Shown here: positions 1 through 64,000 of the stretch, one piece after another
Layout of the letters: each line of letters starts with the position of its first letter
Position numbering within the stretch: position 1 is the first letter of the stretch
Assembly (NCBI GenBank): GCA_026224825.1
Contig: JAMFRO010000093.1
Span: 4,946 to 68,945 of the forward strand
Reading direction: 5' to 3'
Length of the DNA stretch: 64,000 nt
Source of the DNA: a bacterium
GTDB lineage: Bacteria; Pseudomonadota; Alphaproteobacteria; Acetobacterales; Acetobacteraceae
Notes under the pieces: generated by a model
What the model saw: only the letters and a program-made list of their open reading frames with translations
Databases searched by the model: none
What the model was told of the DNA's origin: nothing
Position numbers and translations under genes: made by a program

Positions 1-965
1 CAGGGGCTGTGGTTTTCGGCGGTTTCTTTCACCGTCCAGGCGAAAAAATCCTCATAGCCGCGGTGAAACGGTTTGCCTGCCACTGCCATCGCGTCGCCAC
101 GGCGTTTTTTAACGAGGAATTCCTCGAAGGACTTACCCCAGAAATGCTCGATCCAGCCACCGGCGCCGGTGCGGTACTGGGGGTACCAGCCATCCGTCTG
201 CTCGATGATGGCAAAACGGCTGTCGCGTAGAATGCGCGGCTGGTCGAAGCGCGGGAAATGCACCTGGCTCAGCGAGGTGACATGGCGCAGCCTGGTCACG
301 CATTTGGTGATGACATGGGGCAAGGCGTGGGGGAAGCGTTCGGCCAGCAGCCCCGGTCCGCGCTCGAAATCGCGCGGCCATTGCCGTGCGTGCCAGGGGA
401 AGAGCAGGGCCTCGGTATCCGCGGGCGCGGCGGCCAGAAGTTGGCGCATGTCATGGCCGTAGCGCGCATCGGGCAGCAGAAACTCGTCCACATCCACCAC
501 CGCGACCCATTCGTACAGCCGCAGCTCCGGCAGCAGGGCCAGGGCGTGGCTGTAGTTTTTCAACTGCACATTCACGCCCGGCCCGCTTGCCACCGGAATG
601 ACCACCACCGGCGCATTGGCCACGAACCAGCGCAGCATTTCATCGGTGCCGTCGCTATTGTCGTTGGTATAGATGAAGATCGTATCCACCCCGATGGCGA
701 GGTGATGCGCGATCCATTCCGCCAGATCCGGCGCCTCGTTGCAGGCCATGCTCAGCACGGCGAGTTTCTGGCGTGGCTCGATCTGCCCCAGTGCGTTGTG
801 CAGCTCCTGGCGCAGCGCGCTCCAATGGGCCGGCTCCGTGTCCTGCGCCAGTGCATCCAGCGCCGGGCCTACCGGCGGGGGTGCGGCAAAAATATCATCC
901 GCCCAGGCCAGCCCGGCGATGCGCCGCAGTGTTGCGGCATAGGCGGCCTCAAGCGCTGCGTTCAT
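1..965 (-). CDS. glycosyltransferase, GT92/DUF23-like (partial; C-terminus lies beyond the left edge)
   Basis: Not in the ORF track because it has no stop in the window. Manual minus-strand translation from ATG 965..963 is open to position 1: MNAALEAAYAATLRRIAGLAW...MACNEAPDLAEWIAHHLAIGVDTIFIYTNDNSDGTDEML...VVDVDEFLL (DxD-type motif). High GC3. The ATG overlaps the der stop (ATGA). Confidence 0.55.
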   Translation of the reverse strand, partial: MNAALEAAYAATLRRIAGLAWADDIFAAPPPVGPALDALAQDTEPAHWSALRQELHNALGQIEPRQKLAVLSMACNEAPDLAEWIAHHLAIGVDTIFIYTNDNSDGTDEMLRWFVANAPVVVIPVASGPGVNVQLKNYSHALALLPELRLYEWVAVVDVDEFLLPDARYGHDMRQLLAAAPADTEALLFPWHARQWPRDFERGPGLLAERFPHALPHVITKCVTRLRHVTSLSQVHFPRFDQPRILRDSRFAIIEQTDGWYPQYRTGAGGWIEHFWGKSFEEFLVKKRRGDAMAVAGKPFHRGYEDFFAWTVKETAENHSP

Positions 966-2302
966 TTATCCGCGTAGGGATTTTCCGTGCCGCGCAGATA
1001 GATACGGATCGGCACGCCCGGCATGTCGAATGTTTCGCGGAAGTTGTTCACGAGATAGCGCTGATACGTCTCAGGTACCTGCTCGGCGCGGGTGCCGAAC
1101 AAAGCAAAAGTCGGTGGCCTGGCCTTGATCTGCGTGATGTAGCGCAGTTTCAGCCGCCGCCCCTGGACCATCGGCGGCGGGAAGCGCTCCAATGCGGTCT
1201 CAAACCAGCGGTTGAGCTGGCTGGTGGGGATGCGCATGTTCCAATGTTCGTAAGTGGCGCGGATGGCGGGGAAGAGTTTGTCCACGCCTTCGCCGGTTTC
1301 GGCGGAGATGGGCACCACGGTGATGCCCTTCATCTGCGACAGCGAGATGGAGATGCGGTCGTAGGCGGCCTGGCGGGCTTTGCCGCGGTCTTCCACAGCG
1401 TCCCATTTGGTCAGCGCGATAACGCAGCCGCGCCCTTCGCGCTCAATCAGCCGGGCGATGTGCAGATCCTGTTCTTGAACACCGTTCACGGCATCAACCG
1501 CGAGCACCGCCATCTCGGCCCGCTTCAGCGCCTCGATGGCCGACGAGGTGGACATGCGCTCCAGCCCCTCATCCACCTTGGCGCGTTTGCGTAAGCCCGC
1601 CGTGTCCACCACGCGGTAGAGCTTGTCATCCGGCCCGGTGAAATCCACCGAGACGGAATCGCGGGTCAGGCCCGGTTCCGGGCCGGTGATCATGCGCTGC
1701 TCGCCGAGCAGATAGTTCAGCAAAGTGGATTTGCCCGCATTGGGGCGCCCGACGATGGCTAGATGCAGCGGCAGGTTTTCCGCGTCCTCATCCGAGGTTT
1801 TTTCCAGCTTGGGCAGGAGATCGGCGATATCCTGCATCAGCCCGTACATGCCCTCATTATGCTCAGCCGAGATGCCCACCGGCTCGCCCAGCCCCAGCTC
1901 ATAGGCTTCCATGGTGGCGGCGGCCCCGCCGCGCCCCTCGGCTTTGTTGGCCACAACAAGCACTTTTTTACCCGTACGGCGCAGCCAGGTGGCAAAATGC
2001 CTATCCTCGGGCAGCAGCCCGCTCCTGGCATCGAACACGAATAACACCAGATCCGCCTCATTCACCGCATGGGTGGTGGAGGCGCGCATGCGGCCCGGCA
2101 GCGTATCCGGTGCGGCTTCCTCCAGCCCGGCGGTATCCACAACAAGAACTTTCCGGCCGCCGAGTTCGCACACGGCCTCCTTGCGGTCGCGGGTTACCCC
2201 CGGCGTATCGGCAACCAGCGCCAGGCGCGAGCCGATGAGGCGGTTAAAGAGTGTGGACTTGCCGACATTCGGGCGTCCAGCGATGACGACATGAGGAAGC
2301 AT
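962..2302 (-). CDS. der: ribosome-associated GTPase Der/EngA
   Basis: Two tandem GTPase domains: GRPNVGKSTLFNRL and GRPNAGKSTLLNYL P-loops, with DTAG motifs. I place the start at MLPHVVIAG (ATG 2302), trimming the 65-aa Arg-rich extension of the 511-aa ORF. Confidence 0.9.
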   Translation of the reverse strand: MLPHVVIAGRPNVGKSTLFNRLIGSRLALVADTPGVTRDRKEAVCELGGRKVLVVDTAGLEEAAPDTLPGRMRASTTHAVNEADLVLFVFDARSGLLPEDRHFATWLRRTGKKVLVVANKAEGRGGAAATMEAYELGLGEPVGISAEHNEGMYGLMQDIADLLPKLEKTSDEDAENLPLHLAIVGRPNAGKSTLLNYLLGEQRMITGPEPGLTRDSVSVDFTGPDDKLYRVVDTAGLRKRAKVDEGLERMSTSSAIEALKRAEMAVLAVDAVNGVQEQDLHIARLIEREGRGCVIALTKWDAVEDRGKARQAAYDRISISLSQMKGITVVPISAETGEGVDKLFPAIRATYEHWNMRIPTSQLNRWFETALERFPPPMVQGRRLKLRYITQIKARPPTFALFGTRAEQVPETYQRYLVNNFRETFDMPGVPIRIYLRGTENPYADK

Positions 2303-3621
2303 TAACCATAAGCAGTCAGTTTTGCATTGCGCGTAAGCTGCAGCAGCACGCCGGCAGCGGCGATGGGGGGCATATCGGCGGGGGCGTCGAGTTTCGCGGT
2401 CTGCGTGATCTTGCCGGACACGGCATCCACCAGCGCCACTTCGCCGTGGTCGTTGGTCAGCACGAGCAAGCCGTTTATCAGCACTGGCCCGGTCCACAAT
2501 ATCGGCTTGCTCTTGCTCTTGGGCTTCTTATAGGCCGGCAGTTGCACGCTCCAGTCCACCAGCCCGTCATCGGCATGCAAGGCGTAGAGTGTCTGCGTGC
2601 CATCGACCAGGAACAGGAACCCGCCCGCGGCGGCCGGGGCGCTGGTGCCGGACACACCCTTGGTCCACACCTTCACGCCCGAATGCAGATCCACCGCCAT
2701 GAACGTGTCGCCCAGGTTGAGGGCATAGACCACGCCATTGGCGATGATGGGGGAGGCGACGATATCGGAGAAATCCAGCGCGCTGGCCTGGCCGTAGCCG
2801 GCCGCCAGGCTCTGCTCCCAGAGCGGCGTGCCGGATTTGGCGTCTATGGCCGCCAGCATGCCGGTGGAGAAGCCGGCGACGATGATGCCATCCGCATAGG
2901 CCGGTGCACCGGTGATGCCCACGGCCGCGCCGCTGGCCTGACCGGCATTGCCCGAGAAGCGCCAGCCCGGCGTGCCGGTGGCGGCGTCGAAGGTCATCAG
3001 CAGGTCGTTATACACGGTCACGGCCACCAGCCCGCCCGCCACCAGCGGTGCGCTGCGGGCCGGCAGCAGCAGCGTCTGGCGCCACAGGATCTTGCCGCTG
3101 GCGGCATCCAGGGCCAGCACCTCGCCATAGCCGGTGCTGGCGTAGATCGTGCCGGAATCATAGGCGATGCCGCCGCCCATGTTCTGGATGGTGGTGTGCT
3201 TGGGCCGGGTGCTGGTGTGCCAGAGCGCATGCCCGTCGGCTAGCGCATAGGCATGCACGGTGGCGTCCGAATCCATGGTGAAGGCCTGGCCGTTGGCGAC
3301 CAGCGGGCTCGCCCGCAATTGCGCGCGGTAACCGCCGGCGGCACCGGCATCGGTAGCCCACAGCGGTTTGAAGTTGAGGGGTGCCGCAACATTGCCCGGC
3401 GCATGCGCGGCATTGGCCAGGCTCTGCGTCCAATCCGCCAGCGGGGCGGCGGGCGGCAGGGTCACAGGCGGCGCGTCGAGCGCCACACCCATGCCGGTAT
3501 CCGTGGCCACCACGGGGATCTGCGTACCGATGATCGGCGATTTTTTCGCGGCACAGGCGGTGAGGAAAGCCAGCGTCAGGCCCGATAGAGCGGTACGGCG
3601 TCGCATCATGGTATTGGTCAT
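2302..3621 (-). CDS. bamB: outer membrane assembly lipoprotein BamB (PQQ-like beta-propeller)
   Basis: Lipoprotein signal with lipobox LTAC. Repeated beta-propeller blades (ILWRQ, PGWRF, PLWEQ, KVWTK). Conserved position directly upstream of der. Its stop overlaps the der ATG. Confidence 0.85.
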   Translation of the reverse strand: MTNTMMRRRTALSGLTLAFLTACAAKKSPIIGTQIPVVATDTGMGVALDAPPVTLPPAAPLADWTQSLANAAHAPGNVAAPLNFKPLWATDAGAAGGYRAQLRASPLVANGQAFTMDSDATVHAYALADGHALWHTSTRPKHTTIQNMGGGIAYDSGTIYASTGYGEVLALDAASGKILWRQTLLLPARSAPLVAGGLVAVTVYNDLLMTFDAATGTPGWRFSGNAGQASGAAVGITGAPAYADGIIVAGFSTGMLAAIDAKSGTPLWEQSLAAGYGQASALDFSDIVASPIIANGVVYALNLGDTFMAVDLHSGVKVWTKGVSGTSAPAAAGGFLFLVDGTQTLYALHADDGLVDWSVQLPAYKKPKSKSKPILWTGPVLINGLLVLTNDHGEVALVDAVSGKITQTAKLDAPADMPPIAAAGVLLQLTRNAKLTAYG

Positions 3622-4286
3622 CCGTTCAGGCTGGCGAGAAGTGCGGCGGCGCGGTTGCGCAGATTATCGGTGGCGTGCGGGTCGGTGGCAATCTGCGTGA
3701 ACAGCACTTTCGCGCCGGCGTCATTGCCCTGGCGCAGATAGACCAACCCCTGCAGCTCGCGCGCCACCGGGTGGTAGGCATTGCCATCCAACGCCAGCGG
3801 CTGGAGTTTTGCCAGCACATCGGCATCCGGCGCCACGCCGATGCTATGTTGCGCCCAGAGCAGGGTGGCGAGGTCGCGCAACAGCGGGTCGGCGGCGCCA
3901 TCCTGGGCCACGCCGGTCCATAAAGCGGCGGCCTGCGGCTCCTGGCCGGCATTGGCGTACAAAACCGCGGCGCGCAGATTGGCCAGGGTTTTATAGCCCT
4001 CCGGCGCCCCTGCCGCGAAATCATTCAGCGCCTTGGCACTCTGTGTGGCCTGGTCGGGGCTCGGCGCGGGGGCGTTCGGCTGGTCCAGCGCGTCGGTAAG
4101 GGCCAGGAATTTCAGCGCGGCCTGGGTGTTCTGGCGCGCCTGATGATCCTGCCAGCCCTGCTGCACGCCAACGCCCAGCAGCACCGCGACGCAGGCCGCC
4201 AGCAGCCAGATGCCGTAGCTCTTGGCCAGCTTCACAGCCTGGTCGTGCCGCAGATCCTCGGCAACCTCGTCAAAAATATCGGGCAC
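3618..4286 (-). CDS. YfgM-like membrane-anchored TPR protein
   Basis: N-terminal cytoplasmic tail, a single TM (IWLLAACVAVLLGVGV), then a TPR-like Ala-rich periplasmic domain. Conserved synteny upstream of bamB-der. ATGA overlap with bamB. Confidence 0.6.
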   Translation of the reverse strand: MPDIFDEVAEDLRHDQAVKLAKSYGIWLLAACVAVLLGVGVQQGWQDHQARQNTQAALKFLALTDALDQPNAPAPSPDQATQSAKALNDFAAGAPEGYKTLANLRAAVLYANAGQEPQAAALWTGVAQDGAADPLLRDLATLLWAQHSIGVAPDADVLAKLQPLALDGNAYHPVARELQGLVYLRQGNDAGAKVLFTQIATDPHATDNLRNRAAALLASLNG

Positions 4287-4319
4287 GCGCGCGTCCTTAA
4301 ATCCTATACCGCGCTTCTC

Positions 4320-5669
4320 TTAGCCGGGCGTGCCGTCTGCGGCAACGCACGAGGCCAAACGCCTGGCCACAAGCTCCCGGCCGATGAGGGGTAAAAGCTT
4401 CGCCATTTCCGGCCCGTGCTCCTCGCCGGTGAGCGCCAGGCGCAAAGGCTGGAACAAATCCCGGCCTTTGGCGCCTGTGGCTTCGGAAATAACGGTGCTC
4501 CAGGGCTTCCACGTCGCCTCGTCCCAGGGCTCGGGCGGCAGGCTGTCCAGGGCGGCGCGCCATACGGGGATATGCGCCGGCAGTGCGGGGAGTATAAATT
4601 CGCCGGCCACCACCTCCCACCAGCGCCTGGCCTCGGTCAGCATGTCGATATTATCCCGAATCGCATTCCAGAATTTTGGCGTGGCACCCTCGGGCAGGCG
4701 GTCCTTTACGGCATCAAATTCAATATGGTGCAATAACTTACGGTTCAGCGCCACCAACTGGCGGGCGTCGAAACGCGGCGTAGAGCGTGAGAAATCCGAC
4801 AGCGAGAAGCTGGCGACGAGTTCGGGCAAGGGCAGGGGGGCAGGGTCTTTATTCGTGCCCAATCGCGCCAGGTACGAGGTGATGGCCCCCGGCTCGATGC
4901 CATCCTTGCGCAGGGATTTAAGCGAGATGGAGCCGATGCGCTTGGAGAGTTTCTCGCCATCCCCGCCGGAGATGAGCGGCAGATGCGCGAAACGCGGCAC
5001 CGGCTTTTTTGTAATCGCTTGAAACAGATCGATCTGCACGGCGGTGTTGGACACATGGTCCTCGCCACGGATGATATGCGTGATGTCCATATCCGCATCA
5101 TCCACCACCGAGGTGAAGGTATAGAGGGGCGAGCCGTCGGCGCGGATGAGCACCGGGTCCGACACCGTGCCGAGGCGAATATTGCGCGAACCCAGCACCA
5201 GATCGTTCCAGGAGGCCGCACCATCCGAGAGCTTGAAGCGCCAATACGGGCGCTTGCCGTTGGCCTCCGCCGTGGCGCGCTGCTCCGCCGTCATGTTCAG
5301 TGCCCCGCGGTCATAAATGGGGGGGAGCTTGCGCTTCACCAGTGCGGCGCGCTTGGAGGCCAGCTCGTCCTCGCCCTCGAAGCACGGATACAGCCGCCCG
5401 GTGGCTTTCAGCTGGTCGGCAACCTCCTCATAACGGGCAAACCGCTCGGATTGCTTGGCGTTCTCATCCCATTCAATCCCCAGCCAGCGCAGGTCGTCGT
5501 AGAGCCCCTGCTCAAACTCCGGCCGGCCGCGCTCGGTATCGGTATCGTCCAGCCGGAGGAGCAACCTCCCCCCCTCACGCCTGGCGAACAGATAATTCAC
5601 CAGCGCCGTGCGCGCATTACCAACATGCAGATACCCCGTGGGGCTGGGAGCAAACCGAACTTTTACCAT
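4320..5669 (-). CDS. gltX: glutamate--tRNA ligase
   Basis: Class I signature RFAPSPTGYLHVGNARTAL and KLSKR (KMSKS-type) motif. 449 aa. Confidence 0.9.
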   Translation of the reverse strand: MVKVRFAPSPTGYLHVGNARTALVNYLFARREGGRLLLRLDDTDTERGRPEFEQGLYDDLRWLGIEWDENAKQSERFARYEEVADQLKATGRLYPCFEGEDELASKRAALVKRKLPPIYDRGALNMTAEQRATAEANGKRPYWRFKLSDGAASWNDLVLGSRNIRLGTVSDPVLIRADGSPLYTFTSVVDDADMDITHIIRGEDHVSNTAVQIDLFQAITKKPVPRFAHLPLISGGDGEKLSKRIGSISLKSLRKDGIEPGAITSYLARLGTNKDPAPLPLPELVASFSLSDFSRSTPRFDARQLVALNRKLLHHIEFDAVKDRLPEGATPKFWNAIRDNIDMLTEARRWWEVVAGEFILPALPAHIPVWRAALDSLPPEPWDEATWKPWSTVISEATGAKGRDLFQPLRLALTGEEHGPEMAKLLPLIGRELVARRLASCVAADGTPG

Positions 5670-5915
5670 CCGCGCGGGTTAGACTTGCTGGCTGAGCAAG
5701 GCAAGGGCTTCTCTCTTGGGGGCGTCTCCGTGCGAATTGCCGCTCAGGCTCCCATTCAGCCTTGGCCGACTTCCCGTTGCTCCCGAAACGGGCCTTTGAT
5801 GGTGCCAAATTTATGATTTATGCACCATCTTGTCCGAAAAGGACCGCATCGTCGATGTTGTGCCAGAGATAATGATCCGGCATCGTGCCAGAAATGACGG
5901 AGAGGTAGCGATGCG

Positions 5916-6743
5916 ATGCGGGTGTTTGGACTGACCTTAGTGCTGCTTTGCACCTTCCTTTCAGGCGTCAGCGCTCAAACAACACCGGCTAACCCAGGCA
6001 CCGCTCTGCTGCGCGCCGTTAAAACCGTGGCCGATAGCAACCGGATTGATGATCCAGTCACTGTCGGCAGGATTTTGCATCTGTCTTTTTCCCTGAGCGG
6101 CCAAAGAGTCGATGCCCTCCCCACTTGCACGGCCCATGGAGGGTGGTTCGAAAACGACTATGCCGTGGAGGGCGAGTCTCGGTTTCACACTCTACCCTCT
6201 GGCATAAGCCGTATGATCCTTCCTATTGATGATGGTCCGGCTATGGCTGGATTGAACGTCCCAGGGAAGGTTGTCCAGATAACGGACGAGCCTGAAATCG
6301 GCTACGAGACTTTCCATATGGAGGGCTGTCCCCCGGGGACGAGAATCCCCCATGCTTGGCTGCGAGCGGGCATCAGTATCGTGAACATCCCGCCGTACAG
6401 CTGCATCAGTGAATCTGATATCAAAGCCGTTTTTGGCCCCAAACCAGGACCGGCGACATCCTTCCCTGAACCCGGAATGGTCGCGGAGGTTCACCCTGAC
6501 CGTACCATAGAATTTATCGGTCCGAGAGGACCACCAAACAAGCCAGGGGCAGTTTTTTTGTACAATCTCAGCTTTCCGCTGCCCAGTCCTTCCCTCGGAA
6601 TAACAGCCACACGCGAGATTGGTGTGAGTTTCTGGATGACTGAACAGGCAGGTAAACCCAATCATCGAGACGAGCCGGAATGCTTGCTAATGCTGGAGAT
6701 TGAAAGCCGTATTGGCTGGGTGGGGTCTGATGCTTCCTTTTGA
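5916..6743 (+). CDS. hypothetical secreted protein (orphan, atypical composition)
   Basis: Signal peptide MRVFGLTLVLLCTFLSGVSAQ. No recognisable family. Uses ATA, AGA, AGG, TTA, CTA and GGA codons that are rare in the rest of the window. Confidence 0.5.
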   Translation: MRVFGLTLVLLCTFLSGVSAQTTPANPGTALLRAVKTVADSNRIDDPVTVGRILHLSFSLSGQRVDALPTCTAHGGWFENDYAVEGESRFHTLPSGISRMILPIDDGPAMAGLNVPGKVVQITDEPEIGYETFHMEGCPPGTRIPHAWLRAGISIVNIPPYSCISESDIKAVFGPKPGPATSFPEPGMVAEVHPDRTIEFIGPRGPPNKPGAVFLYNLSFPLPSPSLGITATREIGVSFWMTEQAGKPNHRDEPECLLMLEIESRIGWVGSDASF

Positions 6744-6811
6744 AGCAGAATGAAGACCCTTGAACGCAACAAGGGCTAACCCTGGATACCGCTGAGGCAG
6801 GGCCTCCCCCT

Positions 6812-8083
6812 TTAAACCCCCAGCGCATCCCTCGCCCGGTACCACCAACTCCCCGCTACCGTCAGCGGCACCCTGAACACCTTTCCCCCAGGGAACGGAA
6901 AATAAGGCAGTCCGGCAAACACATCGAACCGCGAATTATCCCCTGTCACCGACTCCGCCAGCAGCCGGGCCAGCAGATGCGTCGTCGTCACCCCATGCCC
7001 GCTATCGCCATGGGAAAAATAAACTTTTTCTCCCAGTTTCCCAATCTGTGGAAACCGCGTCAGCGTCAGCGCAAAATTCCCGCTCCAGGCGTAGTCAATC
7101 TTCGCGTCTTTGAGTGTCGGAAACGTCTTCAGCATATTCGGCAAAATCTTCGCTTTGATGCTCGCCGGATCAGACCCGCCATACACAATCCCGCCGCCGT
7201 ACAGAATTCGCCCCTCGGCCGTGCGTCTAAAATAATCCAGCACATAATTGGCATCTTCCACACACACGTTGGAGGGCAGCAGCCGTGCCGCCTCATCGCC
7301 CAGCGGTTCCGTCGCCAGCACCTGGGTAGAAACCGGCATCACCCGCCCCTCCAGCGCCGGCAGCACGCCCTGCAAATAAGCATTGCCGCACACCAGCACC
7401 GTCTTCGCCCGCACCTCGCCCGCCGCCGTGCGCACCACGGCATTGTCCATATCCACGGACACCACCGGCGAGCCCTCAAAAATCCGCCCGCCCAGGCTCT
7501 CAAACGCCGCCGCCTCGCCCTGCACCAGATTCAACGGATGAATATGCCCGCCGCGCTTGTCCAGCAGCCCGCCCACGTAACGTCCCGTCGTCACATGCGG
7601 CGCCAGCCCGGCTTTATCAAGCAGCTCGAACTGGTCGTACCCGAACCCGTTCCACGTCTTCACATGGTGTTCCAGCCCGCGCATCTGCCGCGCGGAAAAT
7701 GCCGTGATCAGCATCCCCGGACGCACATCGCAGGCAATGCCATATTTTTCCGCACGGCTGCGAATAATATCCCCGCCCTCATTGGCCAGCCCGCCGATCA
7801 CCCTGCCGGCCGTCTCGCCATAGCGCGCGGCAATCACATCCAGATCGCGCGAATACCCGTTCACGATCTGCCCGCCATTGCGCCCCGAGGCGCCGAACCC
7901 CACGCGCACGGCCTCTAGCACGACCACCGAAACCCCGCGCTCGGCCAGCTCCAATGCGGCGTTGATGCCGGTAAACCCGGCGCCGATGACGCAGACATCC
8001 GCACTCACGGTGCCGCTGAGCGCCGGCCGTGCGTCCTGCTTATGTGCGGTGGCCGCGTAATAGGAGTTCACATGCGCTGTCAT
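6812..8083 (-). CDS. FAD-dependent oxidoreductase (gamma-glutamylputrescine oxidase/PuuB-OrdL-like)
   Basis: N-terminal dinucleotide fold VCVIGAGFTGINAALELAERG. DAO-family length (423 aa) and overall similarity to PuuB-type enzymes. Confidence 0.8.
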   Translation of the reverse strand: MTAHVNSYYAATAHKQDARPALSGTVSADVCVIGAGFTGINAALELAERGVSVVVLEAVRVGFGASGRNGGQIVNGYSRDLDVIAARYGETAGRVIGGLANEGGDIIRSRAEKYGIACDVRPGMLITAFSARQMRGLEHHVKTWNGFGYDQFELLDKAGLAPHVTTGRYVGGLLDKRGGHIHPLNLVQGEAAAFESLGGRIFEGSPVVSVDMDNAVVRTAAGEVRAKTVLVCGNAYLQGVLPALEGRVMPVSTQVLATEPLGDEAARLLPSNVCVEDANYVLDYFRRTAEGRILYGGGIVYGGSDPASIKAKILPNMLKTFPTLKDAKIDYAWSGNFALTLTRFPQIGKLGEKVYFSHGDSGHGVTTTHLLARLLAESVTGDNSRFDVFAGLPYFPFPGGKVFRVPLTVAGSWWYRARDALGV

Positions 8084-8556
8084 TTTTTGTTGGCCCCATC
8101 AGAGTCCGGCCCCATCAGAAACACGGCGAATATGGCGCCCAGAATGGTGAACGTAATCACCATCAACCGGATTCTGTAGGCCTCCGACCGTGCCTGCGCC
8201 AGAACTTCCACACGCATGTTCCGCGCCGCCGCCGCCACGCGCTCGGCCACAGGCCCGGTGCCGTTTTGCACGATGGCGGCGGTATCCGGGTCCACCAGAG
8301 CGGTATCGGGCACATCCTGCGTCATGCCGGCTTGCGTCGCCATGGCCGTCTGCGCCTCATTGCCGCTCAGTGCGGCAATCGCGGCGGCCTGGGCTTGGGC
8401 GTTAGGTGCGTCCAGCACCGCCTGCAACGCCTGCTCCTGGCGTATCTCATCCACCAACGGGGCGGGGATGGAAAAACTGGCGAAGGTGCCGATCAGACCG
8501 GGGAGCAGGAAGGCGCACAGCATGAAGCCGAGGCGCGCGGGGGAGAGTTTTGCCAT
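8080..8556 (-). CDS. hypothetical membrane protein (TM at each end)
   Basis: 158-aa ORF with high GC3. N-terminal TM FMLCAFLLPGLIGTFASF and C-terminal TM MVITFTILGAIFAVFLM. ATGA overlap with the downstream oxidoreductase. Confidence 0.5.
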   Translation of the reverse strand: MAKLSPARLGFMLCAFLLPGLIGTFASFSIPAPLVDEIRQEQALQAVLDAPNAQAQAAAIAALSGNEAQTAMATQAGMTQDVPDTALVDPDTAAIVQNGTGPVAERVAAAARNMRVEVLAQARSEAYRIRLMVITFTILGAIFAVFLMGPDSDGANKK

Positions 8557-8587
8557 AACCCAGCCTTTGGCTGGATTTTTGCACCTG

Positions 8588-8635
8588 TCAATTTACGGCT
8601 CAATTTATGGCTCAATTTATGGCTCAATTTACGGC
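8588..8635. repeat. 4 x 12-bp perfect-phase tandem repeat TCAATTTAYGGC
   Basis: Read directly: tcaatttacggc tcaatttatggc tcaatttatggc tcaatttacggc. The last unit supplies the final codons and stop (A V N TGA) of the DUF805 gene at 8624..9193. Confidence 0.95.
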
Positions 8636-9193
8636 TTGCAAATCCTGTGTCGGGTCGGGTCCGAAGCGGTTGTCGCCAGTCGTGCCTTGTTTAAAAATTG
8701 CCACGAGGAAGCGTATCCAGCCGAAAAAAAGCAACAGGCAGAGCAGGGCCACCACCACAGCAATATCGCGGATGATGGTCACTATATCCGGTCTGTCCTG
8801 CAAGCGCAGCAGCGCCCCGCTCGTAACCGCCAGCACGGATATGAGCAGCGGCGCCCAGCCCAGCAGGCTGCACCAGCCGGAACGGTTCGTGTCATGCAGC
8901 CGCCGCACTGTCACCGCCAGCCCAGGCAGCAGGAATACGAGCCAGGTCACATTGCAGAGAGCGGCATATTTCTGCGTCAAGAACGCTGTGCCCATGAGTG
9001 GAAACCTCACCGCATCCGGTACCGCTAGGCCTATGCAGGTGACGGCGATCATGTTCAGCGCACTGCCGGCAAGCCATTGGAACAGCGCCCACCACCAGAA
9101 TTCCGCGCGCGGTGCCCGTCCCCGGAAATCTGCATATTTTCGGAGACAAAGCCGCACCGCGGCAAAAAAATCCAGTGGCGGGACGCTGTCCAT
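8624..9193 (-). CDS. DUF805 (YhaH/YhaI-like) inner membrane protein, long form
   Basis: Motifs FRGRAPRAEFWWWALF, VRRLHDTNRSGW and GDNRFGPDP, with an extra TM region inserted in the middle. Confidence 0.75.
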   Translation of the reverse strand: MDSVPPLDFFAAVRLCLRKYADFRGRAPRAEFWWWALFQWLAGSALNMIAVTCIGLAVPDAVRFPLMGTAFLTQKYAALCNVTWLVFLLPGLAVTVRRLHDTNRSGWCSLLGWAPLLISVLAVTSGALLRLQDRPDIVTIIRDIAVVVALLCLLLFFGWIRFLVAIFKQGTTGDNRFGPDPTQDLQAVN

Positions 9194-9196
9194 GGT

Positions 9197-9619
9197 TCAA
9201 AAATCGCTTAGCGGGTCGGCGCCAAAACGGTTGTTGCCGCGCGTGCCGCGCATGCAGAACCAGATCAGAACCATGATTGCCCCGATGACCGGCACGAGCA
9301 GGAAGAAGTACCACCAGCCGGATTTGTTCAGATCATGGAACCGCCGCACCGCCACAGCGATTGAGGGCAGAAATGTCGCCAGCGAGAAGAGCCCGTAAAC
9401 CAGGCTGACGATGCTATGGAACGCATCCGGCGGCGGCATCACGCCGGTGGCCTTGAATTGTGCTATATTCTGTATGCTGTGCGGCAGGATCACGCTTTCC
9501 GCGCCGAGGGCGACGATGATGATGAACAGCCCCCACCACCAATATTCCGAGCGCGTGGCCCGCCCCTGAAACGTGACGTACTTGCTGAGGCAAGTGCTGA
9601 TCGCATCGAAAAATCCCAT
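9197..9619 (-). CDS. DUF805 inner membrane protein
   Basis: Start trimmed to MGFFDAISTCLSKYVTFQGRATRSEYWWWGLF. Also VRRFHDLNKSGWWYF and GNNRFGADP. Confidence 0.75.
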   Translation of the reverse strand: MGFFDAISTCLSKYVTFQGRATRSEYWWWGLFIIIVALGAESVILPHSIQNIAQFKATGVMPPPDAFHSIVSLVYGLFSLATFLPSIAVAVRRFHDLNKSGWWYFFLLVPVIGAIMVLIWFCMRGTRGNNRFGADPLSDF

Positions 9620-9708
9620 TCTCAACTCCCCGTGGTTTTCGTTGTGCGATTCACCGGTACCAGGGTTGTGGCCGTTTGGTAATGATTTTTTCGTGTGCTG
9701 ACAGGAAT

Positions 9709-10158
9709 TTATGTGAAATACCCCGGCGGCCGCGGGTCGGTGCCGAAGCGGTTGCCGCCATCTGTGCCCTTGCGGCACAGCCAGGACAGCATGGTGAACC
9801 AGCCCAGCAGCGGGATGAGCCCGAAAAAATACCACCAGCCGGATTTGCCGATGTCATGCAGCCGCCGCACGGTAACGGCGGCGGTGGGCAATAACAGCGC
9901 CAGCGACGCCAGCGTGCCGATGAGCTGCACCGTTGCCTGGGTGGAATCGGCCGGTGGAATCGTCCCGGTGGTGATGGCGCTGGTCAGCTCCTGTATCTGC
10001 CGGGGCATGATCATGGCATCGAAAAACCCGGTGACGAGGCCCTGGAACAGCGACCACCACCAGAATTCTGAACGCGGCGCGCGCCCGGTAAACACAGCAT
10101 ATTTGCTGATGCAAATGCCGATCGCCTCGAAAAACCCAGGCGCCGTTGCCTTTTTCAT
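9709..10158 (-). CDS. DUF805 inner membrane protein
   Basis: FTGRAPRSEFWWWSLF, VRRLHDIGKSGWWYF and GGNRFGTDP. Third tandem paralogue. Confidence 0.8.
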   Translation of the reverse strand: MKKATAPGFFEAIGICISKYAVFTGRAPRSEFWWWSLFQGLVTGFFDAMIMPRQIQELTSAITTGTIPPADSTQATVQLIGTLASLALLLPTAAVTVRRLHDIGKSGWWYFFGLIPLLGWFTMLSWLCRKGTDGGNRFGTDPRPPGYFT

Positions 10159-10181
10159 ACTTATCCTTGGGCTCGCGTAAT

Positions 10182-12974
10182 TTACGCCGCTGCTTCCACT
10201 TTGGTATTGTTCACTGGCGGGGTCGGCTCATCGATGGTGGGGGTGAGGGCCGCCAGCAGCGCCTTGCGCAACTGGTAGAGCTTGCGGTCATTCTCCACCT
10301 TCATGCCGAACACGTCCTTCACATAGAACACGTCCACCGCGCGCACGCCGTAGGTGGTCACATGCGCCGAGGCGATTTGCAGCCCCTCTTCGGAGATCGC
10401 CGCCGTCACATCATGCAGCAGCCCTGGCCGGTCGCGCCCGTTCACTTCGATGACGGTATGCCGGTTGGAGGCACGGTTATCCACCACCACGCGCGGCGGC
10501 ACATGGATGGCGCGCATGCGCTGCGGCATGGCGCTGCGTGTGGCCTTGCGGATCTCGGTTTCCAGCCGCAGCCGGCCGGAGAGGGCTTGCTCTACCAAAG
10601 CCGCGAGCCGCGCCAGGCGGTGCGGCGTGTCGAACGGCCCGCCATTGGCGTCCTGAATCCAGAATGTATCCAGCGCCATGCCATCGGTGAGTGTATGGAT
10701 GCGCGCATCCACAATGGAGGCGCCGGCAATGGCCAAGGCGCCTGCGATGCGGCTGAACAGCCCGGCATGGTCGGCGGTATACACCACGATCTCGGTGACG
10801 GCGCGGGCCGGCAGCACTTCCGTATGCACGGTGAGCGGTGCGTTGCGCGCCTTGGCATCGCGGATCATCCGCCCATGCCGCTCTATGCTTTCGGGGTCGA
10901 AACCAAGCCAGTAGGAAGGGTAGCCCAGTGAGAGGAAATCCTCGCGTTCGGCCGGCGTCCAATCCGCCAGCATCTCGCCGACAACGTCTTTTACCCGCGC
11001 GATACGCATGTCGCGCTCGGTGGTGGAGAGCCCGCCTTCCAGCACCTCGGCCACGCGCGCATAAAGCTCACGCAGCAAGGTCGCCTTCCAGCCGTTCCAG
11101 ACCTTGGGGGATACAGCACGGATGTCGGCAACGGTGAGGATCAGCAGCAGACGCAGCCGCTCCGGCGACTGGATGGAATCCGCCAGATCCAGAATGGTTT
11201 TGGGGTCGTCGATATCGCGCGAAAACGCCGTCTGGCTCAGCAGCAGATGATGCAGCACCAGCCAGGAGACCATCTCGGTCTCTTCCGCCGAGAGGCCGAG
11301 CGCCGGGCCGACGGTGAGGGCCAGTTCCGCGCCGAGGGTGGAATGATCCCCGCCGCGCCCCTTGGCGATGTCATGCAGCAGCATCGCCACATAAAGTGCC
11401 CGGCGCGACTGGATCTGCCCGATGAGATCGGTGGCGACCGGTGCCACCTCCTTCAGCGTACCGGCTTCGATGGCGTTGAGATTGCGGATGCACTGCACCG
11501 TATGCACATCGACAGTGTACACATGATACGTGTCGAACTGCATCTGGCCGACGATGCGCCGCCAATCCGGCAAATAACGCCCGAGGATGCCGCTCTCGTT
11601 CAGTATCGCCATCCATGTGGCGGAGGTGCAATTCGGATCATGCCCATCGGCATTCGGTCCGCACAAAAGGTTGAGGAATAATGCGGCGGCTTTTTTATCG
11701 TCGCGCATTTCCGCACCCAGACGCGCCGAGCGGATCAGCATGCGCCGGGCGAGGGGATGCAATTCCAGCCCGCGATCGCGCGCCTCGATGAGGATGCGAA
11801 ACACGCTGGTGGGGTCGGTGGAGGGGTCATGCCCCGGTGCGAAAAGGATCTGCCCATCGGCCAGCACGAAACCAGCCTCGATCAGCGCCAGATCCGTCGC
11901 CGCTACAATCGCCGGCGGCCCCAAGGCCACGCGCACGAGTGCGGGCTCCAGCACGCCGGTCACCCGCGCCACTTCGCGCACCACGAGAAAATAATGCCGC
12001 ATGAAACGCTCGACGCCATCCTGGCGGCCGTGGCGCGTATAGCCCATGCGGGCACCCACCACGGGCTGCAAATCGAAAGTCAGCCGCTCCTCGGCGCGCC
12101 CGGCGACGTAATGCAGATGAAACCGCACGGTCCACAGATATTCCCAGGCCCGCTTACAGGCCCGCGCCTCGGTCTCGGTGAGAATGCCGCCACCTGGCGC
12201 ATCCTTGCCGACCAGCTCGGACATGGCGAAGGTGTTGAACACATAGCGCGAGAGCCAATACAGCGTCTGCAAATCGCGCAACCCGCCGCGCCCTTCCTTC
12301 ACATTGGGCTCGACCATGAAAGGGGTCTCGCCAAAGCGGCGATGGCGCGCGGCGCGCTCGGCCTGCTTGGCGTGGATATACTCACCCGGACCATCCGCCG
12401 CGCAATCGCCCCTGAAGGCCGCCTGGAAATCCGTGAACAGGTCCTCGTCCCCGGTCAGACAGCGGGCATCGAGCAGCGAGGTGCGGATCGTCACATCGGC
12501 TTTGGCCTCGGTCAGGCAATCGGCGATGGAGCGTGTGGCGTGGCCGACTTTGAGCCCCAGATCCCACAGGAAATACAGGATGAACTCAACCGCGCGCTCC
12601 ACCGCCGGGCTGGCAGCGCCACCGGTGAGAAACAGCAGGTCGATATCGGAAAACGGGGCGAGGGTGGAGCGGCCGTAGCCGCCGGTTGCCGCCATGCAGA
12701 GCTTGTCGTCCTTGCCCAATGGCAGCACGGCCAGCGCATAGGCGAACAGCCCGCCGATCAGCTCATCCATCAGCCCGGCATGCAGCCTCGCCGCAAGCAG
12801 CCCGTTCAACCCGTCCTTCTCGAAACTCTGCTGCACGCAGCCCTGCAGCCGCCCGAGCTGGCGGCGGAATCCGGCCAGCGCCGCCTCACGCTGCAACGGC
12901 TCCTTCTGGCCCAGTAATTCGGCCAAAGCATCGGCAATATCAGGTTGTTTTCTCAAAACTTGCGTATCCAGCAC
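10182..12974 (-). CDS. glnD: bifunctional [protein-PII] uridylyltransferase/uridylyl-removing enzyme
   Basis: 930 aa. Nucleotidyltransferase region (GGYGRSTLAPFSDIDLLFL), HD domain (LLHDIAKGRGGDHS) and two C-terminal ACT domains. GTG start assumed. Confidence 0.9.
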   Translation of the reverse strand: MLDTQVLRKQPDIADALAELLGQKEPLQREAALAGFRRQLGRLQGCVQQSFEKDGLNGLLAARLHAGLMDELIGGLFAYALAVLPLGKDDKLCMAATGGYGRSTLAPFSDIDLLFLTGGAASPAVERAVEFILYFLWDLGLKVGHATRSIADCLTEAKADVTIRTSLLDARCLTGDEDLFTDFQAAFRGDCAADGPGEYIHAKQAERAARHRRFGETPFMVEPNVKEGRGGLRDLQTLYWLSRYVFNTFAMSELVGKDAPGGGILTETEARACKRAWEYLWTVRFHLHYVAGRAEERLTFDLQPVVGARMGYTRHGRQDGVERFMRHYFLVVREVARVTGVLEPALVRVALGPPAIVAATDLALIEAGFVLADGQILFAPGHDPSTDPTSVFRILIEARDRGLELHPLARRMLIRSARLGAEMRDDKKAAALFLNLLCGPNADGHDPNCTSATWMAILNESGILGRYLPDWRRIVGQMQFDTYHVYTVDVHTVQCIRNLNAIEAGTLKEVAPVATDLIGQIQSRRALYVAMLLHDIAKGRGGDHSTLGAELALTVGPALGLSAEETEMVSWLVLHHLLLSQTAFSRDIDDPKTILDLADSIQSPERLRLLLILTVADIRAVSPKVWNGWKATLLRELYARVAEVLEGGLSTTERDMRIARVKDVVGEMLADWTPAEREDFLSLGYPSYWLGFDPESIERHGRMIRDAKARNAPLTVHTEVLPARAVTEIVVYTADHAGLFSRIAGALAIAGASIVDARIHTLTDGMALDTFWIQDANGGPFDTPHRLARLAALVEQALSGRLRLETEIRKATRSAMPQRMRAIHVPPRVVVDNRASNRHTVIEVNGRDRPGLLHDVTAAISEEGLQIASAHVTTYGVRAVDVFYVKDVFGMKVENDRKLYQLRKALLAALTPTIDEPTPPVNNTKVEAAA

Positions 12975-13022
12975 GGTAGATCAGTCCAGCATATCAGTGA
13001 ATTCACAGCGTCCCGTCAAACG

Positions 13023-15620
13023 TCATTTTTGCGCATGTCCGTCCTTGTTGAGCTCGTCCCGCAATTCATACAGCGCGTCCAGCGCCTCGCGCGGGGTCAT
13101 GGCATCCGGATTGAGCATGGCCAGGCGCAGCCGCAATGCCTCCTCGGAAGCCGAGACCGGCACTTCGATAGAGGCGAATAATGGCAGCGGAGAGGTTGCG
13201 GAAAGGTTGCGCTCGGCCGTTTTAAGCAGCATTTCCGCGCGTTTGGCGATGGTTTCCGGCACGCCGGCCAGCCTGGCCACATGCACGCCCCAGCTCTTCT
13301 GCGCCGCACCCTCGACCACCTCGTGCATGAACACGACCTCTCCCCGGAACTCTTTCACCCGCATCGTATGGGCTTTGAGCCGTGGCAATGCTTCGGTGAG
13401 CTGCGTTAATTCATGAAAATGTGTGGCAAATATGGCGCGGCAGCGGTTGCTGTTATGCAGGCTCTCCAGCACGGCCTGGGCAATGGCCAGACCATCCCGC
13501 GTGCCGGTGCCGCGGCCGATCTCATCGACGATGACGAAGCTGCGCGGCCCGGCCTGGTGCAGGATCGCCGCTGTCTCGATCATCTCGACCATGAAGGTGG
13601 AGCGGCCGGAGGCGAGGTCATCCGCCGCGCCCACGCGGGAGAACAGCCGGTCCACCAGGCCGAGGCGCATGGCATCCGCCGGCACCGGCAGCCCGGCCTG
13701 GGCCAGTATCACCAGCAGCGCGTTCTGGCGCAGGTAGGTGGATTTACCGGCCATGTTCGGCCCGGTGAGCAGCATGAGCCGCTGATGCGCGGAAAGCTCG
13801 CAGGCATTGGGGATGAAGCCCACACCCGGCGGGAGGGCGGCTTCGACCACGGGGTGGCGGCCGGATTCGATGTGGAACTCCGCATCCGCGCTCAGCTCCG
13901 GGCAGCAGAACCGGCCGGAGAGGGCGAGCTGCGCGGCGGATTGCAGCACATCGGCCAGCGCCAACGCCTCGGCACAGGCGGCCAGAGCCTCGGCCGCCGC
14001 CAGCACCTGTTTCACCAGCCAGGAGAACACCAGTTTTTCGCGCGAAGCTGCCCGCGCGGCGGCCTCCGATATGCGCTGGTCGAGCGTGGATAGCTCGGGG
14101 TGGGTGAAGCGCGCGCCATTGGCCATGCCCTGGCGCAGGATCAGCTCTGGGTTTTCCCGCAGCTTTTCCACGGCCACGGCGGGGGCCTCCAGCACGTAAC
14201 CCAGTTGCGCGTGGTGGCGGATTTTGAGCGAGGCCACGCCATAACGCTGCGCCAGCTCGCTCTGAAACTCGGCGATCACCCTGCGCGTGTCATCACGCAA
14301 CGCCCGCTCGGCATCCAGCTCGGGGTCAAACCCAGCCGCGATTGCCCCGCCATCCTCCAGTTTCAGCGGCGCCGGCTCGGCCAAGGCGCTTTGCAGCGTG
14401 GCCAGCAGCTCCGGTGTCGGGGCCAGAGCCGTGGCGGCTTCATCCAGCAACGCGGTGCCCGGCGGCAGCAATGTTTGCAGTCCCGCCGCCACATCCAGCC
14501 CGGATTTTATCGCCGCCAGATCGCGCGGGCTGGCCCGCCCCAGCGCGATCCGCCCCAAAGCCCGCGCCATATCCGGTGTGCCGCGCAAAGCGTTGCGCAC
14601 CAGCTCGGCCCGCCCGGAATCCCGTAACGACAGCCAGGCTGCCTGCCGCGCCAGCAGCGGCTCCAACTGGCACAAGGGCGCGGTAATCCACGATGCCAGC
14701 TTGCGCGCACCCGCAGGGCTCACCGTGCGCTTCACCGAACCCAGCAAACTCCCCGCCTCGGTGCCACCACGCGCGGATACCAGCTCCAGGCTCGCGCGCG
14801 TCGCCGCATCCATCGCCAGCCGCCCCGCCACACCGGCACTGGCTGGGTGGGAGAGCCGGGGCATAGCCCCCATCTGTGTGGCCGCGATGTAGCCCAGCAC
14901 CTGCGCCGCAGCCAAAGTCTCAGCGGCGGAGAAATCGCCAAACGCCTCCAGACTCGCCGCACCGAATTTCAGCGCCAGCTCCCGCCTTGCCGCCTCGGCC
15001 GATGCAGGCACCGCCATGGCGAGCCGCCCGGTGCTCACCCGGCGCGCCGTGAACCCGCCCAACTCCACGCTTTCAGGTGCCAGAATCTCAGCCGGGTCCA
15101 GCCGCCCCAGAATCGCCCCCAACCCCGCCGCATCCGTTGCCTCGGTCTCGAAAAGCCCGGTGGAAATATCGGCCCATGCTACACCAAGCGAAGAACCCTC
15201 CACCGCCACAGCCAACAGAAAATTAGCCCGCCCAGCCTCCAGCAGCGACTCCTCAGTCAGCGTCCCCGGCGTCACCAGCCGCACCACATCCCGCGCCAAA
15301 GGCCCCTTCGCTCCCCGCGCCTTGGCCGCCGCCGGATCCTCCATCTGCTCAACAATCGCCACCCGGAACCCGCGCCGGATCAGCCGCGCCAGATACATCT
15401 CAGCCTGCGAAACCGGCACCCCGCACATGGATACAGGCTGCCCCTGATGCGAACCCCGCGCCGTCAGCGCGATATCCAAAGCCGCACTCGCCGCCTGCGC
15501 ATCCGCAAAGAACAACTCGTAAAAATCGCCCATGCGAAAAAACAGCAAAGCATCCTCATGCCTCGCCTTAATGGCAAACCACTGCGCCATCGCCGGCGAT
15601 GCCCCTGCTGCGTCATTCAT
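13023..15620 (-). CDS. mutS: DNA mismatch repair protein MutS
   Basis: PAMAQWFAIKARHEDALLFFRMGDFYELFF N-terminus and Walker A TGPNMAGKST. Start placed at MNDAAG (ATG 15620). The 95-aa upstream extension of the 960-aa ORF runs through a repeat element. Confidence 0.9.
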   Translation of the reverse strand: MNDAAGASPAMAQWFAIKARHEDALLFFRMGDFYELFFADAQAASAALDIALTARGSHQGQPVSMCGVPVSQAEMYLARLIRRGFRVAIVEQMEDPAAAKARGAKGPLARDVVRLVTPGTLTEESLLEAGRANFLLAVAVEGSSLGVAWADISTGLFETEATDAAGLGAILGRLDPAEILAPESVELGGFTARRVSTGRLAMAVPASAEAARRELALKFGAASLEAFGDFSAAETLAAAQVLGYIAATQMGAMPRLSHPASAGVAGRLAMDAATRASLELVSARGGTEAGSLLGSVKRTVSPAGARKLASWITAPLCQLEPLLARQAAWLSLRDSGRAELVRNALRGTPDMARALGRIALGRASPRDLAAIKSGLDVAAGLQTLLPPGTALLDEAATALAPTPELLATLQSALAEPAPLKLEDGGAIAAGFDPELDAERALRDDTRRVIAEFQSELAQRYGVASLKIRHHAQLGYVLEAPAVAVEKLRENPELILRQGMANGARFTHPELSTLDQRISEAAARAASREKLVFSWLVKQVLAAAEALAACAEALALADVLQSAAQLALSGRFCCPELSADAEFHIESGRHPVVEAALPPGVGFIPNACELSAHQRLMLLTGPNMAGKSTYLRQNALLVILAQAGLPVPADAMRLGLVDRLFSRVGAADDLASGRSTFMVEMIETAAILHQAGPRSFVIVDEIGRGTGTRDGLAIAQAVLESLHNSNRCRAIFATHFHELTQLTEALPRLKAHTMRVKEFRGEVVFMHEVVEGAAQKSWGVHVARLAGVPETIAKRAEMLLKTAERNLSATSPLPLFASIEVPVSASEEALRLRLAMLNPDAMTPREALDALYELRDELNKDGHAQK

Positions 15621-15640
15621 GCGCCGGATAAAGCCACAGC

Positions 15641-15777
15641 AGGGAAGGAAGGCCAAGGGGCTTCGCCCCGTCGTGCGAATGCACGCCTCCGGCGTGACGA
15701 CCCCCACCAAGGGCCGAAGGGCCCTTGGATCCCACCCGGCATAGTAAAGGGGGGGAGGCCCCCTGGCCTTTTTCCTT
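15641..15777. repeat. palindromic mosaic element, copy E (core-less solo form)
   Basis: Terminal inverted AAGGAAGGCC / GGCCTTTTTCCTT. GC hairpins ggggcttcgcccc and gggggggaggccccc. Contains the 32-nt gtcgtgcgaatgcacgcctccggcgtgacgac motif and the caagggccgaagggcccttg hairpin, both shared with copies B, C and D. Confidence 0.7.
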
Positions 15778-15786
15778 GCTAAGGCT

Positions 15787-16347
15787 TTACCCGGCGATGA
15801 AGCCGCGCGGGCGGGGCCAGAACAAACCAGCGCGGGTGCGGTAGGCGGCGTAGGCGGCGGCGAGTTCGGAGTTGGCAAATTTGCGTTCCTCGCGGGTCGC
15901 TGCATCCAGGTACAGGGTTGTCATGATGGCTGGTGCCAGCCAGCCGGCGAGGCTGGGGGTGGCTATGGCGGTGCCGAACCAGAACAGCACGTAGGCCAGA
16001 TAGAACGGGTGGCGCACGTAGCGGTAGGGGCCGTGGTTGAGCAGGAAGTTCGGGCTGTCGTTGTCATAGGCGAGCGTTGGCGGTGTGCTGCGGCTGGCGA
16101 TGATGGCCGAGGCGAAGACCGCGAGCGAGGCCGTGAAGAGCACGAGGGCCGGGAGCCAAAGGCTGGAGGCGCCGTAGTGCAGGTGCCAGAGGAAGGCGAT
16201 GAACAGCGCGGTTGAGAGGCCGGTGGTGAGTTTCATGCCGGGTGGCATGTCGCCGGTGGAGCGGAAATGCGCTTTCACGCCCCAGCCGAAGGCGGCGAAG
16301 CAGATGGTGGCGTCAAAACCGGTGAGGATGGAAAAAAGAACGTGCAT
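15787..16347 (-). CDS. isoprenylcysteine carboxyl methyltransferase (ICMT/PEMT) family membrane methyltransferase
   Basis: Polytopic 186-aa protein with the family core HGPYRYVRHPFYLAYVLFWFG ... REERKFANSELAAAYAAYRTR. Confidence 0.7.
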   Translation of the reverse strand: MHVLFSILTGFDATICFAAFGWGVKAHFRSTGDMPPGMKLTTGLSTALFIAFLWHLHYGASSLWLPALVLFTASLAVFASAIIASRSTPPTLAYDNDSPNFLLNHGPYRYVRHPFYLAYVLFWFGTAIATPSLAGWLAPAIMTTLYLDAATREERKFANSELAAAYAAYRTRAGLFWPRPRGFIAG

Positions 16348-16377
16348 TTGTCTAAGCCTTTTCGAATGAGGTGGGAT

Positions 16378-17124
16378 TTATTCGGAGAGGAAAACGTTGA
16401 CGGCGTCGCCGGCCAGCAGGCTGGTGTAAGTCTCCAGCGTGCGGGGATCGGCGCCGACGACGGGGATTTCTTCCCGGATGCGGTCGAAATTGGCTTCCGG
16501 GCAGGCCATCAGGTTTGTTTCGAATTTTACGCCTGCGTAGCGGCGCGGCCCGGCGACATATTCAAAATGCATGCGGCGGTAGAACGGCGAGTGGTTCTTG
16601 CGCACGCAATTCAGCATCATGTCGGCGCTTTTGACGTGAAGCATGTAGGACACAAAACGGAACAACACGAAAACAAGTTCGAAATCGGTGGCGTAGTCGG
16701 GGTGGCGCACCAGCCGGTTTATTTCCATCATGCGTGCCGGCCGGCCGTGAGAGATGCTCGCGGCCAAAGCTGAGACGTCTTCGGGGAATATGCGCGAGGC
16801 CGGGATTTCATCCCAGCCGATTAGGCCGGGTGTGAGATCCAGCACGCACATGCGTACCGAGGCGACAGGCCGGCCATGTTTGTAGATGACGACGCATTGG
16901 GCATTTGGCTTGGCGTCGTCGGCATCCGAGAACAGCGCCTCGGGCAGTGGATCGATAAAACCGCCGGAGAGGTAGCTGAGATAGCGCACGCTGTAGGAGT
17001 CGTTGCGCGTTTGCTCATCCAGGGCGAGGCGCGCGGTGAGCCCCGTATGTCCGAGTCGCTGACGAGCCCCGCCGCGAGCCCGGCTTGGTGTGACGACTGG
17101 TGTGACTAACTGTAAAGAACTCAT
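16378..17124 (-). CDS. FeeM-like N-acyl amino acid synthase (LuxI/GNAT-fold acyltransferase)
   Basis: Start at MSSLQL, preceded by AGGAG. Family-like blocks SVRYLSYL, MEINRLVRHPDY and VRKNHSPFYRRMHFEYVAGPRRYAGVKFETNLM. Assigned by recollection of the family pattern, not by a search. Confidence 0.5.
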   Translation of the reverse strand: MSSLQLVTPVVTPSRARGGARQRLGHTGLTARLALDEQTRNDSYSVRYLSYLSGGFIDPLPEALFSDADDAKPNAQCVVIYKHGRPVASVRMCVLDLTPGLIGWDEIPASRIFPEDVSALAASISHGRPARMMEINRLVRHPDYATDFELVFVLFRFVSYMLHVKSADMMLNCVRKNHSPFYRRMHFEYVAGPRRYAGVKFETNLMACPEANFDRIREEIPVVGADPRTLETYTSLLAGDAVNVFLSE

Positions 17125-17493
17125 TAAAAATCTCCTGATTGCAACCAAAGAGGGTAAATTAGTAACCCTCTCATCCCCAAGATGTAGAGGTAAATTTGAT
17201 TACGAACGGGAAATATGTCTTAAAAGCTCCCGCCAACCCTGGTTCCGATAGCTGCGGAAGTTTACATTTGATTTGAAGAATGGCTTGCAAATCATTGGTT
17301 TTGCCGCCTCATCTGCCGGTCTCAAGATTTGGAGCGATTTGACCAATGTGAATCGCAACCGAAAAAAAATTTTTCAATGCATCGTTTGGCCGGCAACTAA
17401 TGCTAACCTGGAGTGGACGAGCATTTTTATGTTAGGTTGTATTGTACGCAGGCTGTCTAAGGAGACGTCCGGAAGCGGAGAGGTGTTCAAATT

Positions 17494-19905
17494 TTGAGGA
17501 AAATCTCACACGACTCGACTCGCGGCAGGGCTAAAGGCGCTTTCAGTTTCAGGCGGGTAATGGCCGTACTTCTTGGAGATTTGAGGCGCATCGCCTCCGG
17601 TGTTGCGGTGCCGCCGGAGCTGGCTGAGCGGTTGCAGTTCGACCAGGCGGGTGATTTCAGCTATATCATGAGCGCCATCTCATTTCTGGGAATCAGTACG
17701 GTCAGCCTGCTTGCCGTCGATTTTTACGGAAGTTCCGATGCGCTGTTCCGCGGGCTGGATATGGTGGCTATCCTCGCCAGTTATGCCTTAATCCTGGTGC
17801 GTTGCCGCTCATGGCTACAGGGAAGCAAGACGGCAGGTGGCGATGCGATGCGATATTTCGCAGGGATGATCCGGCTGTTGCTCATCCTGGGCTTTTTCTG
17901 GTCCGTGCTACTCATCATGTTGATGCGCGACCATAATGTTGGCCAACTTTGCCTGCTTTACGGTGTCATGGTCGGCTGCCTGGCAACACCGGTGATGGTG
18001 TCGCCAATGGCCTGCGCTTTCGCTTATTGGTTGCCCGTCGCGTTAGGCGTCTGTGTGGCCGGGTTTTTTGCGGGCACCATCGAGCGCTTTGCCCTCACCG
18101 AGCTTATGTCATTCATCGGGCTCACGGGCTTTTGTATCGTCTACCTTAACCGGCGCCTCAACGAGCGCGCCATCGGCGCCATCCGGCTGGAGGAGAATGC
18201 CGCGGTCATCAAGCTTTTGCTCCGCGATTTCGAGGAGAGCGCTTCGGACTGGCTGTGGGAGACCAATGATGAGCTGCGGCTGGCACCTGTGAGCCAACGC
18301 CTGGCGCAGGTGGCGCGCCGCCCGGTGGAGAGTTTCTCAGGCACCTTCCCCGCGGCATTGCTGGGGGACACCGGCCAGGAGAACAGGCCCGGTACGGCCC
18401 CAGGCCTGGCGTGGGGCCGGCTGAACCGTGCCATCGCCGAGCGCTCGCCCTTCCGCGATATCGTGGTGCCGGTGCAGGTCGCCGGCGAGGAGCGCTTCTG
18501 GTCCATCACCGGCAAGCCTATCCTGGACAAGAAGGGCAGGTTTGCCGGCTATCACGGGGTGGGGTCGGACATCACAGGCCAGCGCCGCCAGCAGGAGCAG
18601 ATCTCCTTCCTCGCCCGGCACGACAGCCTGACCAAGCTCGCCAACCGCGTGCTGTTTTCCGAAACCCTGCATCAGGTCTGCGACAATTGCGAGGCCACGG
18701 GGATCGCGCTGCTCTGCCTCGACCTCGATAATTTCAAAACCGTCAACGACACTCTGGGCCATGCCACGGGCGATGCCGTGCTGGTGGCGGTGGCCGAGCG
18801 CATTCGCGGCTCCATCCGCGAGCTGGATATGGCGGCACGGCTGGGCGGCGACGAATTCGCCGTGATCGTGGTGACCGAGGAGGTCGAGGAGGCCGTGCAT
18901 GTGGCGCGGCGCATCATCGAGCGCATCGCCCGGCCGTTCCATTTCGATGGCCAGCTCGTTCAAATAGGCATGAGTGTCGGCATCACCATGGCCCCGGCCG
19001 ACGGCAAAACGCCCGCCGTGCTGCTGAAGAACGCGGACCTCGCCCTGTACCGCGCCAAGACCGAGGGGCGCGGTGTGGCCCGGTTGTACGATCCCGAGAT
19101 GGATGAGCGCGTGCAGGAGCGGCGCATATTGCAGGCGGCCTTGCGCCGGGCCGTGGCGCGGGGGGAATTCGTGCTGCACTACCAGCCGGTTATCGACCTG
19201 CCCACCGGGCGTATCACCGGGGCCGAGGCGCTCATCCGCTGGCAGCACCCGGAGCGCGGCCTGCTGGCGCCGGGCGAGTTCATCGGCATGGCCGAGGAGA
19301 CCGGGCTGATCGTGGAGATCGGCGAATGGGTGCTGCGCGAGGCCTGCGCCCGCGCCGCCGCCTGGCCGGTGCCGGTGAGCATCGCCGTAAACCTCTCGCC
19401 GCTGCAATTGCGTGAGGATACGCTGGTGGCAACCGTGGCCGAGATATTGGAAACCTCCGGGCTGGCGGCCTCGCGGCTGGAGCTGGAGATCGTCGAATCC
19501 GTGATGCTCGACCATACCGCCCAGACCGAGGAGGCGTTGTGGAGCCTGCATGAGCGCGGCGTGCGAATCGCCCTCGACGATTTTGGCACAGGCTATTCCT
19601 CGCTCTCCTATCTGCGCCGCTTCCCCTTCGACAAGATCAAGATCGACCGCTCCTTCATCCGTGACCTAGGCTATGAGAAGGACGACAGCTCGATCATCCT
19701 GGCCATCATCGGCCTGGCTGAGCGCATGAATATGGTGGTGACGGCCGAGGGTGTGGAGAACACCGAGCAGGCCGGGCTGCTGCTCTCTTATGGCTGTGCC
19801 CAGGCGCAGGGCTATCTGTTCCATCGGCCGCTGCAGGAGGAGGTGTTCATCCAACTGCTCCTCAAGGTGCAGGCCGCGCAGGAGAGCCCCGCCGCCGCCC
19901 AATGA
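17494..19905 (+). CDS. membrane-bound PAS-GGDEF-EAL c-di-GMP turnover protein
   Basis: About 6 N-terminal TM helices, a PAS-like region, an intact GGDEF (RLGGDEFAV), and EAL signatures (EALIRW, DDFGTGYSSLSYL, KIDRSF). The ORF-track start is TTG and the true start is uncertain. Confidence 0.85.
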   Translation: MRKISHDSTRGRAKGAFSFRRVMAVLLGDLRRIASGVAVPPELAERLQFDQAGDFSYIMSAISFLGISTVSLLAVDFYGSSDALFRGLDMVAILASYALILVRCRSWLQGSKTAGGDAMRYFAGMIRLLLILGFFWSVLLIMLMRDHNVGQLCLLYGVMVGCLATPVMVSPMACAFAYWLPVALGVCVAGFFAGTIERFALTELMSFIGLTGFCIVYLNRRLNERAIGAIRLEENAAVIKLLLRDFEESASDWLWETNDELRLAPVSQRLAQVARRPVESFSGTFPAALLGDTGQENRPGTAPGLAWGRLNRAIAERSPFRDIVVPVQVAGEERFWSITGKPILDKKGRFAGYHGVGSDITGQRRQQEQISFLARHDSLTKLANRVLFSETLHQVCDNCEATGIALLCLDLDNFKTVNDTLGHATGDAVLVAVAERIRGSIRELDMAARLGGDEFAVIVVTEEVEEAVHVARRIIERIARPFHFDGQLVQIGMSVGITMAPADGKTPAVLLKNADLALYRAKTEGRGVARLYDPEMDERVQERRILQAALRRAVARGEFVLHYQPVIDLPTGRITGAEALIRWQHPERGLLAPGEFIGMAEETGLIVEIGEWVLREACARAAAWPVPVSIAVNLSPLQLREDTLVATVAEILETSGLAASRLELEIVESVMLDHTAQTEEALWSLHERGVRIALDDFGTGYSSLSYLRRFPFDKIKIDRSFIRDLGYEKDDSSIILAIIGLAERMNMVVTAEGVENTEQAGLLLSYGCAQAQGYLFHRPLQEEVFIQLLLKVQAAQESPAAAQ

Positions 19906-19914
19906 GAGGCAAAC

Positions 19915-19942
19915 AAAAAGCCCGGCACAAGCCGGGCTTTTG
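19915..19942. terminator. bidirectional intrinsic terminator between the GGDEF-EAL gene and rpmJ
   Basis: aaaaaGCCCGGCacaaGCCGGGCttttg: a 7-bp GC stem flanked by an A-run and a T-run, lying between convergent stops. Confidence 0.7.
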
Positions 19943-19966
19943 TAGAAACGCGAAAGAAGACCGCAA

Positions 19967-20092
19967 TTAGCCCTGGCGGGCCTTCATGCGGGGGTTCTTC
20001 TTGTTGATCACGTACACCCGGCCATGGCGGCGGACGACGCGGCAGTTCTTGTCGCGGGTTTTCGCGGATTTCAGGGAGTTACGGATCTTCAT
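19967..20092 (-). CDS. rpmJ: 50S ribosomal protein L36
   Basis: [41 protein letters not shown] (41 aa), which is the internal Met of the 88-aa ORF. Confidence 0.9.
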
Positions 20093-20326
20093 CACAGCTC
20101 TCGGCAAAAGTGGTTTAAAGCAGTGGCGGGGTATGCCGCCCCCGCGCTGCCCTGTCAACCTCCGCCGGAGCAGCGCGAGCCCGCCACAAGTGCCGCGCCA
20201 AAAATCCCAGCCATGCCGCAGGCTTTTGGCCAACTGTCATTGAATGGTCATTCGATTAAAGCACGCAACCCCTGTTGATAGGGCGGCTAAGAGACTAATG
20301 CCCCGAGTCGTCTGGAGTTTGCCTAT

Positions 20327-21100
20327 ATGAAAATCAGCTTCGTCGTCCCCGCCTATAATGAGCAGGTCCTGCTGCCCCGCTCCCTGCAAGCCATACGCGA
20401 TGAAATCGCGCGCGCTGGCCAGGTTCTGGGGCAGGATGCCGAGATCATCGTGGTGAACAATGCCAGTACGGACAACACGCGCGAGGTTGCATCCTCCATC
20501 GAGGGCGTGCGGGTGGTGGACGAACCCCGCAAGGGGCTGGTGCAGGCGCGCTGGTGCGGTTTCGCCCACTCCACCGGCGATCTCATCGCCAATATCGATG
20601 CCGATACCATCATCCCCCCCGGCTGGCTCACCGAGGTGCTGCGCCAGTTCGCGCGCACCCCCAAGCTGGTCGGTCTGTCCGGGCCATACGAATATTACGG
20701 CGTGCCGAAGCGGGTGAACCTGGTCGTCGGCGCCTATTACCACGCCGCCTGGCTGGCCTATGTCATCAACCACTACCTGCTCAACGTCGGCGCCATGCTC
20801 CAGGGCGGCAATTTCGTGGTCAAACGCGAGGCCATGCTGAAACTCGGCAACCCGGACCTGCGCTTCTCCTTCTATGGCGAAGACACCGACATGGCCAACC
20901 GCCTCTCCAAGGTCGGCCGCGTCATCTTCACCTTCCGCCTGCCAGCCCAATCCTCCGGCCGCCGCCTGGTCGGCGAAGGCGTGTTCACCATCGGCCTGCG
21001 CTACACCATGAACTTCATCTGGGCCACCTTCCGCAAACGCCCGTTCACCGAAGAATGGCAAGACATCCGCGAAGAGCCGGTTAAGGGCGGGGTGGTTTAA
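20327..21100 (+). CDS. glycosyltransferase family 2
   Basis: MKISFVVPAYNEQ start, NNASTDNT, and DAD motif (IANIDADTI). The last roughly 8 codons lie inside the terminal inverted repeat of element A. Confidence 0.8.
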   Translation: MKISFVVPAYNEQVLLPRSLQAIRDEIARAGQVLGQDAEIIVVNNASTDNTREVASSIEGVRVVDEPRKGLVQARWCGFAHSTGDLIANIDADTIIPPGWLTEVLRQFARTPKLVGLSGPYEYYGVPKRVNLVVGAYYHAAWLAYVINHYLLNVGAMLQGGNFVVKREAMLKLGNPDLRFSFYGEDTDMANRLSKVGRVIFTFRLPAQSSGRRLVGEGVFTIGLRYTMNFIWATFRKRPFTEEWQDIREEPVKGGVV

Positions 21101-21103
21101 AGG

Positions 21104-21125
21104 AAAAAGGCTGGGGCTCCGCCCC
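21104..21125 (-). terminator. candidate intrinsic terminator at the left end of element A (reads on the minus strand)
   Basis: Minus strand reads ggggcggagcccc followed by agccTTTTTcc. Confidence 0.4.
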
Positions 21126-21299
21126 TGACCCCGCTGGGGCCGCAGGCCCCAGACCCCTAGACTTTAAGGATATGAGAGAGGGGGGAATGCGCCCCATAGG
21201 TTTGTGAACATTGTTCACAAACCTATGGGGCGCATTCCCCCCTCTCTCATATCCTTTTAAAAGCTAATGGGGGTCCGGGGCCTGCGGCCCCGGCGGGTC

Positions 21300-21322
21300 C
21301 AGGGCAGAGCCCTGGCCTTTTT
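21300..21322 (+). terminator. candidate intrinsic terminator at the right end of element A
   Basis: cagggcagagccctg followed by gccTTTTTcc. Confidence 0.4.
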
Positions 21323-21341
21323 CCTTTAAACCACCCCGCCC

Positions 21342-22427
21342 CTAACCAGCTTTGCGCGGTTGTGCCTTGGGTTCGGCGACGGTCCATGCGGGGGTGGATT
21401 GGAGGGCTGGGCGGGCGGCGAGCCGGCTGGTTACGAACCACCAGCGGAAGAGCAGGTTTTCCAGCAATGTGCGGCGGCGGAAGCGCGGGCAGCGCAGGGC
21501 TGCGAGTTTGGCGCTGAGCCCGCCTTGCAGCCCGGCCTGCACCAGGCGCAGGTCTTGGCGTGCCTGTGGGGTCAGGCGCCCGGCCTGCTCCTCCAGCATA
21601 TCGGCATGGCGGTGCATCATGGTCATGTACACCATCGGCCCGCGCTGCAGTGCCGCCAGCGCGCGGAGGTGCAGCGGCTGGGCTCGGCCGATGAGGTTAT
21701 GCTTATGCAGCCGGTACAGTACCTGCGGCCGCTCATCGAATATTATGCGCCCGCCGCAGGCGGCGACCACGATATAGCTCCACCAATCATGCACGCTGCC
21801 GGCGGGATAGCCTGAAGTGGCCACCAGAGCGGCGGCGGTGGCGTTCATCACCAGCGTGTTGCCATTGGCGATATTCTGCGTCAGGCAGGCCGGAAACCCC
21901 GGCTGGTGGTCGTGCAGAATGGACAGATGCGCGCCGCCCAGATTCTCATCCACCAGATATTGCCGGGCGCAGTACAGCGCCGGCGCCTCACCGGCAGCTT
22001 CCAGCAGGGTAACGGCGTTGTCGAGTTTTTCCGGCAACCAGACATCGTCCTGATCGGCGAAAGCCACGGCCTCGGTGCCCAGCGTTTCGGACAGAAGGGC
22101 GAGAAAACTGCGTGCGGCCCCCAGATGCGGGCCGGAGGAGGTGGATTTAATGCAGCGCTGCGCCCCGATTTTCAGCGCAAAATCCCCCATGATGCTCAGC
22201 GTCTCGTCGGTCGAGCCATCGTCGCGCCAGTGCAGCACCCAGTTCTCATGGGTCTGCGCCAGAAAACTGTTCAACTGGGCATGCAGGAAGCGTTCGCCAT
22301 TATAGGTGGAGAGCAGAATGGCGACGGTGGTCGCCGGATGATGGGGCACGACCGGCAGCATCAACAGCAGCCCGCTGGCACGGCGCCGGGCGGGTGTCCG
22401 GCCGTGGACAGAAGGCGAAGCTGACAA
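21342..22427 (-). CDS. glycosyltransferase family 2 (rhamnosyltransferase-like)
   Basis: VAILLSTYNGERFLHAQLNSFLAQTHENWVLHWRDDGSTDET and ADQDDVW (DxD). The start may be the internal MLPVVPHH. Confidence 0.8.
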   Translation of the reverse strand: MSASPSVHGRTPARRRASGLLLMLPVVPHHPATTVAILLSTYNGERFLHAQLNSFLAQTHENWVLHWRDDGSTDETLSIMGDFALKIGAQRCIKSTSSGPHLGAARSFLALLSETLGTEAVAFADQDDVWLPEKLDNAVTLLEAAGEAPALYCARQYLVDENLGGAHLSILHDHQPGFPACLTQNIANGNTLVMNATAAALVATSGYPAGSVHDWWSYIVVAACGGRIIFDERPQVLYRLHKHNLIGRAQPLHLRALAALQRGPMVYMTMMHRHADMLEEQAGRLTPQARQDLRLVQAGLQGGLSAKLAALRCPRFRRRTLLENLLFRWWFVTSRLAARPALQSTPAWTVAEPKAQPRKAG

Positions 22428-22592
22428 ACCATGCGCTGCATCATGTCCTTATCATTGCTGCACCTGCACAAAGCTATAGAGGGCAGGGAGTGGCTCTGGC
22501 AATCAGTTTGCCGCAATTGGGCCTCGCCGGGATAGGTTTATTTTACGGCAAACCGCTCAACTTACACGATTTTCATAAAGCCTATGCAATGT

Positions 22593-23486
22593 TTACGCTG
22601 AAGGACCGAGCGCCAACAGCCCCTGCACGATGGCTGGCAGGCTGTCCTGCCAGTCCGGCAGGGTCACGCCGAACACTGCTGTGAGCTTTGCCCCATCGAG
22701 CCGGGAGTCCGGCGGGCGGCGGGTGGGGGTGGGGTATTCCGGGGTGGTGATGGGCTTTACCTCGGGTGCGGCATAGCCGGTTTTGGCGGCTTGCGCGAAG
22801 ATGGCGCTGGCGAAACCATGCCATGTCGTCTCCCCGGCGCCGGTGGCGTGGAAGATGCCGCGATATGCCGGCTGCCAACCCGTGGCGCGGATTTTGGCGG
22901 CGATGGCGAGGATGGCAGCGGCCAGATCCTGTGCCGCGGTCGGCGTGCCGCGCTGGTCCGCCACCACGCGGAGCACCGGCAGTTTGCGCCCGGCGGTTAG
23001 CATGGTGCGGGCGAAATTCTTGCCGTGTGCTGCGTAAACCCAGGCGGTGCGCAGGATGATCGCCTGCGCCCCCGTCGCCAGTATCGCCTCTTCGCCGTCG
23101 CGTTTGGTGGCGCCGTACACGCCGGTCGGCCCGGTCGGGTCGGTCTCAACGTACGGCGCGCCCTTGTTGCCGTCGAACACGTAATCGGTCGAGACATGGA
23201 TGAAGGGGATGCCTGCGTCCTCGCAGAGCTTGGCCAGCGCCAGCGGCCCGGTGTGGTTGCCTGCCGTGGCGGCTGCCACATCGCTCTCGGCTCTATCCAC
23301 CGCCGTATAGGCGGCGGCGTTGATGACCAGATCCGGTTTGGCTGCGTGGAAAATGGCGGCAATCGTCTCCGGCCGCTCGAAATCGAATTCCGGCCGCGCC
23401 ACGGCCTTAAAGGGAATGCCCTGTAGCGTGCAGAGTTTTACCAGCGCATCGCCCAATTGGCCGGAGCCGCCCGTGATCAGGATCAT
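22593..23486 (-). CDS. rfbD: dTDP-4-dehydrorhamnose reductase
   Basis: MILITGGSGQLG, YTAVDRAE and STDYVFDG motifs. ATGA overlap with rfbC. Confidence 0.9.
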   Translation of the reverse strand: MILITGGSGQLGDALVKLCTLQGIPFKAVARPEFDFERPETIAAIFHAAKPDLVINAAAYTAVDRAESDVAAATAGNHTGPLALAKLCEDAGIPFIHVSTDYVFDGNKGAPYVETDPTGPTGVYGATKRDGEEAILATGAQAIILRTAWVYAAHGKNFARTMLTAGRKLPVLRVVADQRGTPTAAQDLAAAILAIAAKIRATGWQPAYRGIFHATGAGETTWHGFASAIFAQAAKTGYAAPEVKPITTPEYPTPTRRPPDSRLDGAKLTAVFGVTLPDWQDSLPAIVQGLLALGPSA

Positions 23487-24043
23487 GAATAGGTGAACCA
23501 GGTTTCAGAGGGGTTGAACGCCGGCGCCACTTTATCCTTGTCGGAAAGTTTTGCCCCCCCCGGCGCTACCGGCCAGGGCAGCGCCAGGGTTGGGTCATCC
23601 CACACCACGGCGCGCTCGGCTTCCTTATTGTACCCGGAGGTGACCTTATAAATCACCTCGGTATCCGGCACCAAGGTGCAGAACCCATGCAGAAACCCGC
23701 CTGGAACCCAGATCTGCTTCCAGTTGTCTTCCGTAATCTCGGCCGCCACCCATTTGCCGAAGGTGGGCGAGCCCTTACGGATATCCACCGCCACATCCCA
23801 GATAGCACCCTTCACCACCCGCACGAGCTTGCCCTGTACGGCCGGCGCCAACTGGCAATGCAGGCCCCGGATTGTGCCCACATCAGCGGAAAAACTATGG
23901 TTGTCCTGCACGAAATGCTCGTTGAACCCGGCAGAAGCGAGCTTGCCCTCATTCCAGGTCTCGGAGAAAAACCCTCGCGAATCCCCGAATTTCGCCGGGG
24001 TGATCAGCAGCACTTCCGGAATGTCGAGTTTCTCGATCTGCAT
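23483..24043 (-). CDS. rfbC: dTDP-4-dehydrorhamnose 3,5-epimerase
   Basis: FGDSRGFFSETW, QDNHSFS, RGLHCQ and GFLHGF signature blocks. 186 aa. Confidence 0.9.
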   Translation of the reverse strand: MQIEKLDIPEVLLITPAKFGDSRGFFSETWNEGKLASAGFNEHFVQDNHSFSADVGTIRGLHCQLAPAVQGKLVRVVKGAIWDVAVDIRKGSPTFGKWVAAEITEDNWKQIWVPGGFLHGFCTLVPDTEVIYKVTSGYNKEAERAVVWDDPTLALPWPVAPGGAKLSDKDKVAPAFNPSETWFTYS

Positions 24044-24924
24044 TACACATGCACCCCTTCGGCGATATCATGGAGAATACGCCCCAATTCGGTCTTGCTG
24101 ATCAGCGATGCCCGCGCCTTCAACTGCGCCTTGTCGATCAACCCCATGCGGAACGCCGCCTCTTCCGGGCTGCCGACGAGGTTGCCCTGCCGGTCCTGGA
24201 TGGTCTGCACGAAGGTTGCCGCCTGCAGCAGGCTGTCCGGCGTGCCGGCGTCGAGCCACGCCGTGCCGCGCCCCAGCCGCTCCACATGCAACGTGCCCTC
24301 ATGCAGATAGAGCTGGTTCAGATCCGTGATCTCCAGCTCCCCGCGCGGCGAAGGTTTGATCTTCTTGGCCAGCTCGACCACGCGGTTGTCGTAGAAATAC
24401 AGGCCGGTCACCGCCCAGGGCGAGGTGGGGTGCGTCGGCTTTTCGACGATCTCGATGGCCTTGCCATCAACATCGAAGCTGACCACGCCATAACGCTCGG
24501 GGTCGCGCACCTGATAGGCGAACACGGTGGCACCCTCAGGCCGTGCCGCGGCGGCGCGCAGCAGCGTGGAGAGATGGTCGCCATGGATGAGGTTGTCGCC
24601 AAGCGCCAGCGCACAGGCCTCGCCATCGATCCAGGTCTCGCCGATGAGAAACGCCTGCGCCAGCCCATCGGGGCTCGGCTGCTCGGCATAGGTGATGCGG
24701 ATGCCGAGATGCGAACCGTCGTGAAACAGGCGCTGGAACTGCGGCAGATCCTGCGGCGTGGAGATGATCAGCACCTCGGTGATACCCGCCAGCAGCAGTG
24801 TGCTGAGCGGGTAATAGATCATCGGCTTGTCATACACCGGCAGCAATTGCTTGGAGCTGGCCTGGGTGATGGGATGCAGCCGCGTGCCCGAACCGCCGGC
24901 CAGAATAATGCCCTTCTTAATCAC
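24043..24924 (-). CDS. rfbA: glucose-1-phosphate thymidylyltransferase
   Basis: [17 protein letters not shown] with [14 protein letters not shown] start at 24924, preceded by GGAG and overlapping the rfbB stop (GTGA). Confidence 0.9.
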
Positions 24925-25976
24925 GCTTTTGCTCCTCCGAGACGCTGCCCGGCATATGTCTTGTCCTGTATCCCGCGCCACCAGGATTCGTTATCCAGAT
25001 ACCATTGCGCCGTCACCGCCAGGCCGCGCTCGAAATCATGCGCCGCCTCCCAATGCAGCTCTTTCTCCGCCGTGGTCGGGTCGATCTCATAGCGATGATC
25101 ATGGCCGGGCCGGTCGGTGACATAGGTGATCAACCGCTCGCGCGCGCCCGCCGCACTGGGGCGTTTCGCATCGACAATGGCGCAGATCGCCTTCACCACA
25201 TCGATGTTCTTGCGCGGCTGGCGGGCGCCGATGCAATAGGTATCGCCCGGCACGCCGCAGGTGAGCACCTTCAGCAGCGCCACGGCATGGTCATCCACAA
25301 ACAGCCAGTCACGCGTGTTCACCCCGGCACCGTACACGGGCAAAGGTTTCTCATCGATGGCGTTGATCAGCATCAGCGGGATCAATTTTTCGGGAAATTG
25401 CCATTTGCCATAATTGTTAGTGGTGTTGGAGACGATGACCGGCAGGCCGTAGGTATGCATCCAGGCCCGTGCCAGATGATCGGACGCGGCCTTGCTCGCG
25501 GAATACGGGCTGCGCGGATCATAGGGCGTGTATTCGTTGAAGGCCGGATCGTCATCCTCCAGCGCGCCGAAAACCTCATCGGTGGAGATGTGATGGAAGC
25601 GGAAATTCTCACGCTTCTCGCCGGACAGCGTGGCGAAATATTCCCGCGCGGCCTCCAGCATGATGAACGTGCCGGTGACGTTGGTGTGCACGAACTCAGC
25701 CGGCCCATCGATCGAGCGGTCCACATGGCTTTCCGCCGCCAGATGCATCACCGCATCGGGCTGGTGCGCCGCAAACGCCGCGCGTATGGCGGGCAGGTCA
25801 CAGATATCGGCCCGCACCAGCGTATGGCGCGGGTTGGTGAACGCGTCTTCCAGCGCCTCGGTGGAGGCGGCATAGGTCATCTTGTCGATATTGGCGATTT
25901 CATGCCCGTGGCGGATGGCATGGCGGACCACCGCCGAGCCGATAAAGCCGCACCCGCCGGTGAGTAGAATTTTCAT
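24921..25976 (-). CDS. rfbB: dTDP-glucose 4,6-dehydratase
   Basis: [19 protein letters not shown], and [11 protein letters not shown] (YxxxK). Start trimmed to MKILL. Confidence 0.9.
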
Positions 25977-26021
25977 AAGTCCGCCCTGTAAAGTGAGATA
26001 ATTCCAGCCGGGGCTGTTCAA

Positions 26022-29000
26022 TCAGACCTTTTTGCTCCTGGCAACAGGTTTTCCGGGCTTTTGTCTCACGGGCTGGAGCTGCGCTTCCACCCGCGCCAGA
26101 TCCGCCGCCTGGGCCGCCTTTACCGCCTTACCAAGTTTTAAGGTTTTTGCCGCCAGAGATTGCATGCGTGCAATCTCCGCCAGATGTGCCGCCGCGGAGA
26201 GTTTTTGCGTCACCCCGCCGCCATGCCGCCGGTGGATATTCAGCGGCTCGGCCACATAGGCGATGTCGCCTTCCTGCTCCGCCAGCGCCAGATACAGGCG
26301 CCAGTCGCCGGCCAGTTGCCAGGAGGCTAAATCCGGCACCGCATCCAGCGCTTGCAGCAGGGCCGCGCGCCGCCACAGCACCGCACTTACATTGGGGATG
26401 AGGTTGCGTAACCCCAGATGCGCGGCTGCGAATGTGCGCGCCGGCCAGATGCCGGAGGCCATCAGGGCTTTGGCTCCGGCGTCGAAATAATAGGATTTAT
26501 AGTCGGCCATCACCTGCTGGCCATGCTCGTCCACCGCACGGCTATCGGCAAAGGCGAGCAGGGCTCCGGCGCAGGCTTCCACCAGCGCTGCCAGCAGGCC
26601 GGGCTCGGCCGCGTCATCGGCCTCGCACAGCCAGATATACTCGCCCACCGCCGTCTCGGCGGCGCGGCGCCATTGCGCGAACACACCGGCGTTTTTGGTG
26701 TTGGCGATCACCCTGACCTCGCGCCCGGCCGCTTCGGCCAAAGCTTGCGCCACGGCAATGGAATCATCGGTAGAGGCATCGTCCAGGAGCAAAACCTCCG
26801 CCACGGGGTAGCTCTGGTTGAACACGCTGGCGAGCCGCTCCGGCAGATAACGCGCGTAATTATAATTCAGCACCGCGACACTCACACGCGCCATATCCGG
26901 CGCCACCAGCCGCAGCAGGCCATCCACATAGGCGCCAAAATCGAATTTCTGCGCCGCCATCGCCGCCAGCCTTGGGCGCATCTGCGTCAGTTTGCGGTGG
27001 TCCAGCAGTGAGGTGAGGGCGGCGGCAAACGCGTCCACATCCCCCGGCGGCACCACCAGCCCGGCGTTTTCCGCCCGCAGCAGTTCGGGTATGCCGCCGC
27101 TTTCATCAAACGCCACGCAAGGCACGCCGCAGGCCAGCGCCTCCATCACCACGGTCGGCAGCGGGTCCTCGCGCGAGGGCAGAGCCAGCACATCGGCGGC
27201 CGAGAAATACGCCGCCACATCATCGGTGAACGGCACATGGGTGAAGCCGGGGATCGCCGCCATCTCGGGGCCCAGATAGGTCTTCAGCATGAACTCGATA
27301 TCGCCGGCCCAGACGAAATACACATCTTTGCGGCTGCCAAATTTGCGTGCCAGTTGCAGGAACAGATCGAACCCCTTGCGCATATGCGCGTAGCCGGCGC
27401 CGAGCACGAGGAACTGCTTGTCACTTAAACCGAGCCCGGCCCTGATGCGCGCCCGCGCCGCCTGATCGAAACTTATATGCTGGTAATTGCCCTGCGGCAG
27501 CACCACGGCATTCAAGCCAGGCAGCTCCGTCACCTCGGCAAATTTATCGCGCGCGAAGCCTGAGGAGAACACCACATGCGCCGCCGCCTCGGCACCGCGC
27601 CTGCCTTGCGTTTCCAGATTATGCTCGCGGATCAATTGTGGCAGTTCATGAACCAGCATGGTCGCGGTAAAATGCCGCGCGGTGAGCCACGGCACCACGC
27701 GCGCGGCGGCGGCGGTGTTCACAATGGCGTGGCTCAGCCCCAAAGCCCGGTACTGGTCCAGCAGGCTGTCGATCATCCGCTTATTGCCGGCCACAATCAC
27801 ATCCGCCGCCTGGTGGTACTGGTCCAGCAGCGGCCCGGCGCCCAGCAGCAGCATTTTTACGCGCATACCGTATTGCCGCTTCAGCCGCCGGGCGATGTGC
27901 AGGAGCAGCAACTGCGCGCCATGCGGCTGCGCATCATGCCCCACCAGCAAAATCCCCAGCGCGCCGGTATCCCGCGCCACCACCGCCCGCGATGTGGCGT
28001 TGAGATAGGCAGCACCGGAGAAAACATCGGGCTCCAGATACGCCCCCTCGGCCCATTCATTCCACGCATTCACGCAGATGATCCGCGCGCCGTGGAATGG
28101 ATGTTTCGTACTGTAATCGATCGTCCGTTCCAGCCAGTCCTGGTACAGTGCCGGCGTGGCGCCATGCAGTACCAGCCCCTTGCCCTCGCGCCTGGGGTCA
28201 TTATCCCAGCCCGGCACGATGGTTTTAATCAGCGGATAATCCGGCACCTCCAGCCGCAGCGAGGTCTCGGCGAAAGTGGCGTAATCATGCACGGAAGCCG
28301 AAAAATCCGGATCAAGCGCTTCCAGTTCCGCATCGATGCGCGGCACTTCCTGGTTGATCTTATGCGGCGGAAATTCGATCGCCCCATCCAGCCCGTAAGG
28401 CGTGGGATCGTAATCCTCGCCCATGCTCTGCGCCATGATGATCAGCGGGGTCTCGCCATGCAACTCACGGAACATTTTCCGCCATATGGCGATCCGCCTG
28501 CGCGCATCGGGGATGAGGGCTGCGCGATAAATCATCAGCAGCGGCCTTCCCTCGATGCGGATATACCGCGCATCGGCGAACAGCCGGGCGAAATGTGCAA
28601 TTAGCGCTGGATCATCGTTCTCCAGATATTCCTGGGCGATGAGGATTTCATTCTCCATCCCATCCCAGCGCCGCGTCCAATTCTCATTGGCCCACATCGC
28701 GCAAAAGGAAAAATCCAAGGATTTATCAGCGAGAAATAGCTCCAGCGGCTTTTCCAGCAACCGGTGCCGGTTGAACCAATAGGTGTAGAAAATAAAACCA
28801 GACAGCCCCGCCGCTTTGGCCATCTCCACCTGGCGGCGCAGCACCTCCGGATTGTCCAGATCGTAGAACCCGAGGTCACGCGGCACGCGCGGCTGCTGGT
28901 GCCCCACAAAACGCGGGCTGGCGCGCAGCAGATTGGTCCAATCCGTAAACCCCTTGCCCCACCAGGCATCATTCTCCACCACGCGGTGGAATTGCGGCAG

Positions 29001-29756
29001 GTAATACGCCAGCACCTGCGCCTTGCGCGGCGCATGCGCGGGGGCGGGCGAAAATTCCTCAAAATGCGGGGCAGGGCGGGTGGCCCGGCGGATCATCGCC
29101 GCCACATCGCGCCGCTCCTCCGGCCGCGTCAGCAGCTCCGGCCGGCTCTCGCGGTTGGCCAGATAATGCAGCAGCGGGTTCTGCTCCTCCAACTCCGCCG
29201 CATAACGCTGCTGATAGAAATTAACGTCGAAATCCGCTGCTGGATTGCGCCCCTCCTTGGCCCCGAAAATACAGAAATGCTCAAACGGATCGATGCCCGA
29301 TTGCGCCACGTCCTTATTGGTATCGAGGTAATAGGCGGGATCGAACACCGGCACCGGGCTCACCTGCCCGCTCGTCCGCCGCTCGAGGAAATGTTTCAGG
29401 CATGGCTCTTTCGGCCCCAGCCCGTGCGTCTCACGGTACCATTTCGTGTCGAACCAAGGGGAGGGGTTCAACCCCTCGGCCTCGCCGAAGGCGATGTAAT
29501 GCAGCAGGGGATTTATCCCGGCGCCGGCAATTTGGCTGTTCTGCTTGAGATACCACCCCGTATCGAAATACGGGTTAGGCAGCGCCCCCTCGCGCCAGCC
29601 AAAGCTACAGAAATGCTCAATCCCATCCCCGCCGCGCCCGGCCAGCTCCCGGTGCAGCCCTATATACCAGGCCGGCAAAAACAGCCCGCTCTGGCGGATA
29701 ACAAGGATCTCGGTCTGCAACTGCTGCGCGTTCAAGGGGCCTCCGGGGAGCATCAT
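26022..29756 (-). CDS. 1244-aa multi-domain glycosyltransferase (N-terminal repeats, then WbsX-like, GT4 and GT2 domains)
   Basis: 4-5 N-terminal repeats of the form FDxxWY...G(I/N)(N/D)P..H(Y/F)..G..EG. WbsX-type block YYLPQFHRVVENDAWWGKGFTDW...FYTYWFN...MWANENWTRRWDG. GT4 block with the E-x7-E motif (SREDPLPTVVMEALACGVP). C-terminal GT2 block (VAVLNYNYARYL, LDDASTDDS, LCEADD). Confidence 0.8.
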   Translation of the reverse strand: MMLPGGPLNAQQLQTEILVIRQSGLFLPAWYIGLHRELAGRGGDGIEHFCSFGWREGALPNPYFDTGWYLKQNSQIAGAGINPLLHYIAFGEAEGLNPSPWFDTKWYRETHGLGPKEPCLKHFLERRTSGQVSPVPVFDPAYYLDTNKDVAQSGIDPFEHFCIFGAKEGRNPAADFDVNFYQQRYAAELEEQNPLLHYLANRESRPELLTRPEERRDVAAMIRRATRPAPHFEEFSPAPAHAPRKAQVLAYYLPQFHRVVENDAWWGKGFTDWTNLLRASPRFVGHQQPRVPRDLGFYDLDNPEVLRRQVEMAKAAGLSGFIFYTYWFNRHRLLEKPLELFLADKSLDFSFCAMWANENWTRRWDGMENEILIAQEYLENDDPALIAHFARLFADARYIRIEGRPLLMIYRAALIPDARRRIAIWRKMFRELHGETPLIIMAQSMGEDYDPTPYGLDGAIEFPPHKINQEVPRIDAELEALDPDFSASVHDYATFAETSLRLEVPDYPLIKTIVPGWDNDPRREGKGLVLHGATPALYQDWLERTIDYSTKHPFHGARIICVNAWNEWAEGAYLEPDVFSGAAYLNATSRAVVARDTGALGILLVGHDAQPHGAQLLLLHIARRLKRQYGMRVKMLLLGAGPLLDQYHQAADVIVAGNKRMIDSLLDQYRALGLSHAIVNTAAAARVVPWLTARHFTATMLVHELPQLIREHNLETQGRRGAEAAAHVVFSSGFARDKFAEVTELPGLNAVVLPQGNYQHISFDQAARARIRAGLGLSDKQFLVLGAGYAHMRKGFDLFLQLARKFGSRKDVYFVWAGDIEFMLKTYLGPEMAAIPGFTHVPFTDDVAAYFSAADVLALPSREDPLPTVVMEALACGVPCVAFDESGGIPELLRAENAGLVVPPGDVDAFAAALTSLLDHRKLTQMRPRLAAMAAQKFDFGAYVDGLLRLVAPDMARVSVAVLNYNYARYLPERLASVFNQSYPVAEVLLLDDASTDDSIAVAQALAEAAGREVRVIANTKNAGVFAQWRRAAETAVGEYIWLCEADDAAEPGLLAALVEACAGALLAFADSRAVDEHGQQVMADYKSYYFDAGAKALMASGIWPARTFAAAHLGLRNLIPNVSAVLWRRAALLQALDAVPDLASWQLAGDWRLYLALAEQEGDIAYVAEPLNIHRRHGGGVTQKLSAAAHLAEIARMQSLAAKTLKLGKAVKAAQAADLARVEAQLQPVRQKPGKPVARSKKV

Positions 29757-29975
29757 GCCCGCAAGCCACCGTATTTGTCACCCCGCCCGCAAATTCGTAA
29801 TTGACATGCGCTGGCCAGAGGTACAGTTTTGCCGCAGGCTGATACGGCCTGCCGGTTGCACCCTTTGGGGAATGGTGAACGTATCGAGCCATGATGGCCC
29901 TTCTTTTGCCCGAGCGGCCGGGTCAGCAACGCAACCACCTGACACCCCTGGTTCGCTCATGCAAAGGATGAACTC

Positions 29976-30806
29976 ATGCGCGATTTTCGCGATGCCAAAG
30001 CCATGGCCCAGACCCTACGTGATAGTTTGAACAGCAAAACCGCCCCCATCAGCCCCCCCATCAGCCATAGTGAAAGCCTGGAGCTGGTCTCCAAAATGCT
30101 GGGACTGCAGGATTGGAATACATTATCGGCTCTGCTCCAGGCTGGGCAGCAGGAACCTTCAACCATAAAGCACCCGCAGGACACCGCCAGCTATCCAGCC
30201 ATTCCCGTGCGGGATTTCGTGCCATTTCCGGGGAGCTATTTTCCGCTTTTCATAGGGCGCGAGAAGACCAAGCAGGCGCTTGACCGCGCGTTTGCAAGCC
30301 ACCGCGAGGTGGTGCTTGCCGTGCAGCGGGATGAGTCCGTCGATGAGCCGGGCCAAGGCGATATTTACGAGCTCGGCGTGCTCGCCACCGTGATGGAGCT
30401 GCAGCGGCTGCCGGATGGCGTCGAGATTTTAGGCAAAACGCTTAACGCCGCAATGAAAATCATGCTGATGGCCACAAGGCGCGTCGCCATCCGCAAATTC
30501 ACGGGCGGGGCGGGGGCTTACCAGGCCGAAATCACGAATATCAGCGAGGGGCCGATTCCCGATGCGCTTGAACTCATTAGAAAGGCACTGGAAGGTTTCG
30601 AAGCCTATGCGGCAAAACACGATCTGGATATGCAGCGAATCCGTTCGACCATTGGTCAAAGCGACCCCGGACGGGTGGCGGACGTTATTTGTGCATTTGT
30701 AACGCTCCCGATCAACGACAAGCAGAGTTTGCTTGCCACACTCGACCCTGTAGCGCGGCTGGAAAAAATCATTGCCCTCATGGAGCGCAACCTGGCAACC
30801 GTTTGA
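29976..30806 (+). CDS. LON N-terminal (substrate-binding) domain protein with an extra N-terminal helical module
   Basis: IPVRDFVPFPGSYFPLFIGREKTKQALDRA...VLAVQRD...DIYELGVLATVMELQRLPDG matches the Lon N-domain pattern. No AAA+ or protease domain. The first roughly 55 aa (MRDFRDAKAMAQTLRDSL...SESLELVSKMLGLQDWNTLSA) form a module I recall from glyoxalase-superfamily proteins. Confidence 0.7.
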   Translation: MRDFRDAKAMAQTLRDSLNSKTAPISPPISHSESLELVSKMLGLQDWNTLSALLQAGQQEPSTIKHPQDTASYPAIPVRDFVPFPGSYFPLFIGREKTKQALDRAFASHREVVLAVQRDESVDEPGQGDIYELGVLATVMELQRLPDGVEILGKTLNAAMKIMLMATRRVAIRKFTGGAGAYQAEITNISEGPIPDALELIRKALEGFEAYAAKHDLDMQRIRSTIGQSDPGRVADVICAFVTLPINDKQSLLATLDPVARLEKIIALMERNLATV

Positions 30807-31036
30807 GGCGGGGGTGTTTCCACGGAAAAGGCCAGGGCTCTGCCCTGGACCCGCCAAGGGCCGAAAGGCCCTTGGATCCCGTAACTTAAGAATTGAAAAG
30901 GGCCCTGCCACCTAGCTGTTTTAACAGCTGGATGGCAGGGCCCTTTTCAATTCTTAAAAGCTAATGGGGGTCTGGGGCCTCAGGCCCCAGCGGGTCCAGG
31001 GCAGAGCCCTGGCCTTTTCCGTGGAAACACCCCGCC
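30807..31036. repeat. palindromic mosaic element, copy B (outer modules plus core type 2)
   Basis: Termini GGCGGGG(G)TGTTTCCACGGAAAAGGCCAGGGCTCTGCCCTGG are inverted at both ends. Core has perfect 25-bp arms, 30886..30910 / 30933..30957 (ttaagaattgaaaagggccctgcca). The element starts right after the TGA of the left gene and ends right before the TAA of the right gene. Confidence 0.9.
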
Positions 31037-32134
31037 TTAAAACAAATCGCCCAAATGCCGGTGGTGATTTGTATCGATGCTGATCTCCGTGCTCATCCCC
31101 GCCAGCAGCGGCAAATCAGCCGGACCGGAGAGAACCCGGATCCGCACCGGAATGCGCTGCACCACCTTCACCCAGTTTCCGGAAGAATTCTGCGCCGGCA
31201 GAATGGCGAATTCCGAGCCCGATGCCGGGGAAACACTCTCCACCTCGCCCTTCCATGTCTGGCCCGGATAGGTATCCACCGTAATGGTCACGCTCTGCCC
31301 CGGGCGCACCCAGGTAAGCTGGTCTTCCTTGGGCTGCGCGGTGATGAACACATCCTGGTCCGAGACCAGCCCGAAGGCGGCGGTGCCGGCCAGCAGGAAC
31401 ATGCCCGGCTGCAACTGCTCCACCTGCGTCACCGTGCCGGAGAACGGCGCCTTCACCACGGAATGGTCGAGATTGCGCTGCGCATCGCGCAGATCCGCAT
31501 CGGCCTGCTGGTATTCGGGCGTATCCTCGGGCTTGATGTCCGGATTGCCCTGCAGTTTCGTCAACTGCTGCCTTGCCGCCTGGTCAAGCTGGGTAAGATG
31601 CTGTTGGTCGGCTTCCAGCGTAAAGCGCGCATCGTCATATTGCGCGCGTGTCGCCCCACCTTTGGCCACCACGGCGGCATAGCGGGCGAGGTCGGCCTGG
31701 TCCTTCTCCACCTGCACCTTGGCCATCTCCACCTGTGCCGCGGCCTGGGCGTAGCTGTGCCTGGCGCCGTTTATGCTCTCAACCGATTGCGCCAGCGCCG
31801 CCTGGGCGCGCTCAACCGCTGTCTGATATGTTTCCTGGCCGATGCTGAACAGCGGCTGCCCCGCCGCCACATGCTGGTTATCCTTCACGTAAACCTGGTC
31901 CACCAGCCCGGATACATCCGTGGAGAGCGAGACCTTCGCGGCATCGACATAAGAATCATCGGTGGAGATGGTGGCACCGCCGCCCAGCCACATGAAAAAT
32001 GCCACCAGCAGCACGGCCAGCACGCCGCCGATCATCAACACCGGGCGCAGCAGCCGGCTGCGATTCACCCGGTTTACCGCGGCAAGCCCCGCACCGGCGT
32101 CCTGTTCCCGCCCCACAATATTCGCCTGCGACAT
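31037..32134 (-). CDS. HlyD/EmrA-family membrane fusion protein
   Basis: N-terminal TM, a long coiled-coil, and barrel motifs (TDDSYVDAAKVSLSTDVSGLV, APFSGTVT). Typical EmrA layout. Confidence 0.85.
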   Translation of the reverse strand: MSQANIVGREQDAGAGLAAVNRVNRSRLLRPVLMIGGVLAVLLVAFFMWLGGGATISTDDSYVDAAKVSLSTDVSGLVDQVYVKDNQHVAAGQPLFSIGQETYQTAVERAQAALAQSVESINGARHSYAQAAAQVEMAKVQVEKDQADLARYAAVVAKGGATRAQYDDARFTLEADQQHLTQLDQAARQQLTKLQGNPDIKPEDTPEYQQADADLRDAQRNLDHSVVKAPFSGTVTQVEQLQPGMFLLAGTAAFGLVSDQDVFITAQPKEDQLTWVRPGQSVTITVDTYPGQTWKGEVESVSPASGSEFAILPAQNSSGNWVKVVQRIPVRIRVLSGPADLPLLAGMSTEISIDTNHHRHLGDLF

Positions 32135-32195
32135 AGATTGCGTCTTCCCTTTGAATACTTTTTACAATGTTGCGTCTATAATATTTGCCGCCGTT

Positions 32196-32672
32196 CTAAT
32201 CGGCCGCACCCTGGGTAATGACCGGGGCATTCTCTATGCTCAACACATTCGCCTTCATCCGTAACAAACCATTTACCATCACCTCGCGCTGCTCCGGCGT
32301 TACCCCTGTGCCGATAAAATCCGCCAGTGCCTGCAGCTCGTCATTTATATCCTTCAGCACCTTCATCGCGGGCGGCAGCAGATGCAGCCGCCAGATGCGC
32401 CGGTCCTGCCCATCCGCCCGGCGCTCCACCATGCCGGCGGCCTCCAGCCGGTCCAGCATCCGCGCCACGGTGATGGGTTCCACCTCCAGAATATCCGCCA
32501 GCTCCTTCTGGCTGCGCCCCGGCTGGCTGGCCAGGCGCCGGATAATGCCCCATTGCGCCCGCGTCATGCCCATGCGCCGCGCGCGCCTGTCCGCCTCCAC
32601 CCGCGTGAGCCGTGCCACGTCGTGGATCAGGAGAAACATGTCGCGTTCGAATTCGGCGCTCATACGGGGCAT
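32196..32672 (-). CDS. MarR-family transcriptional regulator
   Basis: Winged-helix core MTRAQWGIIRRLASQPGRSQKELADILEVEPITVARMLDRLEAAGMVERRADGQDRR. Confidence 0.85.
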   Translation of the reverse strand: MPRMSAEFERDMFLLIHDVARLTRVEADRRARRMGMTRAQWGIIRRLASQPGRSQKELADILEVEPITVARMLDRLEAAGMVERRADGQDRRIWRLHLLPPAMKVLKDINDELQALADFIGTGVTPEQREVMVNGLLRMKANVLSIENAPVITQGAAD

Positions 32673-32675
32673 ATA

Positions 32676-32701
32676 ATAAGCAAGCTTATAAACAGCAAGC
32701 T
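32676..32701. promoter_or_regulatory. candidate MarR operator (palindrome ATAAGCAAGCTTAT plus a second AGCAAGCT copy)
   Basis: The 8-bp palindrome AGCAAGCT occurs at 32679..32686 and 32694..32701, immediately upstream of the marR start codon. Confidence 0.3.
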
Positions 32702-32746
32702 ACCTGTTTTTTGATTGTCAGCCCCGCGCGCGATGCGCGCAAGTCA

Positions 32747-33427
32747 TCATCGCGCGTTGTTCAACGCCATATGCAGCACCGGTATTATGCCGTTCAACGC
32801 AATCTGCACGCCGATGCCCAGCAGCAGAAACGCCGCCAGCCTGGCCACCGCCACCCGCCCGGTCTCGCCCAGAAAGGCCGCCAGCCGGTCCGCAGCACTG
32901 TAGCTGGCCCAGATGGTGAGCGACATCGCCAGCACCGCCGCCGTGGCGCCACCGTAAAACGCGCCCAAGCCCGCCAGCCCATTGGGCCGCGCCGTGCCCA
33001 GCGAGATGGCCACCGCAATGGTGCCCGGCCCGGTGGTGAAGGGCAGGGTAAGTGGAAAAAACGCGAACCCGCCCAGGTTTTGCGGTTTCGCATCCTCCAC
33101 CGGCTGCGCCTCACGCTGCTTGCGCGCGGTGCTGTCATCCGGCGTGGAGAGCATCTCATAAGCCCGCGCCGAGACAACAATGCCGCCAGCGATGCGCAAG
33201 GCATCCAGCGAGATGCCGAAGAAACTCAGCACATAGGCGCCGAGTACAAGTGCTCCCAGCATCACGAAAGTGGAATACACCGCCACCCGCCGCGCCAGCG
33301 CCGTGCGCTGCGCATGGGTAAGGGCGGATGTCACCTCATTAAAAATAATTGCCCCGCCCGGCGGGTTGATAATGGAGAACAGCGCCGGATACGCCAGCAG
33401 AAAAGCCCCCATAGCCTGTGCCAGCAT
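32747..33427 (-). CDS. MarC/UPF0056 (NAAT) family membrane protein
   Basis: Start trimmed to MLAQAMGAFLLAYPALFSIINPPGGAIIFN. About 6 TM helices and the FPLTLPFTTGPG motif. Confidence 0.8.
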   Translation of the reverse strand: MLAQAMGAFLLAYPALFSIINPPGGAIIFNEVTSALTHAQRTALARRVAVYSTFVMLGALVLGAYVLSFFGISLDALRIAGGIVVSARAYEMLSTPDDSTARKQREAQPVEDAKPQNLGGFAFFPLTLPFTTGPGTIAVAISLGTARPNGLAGLGAFYGGATAAVLAMSLTIWASYSAADRLAAFLGETGRVAVARLAAFLLLGIGVQIALNGIIPVLHMALNNAR

Positions 33428-33483
33428 GATTCTGGTCCCCCTCCGCCCCTTACTGCGGCCTTTATACACCATAGCCCCTGCCA

Positions 33484-33572
33484 CCGTCATGCCCGCGAAA
33501 GCGGGCATCCCAGGCCGCGGAGGCACCATCCCATCACCCCCTCGTCATTGCGAGCGCAGCGAAGCAACCCAT
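33484..33572. repeat. two short REP-like GC hairpin motifs
   Basis: ccgtcATGCCCGCgaaaGCGGGCATccc, and cgtcattgcgagcgcagcgaagcaaccc. These are the motifs that translate as ...PAKAGI... and ...CERSEA... in spurious ORFs of many proteobacterial genomes. Confidence 0.5.
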
Positions 33573-33641
33573 CTTTGCCGCCATTGGCAACCCATTATCC
33601 GAATGCAATGATGCGCCATACATCCACCCCAGCGAGCCGTC

Positions 33642-34145
33642 ATGCCCCAGAACCGTTTTGTCGCCGCCATCCTCTTGCTTCCCCTCGCGCTTACCGGATG
33701 CGCCCAGCCGCCGGTTGCGAGAGCCGAGTGTACTTGCTAGTTGGGGCGGTTGGTTTTTGGCCCCGCGCCAGGATCAGAACAGGATCTGGTCGCCAATGTC
33801 GGCGACCGCGTGTTCTTCACCTTCGCCAAATCCAGCCTGAACAGCGATTCCGAAGTTACACTGGCCAAACAATCCGCCTGGCTGGCCAAATACCCTTCAG
33901 TGGAGGTGTTGATCGCCTGCAATACCGACGAGCGAGGCACTGAAACCTATAACCTTGCCCTTGGCCAACGCCGCGCCGATGCCGCGCGTGATTATCTCCT
34001 CGCCGAAGGCGTAGCCCCCGCCCGGATCAGTACAATTTCCTATGGTAAGGACCGTCCAATAGTGCGAGGCCACGACGAATCTGCTTGGCAGCAAAACCGC
34101 AACGCCATCACCTCAGTGCAAGGTTTTAACCCGCAGGCCCAATAA
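33642..34145 (+). pseudogene. Pal/OmpA-family lipoprotein gene interrupted by an in-frame TAG
   Basis: ATG 33642 gives MPQNRFVAAILLLPLALTGC (signal plus lipobox) ...ARAECTC. TAG follows at 33738..33740. The same frame then continues LGRLVFGPAPGSEQDLVANVGDRVFF...NTDERGTETYNLALGQRRADAARDYL...ISYGKDRP (OmpA-like domain). Confidence 0.6.
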
Positions 34146-34146
34146 C

Positions 34147-34443
34147 CTAAGCACTCAACCGCCGCCTATTCGCCCGCACCTTCTTGCGGTACAGCGCCAC
34201 CACCTTATCCGCATTCATATCCTGCTTGCCGCCCAGCGCGCCCATCATCATCATCTGGCCGCTCTCTGCCATGGCGGAGAGTTTCTCGGACACCATCAGC
34301 TCGGCCTCAGCTTGCGCCGCCGGCCCGCCAAAGGCCATTTTGGTCAGCCGCAATGCGATCACCTGCTGCGCCTCGATGGCCAGCATCGTGCCCTGAAACG
34401 CCAGCCCCATATTCGGCCAGGAGTAGAAACTTGTCTTCGCCAT
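34147..34443 (-). CDS. hypothetical small protein
   Basis: Internal Met MAKTSFYSWPNMGLAFQGTMLAIEAQQVIALRL..., 98 aa. No family recognised. Confidence 0.4.
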   Translation of the reverse strand: MAKTSFYSWPNMGLAFQGTMLAIEAQQVIALRLTKMAFGGPAAQAEAELMVSEKLSAMAESGQMMMMGALGGKQDMNADKVVALYRKKVRANRRRLSA

Positions 34444-34514
34444 GGTGAAAGCTCCGGTTGCTTGCCTCCATATGGGGCAATCCGCCTTGCATCCAAAGTT
34501 AATTGCGCAAAACT

Positions 34515-35027
34515 TTAGACTTTCGAGGCGGATATAATGACCACCGCCACAGTGACAGCAAAAAACACCCCACTCACAATCGCCCCAGGCCATGAAATAC
34601 CGCCCGCCGCCGCCAGGGCCGCATGGCGCGCCGCATCGTCAGGCTCTGCCGCCCTGATCCTGGCAGTTTTCTGCACCACGTCCTGAAGATACAGGCTCTT
34701 CGCCATCAATGCGATAACGATGGCAACCCCACCGAGCCCTCCCGTTGCTGACGGGAACATGAAACCGATGACGATCGGCAGACCGACCAGCACCGCACCG
34801 GCAACCCATTGCTTGCGGTAGAAGAACCAGACGTAGGAGATAAAAAGTGCCGGCCAGCACATACTCCATGTATTGCCATAGCCTTTTTCAAGAATCTTCT
34901 GTCGCAGCTTCTCCCAGGCGGGACGAAATTTTCCGGCATTGGGCCCGATATAGGCGGCGATGTCATCCCAAGGCGTTTCGGCCCAGATCGTTTGCAGTTT
35001 TTCTCTGCCCTGTTTGATATTGCTCAC
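34515..35027 (-). CDS. DUF2628-like membrane protein
   Basis: WSMCWPALFISYVWFFYRKQWVAGAVLVG matches the DUF2628 core. Directly follows the ligA stop. Confidence 0.6.
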   Translation of the reverse strand: MSNIKQGREKLQTIWAETPWDDIAAYIGPNAGKFRPAWEKLRQKILEKGYGNTWSMCWPALFISYVWFFYRKQWVAGAVLVGLPIVIGFMFPSATGGLGGVAIVIALMAKSLYLQDVVQKTARIRAAEPDDAARHAALAAAGGISWPGAIVSGVFFAVTVAVVIISASKV

Positions 35028-37046
<2,019 letters not shown>

Positions 37047-37053
37047 TCATTCG

Positions 37054-37353
37054 CTATGGTTTGGTGCGATTGGCGCGTTTTTGCTCCACGACCAGAGCCA
37101 CTATGCTAGGGAGCAAAACGAGCTCCATAATAAAAAGGCCAGAAAGTAACCAATGCTGTAGCGGTGAAATATAAACAACCACTCCTTTTGTTGTGAGCGG
37201 CACGATGTCATTCAGAGCTGGACTTGCTTGACGCGGATGCGCGAAAAAATTCTGTAACAACGTCGCGTGAAGCCAAAAAATCAAACCAAAACACACCGCC
37301 ACAATTTGTGGAAGCAGTTGGAGTACAGGTGCAAATCTGCTTTTGACGCTCAC
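37054..37353 (-). CDS. hypothetical small membrane protein (AT-richer than its neighbours)
   Basis: 99 aa with three hydrophobic helices. ATGA-type overlap with the recN stop. Confidence 0.45.
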   Translation of the reverse strand: MSVKSRFAPVLQLLPQIVAVCFGLIFWLHATLLQNFFAHPRQASPALNDIVPLTTKGVVVYISPLQHWLLSGLFIMELVLLPSIVALVVEQKRANRTKP

Positions 37354-39029
37354 CTTGCCAGCAAACTCTCAGCCGCCTGCCGCGCCGCATCCGTCACAAA
37401 TTCCCCCGCCAGCATGCGCGCAATCTCTTCGCGCCGCTCCACCCCATCCAGCACGTCCACGCCGGTCACAGCCCGCTCATCCACCACGCGCTTGGCCACG
37501 CGCAATTGCGCCACCCCGCGCGCCGCCACCTGCGGCGAATGCGTCACCACCAGCACCTGCACGCCCTCGGCCACGCGTGCGAGCCGCTCGCCCACCGCCG
37601 CCGCCGTCGCGCCACCAATCCCGGAATCCACCTCGTCGAAAATCAGCGTCTCGATCCCGTTGCCCGATGTCAGAACCACCTTCATCGCCAGCATCAACCG
37701 CGAGAGTTCACCGCCGGATGCAATCTTATCCAGCGCCCCCGGCGTTTCCCCCGGATTGGTGGCGATCAAAAACCGTATCGCATCCGCCCCGCGCGCGCCC
37801 CAGGCCGCCTCGGGCAACATACTCCGCTCCACCACAAACCGCGCCCGCTCCAGCTTCAACGGCGGCAGCTCCTTGCCAATCGCCGCTTCCAAAGCCCGCG
37901 CCGCCGCCTCGCGCAATGCCGAGAGCCCGGCGGATTTCTCCACATAATCCGCCCGCAGCCGCGCCACCTCGGTTGTCAGCGCCGCGATATCGGCAACCCC
38001 GCTCTCCAGTGCGGCAAGCCGCGCCTTCAAATCCGCGTAAAACGCTGGCAGTGCCGCCACCTGAATTGCATGTTTGCGCGCCACGGCCCGGAGCGCGAAC
38101 AGCCGCTCCTCGGTCGCCTCCAGCGCGCGCGGATCATCCTCTTCCGCCGCCGCCATGCGTTCCAGAAAATCCTCGGCCTCGGACAGCGCCACCTCGGCCC
38201 GCTCCACCGCCGCAATTGCCGGCCCGGCCGGGTTCACACTCCCTGCCGGAACGGTCACGCGCGCCAGCGCCCGCGCGGCCCCGCGCAACGCCGCGGCCGG
38301 CCCGCCCTGGCGACGGTCCTTCGGCCGCAACTCCGCAATCGCCGAGGCAATCGCCTCGGCCCTTCGCTCGCCGGCCTGCAGCCGCAGCCGCTCGGCCGCC
38401 AGCGCCTCTTCCTCGCCCGCCACCGGGTGTAATTTTCCCAGCTCTTCGCTGGCATGGCGCAGAAACTCTTCTTCCCGCGCCGTCTCCTCGATCTTCTGCT
38501 CAGCCGCCTTCAGCCGCCCCGCCGCCTCGCGCCAGGCTTTATGCGCCGCCGCAACCAAGCCCCGCGCGCCCGCCTCAACACCAAACGAATCGAGGAGCGT
38601 GATGTGATTGGCCGGATCAGCCAGCCCCACCTGCTCATGCTGCCCCTGCACCTCGATGAGCAGCCCGGCCAGATTTTTCAGAAAACCAACGCTCACCGGC
38701 TGGTCATTCACCAGCGCCCGGCTACGCCCATCCCGCCCGACAATCCGCCGGACCAGAATATCGCTCCCCGACTCGAGCCCATGCTCGCCCAGCAGCGTCA
38801 GCGCCGCATGCTCGCCACCCACGGAAAAACTGGCCGCCACCACGGCCTGCTCGGCGCCGTGCCGGATCAGCCCGGTATCGGCCCGCGCCCCCAGAGCCAG
38901 CCCCAGGCTATCCAGCAGAATCGATTTGCCAGCGCCTGTCTCACCGGTAAGTGCTGTCAGCCCCGCGGCAAAATGCAGATCCAGCCGCTCGATCAACACC
39001 ACATCGCGGATCGAGAGGGAGAGCAGCAT
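37350..39029 (-). CDS. recN: DNA repair protein RecN
   Basis: MLLSLSIRDVVLIERLDL..LTGETGAGKSILLDSL Walker A, a long coiled-coil, and the C-terminal ASGGELSRLMLAMK signature. Confidence 0.9.
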   Translation of the reverse strand: MLLSLSIRDVVLIERLDLHFAAGLTALTGETGAGKSILLDSLGLALGARADTGLIRHGAEQAVVAASFSVGGEHAALTLLGEHGLESGSDILVRRIVGRDGRSRALVNDQPVSVGFLKNLAGLLIEVQGQHEQVGLADPANHITLLDSFGVEAGARGLVAAAHKAWREAAGRLKAAEQKIEETAREEEFLRHASEELGKLHPVAGEEEALAAERLRLQAGERRAEAIASAIAELRPKDRRQGGPAAALRGAARALARVTVPAGSVNPAGPAIAAVERAEVALSEAEDFLERMAAAEEDDPRALEATEERLFALRAVARKHAIQVAALPAFYADLKARLAALESGVADIAALTTEVARLRADYVEKSAGLSALREAAARALEAAIGKELPPLKLERARFVVERSMLPEAAWGARGADAIRFLIATNPGETPGALDKIASGGELSRLMLAMKVVLTSGNGIETLIFDEVDSGIGGATAAAVGERLARVAEGVQVLVVTHSPQVAARGVAQLRVAKRVVDERAVTGVDVLDGVERREEIARMLAGEFVTDAARQAAESLLAR

Positions 39030-39035
39030 CCGTGC

Positions 39036-39911
39036 TTAGAACGGCCAGTACCAATGATGGTGCTCAGGCGGCACCGGCACAGCCTCGCCGCCGCCCGCCG
39101 CCTGGGACTCATCGGCCGCGTTCAACAGGCCATGGTCCTTGAGCTTGTTATAGGCGGTCTCGTACCAGGCCGAGCCCGGATAATTATACCCCAGCACGCT
39201 GGCCGCACGCAGCGCCTCATCCGGCAGGCCGAGGTCCAGATACACCTCCACAAGCCGCTCCAGCGCCTCCGGCACATAGGTCGTTTGCTGGAAATTACTC
39301 GCCACATCCTGGTAACGCCCCACCGCGGCGCCATACAGATGCTGCTTCTGGTAGAAGCGCCCGATCACCATGTCGTGCCCTGCCAGCCGGTCGTTGGCCA
39401 GGCGCAGTTTTATCCGCGCATCACGTGCATAGGCGCTGTCCGGGTAGCGTGTGGCCACGTCATTCAGCGCCGAGATCGCCTCGTATGTCGCCGTCTGGTC
39501 GCGCTGCACATCGTCGATCTGCTCGTAATAGCAGAGCGACTTCAGGTAATAGGCGTAGGCCGTCTCCTGATTCTCCGGATGCAACTGGATGAAGCGGTTC
39601 AGCGAGCTGATCGCATCGTCATAATTGAGGTTCTTATACTGGGAATAGCCCGCCAGCAGAGCGGCATGGGTGGACCATGTGGAATACGGATAGGTCTCTT
39701 CCACCGCCTGGAAATCCTTGGCGGCGCGCGCGTAGTCGCCCTGGTCCATGTAATGGATGCCCATGGCATAGGCCTGGTCCGGCGGGGGCACGATGCCGTT
39801 GGGAAAATCCCCCTCCTTGGTGGCGCTGTTGAGGAAACTGGAGCACCCACTCAAGGCCAGGGCCAGTGAGAGCAGGGCGGCGCGGGTCAGGCGGGAGGAT
39901 AATTTTGTCAT
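39036..39911 (-). CDS. bamD: outer membrane assembly lipoprotein BamD
   Basis: Start trimmed to MTKLSSRLTRAALLSLALALSGC (lipobox), followed by TPR-like repeats typical of BamD/YfiO. Confidence 0.85.
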   Translation of the reverse strand: MTKLSSRLTRAALLSLALALSGCSSFLNSATKEGDFPNGIVPPPDQAYAMGIHYMDQGDYARAAKDFQAVEETYPYSTWSTHAALLAGYSQYKNLNYDDAISSLNRFIQLHPENQETAYAYYLKSLCYYEQIDDVQRDQTATYEAISALNDVATRYPDSAYARDARIKLRLANDRLAGHDMVIGRFYQKQHLYGAAVGRYQDVASNFQQTTYVPEALERLVEVYLDLGLPDEALRAASVLGYNYPGSAWYETAYNKLKDHGLLNAADESQAAGGGEAVPVPPEHHHWYWPF

Positions 39912-39969
39912 CGCGTGCGGCTTATAGCAGTAAATCCAAGAACATGAAGCCATGCCATGTTGCACATTG

Positions 39970-41463
39970 CTACGGCCCCGGCATGCGAAAGATGTGGAAA
40001 ACAAACACAGGCAAAGCATAGACATTTGCGCCCGCCATAACCACGGCCGGCAGGCACAACCAGAACGGGGCAGGGCGGGGCAGGCGGGCCAGCGGCTTCC
40101 CCGCGAAGGGCAGGAGCAAAATTAAAAACGGCAGCAGCGGCAGTAAATAGCGGCTCTCCACGCCGCTTATCTGGGTCATCCCAACCTGGGTGAAGGTGAG
40201 GTACATGGAGAGTTCCATGCCGATGAAGGCCGCGAACAGCGCCGCGCCTGCGAAACCGGCATCGACATGGCGCCAGCCGGGCCGGGCGCTGGCTGCGTCC
40301 AACATCGCGGCCGCCAGCCCCAAGGCAAGCAAAGGATATTCCCACGAGCCGATAAGAATATGGTCGTTGATGAGCATGCCCAGCATCGGCCGCCAGTCAC
40401 CACCCCAGTCGCGCGCGAAACTGGCCACCGGCAGCAGGATGACCTGCAGCGGATGCGCCCGCAGCACCTGGAGATTATAGCTGGGCGTCACCGCCCGCAG
40501 GATTATATCGCGCGGCCCCGGCCAGAGCGGTCCCGGATGGTAGGGAATGCGGGGATAAGCCATGAGCCCGGCATGCTCTATGTGCAGCAGCCATAGGGCC
40601 GGCGCCACGCAGGCCAGGAGCAGAAACGCGGCCCGCCGCCAAATCCCCGCCGCCTGCAGCGGCAGCAGGCACAATGCCAGCAGCGCGGCATAGGGCGTTT
40701 TGGCGCAGATGCCGGCGGTGAGCAGCGCCAGCGCTGCGAACCAGCCCAGGCTGAGGCCCATGATGCTGAGGCGGGGGCTGAAGTGGGGGCGACTCCGGCT
40801 CAGCAAAGCCGCGGCGAGCGCAAAGGTGACGATGAGCATCCCATCCTGGTTGTAGGACGAGGCCAGGTTGATCGTGGTCGGCAGGGTCAGCACCGCGAAG
40901 AGCAGTAGATTGCCCCAGCGGGCCAGCCCGATTGCCGCCGTGCCCATGGCCAGGAATGCCAGCAGCATCGCCACGCGGCCGAGGAAGAATGTGTGCAATG
41001 GCGAGAGCCCGGCGCCCTCCCCAGCCAGCAGGCCGAGTGCGGCCGGCGTATAGAGAATGGGAAAATACTCCACCATCTGGGTCGCGCAATAAACCTTGCC
41101 GGGCACCCAGGGCAGGGCTTCCACGGCCAGCCGGTCGGCTGCCGGCACCGGCCTGTCGGGCTGGGAATCGGCAAATTCCTTGGCGATGAGAACGATGACG
41201 ATCCCGTCACCGATCATCTCCCCCTGAGTGGCCACCGCATTCTGCGACGGTTCAGGCGGGGTGACCCCATAAATCTCCCCATAGCGCAGCCCATCCGCGC
41301 GGATGATATGAGCGAGTTCATCAGGGAACATGCCGATCGGCGTCAGCAGCGCGCAGCCGAGTCCCGTGGGCAGGCCGCACAGCAGAAAACAGGCCGCGAG
41401 AATTTTCGGCCGCGCCAAACCCTGCAGCAGCCGGTTGAAAAAGAGGAGGAAAGATAAAGCCAT
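39970..41463 (-). CDS. polytopic membrane protein, DUF2142/GT-C-like (putative glycosyl- or polymer-modifying enzyme)
   Basis: About 12 TM helices across roughly 500 aa, with overall resemblance to DUF2142 proteins. Start uncertain: ATG at 41463 or GTG at 41514. Confidence 0.45.
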   Translation of the reverse strand: MALSFLLFFNRLLQGLARPKILAACFLLCGLPTGLGCALLTPIGMFPDELAHIIRADGLRYGEIYGVTPPEPSQNAVATQGEMIGDGIVIVLIAKEFADSQPDRPVPAADRLAVEALPWVPGKVYCATQMVEYFPILYTPAALGLLAGEGAGLSPLHTFFLGRVAMLLAFLAMGTAAIGLARWGNLLLFAVLTLPTTINLASSYNQDGMLIVTFALAAALLSRSRPHFSPRLSIMGLSLGWFAALALLTAGICAKTPYAALLALCLLPLQAAGIWRRAAFLLLACVAPALWLLHIEHAGLMAYPRIPYHPGPLWPGPRDIILRAVTPSYNLQVLRAHPLQVILLPVASFARDWGGDWRPMLGMLINDHILIGSWEYPLLALGLAAAMLDAASARPGWRHVDAGFAGAALFAAFIGMELSMYLTFTQVGMTQISGVESRYLLPLLPFLILLLPFAGKPLARLPRPAPFWLCLPAVVMAGANVYALPVFVFHIFRMPGP

Positions 41464-41542
41464 GCCGGACCTGCAAGCGCATGGAATCCATGGAAAAATC
41501 AATAGGGTTTCCACCCCGCCCCAGTAATAAACCGCTATTTGC

Positions 41543-41570
41543 TTGACAACGCCTCATCTGGGGCTAAACC
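41543..41570 (+). promoter_or_regulatory. candidate sigma70-type promoter for rpsA
   Basis: TTGACA at 41543..41548, with TAAACC about 16 nt downstream. This would give a leader of about 120 nt before rpsA. Confidence 0.25.
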
Positions 41571-41695
41571 ACCCCGCATCGTCAACCGGACATCCCCCGC
41601 TGAAATTGCGTGGGATGCTCTAGCCGTTTCCCCCTAATCGGGGCTGCGCATTCCCACCGGGCCACCCGCCCGCCTTTAAGGACACACCCAGCCAC

Positions 41696-43429
41696 ATGGC
41701 TTCAACCACCTACGCCAGCCGTCATTCTGACGCCCCCACCTATTCCGGCCCGGACGATTTCGCGGCCCTCCTCGATGCCGCACTCGGTGCCGGCGCCGGG
41801 TTCGAAGGCTCCGTCGTCTCCGGCATCGTGCTCCGGATCGACGACGATTTCGTCATCGTCGATGTCGGCCTGAAATCCGAAGGCCGCGTCCCCCTCCGCG
41901 AATTCGCGCCCGTCGGCGCCCGTCCGGAAATCAACGCCGGCGATGTCTTCGACCTCTATATTGAGCGTTACGAAGACAAAGACGGCTCCATGGTGCTTTC
42001 CCGCGAGAAAGCCCGCCGTGAAGAGAGCTGGACCCAGCTTGAGAAGGCTTTTGAAGCCCAGACCCGCGTCAACGGCGTCATCCACGGCCGCGTCAAAGGC
42101 GGCTTCACGGTGGACCTCGGCGGCGCCACCGCGTTCCTGCCCGGTTCGCAGGTCGATATCCGCCCGGTCCGCGACGTCGGCCCCCTCATGGGCGTGTCCC
42201 AGCCCTTCCAGATCCTCAAAATGGACCGTCAGCGCGGCAATATCGTGGTCTCGCGCCGCGCCGTGCTGGAGGAAACCCGTGCGGAACAGCGCAGCGAGCT
42301 GATCCATGGCCTCAAGGAAGGCCAGATCCTCGACGGCGTGGTCAAGAACATCACCGATTACGGTGCGTTCGTGGACCTCGGCGGCGTGGACGGCCTGTTG
42401 CACGTCACCGACATCGCCTGGAAGCGCATCAACCACCCGGCCGAGGCCCTGGTCATCGGCCAGCCCGTCAAGGTGCAGGTCATCCGCTTCAATGCCGACA
42501 CCCAGCGTATCTCGCTCGGCATGAAGCAGCTCGAAGCCGATCCCTGGGAAGGCGTCGACGCCAAGTACCCGCCCGGCATCAAGGCCTCCGGCCGTGTCAC
42601 CAACATCACCGATTACGGCGCCTTCGTGGAGCTGGAAGCCGGCGTTGAAGGTCTCGTGCACGTCTCCGAAATGTCCTGGACCAAGAAGAACGCCCATCCC
42701 GGCAAGATCGTCTCCACTTCGCAGGAAGTCGACGTGGTTGTTCTCGATGTCGACGCCTCCAAGCGCCGCATCAGCCTTGGCCTGAAGCAGGTTGCCCGTA
42801 ATCCTTGGGAGGAGTTCCAGGACGAGCACCCGATCGGCTCCGAAGTCGAAGGCGAAATCCGCAACATCACCGAGTTCGGCCTGTTCGTGGCCGTCGGCGC
42901 GGAAATCGACGGCATGATCCACATGTCCGACCTCTCCTGGGAAGAAGCCGGCGAGGCCGCCATCGCGAAGTTCGAGAAGGGCGGCATCGTCAAAGCCAAG
43001 GTGCTCGACATCGACGTTGAGAAAGAGCGCATCTCGCTCGGCATCAAGCAGCTCGAAGTCGATCCCGCCGCCGGCGTGCTGGACAAGGTCCACAAGAACC
43101 AGATCGTCACCTGCGTGGTTACCGCCGTGCAGAGCAATGGCGTCGAGGTTAAGGTGGACGACGTGCTGACCGGCTTCATCCGCCGCGCCGAACTGGCGCG
43201 CGACAAAGCCGAGCAGCGCCCCGAGCGCTTCGCCATCGGCGATACAATCGACGCCAAGATCACGGCCGTCGACCGCGCCGCCCGCAAGCTCCAGCTCACC
43301 ATCAAGGGCAAGGAAATCGACGAGGACAAGCACGCCATCACCGAATACGGCTCGTCCGACTCGGGTGCTTCCCTCGGCGACATCCTGGGCGCCGCCATCC
43401 GCCGCCGGAACCAGGCGACGGACGAGTAA
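41696..43429 (+). CDS. rpsA: 30S ribosomal protein S1
   Basis: Six S1 (OB-fold) repeats, for example GVVKNITDYGAFVDLGGVDGLLHVTDI. 577 aa. Confidence 0.92.
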   Translation: MASTTYASRHSDAPTYSGPDDFAALLDAALGAGAGFEGSVVSGIVLRIDDDFVIVDVGLKSEGRVPLREFAPVGARPEINAGDVFDLYIERYEDKDGSMVLSREKARREESWTQLEKAFEAQTRVNGVIHGRVKGGFTVDLGGATAFLPGSQVDIRPVRDVGPLMGVSQPFQILKMDRQRGNIVVSRRAVLEETRAEQRSELIHGLKEGQILDGVVKNITDYGAFVDLGGVDGLLHVTDIAWKRINHPAEALVIGQPVKVQVIRFNADTQRISLGMKQLEADPWEGVDAKYPPGIKASGRVTNITDYGAFVELEAGVEGLVHVSEMSWTKKNAHPGKIVSTSQEVDVVVLDVDASKRRISLGLKQVARNPWEEFQDEHPIGSEVEGEIRNITEFGLFVAVGAEIDGMIHMSDLSWEEAGEAAIAKFEKGGIVKAKVLDIDVEKERISLGIKQLEVDPAAGVLDKVHKNQIVTCVVTAVQSNGVEVKVDDVLTGFIRRAELARDKAEQRPERFAIGDTIDAKITAVDRAARKLQLTIKGKEIDEDKHAITEYGSSDSGASLGDILGAAIRRRNQATDE

Positions 43430-43672
43430 AGAAAGGAAGGCGAGGGGGCTTTGCCCCCCTCGACCCCCCACTGGGCCTGAGGCCCAGACCCCATTAGTTT
43501 AAGAACTAAAAAGGGCCCTGCCTCCAAGCTGTTTCAACAGCCGGGGGCAGGGCCCTTTTTAGTTCTTAAGTAGCGGGGGTGTGGGGCCGTCACGCCGAAG
43601 GCGTGCTGCGCACGACGGCCCCACGCGGGGGTTAAGGGGGCAAGGCCCCCTTGCCTTTCTTACTTACTTGCC
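43430..43672. repeat. palindromic mosaic element, copy C (gamma-type outer modules plus core type 2)
   Basis: Starts immediately after the rpsA TAA. Core has perfect 24-bp arms, 43499..43522 / 43546..43569 (ttaagaactaaaaagggccctgcc), homologous to the core of copy B. The right module carries the expanded hairpin ggggccgtcacgccgaaggcgtgctgcgcacgacggcccc. Confidence 0.85.
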
Positions 43673-43744
43673 CGTGCCGGTCCCGGCTTAGGGCGGCCTT
43701 AAGCATTGGCCGTTACTGTGGGGTACGAGCCACGGGAGAGCCAT

Positions 43745-45415
43745 ATGGTTGGGGTGTTCAAATCTGCTGCGGCGCTGAATGCTTTGCGCCAGTCTTTTGC
43801 TGTCATCGAATTTGCGCCGGATGGCACGATTCTGGATTGCAATGCGTTATTCGAGCAGACGATGGGCTATGCGCGCGGCGCGATTGTCGGGCGGCATCAC
43901 CGCATGCTGGTTTCGCCGGATTACGCCAACGCCCCGGAATATACCGATTTCTGGCTCAAGCTGCGGGCTGGCAAGTTCGACACGGGCGAGTACCGCCGCA
44001 TGGCCAAGGGCGGGCGCGAGGTCTGGCTGCAGGCCAGCTACACCCCGGTACGCGGGCGCGGCGGCAAGGTGCTGAAAATCATCAAGCTGGCGCTCGACAA
44101 TACGGCTGCGCACCAGAAGGCGGCGGATGACCAGAGCCTCATCGGCGCCATCTACCGTTCGCAGGCGGTCATCGAGTTCATGCTGGACGGCACCATCATC
44201 CGGGCCAATGATAATTTCCTCAAGGCAGTCGGCTATGAGCGTGATGAGGTTGTCGGCAAAAAACATTCCATGTTCGCCGTACCCGGCTTCGCCGCCAGCG
44301 CCGAATACCGCGATTTCTGGCACAGGCTGAGCCGCGGCGAATTTGTCGTGGGTGAGTTCCACCGCGTCGGCAAAGGCGGGCGCGATGTCTGGCTGCAGGC
44401 CAGTTACAACCCGGTTTACAACGGCGCCGGGCAGATTGTGAAAGTCGTGAAATTCGCCATCGACCTGACCGAGGACATGCGCAATGTCGGGCTCGTCGGC
44501 GATGCTCTGGCCGGCCTTGCGAAAGGTGACCTGACGCTGAATGTGAAGGAAAAGCTTATTCCCTCGATGGAGAAGCTGCGCCTCGATTTCAACGCCTCCT
44601 CGCAATCGATGCGTGAGACCATGACCGCCATTTCCGAATCCGCCGCCATCATCAAGGACAGCGCGGGTGAGGTGAGCAAAACCGCAGACCTGCTCGCCCA
44701 GCGCACCGAGCGCCAGGCTGCTAATTTAGAGGAAACCGCGGCGGCGCTGGACAAGATCACCTCCACCGTACGCAAAACCGCCGAGGGTGCGGCCCAGGTG
44801 CGCGAGGTGGTGCGCAACGCCAAATCCGATACCGATACCTCCGGAATCGTGGTGGCCGAGGCGGTGGAGGCCATGTCGCGCATAGATTCCAGCTCGTCGC
44901 AAATCGCCAATATCATCGGCGTCATCGATGAGATCGCCTTCCAGACCAATCTCCTCGCCCTCAACGCAGGCGTTGAGGCCGCCCGCGCCGGCGATGCCGG
45001 GCGCGGCTTCGCGGTCGTCGCCACCGAGGTGCGCGCGCTCGCCCAACGCTCCGCCGATGCCGCGAAGGAGATCAAAACCCTCATCGCCACCTCCGGCCAG
45101 CAGGTCGCCGCCGGCGTTAAATCCGTGGGCGATGCACGGGCGGCCCTGGAGCGCATCGCCACCCATGTCATCAGCATCAACGATTCCGTCGTCAACATCG
45201 CAACCAGTGCCACCGAACAATCCGACGCGCTGAACCAGGTGAACCAGGCCGTGAACCAGATGGACCAGCTAACCCAGCAAAACGCCGCCATGGTCGAAGA
45301 AGCCGCCGCCGCCGCCCAAAGCCTGGCCAACGAAGCCACCGAAATCACCGAAAAACTAGGCCGCTTCAACACCGGCACAACCCGCCGGGCCGTGCGGGTG
45401 CGGGAGCTGGTTTAA
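43745..45415 (+). CDS. soluble methyl-accepting chemotaxis protein with two PAS domains
   Basis: Duplicated PAS blocks ([18 protein letters not shown] / [18 protein letters not shown], and [11 protein letters not shown] / [11 protein letters not shown]). C-terminal MCP signalling hairpin ([41 protein letters not shown]). No TM segment. Confidence 0.85.
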
Positions 45416-45418
45416 GGG

Positions 45419-45442
45419 AAAAAGGCCAGGGCTCTGCCCTGG
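45419..45442 (-). terminator. candidate intrinsic terminator at the left end of element D (minus strand)
   Basis: Minus strand reads ccagggcagagccctgg followed by ccTTTTTcc. Confidence 0.4.
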
Positions 45443-45640
45443 ACCCGCCGGGGCCTGAGGCCCCGGACCCCCATTAGCTTTTAGTGGGATAATGAGAGAG
45501 GGGGCGATACGCACCCCAGATCGTGGAGCTATTCCACGACCTGGGGTGCGTATCGCCCCCTCTCTCATTATCCCAAAAGTCTAGGGGTCTGGGGCCGTCA
45601 CGCCGGAGGCGTGCTTCGCACGACGGCCCCAGCGGGGTCA

Positions 45641-45662
45641 GGGGCGGAGCCCCAGCCTTTTT
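45641..45662 (+). terminator. candidate intrinsic terminator at the right end of element D
   Basis: ggggcggagcccc followed by agccTTTTTcc. Confidence 0.4.
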
Positions 45663-45665
45663 CCC

Positions 45666-45917
45666 TTAAAGCGCCTCCGACCCCGGCACCACCGGGCGGC
45701 TTTCGCGGCTACCGCGCATGCGTTTGTCGGGTTCTTTGGGGTCGTTAGGGGAGATTTCCACGTAGTCGTCGAACACGGCGAGGATGGTGCCGACGAAGGG
45801 GAAGTCGCCGAGTTCGGGCACGCGGTAGCTTACGGTATCACCTGGTTTGAAGGTGTCCGGGTTGAAGTTGAATTCGAACGGGCAGGCTTCACCCGCGGTT
45901 TGTCCCAAGTTTTGCAT
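45666..45917 (-). CDS. hypothetical small protein
   Basis: MQNLGQTAGEACPFEFNFNPDTFKPGDTVSYRVPELGDFPFVGTILAVFDDYVEISPNDP... No family recognised. Its stop lies inside the element D terminus. Confidence 0.4.
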   Translation of the reverse strand: MQNLGQTAGEACPFEFNFNPDTFKPGDTVSYRVPELGDFPFVGTILAVFDDYVEISPNDPKEPDKRMRGSRESRPVVPGSEAL

Positions 45918-46012
45918 TGCTGTTTCTCCGTATTCATCCGGTGTGCCGGAAGCTGGCGTCACGTTACAATATATAGTGGCTCATGGCGCCTGCTATTTGC
46001 AACGTGCGGGCG

Positions 46013-46594
46013 TTAATTGGCCAGCATCACCCTGGCGTGGATGCTCAGCACCACGGCGTCGTTCACGGTTAACTGGTCGGAGATCATGCCGAAGGCAGAG
46101 CGTTGCAGTGTGCCGGTAACGTAGACATCCGCCGTGCCGGCGTTTTGCGAGCCTGGAGCGGCGCTGAGCAATGTGGCGACCATCATCTGCGGCCTGGTCA
46201 CGCCGCGGATGGTGAGCTCGCCCAGTATATCGTACTGGCCCGGGGTGCTGCCTGGTTTGGTCGAGATGCTATGGAAGCGGATCTGCGGAAAATCCTGGGA
46301 GTCGAAGTAATCCTGGGACTCCAGCATCCGCGCGCCGGGCTGCCATGAGAGTGTTATGCTCCGGTCATCCAGCGTCACATCCATGGTGCTGTTCTGCGGC
46401 GCCTGGAAATCCAGCGTCATCCTGCCGCAGAATTTCTGGAAATAGCCTTGGGTGTTGAACAGGCCGGAGGTGGTGAAGCCGATGGTGGCGTAGCGCTGGT
46501 CCAGCACATATGCCACGGGGGCGGCGTGTGCCTGGGCGCTGAGCGGCAGGGCCAGACATATGCCGACGCACCACCGACATATCATCGGGGCCAT
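46013..46594 (-). CDS. YceI-family periplasmic (polyisoprenoid-binding) protein
   Basis: Signal peptide MAPMICRWCVGICLALPLSAQA, then a YceI-like core (IGFTTSGLFNTQGYF..., DYFDSQDFPQIRFHS, GELTIRGVTRP). Confidence 0.75.
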   Translation of the reverse strand: MAPMICRWCVGICLALPLSAQAHAAPVAYVLDQRYATIGFTTSGLFNTQGYFQKFCGRMTLDFQAPQNSTMDVTLDDRSITLSWQPGARMLESQDYFDSQDFPQIRFHSISTKPGSTPGQYDILGELTIRGVTRPQMMVATLLSAAPGSQNAGTADVYVTGTLQRSAFGMISDQLTVNDAVVLSIHARVMLAN

Positions 46595-46707
46595 TCCGCC
46601 ACGCTCCTCCATACCCGGCATAATGTCGGATTTGCCATCAGCCAGCCATGGAAGCCGTAACCGGCGCAATCAAATTCGCCGGGTATGACCATAAATTAAC
46701 GGAAGCC

Positions 46708-47592
46708 TCAGAGCACCCGCCCGGCCACGGCTTGGAGCTTTTTCAGCACTTCCGGGTCGCGCGCCTCGGGGGCGGTGATCAACGCGTATGTGAGTGCGGT
46801 ATCGCAGCCGGCATGGCACACAGGGCGGGGTGCTGCCAGACGCGGCAGCACGTTTTTCACCAGGTTGCGCGCCTTATCGGCATTGCCCAGCAGCACTTTT
46901 ATCACCTGGTCCACGGTCACCGCGTCATGGTCCTCGTGCCAGCAATCGTAATCCGTCACCATCGCCACGGAGGCGTAATCAATCTCCGCCTCGCGCGCCA
47001 GCTTGGCCTCCGGCATATTGGTCATGCCGATCACCGAGCAGCCCCAGCTACGGTACAGATTGCTCTCGGCCAAAGTCGAGAACTGCGGCCCCTCCATCAC
47101 GAGATACGTGCCGCCCCGCGTATGCGGCAGGCCAAGTGTCTTCAAACTTTCCTCCAGCGCATCGCCCAGGCGCGGGCAGGTGGGGTGCGCCATGGACACA
47201 TGCGCCACCAAGCCCGGCCCGAAGAAGCTCTTCTCCCGCGCAAAGCTGCGGTCGATAAACTGATCCACGATCACGAAATGCCCCGGCGGCAACTCCTCTT
47301 TCAGCGAACCCACGGCCGACATGGAGAGAATATCCGTCACCCCCAGCCGCTTCAGCGCATCAATATTGGCGCGGTAATTCAGCGAGGAAGGAGAGAGTTT
47401 ATGGCCCCGCCCATGGCGCGGCAGAAACACCACTTTCAGCCCCTCATAATTGCCGGTCAGCAACTCGTCAGACGGATCACCCCAGGGCGTTTCCACCTTC
47501 ACCCATTTGGTGTCGGTCAGCCCCTCGATATTATACAGCCCCGACCCGCCAATGACGCCGATAACCGGCTGCTTCGCTTCGCTCATGTCCAA
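46708..47592 (-). CDS. mtnP: S-methyl-5'-thioadenosine phosphorylase
   Basis: VIGVIGGSGLY N-terminus, FLPRHGRGH, MEGPQFST, and GMTNMPEAKLAREAEI. Confidence 0.85.
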   Translation of the reverse strand: MDMSEAKQPVIGVIGGSGLYNIEGLTDTKWVKVETPWGDPSDELLTGNYEGLKVVFLPRHGRGHKLSPSSLNYRANIDALKRLGVTDILSMSAVGSLKEELPPGHFVIVDQFIDRSFAREKSFFGPGLVAHVSMAHPTCPRLGDALEESLKTLGLPHTRGGTYLVMEGPQFSTLAESNLYRSWGCSVIGMTNMPEAKLAREAEIDYASVAMVTDYDCWHEDHDAVTVDQVIKVLLGNADKARNLVKNVLPRLAAPRPVCHAGCDTALTYALITAPEARDPEVLKKLQAVAGRVL

Positions 47593-47704
47593 GCTCCCTG
47601 CTTCAATCCAGATAAAAATCTGGCCCCGCTTTACGGTTTTTCCCCCCGCTTGGCCATGCCCTCAAGCTGGCCTATGCTCTTGTTGCAAAACCAGGAGGAC
47701 TGAC

Positions 47705-48340
47705 ATGCGTTGCCTCATCCCCGCCTTGGCTGCCACGCTTCTCGCCGCACCGGCTCTTGTTTTTACCGCCGTCCCGGCGAGCGCGGACTCCATGCCCAAC
47801 CTCATCCCCGTCCATGATGTCAGCGGCAGCTATATCGCCACCGGCAAGGACGGGCCGAGAACCATAGCGGTGGAGTACAGCAAATCCGCCAATGTGCTGC
47901 GTGTTACCGTGGCGGCCGGGCAGGGCTATCTGCTGTATGATTTCGGGGCCAAGGACGCCAAGATGGTGCTGCCGCAGATGCAGCGCTATATGGACCAGCC
48001 CTCGGTCGCCAGCCGCGCCCAGATGCTGCAGGGCGGGACCAAGGGCGATGATGTCAGCATCGCCAAGGGCGGGGTGGAAACCATCGCCGGCCATGAGTGC
48101 ACGGATTACAACGCCACCGATAAAACCAAGGGCACCGGCTCTACTTTATGCGTCACCGATGACAGCGTGCTGCTGAAGCTCACCTCCTCCGATGGCGACA
48201 GCATCGTGGCGCAGAGCATCTCCTATACCACCGTGCCCACGGCCGATGTCGCGGTCCCGCCCGGCTATTCGCAATTCGTCATGCCGCAAATGCCACCCGG
48301 TATGGGCAACATGCCCATGCCGGGTGCCCCGAGCCAATAG
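47705..48340 (+). CDS. hypothetical secreted protein
   Basis: Start at MRCLIPALAATLLAAPALVFTAVPASA (signal peptide). C-terminal Pro/Met-rich tail PQMPPGMGNMPMPGAP. Confidence 0.55.
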   Translation: MRCLIPALAATLLAAPALVFTAVPASADSMPNLIPVHDVSGSYIATGKDGPRTIAVEYSKSANVLRVTVAAGQGYLLYDFGAKDAKMVLPQMQRYMDQPSVASRAQMLQGGTKGDDVSIAKGGVETIAGHECTDYNATDKTKGTGSTLCVTDDSVLLKLTSSDGDSIVAQSISYTTVPTADVAVPPGYSQFVMPQMPPGMGNMPMPGAPSQ

Positions 48341-48432
48341 TTTTTTAGAAGCCGTTCTGGTGAGTCGTATCTGGTGAGTTTCGAGCACCGGAGCGCAGAA
48401 AATCGCCGCTAGACGGCCGCCAGAACGGCTTT

Positions 48433-49761
48433 CTAAGCGATGGACTCGCCGTGCAGCGCCTCATCGAGCCCTTGCCGTTCCTCATCGCGCGTCACCCGCA
48501 GGCCGATTGTGCGGTCGATCAAGAACAGGATCGCTGCTGTTACGGTGCCGCAGTAGAGGATGGTGGCACCTACGCCGAGCGCCTGGATGGCGAGCTGGTG
48601 CCAGCCGGCGTGCACTGCCCCGCCTGAGAGCGGAGCGAAGGCCAGCACGCCGGTGGCGAGCGTGCCGAGGATACCGGCCACGCCGTGAATGCCGAAAGCG
48701 TCGAGCGAATCATCATAGCCGAGTTTGGTTTTGGCGATGGTGACGGCAGCGTAGGCGACCAGCCCGGCCGCCAACCCCAGCAGCAGCGCCGCCCCCGGCA
48801 GCACGAAGCCGGCCGCGGGCGTTACCGCCACCAGCCCCGCCACCGTACCGGAGATCGCCCCCAGCACTGTCGGCTTGCCGCTCACCGCCCATTCAATCGC
48901 GCACCAGGAGAGTGTGGCCCCGGCCGCGGCCATTTGCGTTACCAGCACCGCCATGCCGGCATTGGCATTGGCCCCGCCGGCGCCGCCGGAGTTGAACCCG
49001 AGCCAGCCGACCCACAGCAGCGAGGCGCCCATCACGGCGTAGGAGAGGTTCCACGGCATCATATTATCATGCCCAAACCCCAGCCTTTTGCCGAGATAAA
49101 CCGCGCAGATGAGCCCCGCGATGCCTGAGTTCACCTCCACCACCGTACCGCCCGCGTAATCCGCCAGCCCCAGATGATACAGCCATCCCGCCGGGCTCCA
49201 CACCCAATGCGCGATCGGCGCGTACACCAGGATCGACCAGATCCCCATGAACACCAGCAGCGCCGAGAACTTCATCCGCTCCGCGAAACTCCCGGTGATG
49301 ACAGCCGGCGTGATCACCGCGAAGGTGAGCTGGAACATGATGAACACGCTCTCCGGCACATGCATCTGCACCGCATTCTGCAGCCCAGCACCGAGCGTAA
49401 ACGGCGCATTCCAATCCTGCGCCAGCGAGCCCAGCATGGCGTCAGACACCCCGCCGATGAAGAAATTGCCATTGGAAAACACCAGGCTGTAGCCGATCAT
49501 CATCCACAGCACCGAGACCAGCGCGCAGATCACCACGCTCTGCATCATCATGGCCAGCACGTTCTTCTTGCGCACCATGCCGCCGTAAAACAGCACCAGC
49601 CCCGGAATGGTCATCAGGAGAACGAGAACCGAGCTGACCAGCATCCAGGCGGTGTCGCCCGAATTTAGCCCAACATCTGCCGCTTTTGCAGGCAGACAAA
49701 AACCCAACATCGGGAGCACCATTGCCCCCGTGACCCAAAAACGCCGCGCCATTGCGACCAA
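48433..49761 (-). CDS. amtB: ammonium transporter
   Basis: Amt signature blocks DTAWMLVSSVLVLLMTIPGLVLFYGGMVRKKN, DYAGGTVVEVNSG, and HGVAGILGTLATG. Confidence 0.9.
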   Translation of the reverse strand: MVAMARRFWVTGAMVLPMLGFCLPAKAADVGLNSGDTAWMLVSSVLVLLMTIPGLVLFYGGMVRKKNVLAMMMQSVVICALVSVLWMMIGYSLVFSNGNFFIGGVSDAMLGSLAQDWNAPFTLGAGLQNAVQMHVPESVFIMFQLTFAVITPAVITGSFAERMKFSALLVFMGIWSILVYAPIAHWVWSPAGWLYHLGLADYAGGTVVEVNSGIAGLICAVYLGKRLGFGHDNMMPWNLSYAVMGASLLWVGWLGFNSGGAGGANANAGMAVLVTQMAAAGATLSWCAIEWAVSGKPTVLGAISGTVAGLVAVTPAAGFVLPGAALLLGLAAGLVAYAAVTIAKTKLGYDDSLDAFGIHGVAGILGTLATGVLAFAPLSGGAVHAGWHQLAIQALGVGATILYCGTVTAAILFLIDRTIGLRVTRDEERQGLDEALHGESIA

Positions 49762-49796
49762 CCCCTTATATAAACCCCGCCCGTTTGCCGGTGCGG

Positions 49797-50795
49797 TTAA
49801 CCATGTGACGGCGCTATGACAGCAGGAAGCGTGCCATGGCTCACGTGGTCCAGCCGCGCCCGCGCCGCCGCATACTCCGCCGCAAACCGCGCCACACGCT
49901 CAGCCACCGGCACCACCGCATCCACGGCCCCAATTCCCTGCCCGGCGCCCCAAATATCCCGCCAGGCCTTCGCCACCATCGCATCATCAAACTTCAGCGA
50001 ACGGTGATCCCCCTCCGGCAGATTCTCCGGGTCCAGCCCGCTGGCGATGATGGAGCCGCGCAGATAATTGCCATGCACCCCGGTAAAATAGCTGGAATAC
50101 ACAATGTCCCCGGACACCCCATCCACCACCGCCTGCTTATACGCCTCCAGCGCATGGGCCTCCGCCGTGGCAATGAACGCACTGCCGATATAGGCGAAAT
50201 CCGCCCCCATCGCCTGCGCCGCCAGAATACCCGCCCCGGTGCCAATCGCCCCCGCCAGCGCCAGCGGGCCGGTGAACCACTGCCGTATCTCCTGCACCAG
50301 CGCGAAAGGTGAAAGCCGCCCCGCATGCCCGCCGGCACCCACCGCCACGGCGATCAGCCCATCGGCCCCTTTTTCCACCGCCTTGCGGGCAAATCCATTG
50401 TCGATGACATCATGCAGCGTAATCCCGCCCCAGCCATGCACCGCGTCATTCAGCTCCGCCTGCGCCCCCAGCGAGGTGATAACCACCGGCACCTTCCACT
50501 TGGCACAAGTCGCCAGATCCGCCTCCAGCCTGGCATTGGAGCGATGCACGATCTGGTTAACCGCATAAGGTGCCGCCGGACGCTCCGGGTTCGCCCGGTC
50601 CCACCCCGCCAGCGCCTCCGTAATCTGGTGCAGCCACTCATCCAGCAGGCTCTGCGGCCGCGCGTTCAGGGCAGGGAAGGAGCCCACAATCCCCGCCTGG
50701 CACTGGGCGATCACCAGCTCCGGCCCGGAGACAATGAACATCGGCGAGCCGATAACCGGCAGGCGCAGGCGGTCGAACACATGAGGCAGGGTCAC
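49797..50795 (-). CDS. nitronate monooxygenase (NMO/2-nitropropane dioxygenase family)
   Basis: RLPVIGSPMFIVSGPELVIAQCQAGIVGSFPALN and GAGGHAG blocks. GTG start at 50795, preceded by AAGGAG. Confidence 0.8.
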   Translation of the reverse strand: MTLPHVFDRLRLPVIGSPMFIVSGPELVIAQCQAGIVGSFPALNARPQSLLDEWLHQITEALAGWDRANPERPAAPYAVNQIVHRSNARLEADLATCAKWKVPVVITSLGAQAELNDAVHGWGGITLHDVIDNGFARKAVEKGADGLIAVAVGAGGHAGRLSPFALVQEIRQWFTGPLALAGAIGTGAGILAAQAMGADFAYIGSAFIATAEAHALEAYKQAVVDGVSGDIVYSSYFTGVHGNYLRGSIIASGLDPENLPEGDHRSLKFDDAMVAKAWRDIWGAGQGIGAVDAVVPVAERVARFAAEYAAARARLDHVSHGTLPAVIAPSHG

Positions 50796-50805
50796 GGCGT
50801 CTCCT

Positions 50806-50835
50806 TGGCGTGCATTGTCGTGGCGTGCATTGTCA
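50806..50835. repeat. 2 x 15-bp tandem direct repeat TGGCGTGCATTGTC(G/A)
   Basis: Read directly in the divergent NMO / enoyl-CoA hydratase control region. Confidence 0.8.
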
Positions 50836-50889
50836 TATTCCTTGCCTTGCCTATAACACCTCAACCATTAGTTCTACACAGGGGCGGAC

Positions 50890-51648
50890 ATGGCTGAGCA
50901 CATCAGAACCGATAAAACCGGCCACATCCTCACCCTCACCATCAGCCGGGAGCAAAAACGCAACGCGCTGAACGACGCGATGTACGCCACCCTGGCCGAT
51001 GCGCTGGAAGCCGCCGAGACCGACCCGGACATACGCGTGGTGTTGCTGCTGGCGGATGGCGAAAGTTTTACCGCCGGCAACGACATCGCCGAGTTCGCCA
51101 CCCCCGGCGCCTCTCCCGTAAATGTCTTCCGCTTCCTGCAAGCGCTGGCCCGCGCCACCAAACCGCTGCTGGCCGCCGTACAGGGCAAGGCGGTCGGCAT
51201 CGGCACCACGCTGCTATTGCATTGCGACTATGTGGTACTCGCCGAGGACGCAGTGCTGATCACGCCTTTCGTCAATCTCGGCCTGGTGCCCGAAGCCGGC
51301 TCCAGCCTGCTGCTGCCAGCCCGCATCGGCCACGCCCGCGCCTACGCGATGTTCGCCTTGGGTGAGCCCGTAGCAGCCCCGCAGGCATTCGCCTGGGGCC
51401 TGGCCAATAAAATCGTCCCCAATGCCGAGCTGGGACCAACCATTGCAGCAGTGGCACACCGCCTGGCCGCTCTACCGCCCGATGCCCTGCGCGCCACCAA
51501 ACAACTAATGCGCCAGGCCGCGCGGATCACCGCCCAAATAGACACCGAAAACAAACTATTCCTGGAGCGCCTGGCCTCGGCCGAAGCCCGCGAGGCGTTC
51601 AGCGCATTTTTCGAACGCCGCGCCCCGGATTTCTCCAAAAAAGCTTGA
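50890..51648 (+). CDS. enoyl-CoA hydratase/isomerase family protein
   Basis: Crotonase blocks LTISREQKRNAL, VVLLLADGESFTAGNDI and AAVQGKAVGIGTTLLLHCD. Confidence 0.8.
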   Translation: MAEHIRTDKTGHILTLTISREQKRNALNDAMYATLADALEAAETDPDIRVVLLLADGESFTAGNDIAEFATPGASPVNVFRFLQALARATKPLLAAVQGKAVGIGTTLLLHCDYVVLAEDAVLITPFVNLGLVPEAGSSLLLPARIGHARAYAMFALGEPVAAPQAFAWGLANKIVPNAELGPTIAAVAHRLAALPPDALRATKQLMRQAARITAQIDTENKLFLERLASAEAREAFSAFFERRAPDFSKKA

Positions 51649-51654
51649 GGACAT

Positions 51655-52062
51655 ATGCCCAGAACCCTGCCATCACCCACGCCAGAAACCCAGCATTTCT
51701 GGGATGGCTGCAAGGCCGGTGAACTGCTGCTCCAGCGCTGCATCCCCTGCGAAAAAAGCTATTTCCCCCCGCGCCCTTTCTGCCCGCATTGCGCCAGCCG
51801 CGTGGTGGAAATCTACCCCGCCAGCGGCCAGGCCACGCTGTATTCCTACATCATCAACCACCGCCCGCGCCCCGATATCGGCACCGAACCGCACGCCATC
51901 GCCGTCGTCACCCTGGCGGAAGGGCCGCGCATGATGACCAACATCATCAACTGCCCGCAAACCCCCGAAGCTTTGGTGTTGGACATGCCCCTGCACGTGG
52001 TTTTTGCCCCGCAGAACGATGACATCACGCTCCCCTTTTTCGCGCCGGTGGACGCACCATGA
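51655..52062 (+). CDS. Zn-ribbon/OB-fold protein (DUF35 family)
   Basis: CIPCEKSYFPPRPFCPHCAS rubredoxin-like knuckle followed by an OB fold. Typical partner of SCP-x type thiolases. 4-nt overlap with the next gene. Confidence 0.7.
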   Translation: MPRTLPSPTPETQHFWDGCKAGELLLQRCIPCEKSYFPPRPFCPHCASRVVEIYPASGQATLYSYIINHRPRPDIGTEPHAIAVVTLAEGPRMMTNIINCPQTPEALVLDMPLHVVFAPQNDDITLPFFAPVDAP

Positions 52063-53198
52063 AGCCCGGCCAGATCGCCGTCGTCGGCGCCGCCGAAACC
52101 ACAAAGCTTGGGCTAATACCTGAACTTTCCGCCCTCGGCCTCAACCTGGACGCCGCCCTGAACGCGCTGGCCGATGCCGCCCTGAAACCCGCGGATATAG
52201 ACGGCGTGGCCGGTGTCGGCGACCAACCAGGCTGGGTCGCCTCCCAACTCGGCATCGTGCCGAAATGGATCGATTCCACCAATGTCGGCGGCTGCTCCTT
52301 CATGCTGCACGTCCGCCACGCCGCCGCCGCCATCGCCGCCGGCTATTGCACCAACGTGCTCATCACCCACGGCGAATCCGGCCGCAGCCAGATCGCCCCC
52401 GCCCGCTACGCCGCCCAACCCGCCTCGCTCTCCGGGCAGTTCGAGGCCCCCTACGGCACCTACGCCGCCTTCACCATGTTCACCATCCCGGTGCTGCGCT
52501 ACTTAAAAGACCGAGGCGCCACCAGAGAAGATCTCGCCCGCGTCGCGGTGGTACAGCGCCAATGGGCCGCCCTAAACCCCCGCGCCACTCTGCGCACACC
52601 CACCAGCGTGGACGAGGTAATGAACGCCCCCCTCATCGCCTATCCCTTCACCAAACCAATGTGCTGCCTGGTCACCGATGGCGGCGGCGCACTCATCCTC
52701 ACCACCGCCGAACGCGCCAAGGATTTCCCCACAAAACCCGTCTACATCCTAGGCTCCGGCGAAAGCACCGAATGCCCCATGATCAGCGTGATGGAAGATT
52801 TCACCACCTCCCGCGCCTTCCGAATCTCCGGCAAAGCCGCCTTCGCATCCTCCGGCATCACGCACGCGGACGTCGATCACCTCATGATCTACGACGCCTT
52901 CGCCCATCTCCCCTTATACGGTCTGGAAGATCTCGGATTCTGCGCCCCCGGCGAAGCCAAACACTTCTTCCGCGAAGCCCGCACCGCCCCCGGCGGCAGC
53001 CTGCCCATGAACACCAACGGCGGCGGCCTCTCCTACATGCATTCCGGCATGTACGGCATGTACGCGCTGCAGGAGAGCGTGCGGCAATTACGCGGTACCG
53101 CCGCCGCCCAGGTGCCGGACGCCAAAATCTCCCTCTGCCACGGCGTCGGCGGCATGTTCAGCGCCGCCGGCACCATCGTGTTTTCCAATCAGGCCTGA
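52059..53198 (+). CDS. thiolase-like lipid-transfer protein (SCP-x type)
   Basis: Thiolase fold blocks (NVGGCSFMLHV, NTNGGGLSYMHSGMYGM, CHGVGGMFSAAGT). Paired with the DUF35 gene. Confidence 0.8.
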   Translation: MKPGQIAVVGAAETTKLGLIPELSALGLNLDAALNALADAALKPADIDGVAGVGDQPGWVASQLGIVPKWIDSTNVGGCSFMLHVRHAAAAIAAGYCTNVLITHGESGRSQIAPARYAAQPASLSGQFEAPYGTYAAFTMFTIPVLRYLKDRGATREDLARVAVVQRQWAALNPRATLRTPTSVDEVMNAPLIAYPFTKPMCCLVTDGGGALILTTAERAKDFPTKPVYILGSGESTECPMISVMEDFTTSRAFRISGKAAFASSGITHADVDHLMIYDAFAHLPLYGLEDLGFCAPGEAKHFFREARTAPGGSLPMNTNGGGLSYMHSGMYGMYALQESVRQLRGTAAAQVPDAKISLCHGVGGMFSAAGTIVFSNQA

Positions 53199-53295
53199 TC
53201 CGTTTGTCCCGGAAATTTGACATATTCGGTGATTGTCGAATATAGCCTGGCGGAGGCGCAAAAAATCAATCCGCGCCAGGTGGGAAGGACCAAAA

Positions 53296-54471
53296 ATGCT
53301 GGACGCAGATGCCATCATAGAAGCGGCCGAAACCCATGTCGGCATCACCGATACCGACCCCAATGTGCGGGAAAACCTCAGGCATCTGGTCGACTCCCTA
53401 AACCGCGAGGGCGGCCTCTCGCCAGCGGGCGAAGCCATGGCCACAAGGCAGTTCTCCTTCGACACCGTAAACCGGCTGGAGGGCCTGAAATGGACCCAAA
53501 CCCACCCGGAAATCGGCGCGGAAATAATCGAAACGCCGGTCTTCCTCATGGGCCTGCCGCGCTCCGGCACCACCTATTTCCAGTATCTGTTCGACCGCGA
53601 TGAACGCTTCCGCCTGATCCGCACCTGGGAAACATCCGCCCCCAACCCGCCGCCAGGTTTCGACCCCGCATCCGCGCGCCAACGCAAAGCCGAATGGGCC
53701 GAACGCCGCCGGCGCGACCACCCAACATTCGAAGGCTTCGACGCGCTACATCTCTACGATGAAGACGGCTCAGACGAATGCCACGCCTTCCTCGAACAAA
53801 GCTTCGGCGCCGCCGGCCTGCACAACCTCTTCCGCGTGCCCGCGTATTTCGATTTTCTCCTGGACGGGCTTGACCTCGTTGAAACCTACCGCATCCACAA
53901 ACGCCAGTTGCAACTGCTGCAATGGAAATCGCCCCGCAAACCCTGGGCGCTGAAATACCCCAACCACGTCATCGCCATGCCCGAAATTCTCACGGTCTAT
54001 CCCGACGCGCATTTCGTGACGACGCATCGCGACCCCGTGCAGACCCTGGCCTCGATCGCGAAACTGACCTTCAATCTGCGCGGCGTGCGTACAGGCGGCC
54101 AAGTAAACCCCGCCGATGTAGGGCGCGACATGCTGCATTTCATCCAGCGCCATATCGACCGCATCATGGAATTCGACCGCAATGCCGCAGGTGCCAAAGT
54201 CGTGCATGTCGATTACTACGCGTTGATCGACAATCCAGTCGCCGAGATGCGCAAAATCCACGCCGGCATCGGCATCGCCACACCGGATAGCATCGCGGAA
54301 TCCGTAAGCGCCTGGCACCGCGCCAACCCCAAAAACGCGCGCGGCAAAAACGACTACACGCTGGAGCAATGGGGGCTGGTGGACGCAGCCGTCGCCGAAC
54401 AATTCAGCGCCTACATCCGCCGCTTCAGCATCCCCCGCGAGCGCGACGGCCTGGCAAGGAGTGCAGCATGA
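53296..54471 (+). CDS. sulfotransferase family protein
   Basis: 5'-PSB-type loop FLMGLPRSGTTYFQYL and 3'-PB-type region (FVTTHRDPVQTLAS). ATG at 53296 preceded by GGAAGGA. Confidence 0.7.
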   Translation: MLDADAIIEAAETHVGITDTDPNVRENLRHLVDSLNREGGLSPAGEAMATRQFSFDTVNRLEGLKWTQTHPEIGAEIIETPVFLMGLPRSGTTYFQYLFDRDERFRLIRTWETSAPNPPPGFDPASARQRKAEWAERRRRDHPTFEGFDALHLYDEDGSDECHAFLEQSFGAAGLHNLFRVPAYFDFLLDGLDLVETYRIHKRQLQLLQWKSPRKPWALKYPNHVIAMPEILTVYPDAHFVTTHRDPVQTLASIAKLTFNLRGVRTGGQVNPADVGRDMLHFIQRHIDRIMEFDRNAAGAKVVHVDYYALIDNPVAEMRKIHAGIGIATPDSIAESVSAWHRANPKNARGKNDYTLEQWGLVDAAVAEQFSAYIRRFSIPRERDGLARSAA

Positions 54472-54776
54472 TGGAAGCCCTGAACGCCGCCGTGGCCAAA
54501 GCACAGGCGGACATCGCCGCCGCCGCCGCCGATGCTGCCAGCCAGCGCCCCGCCAAGCACGATCACCGGCAGGACAATCGCACTGATTCTGGCCGGAGCT
54601 GCGGTCTTGGGCAACAGCACGCAGCACGCGGAGTCATCGGGTTGCGGCCAGGACGGAGTCACATCGAGCATGGTATTTTACAGTATGTTTGGCCCATAAC
54701 CGGAACAGACTGAAGGTCCAAAAACCGCAGTGGTGCCAAACCTCTACCCGCTCACAACCTCGTCATTGCGCCCCTG

Positions 54777-55765
54777 CTAAAATGGGCAGGGTTCGCACAT
54801 CTGCGGGGGGTCCTTATGGTGCCGGATCAGCCCGTGCTCCGTCAGCAAATATTGCCCTCCCGTGTCGCCCTGGGCCGCCGCCTGTTTCCAGTAGAAGGTG
54901 GCTTTCACGGGGTCCTCCGGCACACCATTGCCGTCCATATACATCTGCCCCAGCTTAACCTCTGCTTCGGTGTAGCCCTGCGCCGCGCTGGCCTGGTAGA
55001 GCCTTACAGCCGCTGCGACATCCGGCGGCCCGTTATCACCATATTCCAGCAGCAGGCCAAGGTAATATTCGGCCATATCGTCATTCTGCGCCACTGCGCG
55101 TTCGAACTGGGCAGCCGCCTTCGCGGGATCACGCGGCATGCCGCGTGCATACATATACATGAGCCCCAGCTCGGTCTCGCCATATTCATTGCCCTGCGCG
55201 GCACTGGCCTGCTCCAGTTTTATCGCGCGTGGCATATCCTGCTTCTCGCCCTTTCCTTCCTCCAGCATGATGCCGAGGTTATTGTCGGCGACATCGTCAT
55301 TATATCTCACCGCGCGCTCAAACAGCGATGCAGCCATCGCGTCATCCTCGGGCACGCCGGTGCCGGTCAAATAAAAATATCCAAGATCCCGTTCCGAGCC
55401 CTGGTCATCCAGCGCCACGGCTTTGGTCTGTACCAAAGGATGCTGACGGCCGCGTCCTTCCGCACGCTTGTCTCACCCGTGAAACTAAGTGGATTATAGA
55501 TCTCACCGTAATGATACATCGCGTATCTATCGCCTGCCTGCGCCCGCGCCAGCAGTGCCGGAAGCTGCGTTGGATCCTGCCCCGCGGCATTGGCCAGCCT
55601 GTAGTCATAGTCCTCCGGCATTGCCCTGGCATAGCTTGCAGGCGCCACCACAGGCCACACGGCGATCACCAAGCGTTCCCGTGTTGCGTACACAACGGCG
55701 CAGAGTGCCAGAATCAGCACCCAGGTAAGTGGCGGTAATGTCCGCTTCCCGCTCAGGCTTCCCAT
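54777..55765 (-). pseudogene. Sel1-repeat (SLR/TPR) protein split by a 1-nt frameshift
   Basis: The upstream ORF (55367..55765) ends ...AMYHYGEIY...KDAAVSILWY, then runs out of frame. The downstream ORF (54777..55436) continues QTKAVALDDQGSERDLGYFYLTGTGVPEDD plus 4 more Sel1 repeats. The repeat consensus is restored if one base is added near 55432. Confidence 0.65.
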
Positions 55766-55791
55766 AGAGAAACGCCCCGCCCAAAAATAGC

Positions 55792-55829
55792 AAAAGTTTT
55801 TTGGTGCCGCTTTTTTTCAAAAAAGCGGC
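55792..55829. repeat. AT-topped hairpin motif (copy 1 of 2)
   Basis: aaaagttttttggtGCCGCTTTTTTtcAAAAAAGCGGC: an 11-bp stem, nearly identical to 59409..59443. Confidence 0.6.
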
Positions 55830-55841
55830 TTACTTCTTACC

Positions 55842-56336
55842 TTAAAACGGAATCTCATCATCCAGATCATTGCTTGGCCGCGTATCCCAGCCGCCCACGG
55901 CCCGTGCCGGCTGTGCCGCTGCCGGTGCCCGCGCCGGGCTCGCCGCGCGCGGCGCATATTCCTCACCACCGCCAGCCCCGCTCCCGGCCCTATCCAGCAG
56001 CGTCAGCTCGCCGCCAAACCGCCCGATCAGCACTTCGGTGGTATATTTCTCCTGGCCCGACTGGTCGGTCCATTTGCGCGTCTGCAACTTGCCCTCGATG
56101 TAAACCTTCGAGCCCTTCTTCAGGTATTTCTCGGCCACATCGGCAATCCGGTCGTTCATAATAACGACGCGGTGCCACTCGGTCTGCTCCTTGCGCTCGC
56201 CGCTCATCTTGTCGTTCCAGCTATCGGAGGTCGCCACCGTGAGATTCACGATTTTGATGCCCGATTGCGCATTGCGAACCTCCGGGTCCTTGCCCAGATT
56301 CCCCACCAGGATCACCTTGTTCACACTACCAGCCAT
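55842..56336 (-). CDS. ssb: single-stranded DNA-binding protein
   Basis: [21 protein letters not shown], an OB fold, a Gly/Ala-rich linker and the C-terminal DDEIPF tip. Confidence 0.92.
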
Positions 56337-56440
56337 CCGGACCTCCTCAACCTACGATTGTTCAGTAAGCTTAACGCATCTGCCACAAATAAACCAGCGC
56401 CGCCTATTTGCTTTATGCCCGAACACCCCATATCCTGCAA

Positions 56441-56455
56441 GAACATTGCACGAAC
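56441..56455. promoter_or_regulatory. alphaproteobacterial SOS (LexA) box GAAC-N7-GAAC
   Basis: GAACattgcacGAAC, 14 nt upstream of the uvrA ATG in the ssb/uvrA divergent region. A third GAAC sits at 56421. Confidence 0.6.
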
Positions 56456-56468
56456 ATCTGAGGCGAAT

Positions 56469-59306
<2,838 letters not shown>

Positions 59307-59321
<15 letters not shown>

Positions 59322-59443
59322 CTTCTTTTTGTGAACAAAAAGAAGCAAAAAAACTTTATCCTTGGGGGCATGGGCTGTGGCCCCACCACAGCCCATGCCC
59401 CGAGTAATAAAAGTTTTTGGTGTCGCTTTTTTCAAAAAGCGAC
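59307..59443. repeat. stack of four consecutive hairpins downstream of uvrA
   Basis: (1) aagaagt-a-acttctt, spanning the TAA. (2) cttcttttt-gtgaac-aaaaagaag. (3) A perfect 16-bp stem, ggggcatgggctgtgg / ccacagcccatgcccc (59365..59401), nested in aaaaactttat/ataaaagttttt. (4) gtcgcttttt-tc-aaaaagcgac (59422..59443). Confidence 0.7.
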
Positions 59444-59452
59444 TGCTTTTTC

Positions 59453-60169
59453 ATGAATCGCTTTCGCCGCATTCTTGGCACCACCCTCGCGGAATTTCTC
59501 ACCACCGAGGTCGAGGTAGAGCCCGCATTACCGCTGGACATCACCGCCCTCGCGCATCTCCTGCACAAAGCCGACGTCATCCTCGTCGAAGGCCACCTGC
59601 GCATTTCCTCGGCGATCAAATACCTAACCCAATCCACCTGGTCGCATGCCGCAATCTACACCGGCAATGGCGCGTGCATCGAGGCCGACGTGCTCGAAGG
59701 CGTGCGCAGCTTCCCGCTGGCGGCACTATCCCCCTACCGCATCCGCATCTGCCGCCCCATCAGCCTCACCCCGGAGGATGCCGATAGCATCGTCGCCCAC
59801 GCCACCTCGCGCCTCGGCGTGCAATACGACCTCAAACATGTCTTCGACCTCGCCCGCTACCTGGTCCCGCTGCCCGTGCCCCGCAGTTGGCGCCGCCGCG
59901 CCATCGCCTTGGGCAGCGCCGATCCCTCGCGCGCCATCTGCTCCACGCTGGTCGCCGAATCCTTCCAGGCCGTGGGCTACCCCATCCTCCCGGAAATCCC
60001 GTCCCAACCGCGCGATGCCGCAACCGACCGCTCGGCCAGGGAAATCTACCACATCCACGACACCGGCCTCTTCACCCCGCGCGATTTCGATCTTTCCCCA
60101 TTTTTCCAAGTGATAAAACCAGACATGCCCCGCCCCTTCGACCACCACAACCTCGTCTGGGTTCCCTGA
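59453..60169 (+). CDS. YiiX-like permuted papain-fold (NlpC/P60-related) hydrolase
   Basis: DVILVEGHLRISSAIKYLTQSTWSHAAIY ... ICSTLVAESF, consistent with the permuted Cys/His arrangement. Assigned from memory of the family. Confidence 0.5.
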   Translation: MNRFRRILGTTLAEFLTTEVEVEPALPLDITALAHLLHKADVILVEGHLRISSAIKYLTQSTWSHAAIYTGNGACIEADVLEGVRSFPLAALSPYRIRICRPISLTPEDADSIVAHATSRLGVQYDLKHVFDLARYLVPLPVPRSWRRRAIALGSADPSRAICSTLVAESFQAVGYPILPEIPSQPRDAATDRSAREIYHIHDTGLFTPRDFDLSPFFQVIKPDMPRPFDHHNLVWVP

Positions 60170-60769
60170 ATGCGCCTCGGCATCCTACTGCTGGCGCTGC
60201 TCACCGCCTGCGCCACCACGCCGGCCCCCGTCCCGCACGGCCCCATCCAGCTCGCCATCGCCCAGCGCGGCTGGCACACGGAAATCGGCATCCCTAACGC
60301 GGCCCTCACCGGCCCGCTGGCTTCCCTCGGCCCGGCCGTACTGCACCGCCACTATCTGCTGGTCGGCTTCGGCGCCCGCGCCTATTTCACCAACCCAGCC
60401 GCCGGCGCCGGCACAGCCGCCGAGGCCCTGCTGCCCGGCCCCAGCGCCATCGGCCTCGCCTCCATGGATAATCTCTCCGCCGACAAGGTCACCTGGCTCT
60501 ACGTCTCCCAGGACGACATCAACCACATGCTCGCCTTCATCTGGCAATCTCTGCCGCGCAATGGCGCCGTGCCAGCGCCCATCGTCACCATCAACAACGC
60601 CAACATCTTCTACGCCGCCCAGCCGGACTACAATATGCTTTACAACTGCAACAACTGGGCCGTGGACGCCCTGCGCGCCGGCAACCTGCCCTTCAGCAAC
60701 ACCGGCCTGCACTTCTCATCGGATGTCCAGGCCCAAGCCCAGCACATCGCCGCCGCGCAGGCTCCGTGA
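60170..60769 (+). CDS. TIGR02117/DUF2459-like lipoprotein
   Basis: Lipobox LLTAC, then AIAQRGWHTEIGIP and YNCNNWAVDALRAGNLP. The start abuts the upstream stop (TGAATG). Confidence 0.5.
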   Translation: MRLGILLLALLTACATTPAPVPHGPIQLAIAQRGWHTEIGIPNAALTGPLASLGPAVLHRHYLLVGFGARAYFTNPAAGAGTAAEALLPGPSAIGLASMDNLSADKVTWLYVSQDDINHMLAFIWQSLPRNGAVPAPIVTINNANIFYAAQPDYNMLYNCNNWAVDALRAGNLPFSNTGLHFSSDVQAQAQHIAAAQAP

Positions 60770-60772
60770 GGG

Positions 60773-61267
60773 CTAACTCGCTTTGTCTATTTTGCGTCGT
60801 GCTGTGCGGTCGGGCCGGATCATGAGCCAGAAGGCGGTGGTGTTAACCACTCCTAAGAGGGCAAATACCAGCAGGGAGTCAAAAAACTCTTTTGGATCAC
60901 CCCAGCCCCAACCGTCATGGTCCTGGATACCCACGAAAGTAATGGCCACGATCACACCTGTAGTCAGACCCAGCGCGCCGTAAGGCAGCCACCCAACTTT
61001 GCCCCGATGTTCAAGAAACATGTGGACCGGTAGGCCAACGAAAAACGCCACAGGTGTTGCGACAACGGCGCCTGCGAGCGTAAAAAACACCCATATGCAG
61101 AAGCCGGACGATATCATGTCGAGCGGGTGGTTGAGGTCCATCCCGTCTTGGCCGAGCAAGGCTTCTACGAGAAAGCCTCCATTTATGATGCCGCCAACAA
61201 TAAACCCCGGCAGCACGCTGGCCGCCAGGACGGCAAGCCTGACTTTGTCCCCGTTTTCCTGGCTCAT
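60773..61267 (-). CDS. hypothetical membrane protein (AT-richer)
   Basis: 164 aa with 4 predicted TM helices. No family recognised. Confidence 0.45.
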   Translation of the reverse strand: MSQENGDKVRLAVLAASVLPGFIVGGIINGGFLVEALLGQDGMDLNHPLDMISSGFCIWVFFTLAGAVVATPVAFFVGLPVHMFLEHRGKVGWLPYGALGLTTGVIVAITFVGIQDHDGWGWGDPKEFFDSLLVFALLGVVNTTAFWLMIRPDRTARRKIDKAS

Positions 61268-61304
61268 GGTACCATTTTAAATGATGTTTGGCGCCGATGA
61301 AACC

Positions 61305-61781
61305 CTAAACCGCCAAGTTCCCCACAACCCCAGTTTGCACCCCATAAACCTTCGCCGCGCGTTTCAAAAACGCATTCACCATCACATTCACAGCCTCGCC
61401 GAACACCACCCCGATGGCCTTCTGCAGCACCACATTCTTGAGCTCAAAATCCACAAAAAAATCCACCTCGCAGCCCTGCGCGCGCGGCGAAAAACTCCAG
61501 TTATTGTTCAGATATTTGAACGGCCCATTCTCATAAGTCACCAGTATCGAGCACGGCCCGTCGCCCTCCGGCGGATGCAGAATCACCCTGCTGGTAAAAC
61601 TCTCACGGAAAATCTTAAACCCAATAGTGAGATCCGCCACCATCTCATGCCCATCGTTTTTTCTTACCCGCGCCCCCACGCACCAGGGCAAAAACTTCGG
61701 ATAAGACCCCACATCGGCCACCAGCGCATAGAGCTGAGCCGTGGTATAAGGCACGGCTTTCTGCTCCATATATTTGGGCAT
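61305..61781 (-). CDS. SRPBCC/RatA-COQ10-like (polyketide cyclase/dehydrase fold) protein
   Basis: Start at MPKYMEQKAVPYTTAQLYALVADVGSYPKFLPWC. Conserved position downstream of lipA in alphaproteobacteria. Confidence 0.7.
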   Translation of the reverse strand: MPKYMEQKAVPYTTAQLYALVADVGSYPKFLPWCVGARVRKNDGHEMVADLTIGFKIFRESFTSRVILHPPEGDGPCSILVTYENGPFKYLNNNWSFSPRAQGCEVDFFVDFELKNVVLQKAIGVVFGEAVNVMVNAFLKRAAKVYGVQTGVVGNLAV

Positions 61782-61782
61782 T

Positions 61783-62736
61783 TTACGCGGCCAGCTTTTT
61801 GGCCCGGGCCTCGCGCAGTGCCGCAAAATCCGCATCCGCATGATAGCTTGAGCGCGTCAGCGGTGTAGCGGATACCTGCAAAAACCCTTTAGCCCGCGCC
61901 ATGGAAGCCAACTCCTCGAACTCCTCCGGCGTCACAAACCGTTCCACCGCCGCATGCTTCACGCTGGGCTGCAAATATTGCCCAATGGTGAGGAAATCCA
62001 CATCCGCAATCCGCAGATCATCCATCACCTGCCCAATCTCGGCTTTCGTCTCTCCCAGCCCCACCATCAACCCGGATTTTGTAAAAATCCGCGGATCAAC
62101 CAGCTTAACCCGGTCCAGCAGCCGCAGGCTCTGATAATACCGCGCCCCCGGCCGAATGGTGGGATACAACCGCGGCACAGTCTCCAAATTATGATTAAAA
62201 ACATCCGGCCGCGCCGCCGCCACAATCTCCCCGCATCCCGGTTTACGCAGAAAATCCGGCGTCAAAATCTCAACCGTCGTCCCGGAAGTCGCCGCCCGTA
62301 TTGCCTCGATCACCGCCACAAAATGCGCCGCCCCGCCATCGGCCAGATCATCCCGGTCCACCGAGGTAATCACCACATGCCGTAAGCCCAATGTCGCCAC
62401 AGCCTCCGCCACGCGCCGTGGCTCATCCGCATCCAGCGCATTCGGCAACCCCGTCGCCACATTGCAGAACGAGCACGCCCGCGTGCAAATCTCGCCCATG
62501 ATCATCATGGTGGCATGCTTCTGCGACCAGCATTCCCCAATATTCGGGCACGAGGCCTCCTCGCACACGGTCGAGAGCTTCTTCTCCCGCATCAGGTCGC
62601 GGGTCTCCTGATACACCTTGCCCGTCGGCGCCTTCACCCGTATCCACGCCGGCTTGCGCTGGATGGGATTATCCACCCGCCCTTGCTTCTCGGGGTGGCG
62701 AACGCGGTGGTCGATCTCAATACGGGTGCTGCTCAT
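61783..62736 (-). CDS. lipA: lipoyl synthase
   Basis: [13 protein letters not shown] and radical-SAM [10 protein letters not shown] cluster motifs. Start at MSSTRIEID. Confidence 0.9.
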
Positions 62737-62740
62737 GGCG

Positions 62741-64000
62741 TCAGAAATGGATAACCTGGCCATAGGCGTCAAGCACGGATTCATGCATGGCTTCCGAGAT
62801 GGTCGGGTGCGGGAACACCGTATGCATCAACTCCGCCTCCGTCGTCTCCAATTGCCGAGCAATTACATAGCCTTGGATCAACTCCGTCACCTCCGCGCCG
62901 ATCATATGCGCCCCCAGCATCGCCCCCGTCTTGGCGTCAAAAATCGTCTTAATCAGCCCCTCCGGCTCGCCCATGGCAATCGCCTTGCCATTACCGATGA
63001 ACGGAAACCGCCCCACCTTCACCTCATACCCGGCTTCCTTGGCTTTCTGCTCCGTCATCCCCACTGAGGCGACCTGCGGTCGAGCATAGGTGCAACCCGG
63101 TATGTTTCCGGTCTCAAAAGCATGCGGATTCTTCCCCGCAATCGCCTCCACACACACCACGCCCTCATGGCTCGCCTTATGCGCCAGCCACGGCGGCCCC
63201 GCGACATCGCCAATGGCATACACCCCAGGCTCGCCGGTCCGGCCAAACCCATCGACCACAATATGCGTCCGCTCCACCTTCACCTTGGTGCCCTCCAGCC
63301 CCAGGTTTTCAACATTCCCGACAATCCCCACAGCCGAGATCACCTGCGCCACGGTAAACACCTGCTCCTTGCCGCCAACCTCAACAGTCACGGTCACAGA
63401 ATCCTTACCCTTCACGGCCTTCTTCACCGTCGCCGAGGTAAGAATCTTAATCCCCTGCTTCTCAAACGATTTACGCGCCAGCCCAGAAATCTCCGCATCC
63501 TCCACCGGCAAAATCCGGTCGAGCATCTCCACCACAATCACCTCAGAGCCCAGATCATTATAGAAACTAGCAAACTCAATCCCAATCGCCCCCGAACCCA
63601 TAATCAGCAACGACTTCGGCAGCACCTCAGGCACCATCGCCTCAAAATAAGAGATGATCTGCGTCCCATCCACCTCCAACCCCGGAATCTGCCGCGGCCG
63701 CGCCCCCGTCGCCAAAATAATATGCGGCGCCTGCAACTGCGCCACCGCCTTCCCATCCTTCGTCACATCAAGCTTCCCGCCGCCCGCCAATTTGGCGTAG
63801 CCATCATACACGGTCACCTTATTCTTCTTCAACAAATGCCCAATACCGCCGGCCAATTTATTCGCAACCCCGCGAGACCGCGCCACGATCTTCTTCAAAT
63901 CGACCTGCACATTATCCGCTGAAAACCCATAATCCGGCAGATGATCCAGCAAATGCTTGATCTCGGCAGACCGCAGCAGCGCCTTCGTCGGAATACAGCC
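62741..64000 (-). CDS. lpdA: dihydrolipoyl dehydrogenase (partial; N-terminus beyond the right edge)
   Basis: NAD-binding [31 protein letters not shown], and the C-terminal dimerisation/HPTxSE motif ([11 protein letters not shown]). The reading frame is open to position 64000. Confidence 0.9.

Follow-up and report, generated by a model that had tools for sequence, protein, structure and literature searches.

In CqsA/CqsS of Vibrio and LqsA/LqsS of Legionella, a synthase gene adjoins the gene of a receptor that senses a hydrophobic autoinducer via a six-transmembrane (6-TM) membrane domain. In the RpfF/RpfR system of Burkholderia cenocepacia, the gene for the synthase of the BDSF signal lies beside that for a PAS-GGDEF-EAL receptor, which makes physical contact with the synthase as well (Deng et al. 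2012; PMC12838280). [quoted passage not shown] An earlier note on the DNA analyzed here stated that no genes had been assigned to such esters, which is correct according to the 2024 paper (PMC11580390); no later gene assignment was found in the literature.

The locus described here lies in a 64,000-nucleotide stretch of DNA (the window) from a member of the Acetobacteraceae. As in RpfF(Bc)/RpfR, the gene for the synthase of a fatty-acid-derived signal would stand next to that of a PAS-GGDEF-EAL protein, with c-di-GMP as the proposed output. As in CqsA/CqsS and LqsA/LqsS, the putative receptor encoded next to the synthase is a multi-pass (6-TM) protein; however, the output of CqsS and LqsS is a histidine kinase phosphorelay, and CqsA and LqsA are PLP-dependent acyl-CoA transferases that make an alpha-hydroxyketone signal, unlike the synthase of this locus. 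In contrast to RpfF, which has a crotonase fold and makes a cis-2-enoic acid, the synthase has a FeeM/LuxI-type GNAT fold, and the signal it presumably makes is an N-acyl amino acid that may be methylated. RpfR is soluble, whereas the putative receptor here is membrane-integral, with a 6-TM domain of its own, and a methyltransferase is the third partner.

Re-derived open reading frames show all three genes to be real and placed as the earlier note said. On the reverse strand, the gene of the FeeM-family N-acyl amino acid synthase (16378..17124; 248 aa; LuxI-like GNAT fold) is followed by the methyltransferase gene (15787..16347; 186 aa), and the claimed distance of 30 nt between the two was the same when re-measured. 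The synthase ATG has an AGGAG directly upstream. The membrane PAS-GGDEF-EAL protein is encoded on the forward strand (17494..19905), with 803 aa from a TTG at 17494 or 781 aa from an ATG at 17560, the shorter form being the version in the protein database. A terminator-like hairpin on the reverse strand (15751..15763), recognized by consensus scan only, lies between the methyltransferase gene and mutS. As had been noted, no LuxR-type gene adjoins the three genes; the canonical LuxR/LuxI pair of the source genome is on another contig, C31.

The divergent spacer (17125..17559) holds the control regions of both transcription units. It had been described as an AT-rich region of about 370 bp and measures 369 or 435 bp, depending on the start of the PAS-GGDEF-EAL protein, with a G+C content of 45-47% as against about 60-70% for most of the flanking sequence. 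The last 70 nt or so ahead of the synthase start include a conserved leader. Across eight Acidocella-type loci, the conserved blocks include GTTACTAAT...TTTTGGTTGCAA...AGGAG beside the FeeM start and ACAACCTTACGTAAC / TATCATTAATTG closer to the GGDEF-EAL side. The spacer has no match in Rfam and none to the sigma-70 consensus.

By family and by fold, the synthase is of the FeeM type and nearer to FeeM than to the AHL synthases. It matches Pfam FeeM (PF21926) at 94.4 bits, against a cut-off of 27, and is the only FeeM gene above cut-off in the source genome. The best PDB match of its AlphaFold model (pLDDT 89.8) is FeeM 2G0B (E 8e-12, TM 0.80); Foldseek places the 2G0B chains on top (TM 0.75-0.81), with BjaI, EsaI, LasI, and MesI below them (TM 0.56-0.65). 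These matches bear out the earlier description of a FeeM-like acyltransferase with a LuxI/GNAT fold. Nine residues (R47, Y51, D67, D70, R91, E134, H178, Y182, and R184) are invariant in 28 homologues. E134 lies within the motif MEINRLV and is matched to Glu95 of FeeM from motif and strand position rather than by residue-level superposition; the active-site glutamate is Glu95 in FeeM and Glu103 in Nas354 (PMC4897644). The synthase shares with known FeeM-family synthases the Pfam family, the fold, and, presumably, a conserved catalytic-type Glu in an ExxR(L/F) strand, but its identity to FeeM is only about 14% in structural alignment. Unlike them, it lacks a PilZ domain and an exosortase link (no NCBIfam hit), is not accompanied by fee-type tailoring genes, and is constantly paired with a membrane GGDEF-EAL protein. 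Judging by its family, the enzyme would make an N-acyl amino acid by acylating an amino acid on its amino group, with acyl-ACP as the probable fatty acyl donor.

Other assignments for the synthase were rejected. A LuxI-type AHL synthase is not indicated, as Pfam gives no Autoind_synth (PF00765) match at E<=0.1 and the true LuxI/LuxR of the genome lies on C31. Likewise, there is no match at E<=0.1 to Acetyltransf_5 (PF13444), the Pfam family of OlsB and hm-NAS type N-acyltransferases. No NCBIfam family matches at E<=0.1, which speaks against a PEP-CTERM-linked enzyme provided that TIGR03694, the model of the PEP-CTERM/exosortase-associated N-acyl amino acid synthase, is among those searched. 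A grouping with OlsB had been named beforehand as evidence against the FeeM reading; in Pfam and NCBIfam, the synthase instead stands apart from OlsB, LuxI, and the PEP-CTERM-linked synthases. The family-wide FeeM search also returned a class of open frames of about 300 aa at only 20-25 bits, which are taken to be OlsB-like.

The methyltransferase is an integral-membrane SAM methyltransferase of the ICMT/PEMT fold, in agreement with the family named in the earlier note. It scores 37.7 bits against Pfam PEMT (cut-off 25) and 22.2 bits against Pfam ICMT, slightly below the cut-off of 24, and the best PDB match of its model (pLDDT 92.8) is Ma-ICMT 4A2N (TM 0.66/0.61). Like ICMT (Ste14; Ma-ICMT 4A2N), PEMT, MddA, and LmtA, it adopts the five-helix fold of membrane methyltransferases and has the cofactor motifs RHPxY and EE; GPYxxVRHPFY and EE are invariant in 17 orthologues. 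In contrast to those enzymes, its subfamily has motifs of its own (WGxxxHF and a near-invariant Arg86), and it falls far under the cut-off of every curated equivalog model in NCBIfam (29.7 bits against a cut-off of 160 for isopcys_mtase, with the MddA and LmtA models similarly low).

The minimal substrate of ICMT is itself a lipid-bearing N-acyl amino acid, N-acetyl-S-farnesylcysteine. With SAM, the enzyme of this locus would methylate the N-acyl amino acid, the likeliest target being the free carboxylate, to yield a neutral methyl ester; alternatively, it would N-methylate a basic head group. The methyl ester of an N-acyl amino acid is a plausible predicted product, although the ester step is a guess, because the best Pfam match is PEMT, an N-methyltransferase family, and ICMT is under cut-off. 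Nor does the fold imply a methyl ester, since ICMT-fold enzymes also carry out N-, S-, and phosphate methylation. The roseobacter methyl esters, which have no biosynthetic genes assigned to them, are the class predicted from this gene pair, but they come from another family, the Roseobacteraceae. Strong FeeM hits are rare outside the Acetobacteraceae and occurred in one genome only among 401 sampled from the class.

The match to PEMT, a family of lipid head-group N-methyltransferases, would also suit a bulk envelope aminolipid, such as one whose N-methylated head group, of the N-acyl ornithine or lysine type, would help at low pH, with the GGDEF-EAL protein as a homeostatic monitor of membrane composition. 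Acidophiles of the Acidocella and Acidiphilium type account for many of the carriers, and both the methyltransferase and the 6-TM domain of the sensor are membrane-embedded, as this explanation would have it. We nevertheless consider it improbable, for the acyltransferase is FeeM/LuxI-like rather than OlsB-like. Moreover, the module is patchy, being found in about 11% of the family genomes and varying within genera, a pattern that suits an accessory signaling trait more than a core envelope lipid. FeeM paralogues number two to four in some genomes, two of which also encode two sensor proteins, an arrangement like that of private signal systems.

Six hydrophobic segments lie within residues 57 to 218 of the PAS-GGDEF-EAL protein, in line with the roughly six transmembrane helices first proposed, and Pfam recovers its PAS_4, GGDEF, and EAL domains. 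The N-terminal 6-TM domain (17611..18201; residues 40-236), the proposed lipid-sensing part, matches no Pfam family at E<=10 and so deserves the label uncharacterized that it had been given. Y97, W107, W136, and P181 are invariant within it. At E<=1e-30, the domain occurs in only 59 cluster representatives among 1.84 billion. Distant homologues outside the Acetobacteraceae have no FeeM nearby; one of them is carried on a PAS-histidine kinase, as expected for a sensor module. The juxtamembrane motif LLRDFEESASDWLWETN, nearly invariant in 23 orthologues, and the PAS domain that follows it (PAS_4 over residues 248-365) together span 18217..18588. The diguanylate cyclase (GGDEF) domain (18613..19071; Pfam GGDEF, 147.7 bits) reads RELDMAARLGGDEF, with an RxxD site five residues ahead of GGDEF, and the GGDEF motif is intact in 23 of 23 orthologues. 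In the c-di-GMP phosphodiesterase (EAL) domain (19135..19830; Pfam EAL, 249 bits), EAL, NLSP, ELEIVE, DDFGTG, KID, EGVE, and QG are all present. These motifs are nearly invariant across the 22 orthologues that have the domain, a few of which have single substitutions in other motifs; the EAL tripeptide is varied in two (ETL and EGL), and the truncated L071 is without an EAL domain. With both sets of catalytic motifs intact, both activities are predicted for the protein.

Co-occurrence was assessed in 201 genomes of the Acetobacteraceae. Strong FeeM and the 6-TM domain occur together in 23 genomes, FeeM alone in none, the sensor alone in 2, and neither in 176 (Fisher p = 3e-28); the 6-TM domain is thus found in 25 of 201 genomes, including 23 of 23 FeeM carriers, and both of its occurrences without FeeM are weak hits. 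Scores for the methyltransferase subfamily reach 197-258 bits in 18 genomes, all among the 23 FeeM-positive ones, and stay at or below 57 bits elsewhere. Strong FeeM loci in these genomes number 25 (24 fetched and that of the window): 14 are triads of FeeM, methyltransferase, and sensor-GGDEF-EAL genes, a fifteenth is cut by a contig end, and 6 are FeeM-sensor pairs. Acidocella-type loci have the same triad, and independent gene calls recover the same operon on a 733-kb metagenome contig. Acidocella aminolytica DSM 11237 is one of the carriers in culture. The supposed conservation of the synthase-methyltransferase pair is borne out, but the constant pair is FeeM and sensor, with the methyltransferase in 18 of the 23 genomes. 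Basal FeeM-sensor pairs have no methyltransferase, which was added later and had a single origin.

The coupling of the genes extends beyond adjacency. In at least 8 loci, FeeM and the methyltransferase gene share a stop/start overlap of four nucleotides, and in-frame fusions of methyltransferase, sensor, PAS, GGDEF, and EAL occur in L043 and L051, which belong to different tree subclades; the same fusion is found in six full-length and two partial database clusters. The FeeM tree and the sensor-domain tree have their major clades in common, although mirrored trees are also expected without ligand-receptor co-evolution, because adjacent genes are inherited together. The three genes are strictly co-occurring, co-inherited, and coupled in operons, with recurrent fusion of methyltransferase and sensor.

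All clear cases come from one bacterial family, and neighbors can persist by descent, so conserved synteny could have arisen even if nothing functional directly linked the enzymes to the GGDEF-EAL protein. For the same reason, shared ancestry inflates the raw co-occurrence statistics. Such inertia is already disfavored and, in our estimation, very improbable: gene order differs between clades (divergent or co-directional), the whole module is inverted in the window, and genes overlap and fuse. In each of five genera whose members differ in presence/absence, the components are gained or missing together, and genus g45 retains all three genes although hundreds of kb to megabases separate them; both the contrasts within genera and the dispersed arrangement speak against inertia alone. 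Neither the methyltransferase subfamily nor the sensor domain is found, in essence, without FeeM in the 201 genomes.

Adjacency, co-occurrence, fusions, and mirrored trees amount to an RpfF/RpfR-type genetic linkage of a synthase to a c-di-GMP enzyme. On this comparative evidence, we somewhat favor the reading that the three genes form one module in which a self-made lipid signal would be wired to c-di-GMP. By analogy with the known systems, the lipid product would partition into the membrane and be detected by the 6-TM domain or the adjoining PAS domain, and detection would shift the balance of c-di-GMP synthesis and breakdown and, with it, traits such as biofilm formation and motility. The GGDEF-EAL protein had been put forward tentatively as the responder, and the near-perfect co-occurrence, operon coupling, fusions, and mirrored trees support that role. 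Synthase and sensor are the core of the module, and the methyltransferase is an add-on acquired once.

Control may also run in reverse, the GGDEF-EAL protein sensing another cue and local c-di-GMP switching surfactant or membrane-lipid synthesis by FeeM and the methyltransferase; physical contact between methyltransferase and sensor protein could carry such control. RpfR contacts its synthase physically, and here a pathway enzyme, the methyltransferase, is fused to the putative receptor in some lineages, a fusion that suits an enzyme-regulator complex; RpfR, moreover, inhibits the synthase it binds. A link of the FeeM family to c-di-GMP has precedent in PilZ-fused synthases, and these point the opposite way to the favored reading, to c-di-GMP regulating the synthase. 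Still, no PilZ or other recognizable c-di-GMP-binding domain occurs in FeeM or the methyltransferase, the latter is missing from the basal pairs, and reverse control leaves unexplained why the 6-TM input domain is the family-specific part that tracks FeeM. We regard it as rather unlikely, and genomics does not settle which way control runs.

No published description of a synthase-methyltransferase-sensor module was found in the literature. More tentatively than the module itself, we propose a private quorum-sensing-like circuit of the Acetobacteraceae, in which FeeM and the methyltransferase would make a methyl ester that is read by a new 6-TM domain driving c-di-GMP. [quoted passage not shown]

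The most economical reading of the three-gene module is a lipid signal circuit acting on c-di-GMP. Its three open reading frames lie at the positions reported in the earlier note, whose FeeM-like and ICMT/PEMT-type assignments of the two enzymes are borne out by profile and fold comparisons alike. The synthase gene (16378..17124, minus strand) begins with an ATG preceded by AGGAG and encodes 248 aa. The sole Pfam match of the product at E<=0.1 is FeeM (PF21926, 94 bits), and no NCBIfam model is matched. A PDB sequence search returns nothing at E<=10, and FeeM is reached by fold search only: for an AlphaFold model built with 28 homologues as input (pLDDT 89.8), FeeM chains (2G0B) are the top PDB matches (E 8e-12, TM 0.75-0.81 on target), followed by the AHL synthases BjaI, EsaI, LasI, and MesI. 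Nine residues, including E134 in the strand motif ExxR, are invariant in the 28 homologues. By its motif and strand position, E134 is the putative counterpart of the catalytic glutamate of FeeM and Nas354 (PMC4897644). LuxI and OlsB readings of the synthase are both rejected because Pfam offers nothing besides PF21926 at E<=0.1, and an exosortase-linked synthase reading is rejected on zero NCBIfam matches. N-acyl amino acid synthases of the FeeM type, known since 2000 and mainly from environmental DNA, do not yet have a clear function in the cells that produce them (PMC4897644).

The methyltransferase (15787..16347, minus strand; 186 aa) scores above the Pfam cut-off for PEMT and slightly under that for ICMT. 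The structure nearest to its model (pLDDT 92.8) is Ma-ICMT (4A2N), with eukaryotic ICMT second, and all 17 orthologues keep the cofactor motifs RHPFY and EE unchanged. Its scores against curated ICMT, MddA, and LmtA models fall so far under the cut-offs that it is, judged by sequence, a subfamily separate from all three. The minimal substrate of ICMT is itself an N-acyl amino acid, which makes the methyl ester of an N-acyl amino acid a chemically reasonable candidate product of the pair. For the Roseovarius tolerans compounds of this class, no candidate synthase genes were known to a 2024 paper (PMC11580390), and no later gene assignment was found in the literature. The pair studied here is a candidate type of such genes.

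The third gene, on the plus strand, encodes 803 aa at 17494..19905 (the protein-database copy has 781 aa, from ATG 17560), with six hydrophobic segments followed by PAS_4, GGDEF, and EAL domains. GGDEF is intact in all orthologues of this sensor protein (23/23), and the EAL-domain motifs are nearly invariant across the 22 that have the domain. The juxtamembrane motif LLRD(F/Y)EExxSDWLWET(D/N) is likewise nearly invariant. No Pfam family covers the 6-TM domain (residues 40-236), a possible new input module for sensing lipids. A distant homologue (~60 bits) is carried on a multi-PAS histidine kinase (P0316, a database protein of 956 aa), as expected of an input module, and the domain may also serve outputs besides c-di-GMP. 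Among the related loci, the GGDEF-EAL protein of genome G021 is without its EAL domain (512 aa; L071:8178-9716), the GGDEF-EAL gene is broken into two ORFs twice (L003:3122-5532 and L061:8657-11039), and FeeM lies in two frames in genome G186 (L037; G186:C1:1741390-1741889). These broken or shortened copies may have decayed into pseudogenes, or may reflect sequencing errors.

The spacer between synthase and sensor genes has a G+C content of 45-47% in a surrounding region of mostly about 60-70%. Neither an Rfam scan nor a promoter scan of the spacer turned up a credible element. The ~70 nt ahead of the FeeM start (window 17125-17200) are conserved across eight Acidocella-type loci, with the pattern GTTACTAAT...TTTTGGTTGCAA...AGGAG, and may be a leader or operator.

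The closest genomes are those of Acidocella and related Rhodospirillales. Their loci have the order mutS, GGDEF-EAL, divergently FeeM and methyltransferase, then rpmJ. The mutS-rpmJ interval houses the three-gene block both in the window and in the Acidocella loci, the comparison covering L002-L012 and L058. In the window the block is flipped as a unit, so that mutS has the methyltransferase beside it and not, as in the Acidocella loci and the same-genus genome G098, the GGDEF-EAL gene. A search for long inverted repeats flanking the module, which would explain the inversion, found none. One carrier of the full triad, Acidocella aminolytica DSM 11237 (L008), is a type strain in culture, and independent gene calls place the same operon on a 733-kb metagenome contig.

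A PF21926 search of 201 genomes from the window's own family yielded 24 strong loci, which were fetched and counted together with that of the window. Fourteen are triads of FeeM, methyltransferase, and GGDEF-EAL (a further locus breaks off where its contig ends), six pair FeeM with GGDEF-EAL and lack the methyltransferase, and four have FeeM with no adjoining sensor protein. In most of the distant genera the three genes run co-directionally, and at least eight loci have a 4-nt overlap between the stop of FeeM and the start of the methyltransferase gene. Two loci (L043 and L051) encode an in-frame fusion in which an Arg-rich linker joins the methyltransferase to the sensor-PAS-GGDEF-EAL protein. 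The fusion topology is coherent, leading from a cytoplasmic methyltransferase C-terminus through six TM helices to a cytoplasmic PAS-GGDEF-EAL region.

Searched with a profile restricted to the 6-TM domain (alignment A1), 25 of the 201 genomes are positive, including all those with a strong FeeM match (23/23; Fisher p = 3e-28 for FeeM against the 6-TM domain). The two positive genomes that lack a strong FeeM have weak 6-TM matches only. Scores for the methyltransferase subfamily (alignment A2) are bimodal, with 18 genomes at 197-258 bits and the remainder at <=57 bits, and all 18 positives fall inside the FeeM set; with the 14 triads, this upholds the co-occurrence of synthase and methyltransferase that the earlier note had put forward for checking. 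In the genus g45 the three genes are all present but lie far apart on the chromosome, and in five genera the full set occurs in one species and is entirely missing in another. Both the dispersal and the presence or absence within genera argue against simple inheritance. The FeeM tree contains a well-supported clade of 22 that takes in all members linked to a methyltransferase as well as the dispersed g45 genes and a secondary loss (L045). Pairs without the methyltransferase branch below this clade, which indicates that the methyltransferase was added once. The L043 and L051 fusions fall in different subclades and thus had independent origins. The major clades of the FeeM tree recur in the 6-TM domain tree. 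As defined by comparative genomics, the core of the module is synthase plus putative sensor, and the methyltransferase is an accessory.

Outside the family, a class-wide sample of 401 genomes contains one strong FeeM match and weak matches to the sensor domain (27-44 bits). Sensor-domain matches in a phylum-level sample reach 37-74 bits, and no FeeM or methyltransferase lies within 1.5 kb of these distant homologues. Other alphaproteobacterial families also contain FeeM matches of ~50 bits, none of them beside a GGDEF-EAL gene. When 1.84 billion cluster representatives were searched with the 6-TM profile, just 366 proteins matched, of which 59 reached E<=1e-30. Six of those, 955-990 aa long, have the fused architecture PEMT/ICMT-PAS-GGDEF-EAL, as do two fragments. 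Word-index searches with all three proteins returned Acidocella-type relatives only and therefore tell little about distant taxa. Three Acidiphilium plasmids (pACRY02 of A. cryptum JF-5 and two from A. multivorum) carry FeeM paralogues of ~32% identity. The pACRY02 copy (L092; 146712-147503) adjoins an integrase and a toxin-antitoxin pair, with neither sensor nor methyltransferase beside it. A membrane-lipid role for the module would agree with the PEMT match of its methyltransferase but sits less easily with the patchy, paralogue-rich distribution.

Nine loci of one subclade carry, just upstream of FeeM and on the other strand, a small conserved ORF (L043:6329-6898, L044:6696-7004, L045:6470-6796, L048:7863-8171, L051:4000-4281, L053:6218-6505, L057:6747-7046, L059:6832-7131, and L061:6975-7352); two of the nine are the FeeM-only loci of g45. 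The core of this ORF, ~70 aa, bears the motif RSRSYWHGWRNG and has no Pfam family; the ORF is absent from the window.

In the proposed signal circuit, the synthase would make an N-acyl amino acid, the methyltransferase, where present, would modify it, and the membrane GGDEF-EAL protein would sense the lipid and adjust c-di-GMP. Among the closest precedents is CqsA/CqsS, in which a hydrophobic autoinducer is sensed by the 6-TM domain of CqsS, the kind of domain proposed as sensor here. RpfF/RpfR is another, with the gene for a PAS-GGDEF-EAL receptor, which also binds RpfF, beside the synthase gene (PMC12838280). The main rival reverses the direction and places lipid synthesis under c-di-GMP control, as PilZ-fused N-acyl amino acid synthases suggest (PMC4897644); yet neither of the two enzymes shows a c-di-GMP-binding domain, and the C-terminal tails of methyltransferase-less FeeM proteins hold neither PilZ nor another domain. 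Outside the window, the same genome encodes a canonical pair of LuxR (Autoind_bind) and LuxI (Autoind_synth) on contig C31 (4204-5511), which makes the FeeM module a further system.

[quoted passage not shown] Within the theme of synthase-receptor signalling, the module is a variant not described so far. The family of the window appears to be the Acetobacteraceae, given its close relatives in Acidocella and the paralogues on Acidiphilium plasmids, and its members include acidophiles and the cellulose producers where c-di-GMP was discovered. A dedicated, co-inherited c-di-GMP enzyme offers FeeM-type synthases a testable role.

Follow-up and report, generated by a model that had tools for sequence, protein, structure and literature searches.

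The window (the whole 64-kb stretch of DNA analyzed here; the organism is Acidocella-like) carries two convergent genes that were both identified as GT2 by Pfam, and the space between them is occupied by a large palindrome, e21. Its core consists of two arms of 45 nt each (21166-21210 and 21212-21256) that are 100% complementary and separated by a 1-nt spacer, exactly as the initial annotation had described for 21166-21256 (perfect 45-bp arms around a single central base). The same annotation had drawn the dyad at 21075-21350; the dyad is there, but its true span is wider (21063-21363), with outer arms at 21063-21138 and 21288-21363 (76 nt, 83%) that run into both stop codons. The dyad takes in the last codons and the TAA stop of the plus-strand GT2 gene (21098-21100) and also covers the TAG stop of the minus-strand GT2 gene (21342-21344). 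Folded as RNA, e21 has an energy of -257.6 kcal/mol (z = -25.5). The modules that had been proposed for each side of the core (terminus, short GC hairpin, GGGGCC hairpin and linker) could all be located in the sequence:

21079-21103, unstranded: left copy of outer module O, GGTTAA plus GGGCGGGGTGGTTTAAAGG; inverted repeat with 21323-21347; encodes the final codons (K G G V V) of the plus-strand GT2 gene and its TAA (21098-21100)
21101-21127, minus strand: A-run terminus AGGAAAAAGGC (21101-21111; complement at 21316-21324) and short GC hairpin H1 (21112-21127; partner 21299-21315); matches the arm pattern
21128-21151, unstranded: linker ACCCCGC and left hairpin H2 (TGGGGCC GCA GGCCCCA), the GGGGCC-loop-GGCCCC hairpin at 21135-21151 (partner 21275-21293)
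21152-21165, unstranded: left linker GACCCCTAGACTTT, running into a TTTA/TTAA junction; 93% complementary to 45569-45596
21166-21256, unstranded: core 1, a perfect 45+1+45 palindrome, then TTTT
21257-21298, unstranded: right linker TTAAAAGCTAATGGGGGT, hairpin H2' (CCGGGGCC TGC GGCCCCGG) and tag CGGGT(C); 88% identity to 30954-31033
21299-21324, plus strand: hairpin H1' (CCAGGGC AGA GCCCTGG) and CCTTTTTCC; exact match to the arm pattern
21323-21347, unstranded: right copy of outer module O, CCTTTAAACCACCCCGCCC plus CTAACC; holds the TAG (21342-21344) of the minus-strand GT2 gene

The e21 linkers read GACCCCTAGACTTT(AA) on one side and the complement of GACCCCCATTAGCTTTTAA on the other.

Shared modules and the structure of the arm

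Repeat comparison recovered the four related mosaics that had been proposed elsewhere in the window:

15641-15777, unstranded: e15, a truncated mosaic between a PEMT-like gene and mutS, in the order A-run, H1 variant, insert module M (GTCGTGCGAATGCACGCCTCCGGCGTGAC), H2a, no core, H1' variant, T-run
30801-31043, unstranded: e30, a full composite (O, H1, H2a, core 2, H2b, H1', O'), located between a gene with a Lon-N domain, whose TGA stop is at 30804-30806, and one of the HlyD family, whose stop is at 31037-31039
43427-43672, unstranded: e43, immediately downstream of the stop codon of rpsA; a composite that has core 2 and carries module M in the loop of its right H2
45405-45675, unstranded: e45, flanked by an MCP gene, whose TAA stop (45413-45415) falls within GGTTTAAGGG, and by a small ORF on the minus strand (45666-45962); this composite has core 1b, and its right H2 contains module M

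The elements share long segments, with 84 nt at 93% between 21250-21333 and 45408-45491 and 64 nt at 97% between 30955-31018 and 45420-45483. The arm pattern GGGCRGAGCCCYRGCCTTTTYC (≤3 mismatches) matches the window seven times against 0.00 expected, so the repeats do exceed chance, as had been claimed; all seven matches fall within the five elements, and none is solitary or intragenic. The description of e21 as the archetype of the family did not hold. A second copy of core 1 lies at 45485-45575 (43-nt arms, 98%), and core 1 was found only in e21 and e45, with no copy in the fetched loci or in a metagenome scan (two matches with ATGAGAGAGGGGGSRATRCGC, both unrelated and due to chance); the common form elsewhere is of the e30 type, in which core 2 is an A-run / GC stem / T-run palindrome.

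Each arm consists of two tandem GC-rich hairpins, H2 then H1, with a conserved unpaired GGGTC before each, and every arm ends in GCCTTTT(T)CC. Written out, an arm reads GGGTC-H2-GCGGGTC-H1-CCTTTT. Two such arms, in inverted orientation, surround a variable palindromic core, and module O, an outer GC palindrome that is not always present, brings stop codons. In 138 arms, the tag preceding each stem is G(C/G)GGGTC or GG(A/T)TC. Excluding the tag, H1 measures 17 nt and H2 17-21 nt, with stems of 6-9 bp, loops of mostly 3-4 nt and a GCG tail. The two arms of a pair are 83-93% complementary and thus constitute terminal inverted repeats. Structure is kept where sequence is not: without any hairpin pre-filter, 105 of 127 unique arms (6.4 in shuffled controls) form a perfect hairpin of ≥6 bp at the H2 position, and 38 different stems occur among them. 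Seven of the eight H2 pairs have changed on both sides in arms pre-selected for a perfect hairpin, a set in which the 100% H2 pairing is circular because the arms were chosen for it. The module scheme would provide an annotation model for blocks of ~0.2-0.3 kb in Acetobacteraceae genomes that are unexplained, or over-called as ORFs by gene callers.

Integron attC sites were rejected, since the seventh base of the flanks GGTTAAGGG / CCCTAACC is G rather than Y (GTTRRRY / RYYYAAC), the neighbors are convergent housekeeping genes (rpsA, mutS) and there is no integrase in the window. CRISPR, tRNA and tmRNA were rejected on the sequence itself.

Distribution in the Acetobacteraceae and turnover at orthologous sites

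In line with the initial reading of a repeat family, copies are not limited to the window: the arm module occurs at no fewer than 79 loci in public genomes, nearly all of them Acetobacteraceae. These loci were gathered with the H1 pattern, so conservation of H1 is partly by construction; linkers and loops are also conserved across genera. Among the matches listed, arms of 55-60 nt show 93-100% identity across genera, arms of 53-58 nt recur unchanged (100%) in loci of other genomes, and full composites share 80-87% identity with e30 (e.g., 87% over 228 nt between e30 and positions 3651-3870 of locus L076), while coding DNA shared with those genomes reaches only ~67-87% identity. The copies elsewhere form a graded series, from H1 only through H1-H2-H1' to full composites, and no core was found outside arms in the sequence examined. 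Literature searches found no named Acetobacteraceae repeat, and the main REP survey reported CGTC-tagged REPs to be missing in this family (PMC3733652). A large, well-structured and previously unnamed repeat family is hereby added to these acid-loving bacteria.

An assembly artefact was rejected because numerous independent assemblies, complete chromosomes and Mb-scale contigs among them, have the same elements. Genomes with the family include Acidiphilium rubrum ATCC 35905, OZ255625.1, NZ_OZ255701.1 and CBDAQJ01. Pattern matches in Branchiibius (two) and in a Binatia MAG had no arm by a looser consensus and are probably due to chance. Matches in MAGs labeled Janthinobacterium show full arms and are real copies; we suspect that these labels are wrong. 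A phage origin is not supported by a scan of viral contigs with the arm pattern (0 matches), nor is a plasmid origin by the e30 query, whose sole match was to 55 nt of an arm, on a plasmid of Rhodovastum.

In cultured Acidocella genomes there are 20-kb stretches without the H1 sequence or arms of the family, and Acidocella CP110774 and GCA_000306035 seem to be without it. This bears on the proposal that the repeat acts like a DNA-uptake sequence, a short motif in inverted pairs inside terminators that promotes uptake of own-species DNA, as in Neisseria. H1 is indeed conserved family-wide and paired inside terminators, but it is missing over such stretches, the unit that is conserved is much too long and too structured for a 10-12-mer, and the window has no match alone or in a gene; we find the proposal barely credible.

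Elements are gained and lost at orthologous sites. These sites were reached via homologues, exact-protein look-ups of the GT2 and rpsA products of the window having returned no record. The orthologous GT2/GT2 site exists in five states: either it is empty, with 10 bp of spacer, or it holds a minimal hairpin, an AT-rich palindrome, a 283-bp composite distinct from e21, or e21 itself; comparison of empty and filled sites reveals no clean target duplication. After rpsA, most relatives, including other Acidocella genomes, carry an ordinary terminator exactly where the window has e43. Such loci are clear natural examples of one intergenic site cycling among empty, a minimal terminator and several unrelated palindromic fillings. 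At the rpsA locus, the mosaic has been reshuffled by recombination and gene conversion between copies: in L086 a single hybrid element joins the left portion of e43 to the right portion of e45, the MCP gene is missing, and the core allele equals one seen in L035.

The L086 hybrid shows module swapping by recombination directly, and it could be argued that nothing more is needed, i.e., that the elements are host-maintained structural sites (hairpins bound by a nucleoid protein, gyrase or an RNA-end factor, combined with terminators) that are inherited vertically without transposition, recombination and gene conversion being the only means by which they are copied to other loci. BIMEs of E. coli bind IHF and gyrase, and the conserved linkers and loops, as well as the lack of any transposase in the sequence examined, fit this explanation. 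Recombination alone, however, cannot seed a new site without homology, yet the GT2 site is empty in one lineage and has three unrelated fillings in others, and recent spread is indicated by 58 nt at 100% in genomes that share ~70% identity in their genes. Maintenance by the host alone therefore appears improbable. Near-perfect palindromes of 240-280 bp are usually unstable in bacteria, and the tolerance of dozens to hundreds of them by these hosts is a testable question.

Gene ends and terminator-like modules

The elements occupy the 3' intergenic spacer, flush with stop codons, and e21 supplies those stop codons itself. The plus-strand GT2 of the window has 257 aa and ends in EEPVKGGVV*, compared with homologues of 249-252 aa that end in EELS* or EEPVAE*. 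Based on a GC3-weighted ORF picker (picking by length only is too noisy in GC-rich DNA), a stop codon faces 93 of 135 arm ends (median distance 18 nt), and for 60 of the 93 it falls within -10 to +30 nt. The repeats rewrite the C-termini and stop codons of housekeeping genes, and at the MCP gene they mark a gene-loss junction.

The terminator-like nature of the terminal modules was absent from the initial annotation. In a terminator scan, arm termini headed the list of terminator-like sites for 14-32 kb and have 5-6 G-C pairs; the e21 sites are at 21125-21113 on the minus strand (GGGGCGGAGCCCC AGCCTTTTTC) and at 21299-21315 on the plus strand. The left terminus and H1 form, on the minus strand, a GC hairpin followed by a T-run and are therefore terminator-like for transcripts leaving leftward; H1' with CCTTTTTCC is, by its sequence, terminator-like for those leaving rightward. 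A GC-rich stem-loop plus T-run is thus present on each strand downstream of stop codons, the pattern of a bidirectional terminator, with short U-runs (4-5 residues). Transcription from either side would meet a stem and U-run twice, first at the core and then at the far arm, which would make the element a portable double bidirectional terminator with a stable 3'-end hairpin. The elements resemble ordinary bidirectional intrinsic terminators in having an A-run, a GC stem-loop and a T-run and in occupying the same positions (e.g., the rpsA site). Unlike plain terminators, whose sequence is locus-specific, they recur as repeats that are conserved across genera, have two stacked units for each direction and are 5-8x longer. 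If the terminator role is confirmed, gene-end signals would be spreading here as mobile DNA.

Terminator likeness might instead be secondary and the selected product an RNA, with hairpins of 200-280 nt serving as small RNAs or as 3'-UTR processing or stability elements (RNase III substrates, cf. Correia elements of Neisseria). The folding energies are extreme (z = -25.5 and -20), covariation keeps the hairpins, and the position just after stop codons would entail co-transcription. DNA hairpins, however, predict the same covariation, and two-strand symmetry and variable cores argue against a specific RNA gene. Nor does the element match an RNA family in Rfam, which gave 0 matches at the gathering threshold over the whole window, in agreement with the earlier statement that no named family was recognizable; in E-value mode, only generic long-hairpin models with sub-gathering scores were returned, mostly miRNA precursors. 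We judge the RNA explanation to be highly improbable.

Proposed nesting and mobilization, and known repeat families

TA or TTAA borders cores and arms in most copies. Five of about eight core-less copies have a single central TTAA, and in copies with a core, TTAA or TA flanks it on either side; as TA is palindromic and part of TAA/TAG, such flanks are indistinguishable from an extended inverted repeat or from stop codons. The junctions and the graded series of forms are consistent with nesting, in which a new palindrome would insert at TA/TTAA in the center of an existing one. For e21 this would mean that O came first, the arm pair second and core 1 last, with TA at the boundaries of each. Each hairpin is also a direct repeat of its partner, however, and the smaller forms could therefore be deletion products rather than earlier stages. 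That cores were never found outside arms in the sequence examined would also be odd for independent transposons.

Insertion would require an enzyme acting in trans and encoded outside the window. The window has no transposase, RAYT or integrase, as had been stated before: its Pfam matches are housekeeping families only, and phmmer was negative for RayT. No transposase of any kind was found next to arms in ~720 kb, and E. coli RayT had no homologue at E up to 10 among the ORFs (80 aa or longer) of the window and of all loci (phmmer, ~720 kb). In the window and the loci, no transposase was seen between inverted arms or core ends spaced 0.7-3 kb apart, where an autonomous copy or parent IS would have one; two arm pairs enclose only small genes, encoding an SCP2-domain protein and a 176-aa protein of unknown function. 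The enzyme might, tentatively, be a TA-targeting cut-and-paste transposase (IS630/Tc1-mariner-like or IS5-like), and a HUH/RAYT-like enzyme is unlikely. Following insertion, the mosaics would be reshuffled through recombination and gene conversion among copies.

On balance, we lean with modest confidence towards e21 belonging to a REP/BIME- or MITE-like family of mosaic palindromes in the Acetobacteraceae, which would be non-autonomous, terminator-like, nested at TA/TTAA and recombined. The failure to find a transposase or parent IS in ~720 kb and the lack of a clean target duplication count against this. A more far-reaching proposal is that of a structure-targeted mobile element, which would insert only at the TA/TTAA of a hairpin tip, through an enzyme new to repeat families, so that palindromes would grow from the center outwards, level by level. 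It would also be a complete portable gene end, since TA plus the first G or A of the element would give a TAG or TAA stop, followed by double bidirectional terminators; it could thereby insert within the final codons of a gene and pass from genus to genus. We hold this proposal to be doubtful.

The preferred reading, a non-autonomous mosaic repeat, invites comparison with MITEs that duplicate TA (Correia elements of Neisseria and pneumococcal RUP, of IS630 type). These are likewise 100-300 bp long with terminal inverted repeats and TA junctions, are dispersed and polymorphic for presence or absence, form long hairpins, are co-transcribed with their neighbors (as predicted here) and can carry terminators. 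Unlike them, the present elements have arms that are hairpin arrays, appear nested in each other's centers, are nearly always flush with stop codons and have no parent IS in the window or the loci. RIME and Sm-repeats of the Rhizobiales are alphaproteobacterial intergenic mosaics of large palindromes, modular and not known to have a linked transposase. RIMEs are ~100-150 bp and are not described as terminator-ended or abutting stop codons. The likeness to RIME and Sm-repeats, judged from their general description, lies in the modular palindromic mosaic form, and the difference in the host family.

The units described here, with H1 of 17 nt and H2 of 17-21 nt, each plus a tag, are repeated and intergenic, like REPs, which are imperfect palindromic units of 20-40 nt. 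As in the RAYT-associated REP/BIME/REPIN systems of Enterobacteria and Pseudomonas, short GC-rich hairpins with a conserved unpaired tag and covarying stems form mosaic clusters of fixed orientation with conserved linkers, located extragenically at the 3' ends of convergent or tandem genes and often touching or supplying the stop codon. They could accordingly be REPINs or BIMEs proper, with the GGGTC-tagged hairpins as REP units moved in single-stranded form by a RAYT-type (HUH, Y1) transposase with a single gene at another genomic location; the mosaics would be clusters of such units, and no target duplication would arise. Each hairpin does have a conserved unpaired 5' tag and a conserved structure with free stem sequence, the arms come in inverted pairs, the orthologous GT2 site lacks a clean target duplication, and an extragenic position flush with stop codons has been reported for GTAG REPs (PMC3733652). 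The tag is GGGTC, however, rather than GTAG or CGTC (CGTC...GACG ends are found only in optional module M, with stems of just 5-6 bp), no RayT homologue was detected by phmmer in the ~720 kb, and TA/TTAA junctions at each nesting level are not predicted by a Y1 mechanism. Two tandem units per arm, a long variable palindromic core, near-perfect dyads of 240-280 bp and A/T-run ends that make terminators also set the elements apart from these systems, and we consider membership rather unlikely. REPs of the CGTC superfamily have a CGTC tag, an 8-9 bp stem starting with A/T pairs, a 4-5 nt loop and a CCA tail (Di Nocera 2013; PMC3733652), as opposed to the GGGTC tag, 6-9 bp stems, loops of mostly 3-4 nt and GCG tail found here.

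A REP within a small GC palindrome, which fits the REPIN/BIME explanation, is known from Thermomicrobium roseum, where GTAG-23 REPs are inserted in small CCGSSCC(n3-4)GGSSCGG palindromes (PMC3733652). A small palindromic repeat in the loop of a GC mini-hairpin is exactly the arrangement of module M in the H2 loop of e43 and e45; sequence and tag differ from those of T. roseum, and the nesting here is three to four levels deep.

Modular architecture of the repeat family

The initial annotation's 276-bp dyad-symmetric structure between the convergent GT2 genes (e21) was borne out, with a perfect 45+1+45 core and the modules described, but its true limits are wider. The two core arms, 21166-21210 and 21212-21256, show 100% complementarity and leave one base between them. 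Further out, each side carries a linker, the GGGGCC-loop-GGCCCC hairpin H2, the shorter GC hairpin H1 and AGGAAAAAGGC. The outer dyad pairs 21063-21138 with 21288-21363 (83%), and therefore includes the last codons and stop of the plus-strand GT2 gene and the stop of the minus-strand gene. As RNA, the 276 nt of e21 form a single near-continuous hairpin (-257.6 kcal/mol, z = -25.5). The four further mosaics were also recovered, and a 22-nt arm pattern has 7 matches in the window vs. 0.00 expected.

Repeat copies and flanking GT2 genes in the window
15641-15777, e15
20327-21100, + strand, GT2 gene, stop TAA inside the e21 dyad
21075-21350, e21 as first delimited (full dyad 21063-21363)
21342-22427, - strand, GT2 gene, stop TAG inside the e21 dyad
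30801-31043, e30
43427-43672, e43
45405-45675, e45

Comparison of the five window copies with copies from other genomes (loci with L numbers below) firmly established the family plan.

Plan of the element
Left half: stop codon; optional outer GC palindrome O (GGGGYGKTTCCACGG or GGGCGGGGTGGTTTAAAGG); A-run ending GGC; H1 (CCAGGGC-TCT-GCCCTGG); GACCCGC; H2 (free sequence); GA(T/C)CCC and linker
Centre: variable palindromic core, then linker
Right half: GGGGGTC, H2'; GCGGGTC, H1'; CCTTTT(T)CC; O'; stop codon of the opposing gene

Viewed from the right, an arm consists of two tandem GGGTC-plus-hairpin units. Some copies also contain a 28-nt module M (GTCACGCCGRAGGCGTGCTKCGCACGAC), which lies in the H2 loop in the right arms of e43 and e45, and between hairpins in e15, L006, L034 and L038. 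All local hairpins are near-perfect, and the two arms of one element can differ; e30, for example, has CAAGGGCC... as its left H2 vs. TGGGGCC... as its right one, and because of such differences between its arms it folds as a long stem capped by a three-way junction (z = -20).

Hairpin structure is kept while sequence varies. Among 127 unique arms anchored solely on H1 and the T-run, 105 have a perfect hairpin of ≥6 bp directly upstream, ending 2-3 nt before the GGGTC anchor in 97 of the 105. The 105 hairpins, at the H2 position, comprise 38 different stem sequences; shuffled controls gave 6.4. In a MAFFT alignment of 45 arms, which were pre-selected for perfect hairpins so that covariation alone counts and not the 100% pairing, both sides change in 7 of 8 H2 pairs and slid controls collapse. 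The partner-arm H1, outside the constraint of the scan pattern, varies with compensation (CCAGGGC/GCCCTGG, CGAGGGC/GCCCTCG, TTGGGGC/GCCCCAA).

Distribution and comparison with known families

The window comes from an Acidocella-like organism (ribosomal protein S1 90-94% identical to Acidocella proteins; window GC 62.3%). As anticipated, the repeat is dispersed beyond the window: the arm pattern matches at least 79 stretches in a collection of species-representative genomes. Matches listed include Acidocella, Acidiphilium (with A. rubrum ATCC 35905), Rhodopila, Lichenicoccus, Neoroseomonas, Limobrevibacterium and many Acetobacteraceae or Rhodospirillales MAGs; one Acidocella MAG alone has >20 loci. 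In a few matches under other taxon labels a looser consensus detects no arm; these are probably chance matches. Dispersal across genera is firm: over 228 nt, e30 and a copy from a different species (L076) share 86.8% identity, and loci in several genomes match 53-58-nt arms at 100%; coding DNA common to the window and relatives is 67-87% identical. No copy occurs in 20 kb around rpsA of cultured Acidocella (GCA_000306035, GCA_000687875, CP110774), and thus the family expanded in some lineages only. No copy was found on viral contigs, and on plasmids the family is present only as a 55-nt arm.

These are intergenic mosaic palindromic repeats, a kind already known, and the initial interpretation of the family is supported. 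They work like REP/BIME clusters and Correia-type MITEs, and take the place of ordinary bidirectional terminators. The suggestion that they belong to no named family held, with no Rfam match and without the GTAG/CGTC tag of REP superfamilies; they do not qualify as attC sites. Termini providing stop codons and nesting in small GC palindromes, both reported in a REP survey, recur in this family, and the survey places the Acetobacteraceae among alphaproteobacterial families without CGTC REPs (PMC3733652). Within an incomplete literature coverage, no paper naming this Acetobacteraceae repeat family was found.

Placement at gene ends and turnover

The elements are placed flush with stop codons. 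With genes mapped by GC3 weighting, 93 of the 135 arm ends point to a neighbouring gene's stop codon (median gap 18 nt; 60 of the 93 within -10 to +30 nt), and elements entirely fill 3 of the 4 convergent gaps in the window. A scan of 14-32 kb for terminator-like sites lists the arm termini at the top (5-6 G-C pairs, outward-pointing), and the cores of e30 and e43 are textbook A-run/GC-stem/T-run palindromes; transcription arriving from either direction would therefore run into two terminators. Judged by sequence, the elements may act as terminators. In L080-L085 and L087, plain terminators (e.g., ACCCGGCGGCGAAAGCTGCCGGGTTTTTTT) lie 3' of rpsA at the very position that e43 occupies in the window.

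Turnover at orthologous sites is equally firm. Relatives conserve the neighbourhood GGDEF/EAL - L36 - GT2(+) - GT2(-) - rmlD - rmlC, with differing spacers between the GT2 stops.

GT2/GT2 inter-stop spacer
L092-L095: 10 bp (GCAGCTTTCG)
L097: minimal hairpin (TAAAAGCCGTCAGACGGCTTTTTCA)
L096: AT-rich palindrome (72 bp) that belongs to another family
L091: 283-bp composite whose outer and core modules differ
Window: e21

The plus-strand GT2 protein has 257 aa in the window vs. 249-252 aa in most homologues, and its C-terminus differs (EEPVKGGVV* in the window, EEPVAE* in L097, EELS* in L091 and L092), so that module O supplies the last codons and stop codon. The TAG of the minus-strand gene sits in GGTTAG-GGGCGGGG. 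The spacer site shows no clean target duplication.

The longest mutS ORF (13023-15905) extends across e15 and into the gene upstream; the ATG at 15620 is the most likely true start, and e15-like elements can cause over-extended gene calls. A small conserved minus-strand ORF (45666-45962, 98 aa, no Pfam match), whose stop codon abuts e45, has an orthologue in L086 (2250-2513) and is absent from L084/L085.

Rearrangement and origin of copies

Element-mediated rearrangement is well established. In the window a PAS-MCP chemotaxis gene (43706-45415) has a complete element on either side, e43 and e45. The closest relative, L086 (rpsA 87% nucleotide identity), lacks this gene and has one hybrid element 3' of rpsA (2054-2250), with left arm and core like e43 and right arm and flank like e45. 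Since other Acidocella have rpsA-MCP without elements, an e43-e45 deletion is the simplest reading of L086, and the MCP loss looks like an element-mediated deletion. The L086 core has many compensated changes relative to e43 and equals an allele in L035, suggesting that modules were replaced and not slowly altered in place. Every hairpin in one arm is a direct repeat of the partner hairpin in the other, and deletions can therefore yield smaller forms; elsewhere, H1 occurs alone with A/T-runs (L007, L043, L012) and as H1-H2-H1' (L036).

In L032 (5622-6631) and L023 (3502-4408), left and right arms lie 0.85-0.95 kb apart with small genes between (an SCP2-domain protein; a 176-aa protein without Pfam match) and no transposase domain found, so arms can bracket gene-sized DNA. 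In L084/L085 (1-2600) an HlyD-family gene shares its operon with a downstream MFS transporter gene; in the window (30801-32134) the MFS place is held by e30 and a convergent Lon-N-domain gene, again an element at a synteny break.

In core-less elements one TTAA lies in the middle, within ACTTAAGT-like centres (L006, L021, L026, L034, L037), while core-bearing elements read ...AAC-TTAA-[core]-TTAA-AAGC... or GGGT-TA-[core]-TA-ACCC. TA bounds each level of e21.

Nested levels of e21
TA-AGGGCGGGG...CCCCGCCCC-TA
TA-AAGGAAAAAGGC...GCCTTTTTCCTT-TA
TTTA-AGGATATG...CATATCCT-TTTA

New palindromes may thus nest at TA/TTAA, which would fit a TA-duplicating cut-and-paste enzyme; however, TA is palindromic and belongs to TAA/TAG, cores were never seen outside arms and no parent IS was found. 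A RAYT-like enzyme moving tagged hairpins would fit the tagged-hairpin design, but no RayT homologue was found in about 720 kb. The window was correctly described as free of transposase, RAYT and integrase, encoding only housekeeping functions (including Der, BamB, GltX, GlnD, MutS, rml genes, LigA, RecN, S1, an MCP, AmtB and UvrA).

The window holds other repeats. An AT-rich palindromic element around a GC hairpin (GGGGCATGGGCTGTGG...CCACAGCCCATGCCCC; 59328-59438) lies downstream of a uvrA-like gene (56172-59321); the reverse complement of the element's motif ATAAAAGTTTTTGGTG also occurs in the L096 palindrome (2272-2343) at the orthologous GT2/GT2 site, so the element represents a second dispersed terminator-like family. 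A third palindromic intergenic repeat (48343-48432; TTTTAGAAGCCGTTCTGG...CCAGAACGGCTTT, enclosing GAGCACCGGAGCGCAGAAAATCGCCGC), upstream of a convergent ammonium-transporter gene, has a 43-nt match (93%) in a different intergenic region of L086 (about 4880-5040). Three tandem direct repeats at 8624-10180 (period 440-560 bp, 67-83% identical) are tandem paralogous DUF805 membrane-protein genes.

Follow-up and report, generated by a model that had tools for sequence, protein, structure and literature searches.

REP and REPIN sequences are GC-rich extragenic palindromes that carry a GTAG or CGTC tag, occur as inverted doublets, and are accompanied by a RAYT (Y1/HUH transposase) gene flanked by repeats. 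RIMEs and the Sinorhizobium Sm repeats are alphaproteobacterial, non-coding elements of about 100–200 nt that contain several palindromic blocks. We know of no description of an exchangeable apical module for RIMEs. MITEs with TA or TTAA target duplications include the Correia elements and IS630-derived MITEs, and nested insertions are known. An ordinary Rho-independent terminator is a single-copy hairpin of 20–40 nt. The attC site of integrons is an imperfect palindrome that is bounded by RYYYAAC and GTTRRRY core sites and occurs in arrays next to an integrase. CGTC repeats have been reported missing in the Acetobacteraceae (PMC3733652), and RIMEs are mentioned in PMC2873474. Template switching homogenises and extends inverted repeats (PMC5941160, PMC8794818).

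The 64-kb stretch of DNA analysed here, designated the window, contains five copies of a palindromic element, every one intergenic. The copies belong to a dispersed, lineage-patchy, modular gene-end repeat family with a variable central slot. Like REP, BIME, and REPIN sequences, the elements are high-copy GC-rich extragenic hairpins that lie mostly at gene 3′ ends, as singletons and as head-to-head pairs. The mosaic combination with short motifs and the patchy distribution among related genomes are also shared. However, the unit is composed of two hairpins and is about 60 nt long, whereas the classical REP is a single hairpin of 20–40 nt. The GTAG or CGTC tag of REPs is replaced by an inner end that reads GTAGCGGGG in some units and GTAAT, GTTAT, GGAAT, GCTAAT, or GTCTAG in others, and the linker is nearly unique to each unit. 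The spacer between units is a long, perfectly paired, and replaceable hairpin, unlike that of REPs and BIMEs. In a tblastn search of 1.4 Mb, a tiny fraction of each genome, an approximate E. coli RayT-like probe found no match in the window or the Acetobacteraceae loci, and its sole match was at the unrelated locus L146. The elements resemble RIMEs in being alphaproteobacterial intergenic palindromic mosaics without coding capacity. RIMEs belong to another lineage and are set apart here by description, not by sequence.

Architecture of the composite element

Each composite is sequentially composed, from the outside inwards, of an outer arm beginning at the stop codon, a GC hairpin, the motif ACCCGC, a variable second hairpin, a linker, and the centre. 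The outer arm reads TRA-GGGCGGGGyG-TTT..-GGAAAAAGG. The GC hairpin is of type X (CCAGGGC-nnn-GCCCTGG), Y, or Z, and the linker between the second hairpin and the centre is GACCCCCATTAGC or GACCCCTAGAC. The repeating two-hairpin unit can be written as AAGG-CCAGGGCnnnGCCCTGG-ACCCGC-variable hairpin-GACCCCATT. The whole composite is about 190–270 nt long, and the 72-nt palindrome that first drew attention to the locus is its apical module.

The preliminary description placed all copies in one common outer scaffold, which is too simple in two respects. The outer hairpin differs (X, Y, or Z), and the plus strand of copy A corresponds to the minus strand of copy D; aligned in this way, the two scaffolds are nearly identical. 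The outer layer, in the form TAA-GGGCGGGGyG-TTT..GGAAAAAGG, recurs in five related loci (L124, L126, L163, L190, and L191) and thus belongs to the element in this clade. The notion that the outer arms of copies A and B are unique flanks made symmetric in situ was largely withdrawn.

A small palindromic module of about 28 nt, GTCACGCC..GGCGTGC..GCACGAC, is present in copies C (43589–43616), D (45597–45624), and F (15670–15698). It occupies the loop of the second hairpin in C (the right-hand one) and D, and lies beside or inside the X hairpin elsewhere. Its consensus, GTCAYGCS..SGCRTGC..GCRCGAC, consists of two overlapping small hairpins bounded by (C)GTC...GAC(G), and the module is also found in L042, L060, L078, L086, L092, L105, L119, and L163. 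It is a further nested palindromic insert, loosely reminiscent of CGTC-tagged REPs.

Five copies at gene ends in the window

A covariance model built on the two-hairpin unit matches exactly the eight half-units of copies A–D and, weakly, positions 15679–15737 in copy F. Stop codons adjoin all five copies, and copies A, B, and D lie between convergent genes. The window ORFs that were scanned with protein-family libraries (positions 1–20 kb and the genes beside the elements) are housekeeping genes. The RpsA protein of the window is 92–94% identical to Acidocella proteins, indicating that the source organism is a relative of Acidocella.

Copy A (21080–21347) is a composite palindrome between two convergent glycosyltransferase genes. 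Its left arm is of type Y, its right arm is of type X/P, and it carries core 1. The outer arm of this copy encodes the last codons and the stop of the glycosyltransferase gene at 20327–21100, after a 1-nt length difference. The C-terminus of the product (window 21041–21100) reads ...DIREEPVKGGVV, while the orthologs in L188 and L190 end in ...DIREELS.

Copy B (30801–31043) lies between a convergent LON-domain gene (stop 30804–30806) and an EmrA-like gene (stop 31037–31039) and carries core 2. Its layers are the outer arms GAGGCGGGGGTGTTTCCACGGAAAAGG, X hairpins at 30832–30848 and 30996–31012, second hairpins, linkers, and the core. An inverted-repeat scan finds 54-nt arms that are 93% complementary. 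The whole 243-nt copy folds into one long stem with three branches, with an energy of −211.7 kcal/mol as RNA (z = −20) and −125.7 kcal/mol as DNA (z = −19).

Copy C (43430–43662) is located immediately 3′ of the rpsA stop codon (43427–43429) and upstream of an MCP gene. Its outer hairpins are of type Z, and core 2 is at 43499–43569. Copy D (45411–45669) lies between the MCP gene (stop 45413–45415) and a small convergent ORF, whose stop is inside 45666–45669, and carries core 1 at 45485–45575. The PAS-MCP gene (43706–45415) is thus bracketed by C and D, the right halves of which are direct repeats. In L127 and L128 (11783–11890), rpsA is followed directly by yceI.

Copy F (15640–15786) is a core-less scaffold with one second hairpin, situated between a PEMT-like gene (stop 15787–15789) and mutS. 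A mechanically called ORF of 960 aa on the minus strand (13023–15905) reads through this copy. With the start placed near 15620, the MutS domains begin at residue 9, which indicates that the real mutS gene is shorter and that copy F lies upstream of it. This scaffold is most likely the core-less copy that the preliminary description had called E. The cluster at 59322–59450 consists of three AT-flanked hairpins directly 3′ of uvrA, of which a 47-nt piece recurs at 89% identity in L163 (461–507). It was rejected as a family member: it has only TTTGTGAACA in common with core 1, where this sequence is in the tip in copy A. The cluster is a second, unrelated gene-end repeat family.

Terminator-like features

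Shortly after the stop codons, each strand of the elements presents a GC-rich stem-loop with a T-run behind it, which matches the sequence criteria of a bidirectional intrinsic terminator. An X hairpin plus CCTTTT(T)CC was flagged on the far side of the copies, on both strands in B and on one strand each in C and D. Core 2 itself can be read in the same manner, as AAAAGGGCCCTGCC...GGCAGGGCCCTTTT. In other genomes the tail after X is CCTTCCTT, a poor U-tract, and half elements have a T-rich tail on the strand opposite the adjacent gene.

The simplest forms are found at sites orthologous to B and A, in L126 and L190, respectively. Both are a single hairpin, AAAAAAGGCCAGG..CCTGGCCTTTTT, that is, a plain A-run/GGCCAGG-stem/T-run structure. 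These minimal forms agree exactly with a bidirectional terminator: immediately 3′ of the stops, each strand has a GC stem between an A-run and a T-run. The elements as a whole differ from ordinary terminators in that they are dispersed repeats of 190–270 nt with three to five nested hairpins. Judged by sequence, they most likely serve as two-way intrinsic terminators or as structures protecting 3′ ends. Because plain terminator hairpins occupy the same sites in relatives, the composite looks like an elaboration of such a terminator. The minimal forms could equally have arisen from composites through a deletion between the two X copies.

Perfect arms of the core hairpins

The core arms were measured with an exact-arm script and an inverted-repeat scan. 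Core 1 of copy A (21166–21256) has perfect 45-nt arms at 21166–21210 and 21212–21256, separated by a 1-nt loop. The arms of core 1 of copy D, at 45485–45519 and 45541–45575, pair perfectly over 35 nt, one more than the 34 bp given earlier. Core 2 of copy B (30886–30957) has perfect 25-nt arms at 30886–30910 and 30933–30957, and core 2 of copy C has perfect 24-nt arms at 43499–43522 and 43546–43569. Perfect hairpins with arms of at least 14 nt occur at a mean of 0.1 per shuffle in 50 dinucleotide-preserving shuffles of the window, so that the palindromes, as originally reported, are real.

Core 1 of A and D contains ATGAGAGAGGGGG. Core 2 of B and C reads TTAAGAAyTrAAAAGGGCCCTGCC; in copy B it consists of TTAAGAATTGAAAAGGGCCCTGCC, an asymmetric 22-nt tip, and the mirror image, with a GC stem between an A-run and a T-run on either strand. 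The assignment of A and D to one core type and of B and C to another holds for the window. Two types are an undercount for the family, in which at least eight kinds of insert occur.

Both cores are attached at the same point of the scaffold, as had been proposed, since the linker CATTAGCTTTTA precedes core 1 and core 2 alike. The junctions after the linker read ...CATTAGCTTTTAAGAATTG on the minus strand of B, ...CATTAGCTTTTAAAAGGATATGAGAG on the minus strand of A, and ...CATTAGCTTTTAGTGGGATAATGAGAG in D. TTAA is found on either side of core 2 in B and C, and TTTAA/TTTTAA bounds core 1 in A. The TTAA-like boundaries claimed for all cores are absent from D, where the sequences are TTTTAG and AAAAG.

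The cores of A and D are identical at 32 of 46 positions (~70%). Despite this divergence, each core remains self-complementary, with 45 of 45 positions paired in A and 42 of 43 in D. The preliminary description offered recent copying as one cause of the perfect arms, and the divergence of these two cores argues against it. Differences between B and C in the core-2 stem are likewise mirrored on both arms. An alignment of eight core-2 copies has few variable columns, an indel misaligning two of the rows, and the asymmetric tip is conserved among the eight.

The elements resemble the products of template switching in their perfect arms of differing sequence, their mirrored changes, an interior inverted between the window and L191, and a symmetry that extends into the flanks. 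The published process acts on any inverted repeat (PMC5941160, PMC8794818), whereas the elements here form a repeat family. Correction of one arm by the other is likely a better explanation of the perfect arms than base-by-base selection or recent copying. Strong selection on pairing could likewise maintain perfect arms, which counts against the preferred mechanism set out below.

Selection on pairing would be expected if the composite or its core had a specific trans-acting role, as a structured RNA gene or as a regulatory site bound by a protein. The fold is extremely stable and the core-2 tip is conserved in all eight copies despite its asymmetry, both consistent with such a role. The second hairpin also shows strong covariation, with 45 distinct stem sequences and perfect pairing in 104 of 136 cases. 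Its single mismatches, counted for units in related loci on the strand reading from gene to element, comprise 14 A.C and 5 G.T, so that wobble appears to be tolerated mainly on one strand (weak, ~p = 0.06). This excess may be a weak hint of an RNA-level constraint on the opposite strand, on which the hairpins precede the T-rich tail. A trans-acting role is nevertheless very unlikely. The centre can be replaced by unrelated sequences, and close Acidocella genomes have ordinary terminators, and not the element, at the corresponding positions. The gathering score was not reached by any Rfam family in the window or in ten related loci, and the matches at E ≤ 1 were all to generic hairpin models, among them miRNA precursors and a plastid 3′UTR.

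Combinations of cores and scaffolds

The metagenome scan for core 2 was made with the stem alone, allowing any tip and irrespective of a scaffold. It gave 53 matches, of which 47 are unrelated plain terminators of other organisms. The remaining six, in L135, L160, L161, L163, L173, and L175, are true core-2 copies and are all scaffold-borne. Together with B and C, none of eight core-2 copies lies outside a scaffold. A narrow motif search of ~0.8 Mb of scaffold-bearing loci also found no scaffold-free core.

Core 2 is joined to at least four different arm/linker types, with an outer hairpin of type X, Y, or Z. The P arm (CATTAGCTTTTA) is combined with core 1 in A and D and with core 2 in B, L161, and L163. 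In B itself and in L173, the left arm of B is attached to core 2. An arm 98% identical to it in L005 carries a core-1-like hairpin, and in L089 the same arm type borders an empty centre. Since the same arm types are found with core 1, core 2, other cores, or nothing, the elements are mosaics and not fixed subfamilies.

These combinations bear on the simplest alternative, in which core and scaffold descend together without exchange and the two cores mark two diverged subfamilies. It was to be accepted if cores never occurred independently and always co-varied with one scaffold subtype; the first part holds and the second does not. Copies A and D are indeed alike in both core type and scaffold type, and no core was found alone. 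The two contexts of the P arm, the three contexts of the left arm of B, and the different core families at the orthologous A site of the window and L124 make descent in plain subfamilies very improbable.

The preliminary description also considered a palindromic element nested in another element. In the most explicit form of this idea, the cores would be MITE-like non-autonomous transposons moved in trans by a DDE transposase, IS630/Tc1-like or IS5-like, that duplicates TA or TTAA, and the scaffold would be an older MITE. Such an enzyme would prefer TTAA at the scaffold dyad. The elements resemble MITEs in being short palindromic non-coding repeats, and core 2 and some core-1 relatives have TTAA or TA where they join the scaffold. 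Empty scaffold centres read ..AC|TTAA|GT.. in ~10 of 19 cases, with TAAG, CTAG, or TTAG in others. Seven of eight core-2 copies are bounded by TTAA on both sides (..TTAA-GAATTG...CAATTC-TTAA..). The core-1 relatives in L086 and L094 read ..TTTTA|GACAGTTG...CAACTGTC|TAAG.., which fits a TA duplication inside TTAA. The occurrence of the 28-nt module at several different positions is consistent with nested insertion as well. In addition, a core-1-like hairpin without a scaffold is present on L004, a contig of the viral collection, but its homology to core 1 is unproven, L004 being a 70%-GC contig of unknown origin.

The same junctions fit equally well a palindrome AAG...CTT inserted exactly at the dyad TT|AA, and A and D have no duplication. 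MITEs disperse to unrelated targets, whereas core 2 lies in the scaffold dyad in eight of eight copies, and no core was free of a scaffold in the ~0.8 Mb of scaffold-bearing loci. A TTAA duplication at the outer ends of the whole element was examined and rejected: the outer ends, unlike those of such MITEs, are generally without TTAA, which is found near them in 14 of 145 units only. No transposase gene was found among the window ORFs scanned (1–20 kb and the genes beside the elements) or in the syntenic loci of relatives. Because core 2 is scaffold-bound in every copy and no transposase was found, independent nested transposition is not shown, and nested MITEs are an unlikely explanation.

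An integron-type cassette slot was also rejected. The boundaries are TTAAGAATTG / CAATTCTTAA or TTTTAG / AAAAG, and the copies are scattered singly between housekeeping genes. No integrase was found among the window ORFs scanned or in the relatives' syntenic loci.

Orthologous sites in relatives

At the B site of L126, the orthologous gene pair is 83% identical and separated by 66 nt. The spacer has the outer arms of B and, between an A-run and a T-run, a single X hairpin. In a BLAST alignment, the single hairpin aligns to both X copies of B, so that the difference between the two sites is exactly window 30849–30995.

The A site exists in several states. The window has the composite with core 1. 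In L191 (glycosyltransferase protein 88% identical) the site holds a composite with an inverted interior and a core-1-like start. L188 (86%) has a 20-nt spacer without an element, L187 (86%) has no element and an extra gene at this place, and L190 (84%) has the single-hairpin minimal form. The more distant L124, in which a LON-domain ortholog on the same contig is 73% identical, carries a composite with a hairpin of the core-2 family; this hairpin is 71% identical to that of B, compared with a null maximum of 55%. The different states at one site among relatives show that centres turn over. The slot with interchangeable content that had been suggested is supported to this extent, by empty centres, at least eight kinds of filled centre, and one orthologous gene pair with differing states. 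Among the loci compared, no pair was found in which the same scaffold is filled in one genome and empty in the other at an orthologous site.

A comparison of L191 (1412–1511) with window 21080–21347 reveals that the arm beside the same 361-aa glycosyltransferase gene is of type Y in L191 and of type X/P in the window, which places the interior of the element in opposite orientations in the two organisms.

At the C and D sites, relatives with 92–94% identical RpsA have an ordinary terminator after rpsA, and the two-hairpin unit is absent from ~140 kb of their syntenic sequence. The C-like element of L135 (1–330) has 90% identity to C, compared with 80% for the flanking genes. It is fused directly to the right flank of D, and the MCP gene is missing. 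As several relatives also have an MCP gene after rpsA, its loss in L135 fits a deletion between C and D.

A copy in L163 is 91% identical to B over 195 nt, outer arms included, and is located between a non-orthologous convergent gene pair. The match spans the outer arms at non-orthologous loci, indicating that the whole composite is copied.

Distribution in the Acetobacteraceae

The X-unit pattern occurs in at least 118 genome stretches, nearly all from Acetobacteraceae among the matches listed. Of 140 units, 88 have the end of an ORF (≥100 codons) no more than 45 nt outside X; at random positions, the proportion is 13%. Of 159 units, 74 have no partner within 480 nt. About 70 inverted pairs were found, spanning 63–236 nt. 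Roughly 25 of the pairs, with spans of 90–128 nt, have an empty centre that is often CTTAAG. The filled pairs contain at least eight kinds of central insert, including core-1 relatives (GACAGTTGTTATGAGAGGGGGGTGAGG...), other terminator-like hairpins, and a non-palindromic insert of ~110 nt.

The ~110-nt centre has a conserved TGGCGAAGCC block and is present in many scaffolds of other Acetobacteraceae MAGs (L007 4019–4218, L008 1787–1969, L025 3106–3305, L052 982–1180, L062 7247–7443, and L037 5631–5838), with a variant in L009, L115, and L116. No Rfam family matches this centre, which may represent a small RNA or a further passenger module.

The plasmid collection yielded a sole match, a weak half-unit on a Rhodovastum plasmid directly 3′ of a gene's stop codon. 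Three matches came from viral contigs: a scaffold with a third core type in L005, the scaffold-less hairpin of L004, and one unrelated terminator. No tRNA or tmRNA was found in the window or beside the lone L004 hairpin.

Short-read contigs of the same or close organisms end inside elements, as seen in L001 (Logan, 1746 nt) and L191 (1511 nt). Assemblies are thus fragmented, and copy numbers in MAGs will be underestimated.

Discussion

The elements are probably REP/BIME-like mosaic repeats that were elaborated from gene-end terminator hairpins, are copied whole, exchange their tips, and owe their symmetry to templating of one arm by the other. The composite would have grown from a plain bidirectional terminator hairpin, and whole composites are copied from locus to locus. 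The slot lies at the dyad, often TTAA, and its content changes over time. Tips may be replaced when copies with common scaffold arms recombine or undergo gene conversion, or when a module inserts at the apex. An arm may be corrected or copied from the other arm through intrastrand template switching, or through repair in a hairpin or cruciform. The presence of TTAA on both sides of core 2 in seven of eight copies weighs against this mosaic-repeat account, as it fits transposition at least as well as recombination.

A more speculative and rather doubtful proposal is that a dedicated process, aimed at hairpin loops or at the dyad, acts on the hairpin apex and adds or exchanges palindromic modules there, terminators growing in layers and swapping tips. 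It could consist of an HUH-type single-strand enzyme that attacks extruded loops, of small circles integrating at the X hairpin, or of programmed template switching. If true, the fast-diverging symmetric cores in near-identical scaffolds would be the footprint of a new palindrome-specific mobility rather than of ordinary recombination.

No published description of the family was found in the literature searched by sequence string and keyword. In the Acetobacteraceae it forms a large and apparently undescribed family, which belongs to a well-known class of intergenic repeats in bacteria and does not represent a new type of system. The elements break short-read assemblies, two contigs of related organisms ending inside one. 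They also create false long ORFs and rewrite gene ends, as in the changed C-terminus of the glycosyltransferase in the window. Copies are associated with rearrangement, the MCP gene being present or absent between C and D. At orthologous sites, the mosaic repeats document a series of states, beginning with sites that lack a hairpin, continuing with a plain terminator, and ending with composites whose tips differ. Cores with ~30% divergence that nevertheless remain self-complementary provide a natural test case that sets templated correction against selection on pairing for long bacterial hairpins.

What the first reader, a model, noticed from the sequence alone, without database searches (positions are those of the whole stretch)
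45414..45480. Stem-preserving (compensatory) differences between outer-module variants
The beta module has hairpins CCAGGGC-tct-GCCCTGG and CCGGGGCC-tga-GGCCCCGG. The alpha module has CTGGGGC-tcc-GCCCCTG and CTGGGGCC-gca-GGCCCCAG. Copies B-left and E have CCAAGGGCC-gaa(a/g)-GGCCCTTGG. The substitutions are paired (A-T vs G-C in hairpin 1; C-G vs T-A or A-T in hairpin 2), so pairing is kept while sequence changes. This is the signature expected of a selected RNA or DNA secondary structure rather than a decaying insertion.
Basis: seen in the sequence. Interest (0 to 1): 0.6.

Follow-up and report, generated by a model that had tools for sequence, protein, structure and literature searches.

The report
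Hairpin arm of gene-end repeat
The stretch is one arm of a roughly 250-base palindromic repeat that sits just behind genes in many relatives of the acetic acid bacteria, and its two small hairpins do keep their pairing while their sequence changes, which is what this ordinary kind of terminator-like repeat usually shows.

Summary
Window 45414-45480 is the left arm of a 250-nt nested-palindromic intergenic element (45419-45662).

However, the 'alpha' hairpin 1 has a T.T mismatch, so it is not fully compensated.

The genome holds 281 such arms in 106 paired elements. The same two-hairpin arm occurs in 46 of 201 sampled genomes of the family.

On 120 arms from many genomes, 94.8% of stem cells pair, against 85.6% when shuffled. 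Twelve of 16 pairs change on both sides, and 0 of 500 shuffles reach any measure. Covariation is therefore real and goes beyond two clones.

Within this genome the variants are old module subfamilies shuffled among loci. Hairpin 2 is intact in 243 of 255 arms, hairpin 1 in only 139 of 263.

Elements lie right after stop codons: 86 of 88 are in convergent or tandem gaps. Hairpin 1 with its A and T runs is a two-way terminator unit that also occurs alone.

No RAYT gene and no partner transposase were found. Whether the pairing matters in RNA or in DNA is unresolved.

This is a REP/BIME/MITE-type repeat. I found no description of it in print, but this scan has already noted similar families in other genomes of the same bacterial family.

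The parts
45419..45425 (+). A-run plus GG, the outer frame of the left arm. It pairs with the CC plus T-run at 45656-45662.
   Evidence: Read. The A-run and GG are invariant in 233 aligned arm ends.
45426..45442 (+). Hairpin 1, 'beta' form: 7-bp stem and TCT loop. On the minus strand, followed by the T-run, it matches an intrinsic-terminator pattern.
   Evidence: The terminator scan lists the site on the minus strand at 45442-45426. It is the commonest form, with 104 arms.
45443..45447 (+). Conserved C-rich linker between the two hairpins.
   Evidence: At least 90% conserved across the 120 aligned arms.
45448..45466 (+). Hairpin 2, C-G variant: 8-bp stem and TGA loop.
   Evidence: This variant is in 11 arms, 9 of them next to the GAGAGAG-type core.
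45467..45485 (+). C-rich tail and the junction to the core.
45486..45574 (.). Core module: a long near-perfect hairpin of the GAGAGAG-type family.
   Evidence: It is fully paired in the fold of the whole element.
45575..45588 (-). Junction and G-rich tail of the right arm.
45589..45632 (-). Right-arm hairpin 2, T-A form, with a 28-nt mini-insert (45597-45624) in place of its loop.
   Evidence: Of 35 insert-bearing hairpin 2 arms in the genome, 31 keep an intact base stem.
45639..45655 (-). Right-arm hairpin 1, 'alpha' form: a 5-bp core plus a mismatch.
   Evidence: The terminator scan lists the site on the plus strand at 45641-45653 with a T-rich tail.
45656..45662 (+). CC plus T-run, the outer frame of the right arm.
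43706..45415 (+). Flanking chemoreceptor-type ORF. Its stop codon lies 4 nt before the A-run.
Evidence: ORF list.
45666..45962 (-). Convergent 98-aa ORF that ends at the right edge of the element. It has no Pfam family.
21097..21332 (.). Copy A of the element family: alpha left arm and beta right arm.
30820..31027 (.). Copy B of the element family.
43430..43668 (.). Copy D, directly after the rpsA stop codon.
15640..15775 (.). Copy E, a partial or rearranged copy.

Best explanation
The stretch is one arm of a modular, palindromic, non-coding repeat of the REP/BIME/MITE kind. The repeat occupies the space just behind stop codons in this genome and in many other members of its family. The genomes that share the module carry Acetobacteraceae-type names. 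Each arm holds two short GC-rich stem-loops separated by conserved C-rich linkers. Hairpin formation itself is what is conserved. Hairpin 1, framed by an A-run and a T-run, is a two-way intrinsic-terminator unit. Hairpin 2 is an accessory REP-like hairpin in the 3' untranslated region. Transcripts from the flanking genes run into the element, the local hairpins fold as they are made, and a hairpin followed by a U-run ends or protects the RNA. This may be a core hairpin or the far-end hairpin 1. Variants that keep a stem persist and spread, so module subfamilies differ by paired changes. The alpha/beta differences in this window are such old subfamily differences, shuffled among loci. Shown: the anatomy, copy number, covariation, gene-end position, terminator-like form and solo units. 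Inferred: that the structure acts in RNA as a terminator or 3'-end protector, and that selection keeps it.
For: Census: 281 arms and 106 paired elements of 88-284 nt (103 of the 106 are 180-284 nt).

Stems in this genome: hairpin 2 has a perfect stem of at least 7 bp in 243 of 255 arms. All five hairpin 2 stem classes with 2 or more copies are perfect.

Family-wide spread: the hairpin 2 pattern occurs in 46 of 201 genomes and 38 of 143 genera, with reversed-pattern controls of 0. Named hits include Acidiphilium, Acidocella, Roseomonas, Lichenicola and Acetobacteraceae MAGs.

Covariation on 120 arms: 94.8% paired against 85.6% shuffled, and 12 pairs with two-sided change against 6.6 +/- 1.1. 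The covariation score is 0.247, against 0.098 shuffled and 0.03-0.07 for slid partners, with 0 of 500 shuffles as high. RNAalifold finds the same helices, and 11 of 14 predicted pairs show compensated changes.

Local pairing is what is kept, not arm-to-arm pairing: 101 of 102 elements carry different hairpin 2 classes in their two arms.

Gene-end position: of 88 elements, 47 are convergent, 39 tandem and 2 divergent. Stop codons lie -30 to +45 nt from the arm edge, apart from one case at 245 nt.

Terminator form: hairpin 1 plus a T-run is picked up at both ends of the element. The scan finds 9 sites against 2.4 +/- 1.6 in shuffles. At least 12 solo A-run/hairpin 1/T-run units exist in the genome. 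Solo units occupy two orthologous sites in relative G233. Behind rpsA, most of the 27 same-genus loci that could be read have a classic terminator where this genome has the element.
Against: Hairpin 1 is not needed in every copy. Fifty arms carry the T.T mismatch. In 34 arms a 28-nt insert replaces the 3' half of hairpin 1. Only 139 of 263 arms have a perfect stem of at least 7 bp.

Hairpin 2 has no T-run, so it is not itself a terminator. Its inner five pairs hardly vary across genera. That points to a constraint on sequence, for instance protein or DNA-level recognition, and not on structure alone.

There is no excess of G.T over A.C mismatches on the arm strand in the family alignment (26 against 32). 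In this genome the excess is weak (20 against 9). So there is no RNA-specific signature.

No expression data exist.

At orthologous sites the modules are replaced or decayed rather than compensated. That fits selection on spreading lineages better than host-level selection on each copy.

The shuffle control does not remove relatedness among copies.
Confidence: 0.55

Rival explanations
1. The hairpins are DNA structures needed for the element to spread. An unknown mobilising or recombining activity recognises single-stranded or cruciform hairpins with conserved flanking linkers. Only lineages with intact stems multiply. Any host-level RNA role is secondary.
For: The inner stem sequence and the linkers are conserved across genera while loops vary freely. 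Pairing is Watson-Crick on both strands, with no wobble excess. Each genome has its own dominant loop variant, as expected from bursts within a genome. Every element is polar, with two different ends. Presence, absence and module content differ between G000 and G233 at orthologous sites. Imperfect hairpin 2 stems are all single copies, while every multi-copy class is perfect. A 28-nt module sits exactly in the hairpin 2 loop in 35 arms.
Against: No Y1/RAYT transposase was found in this genome or in the 5 genomes with the most copies, two of which are assembled in 1-2 contigs. No pair of arms encloses a transposase. The one IS1595 gene found interrupts an element. No target-site duplication could be seen, because the flanks are palindromic rather than directly repeated. 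There are no matches in the plasmid or phage collections.
Confidence: 0.25
2. No selection on structure is involved. Short perfect palindromes symmetrise themselves. A change in one half is copied to the other by template switching during replication, or by conversion within or between copies. Paired differences then arise as single mutational events.
For: Template switching is reported to create and maintain hairpin stems (PMC8794818; only the search listing and the start of the abstract were seen). The modules are perfect palindromes on both strands. Single-copy stems with transversions on both sides exist (CAGGGGCC/GGCCCCTG and CCAAGGGGC/GCCCCTTGG, one arm each). Modules are mosaically recombined: all combinations of hairpin 1 class with hairpin 2 class occur.
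Against: Half-changed intermediates are about as common as compensated forms at the most variable hairpin 2 pair. The counts there are 5 U.G plus 13 unpaired against 22 changed on both sides, among 119 distinct arms. A mismatched hairpin 1 form reached 50 copies without being corrected. The process does not explain the gene-end position or the A/T-run frames.
Confidence: 0.12
3. The paired differences are only the marks of two or a few clonal subfamilies, or chance, and carry no information on structure.
For: In this genome the C-G form of hairpin 2 is almost confined to one core family (9 of 11 arms). The large classes are few: 5 multi-copy hairpin 2 stem classes.
Against: Across genomes there are many more perfectly paired stem types, with up to four standard pair types at one position. 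Slid-partner controls, which keep relatedness, fall to 21-59% paired and scores of 0.03-0.07. The reversed-pattern control gives 0 hits.
Confidence: 0.05

Closest known systems
REP sequences, BIMEs and REPIN-RAYT systems of enterobacteria and pseudomonads
   Same: Short GC-rich imperfect palindromes in hundreds of extragenic copies. They are combined in mosaics with conserved linkers, lie mostly behind genes and between convergent genes, and have been proposed to act in termination and mRNA stability. The description of REPs comes from the abstract and background of PMC3733652 (passages seen). The rest is recalled.
   Different: No GTAG or CGTC tag flanks hairpin 1 or hairpin 2. No RAYT gene was found in 6 of 6 genomes tested. 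The unit is a 200-280-nt polar palindrome with a long core hairpin. The two arms always differ in hairpin 2.
Bacterial MITEs such as Correia/NEMIS, ERIC and RUP
   Same: 70-300 nt, with terminal inverted repeats and no coding capacity. They are inserted next to genes, are transcribed, and fold into strong hairpins (background of PMC3733652, passages seen). Presence or absence varies between related genomes.
   Different: No target-site duplication and no parent insertion sequence with matching ends were found. The modules are exchanged inside conserved A-run/T-run frames.
Two-way intrinsic (Rho-independent) terminators
   Same: Hairpin 1 is an A-run, a 7-8-bp GC stem with a 3-nt loop, and a T-run. 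It occurs alone in exactly this form. It stands where relatives have classic terminators. Stem covariation with free loops is what terminators show (recalled knowledge).
   Different: In full elements the T-run lies about 230 nt from the A-run, at the far end. Hairpin 2 has no T-run. The same hairpin sequence is repeated more than 100 times.
CGTC-tagged REPs (Di Nocera et al. 2013, PMC3733652)
   Same: The 28-nt mini-insert at 45597-45624 begins CGTC and ends GACG when its flanking bases are counted. It is a small double palindrome present in 69 arms.
   Different: That paper states that CGTC repeats were missing in Acetobacteraceae (Discussion passage seen). Whether the mini-insert belongs to that superfamily was not tested.
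Earlier notes of this scan on other Acetobacteraceae genomes (e1-4318514, e1-2468420, e1-4266841, e1-4264080)
   Same: Hairpin-rich or nested-palindromic repeats of 120-140 nt just after stop codons. They are family-wide, built like two-way terminators, and were judged to be of the REP/BIME/MITE kind with no description found.
   Different: Those notes are on other DNA. I did not test whether their sequences are the same modules as here.

Membership tests
REP / REPIN-RAYT | Short (20-40 nt) GC-rich imperfect palindrome in high extragenic copy number | tested here: met
   There are 263 hairpin 1 and 255 hairpin 2 units in 281 arms. 86 of 88 elements lie in non-divergent intergenic gaps.
REP / REPIN-RAYT | Conserved GTAG (or CGTC) tetranucleotide at one end of the palindrome | tested here: not met
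   The flanks of hairpins 1 and 2 are AAGG / ACCC(C)GC / ACCCC in the 120-arm alignment. GTAG occurs only in some junction variants. Only the 28-nt mini-insert has CGTC...GACG ends.
REP / REPIN-RAYT | A RAYT (Y1 transposase, PF01797) gene in the genome | tested here: not met
   0 matches in G000, which is 94% complete. 0 of 5 in the genomes with most copies. The control genomes gave hits.
MITE | Terminal inverted repeats, 70-300 nt, non-coding | tested here: met
   106 paired elements of 88-284 nt, 103 of them 180-284 nt, with inverted arms.
MITE | Target-site duplication | tested here: inconclusive
   The flanks continue the palindrome by a median of 13 nt, and no direct repeat is evident. 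No clean empty site was found with an otherwise identical flank.
MITE | A parent insertion sequence with the same ends | tested here: not met
   No arm pair 400-6000 nt apart encloses a transposase as its own ends. The single IS1595 gene interrupts an element. Only this one genome was examined.
Intrinsic terminator | GC-rich stem-loop followed directly by a T/U run, downstream of a gene | tested here: met
   Met for hairpin 1 read on the opposite strand and for solo units. Not met for hairpin 2, which is followed by ACCCC.
Intrinsic terminator | RNA 3' ends form there | not testable with these tools
   No RNA run was listed.
Structured RNA family (Rfam) | Match to a curated covariance model | tested here: not met
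   0 matches at gathering score across the whole window.
Structure under covariation (RNA or DNA) | Stem pairs change on both sides more than controls allow | tested here: met
   Caveat: the shuffle control ignores relatedness, and part of the hairpin 1 signal is a paired G/C length change.

The most novel reading that the evidence does not exclude
The elements may be built and renewed by a process that works on palindrome centres without any recognisable transposase. Modules would be inserted at, or exchanged within, the apex of existing hairpins in conserved 'terminator slots' (A-run ... T-run). This would produce Russian-doll layers, copy-specific palindromic flanks that reach into the last codons of the flanking genes, and different cassettes at orthologous sites in related species. 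The stem-preserving differences would then be a by-product of a structure-guided DNA mechanism that has not been described.
Probability: 0.15. Interest if true: 0.6.

Novelty: new member of a known kind. Interest (0 to 1): 0.3.

Why it matters
The finding shows that the many hairpins behind genes in this group of bacteria are a structured, family-wide repeat and not decaying debris. Its outermost hairpin doubles as the genes' two-way stop signal. That helps annotation of gene ends, 3' untranslated regions and assembly breaks. It also offers a natural set of hundreds of stem variants for testing how terminator hairpins tolerate change. The swapping of modules at fixed gene-end slots is the part worth a closer look. 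As it stands this is a familiar kind of element, and the scan had already met relatives of it.

Tried and rejected
RNA evidence: no RNA holder was listed for window 42900-46100.

Laying contigs of four metagenome runs gave no contig that bridges an empty site. It showed only that the arms have about 90 times the depth of the flanks in run X1.

Empty-site search with the chemoreceptor flank failed because of paralogues and 70-77% identity.

There were no hits in Rfam at gathering score, in the plasmid collection or in the phage collection.

RAYT: none found.

Autonomous partner: three candidate arm pairs 0.6-5.6 kb apart were fetched. ORFs from two of them (L011, L012) were run against Pfam, and only an IS1595 transposase that interrupts an element was found. 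The third (L013) got only an ORF list.

Target-site duplication: none was recognisable.

Strand test (G.T against A.C mismatches): inconclusive.

Arm-to-arm pairing as the conserved structure: rejected. It is the thermodynamic optimum for a full transcript (-217.6 and -220.4 kcal/mol), but 101 of 102 elements have different hairpin 2 classes in the two arms.

Literature: five searches found no description of this repeat in Acetobacteraceae. PMC4686929 mentions MITEs and REPs only in a general list. Subscription journals and supplementary files were not searchable.

Rows dropped before counts:
- Arms with model start after position 12, model end before position 58, or length over 62 nt were left out of the 120-arm alignment. 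That left 114 of 181 arms found on the fetched loci. The window's insert-bearing arm and copy E were also left out.
- In that alignment six rows with the CCAGGGACC-type hairpin 2 are misregistered by one column and count as unpaired.
- 18 of 106 elements near contig ends were left out of the gene-orientation count.
Full report
**Observation.** Window 45414-45480 reads: A-run plus GG, a 7-bp hairpin with loop TCT (45426-45442), the linker ACCCG, an 8-bp hairpin with loop TGA (45448-45466), and then a C-rich tail.

One correction is needed. The 'alpha' hairpin 1 is CTGGGGC / GCCCCTG. Its second pair is T.T, so against the beta form one pair is compensated (A-T to G-C) and one is broken. The hairpin 2 variants (C-G, T-A, and the longer CCAAGGGCC stem) are all perfectly paired.

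**What the stretch belongs to.** It is the left arm of a nested palindrome, 45419-45662. The order is: arm, a long core hairpin (45486-45574), then an inverted arm of a different variant that carries a 28-nt insert in its hairpin 2 loop.

A sequence-only profile search (nhmmer, three rounds) finds 281 arms in the 4.27-Mb, 61.6% GC genome. They form 106 paired elements. Three are short (88, 107 and 107 nt) and the other 103 are 180-284 nt. Of the 69 unpaired arms, about half lie within 150 nt of a contig end, so the assembly breaks in these repeats. Rfam has no match in the window.

**Stems in this genome.**
- Hairpin 2 has a perfect stem of at least 7 bp in 212 of 220 arms with a short loop. 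It also has one in 31 of 35 arms with the insert.
- Hairpin 2 stem classes with two or more copies are CCAAGGGCC (93), CTGGGGCC (78-108, depending on whether insert-bearing arms are counted), CTGGGCC (24), CCGGGGCC (8-10) and TTGGGGCC (2). All are perfect. Every imperfect hairpin 2 stem is a single copy.
- Hairpin 1 is looser. Only 139 of 263 arms have a perfect stem of at least 7 bp. Fifty carry the T.T form. In 34 arms the 28-nt insert replaces the 3' half.
- The C-G form of hairpin 2 seen in the finding lies next to one core family in 9 of 11 arms. In this genome it is largely a subfamily mark.
- Hairpin 1 classes and hairpin 2 classes occur in nearly all combinations, so the modules are mosaically recombined.

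**Beyond this genome.** A pattern for hairpin 2 with its two outer stem positions and the loop left free hits 75 sites here, against 0 for the reversed control. Of the 75, 74 are Watson-Crick at the free positions.

In a sample of 201 genomes of the same family the pattern hits 46 genomes in 38 of 143 genera, with up to 136 sites per genome and all controls at 0. Each genome has its own dominant loop. A scan of named genomes returns Acetobacteraceae MAGs, Acidocella, Acidiphilium rubrum, Lichenicola, Lichenicoccus, Roseomonas harenae and Acidisphaera. It also returns a few unrelated taxa that may be chance hits.

**Covariation.** From the fetched loci the profile recovered 181 arms. Of these, 114 distinct arms that covered model positions 12-58 and were no longer than 62 nt were aligned by MAFFT together with 6 arms of the window.

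On the two helices:
- 94.8% of 1828 cells form standard pairs, against 85.6 +/- 0.4% after shuffling the 3' partners.
- 12 of 16 pairs have changes on both sides, against 6.6 +/- 1.1.
- 170 cells are changed on both sides, against 56.
- The covariation score is 0.247, against 0.098.
- 0 of 500 shuffles reach any observed value.
- With partners slid by 1-3 columns, pairing falls to 21-59% and the score to 0.03-0.07.

At the second pair of hairpin 1 the types C-G, A-U, G-C and U-A all occur. At the second pair of hairpin 2, U-A, C-G and A-U occur. RNAalifold predicts the same two helices unaided, and 11 of 14 predicted pairs show compensated changes.

Four caveats apply. The shuffles ignore relatedness. 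Part of the hairpin 1 signal is a paired G/C length change. One arm per locus was found with a pattern that fixed the inner five pairs of hairpin 2. Six rows are misaligned by one column and count against the structure.

**Which pairing is kept.** A full-length transcript would fold best as one long hairpin, arm against arm: -217.6 and -220.4 kcal/mol, z about -18. But 101 of 102 elements carry different hairpin 2 classes in their two arms, and only 27 of 95 share the hairpin 1 class. Arm-to-arm pairing is therefore systematically mismatched where the local hairpins are perfect. The local hairpin is the conserved unit, and every element has two distinct ends.

**Context.** For 88 elements I could call the flanking genes by open frame and third-position GC. 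Of these, 47 lie between convergent genes, 39 between tandem genes and 2 between divergent genes. Stop codons lie -30 to +45 nt from the arm edge, apart from one case at 245 nt.

Read on the opposite strand, hairpin 1 is followed by CC and a T-run. The terminator scan picks it up at both ends of the element. It finds 9 sites in 43300-45800, against 2.4 +/- 1.6 in shuffles.

The genome also holds at least 12 'solo' units: an A-run, GG, one beta hairpin 1, CC and a T-run. That is the textbook form of a two-way terminator. Several sit inside the same G-rich outer layer that flanks about 60% of full elements.

Behind rpsA, most of the 27 same-genus loci that could be read have a classic GC hairpin plus T-run. 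This genome and its nearest relative have the element directly after the stop codon.

**Orthologous sites in the nearest relative.** G233 is about 80% identical in DNA. The sites compare as follows:
- Two sites (window copy A and C63:176649) hold elements in both genomes, but with different hairpin 1, hairpin 2 and core modules inside orthologous A-run and T-run frames.
- Two sites hold a full element in G000 but only a solo hairpin 1 terminator in G233. At one of them G000 has two elements around an AraC-type gene.
- Two sites hold an element only in G000 and unrelated hairpin spacers in G233.
- Behind rpsA both genomes have the same arm types, but the G233 copy has unpaired changes.

None of these shows compensation at a locus. 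The picture is one of turnover of ready-made palindromic modules.

**Mobility.** No Y1/RAYT transposase was found in this genome or in the five genomes with the most copies. No arm pair encloses a transposase as its own ends, and an IS1595 copy interrupts one element. No direct target repeat is visible. Instead the flanks continue the palindrome, partly in a copy-specific way.

**RNA or DNA.** G.T-type mismatches do not outnumber A.C-type mismatches on the arm strand in the family alignment (26 against 32). In this genome they do so only weakly (20 against 9). No RNA run is available. The question stays open.

**Reading.**
- Most likely (0.55): these are gene-end mosaic repeats whose hairpins are kept because forming a hairpin is their job. 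Hairpin 1 acts as a two-way terminator stem, and hairpin 2 as an accessory 3'-UTR hairpin.
- Rival (0.25): the stems are kept because an unknown DNA-level mechanism needs them for spreading.
- Rival (0.12): the stems are kept by self-symmetrising mutation. Template switching is described in PMC8794818, of which I saw only the listing and the start of the abstract.
- Pure clonality or chance (0.05) is contradicted.

**Known relatives and novelty.** The closest known kinds are REP/BIME and REPIN elements, MITEs such as Correia or ERIC, and two-way intrinsic terminators. Membership in the REP-RAYT class fails on the tag and on the transposase. MITE membership lacks a target duplication and a parent element.

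Five literature searches found no description of this repeat. Di Nocera et al. (PMC3733652, passages seen) even list Acetobacteraceae as lacking CGTC repeats.

This scan has already reported hairpin-rich and nested-palindromic gene-end repeats in other Acetobacteraceae genomes. I did not test whether those are the same modules.

I rate it a new member of a known kind, with interest 0.3. The cassette exchange in fixed terminator slots and the copy-specific palindromic flanks are the unexplained parts.

Noticed in passing
window 45597-45624; also 43589-43616 and about 15670-15698: A 28-nt double-palindromic mini-insert with CGTC...GACG ends when flanking bases are counted. It sits in the hairpin 2 loop in 35 arms and replaces the 3' half of hairpin 1 in 34 arms. 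In other genera it lies between the hairpins, in the other orientation. A 2013 survey says CGTC-tagged repeats are missing in Acetobacteraceae.
   Followed up: partly
G000:C22:38211-38240, C16:21857-21883, C24:9497-9526 and at least 9 more: Solo units made of an A-run, GG, one beta hairpin 1, CC and a T-run, with identical stems. Several sit inside the same G-rich outer palindrome as full elements. They look like minimal two-way terminators that are themselves repeated.
   Followed up: partly
window 21097-21332 vs L161 6721-6921; L163 4650-4897 vs L166; L164 6532-6744 vs L167: At orthologous gene-end sites the relative G233 has different modules inside the same A-run/T-run frames, or only a solo hairpin.
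   Followed up: partly
flanks of 78 elements, e.g. G000:C3:28571, C22:111440, C47:15957; window about 45375-45418 with 45663-45706: An element's own left and right flanks outside the A and T runs are complementary to each other beyond what shuffled partners give. This extends up to 30-45 nt in 13 of 78 elements and includes the stop codons. The far-outer parts of 5 of 6 tested are single-copy in the genome.
   Followed up: partly
L163 13613-15161 (G000:C63:185612-187160): An AraC-family regulator gene (350 aa) lies between two full elements. The whole 1.5-kb unit is replaced by one solo terminator hairpin in G233. This resembles the chemoreceptor gene bracketed by copies D and C in the window.
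   Followed up: partly
L011 1683-2585 (G000:C70): An IS1595-family transposase gene with a zinc ribbon is inserted into an element, leaving a truncated arm beside it.
   Followed up: yes
window 43430-43668 and loci L131-L160: Behind rpsA most genus members have a classic terminator followed by ihfB or a chemoreceptor gene. This genome and G233 have the mosaic element instead. L159 has a different inverted-repeat insertion right after the stop codon.
   Followed up: partly
contig ends of G000: About half of the 69 unpaired arms lie within 150 nt of a contig end. These repeats therefore cause many of the 108 assembly breaks. Arms have about 90 times the depth of flanks in run X1.
   Followed up: partly
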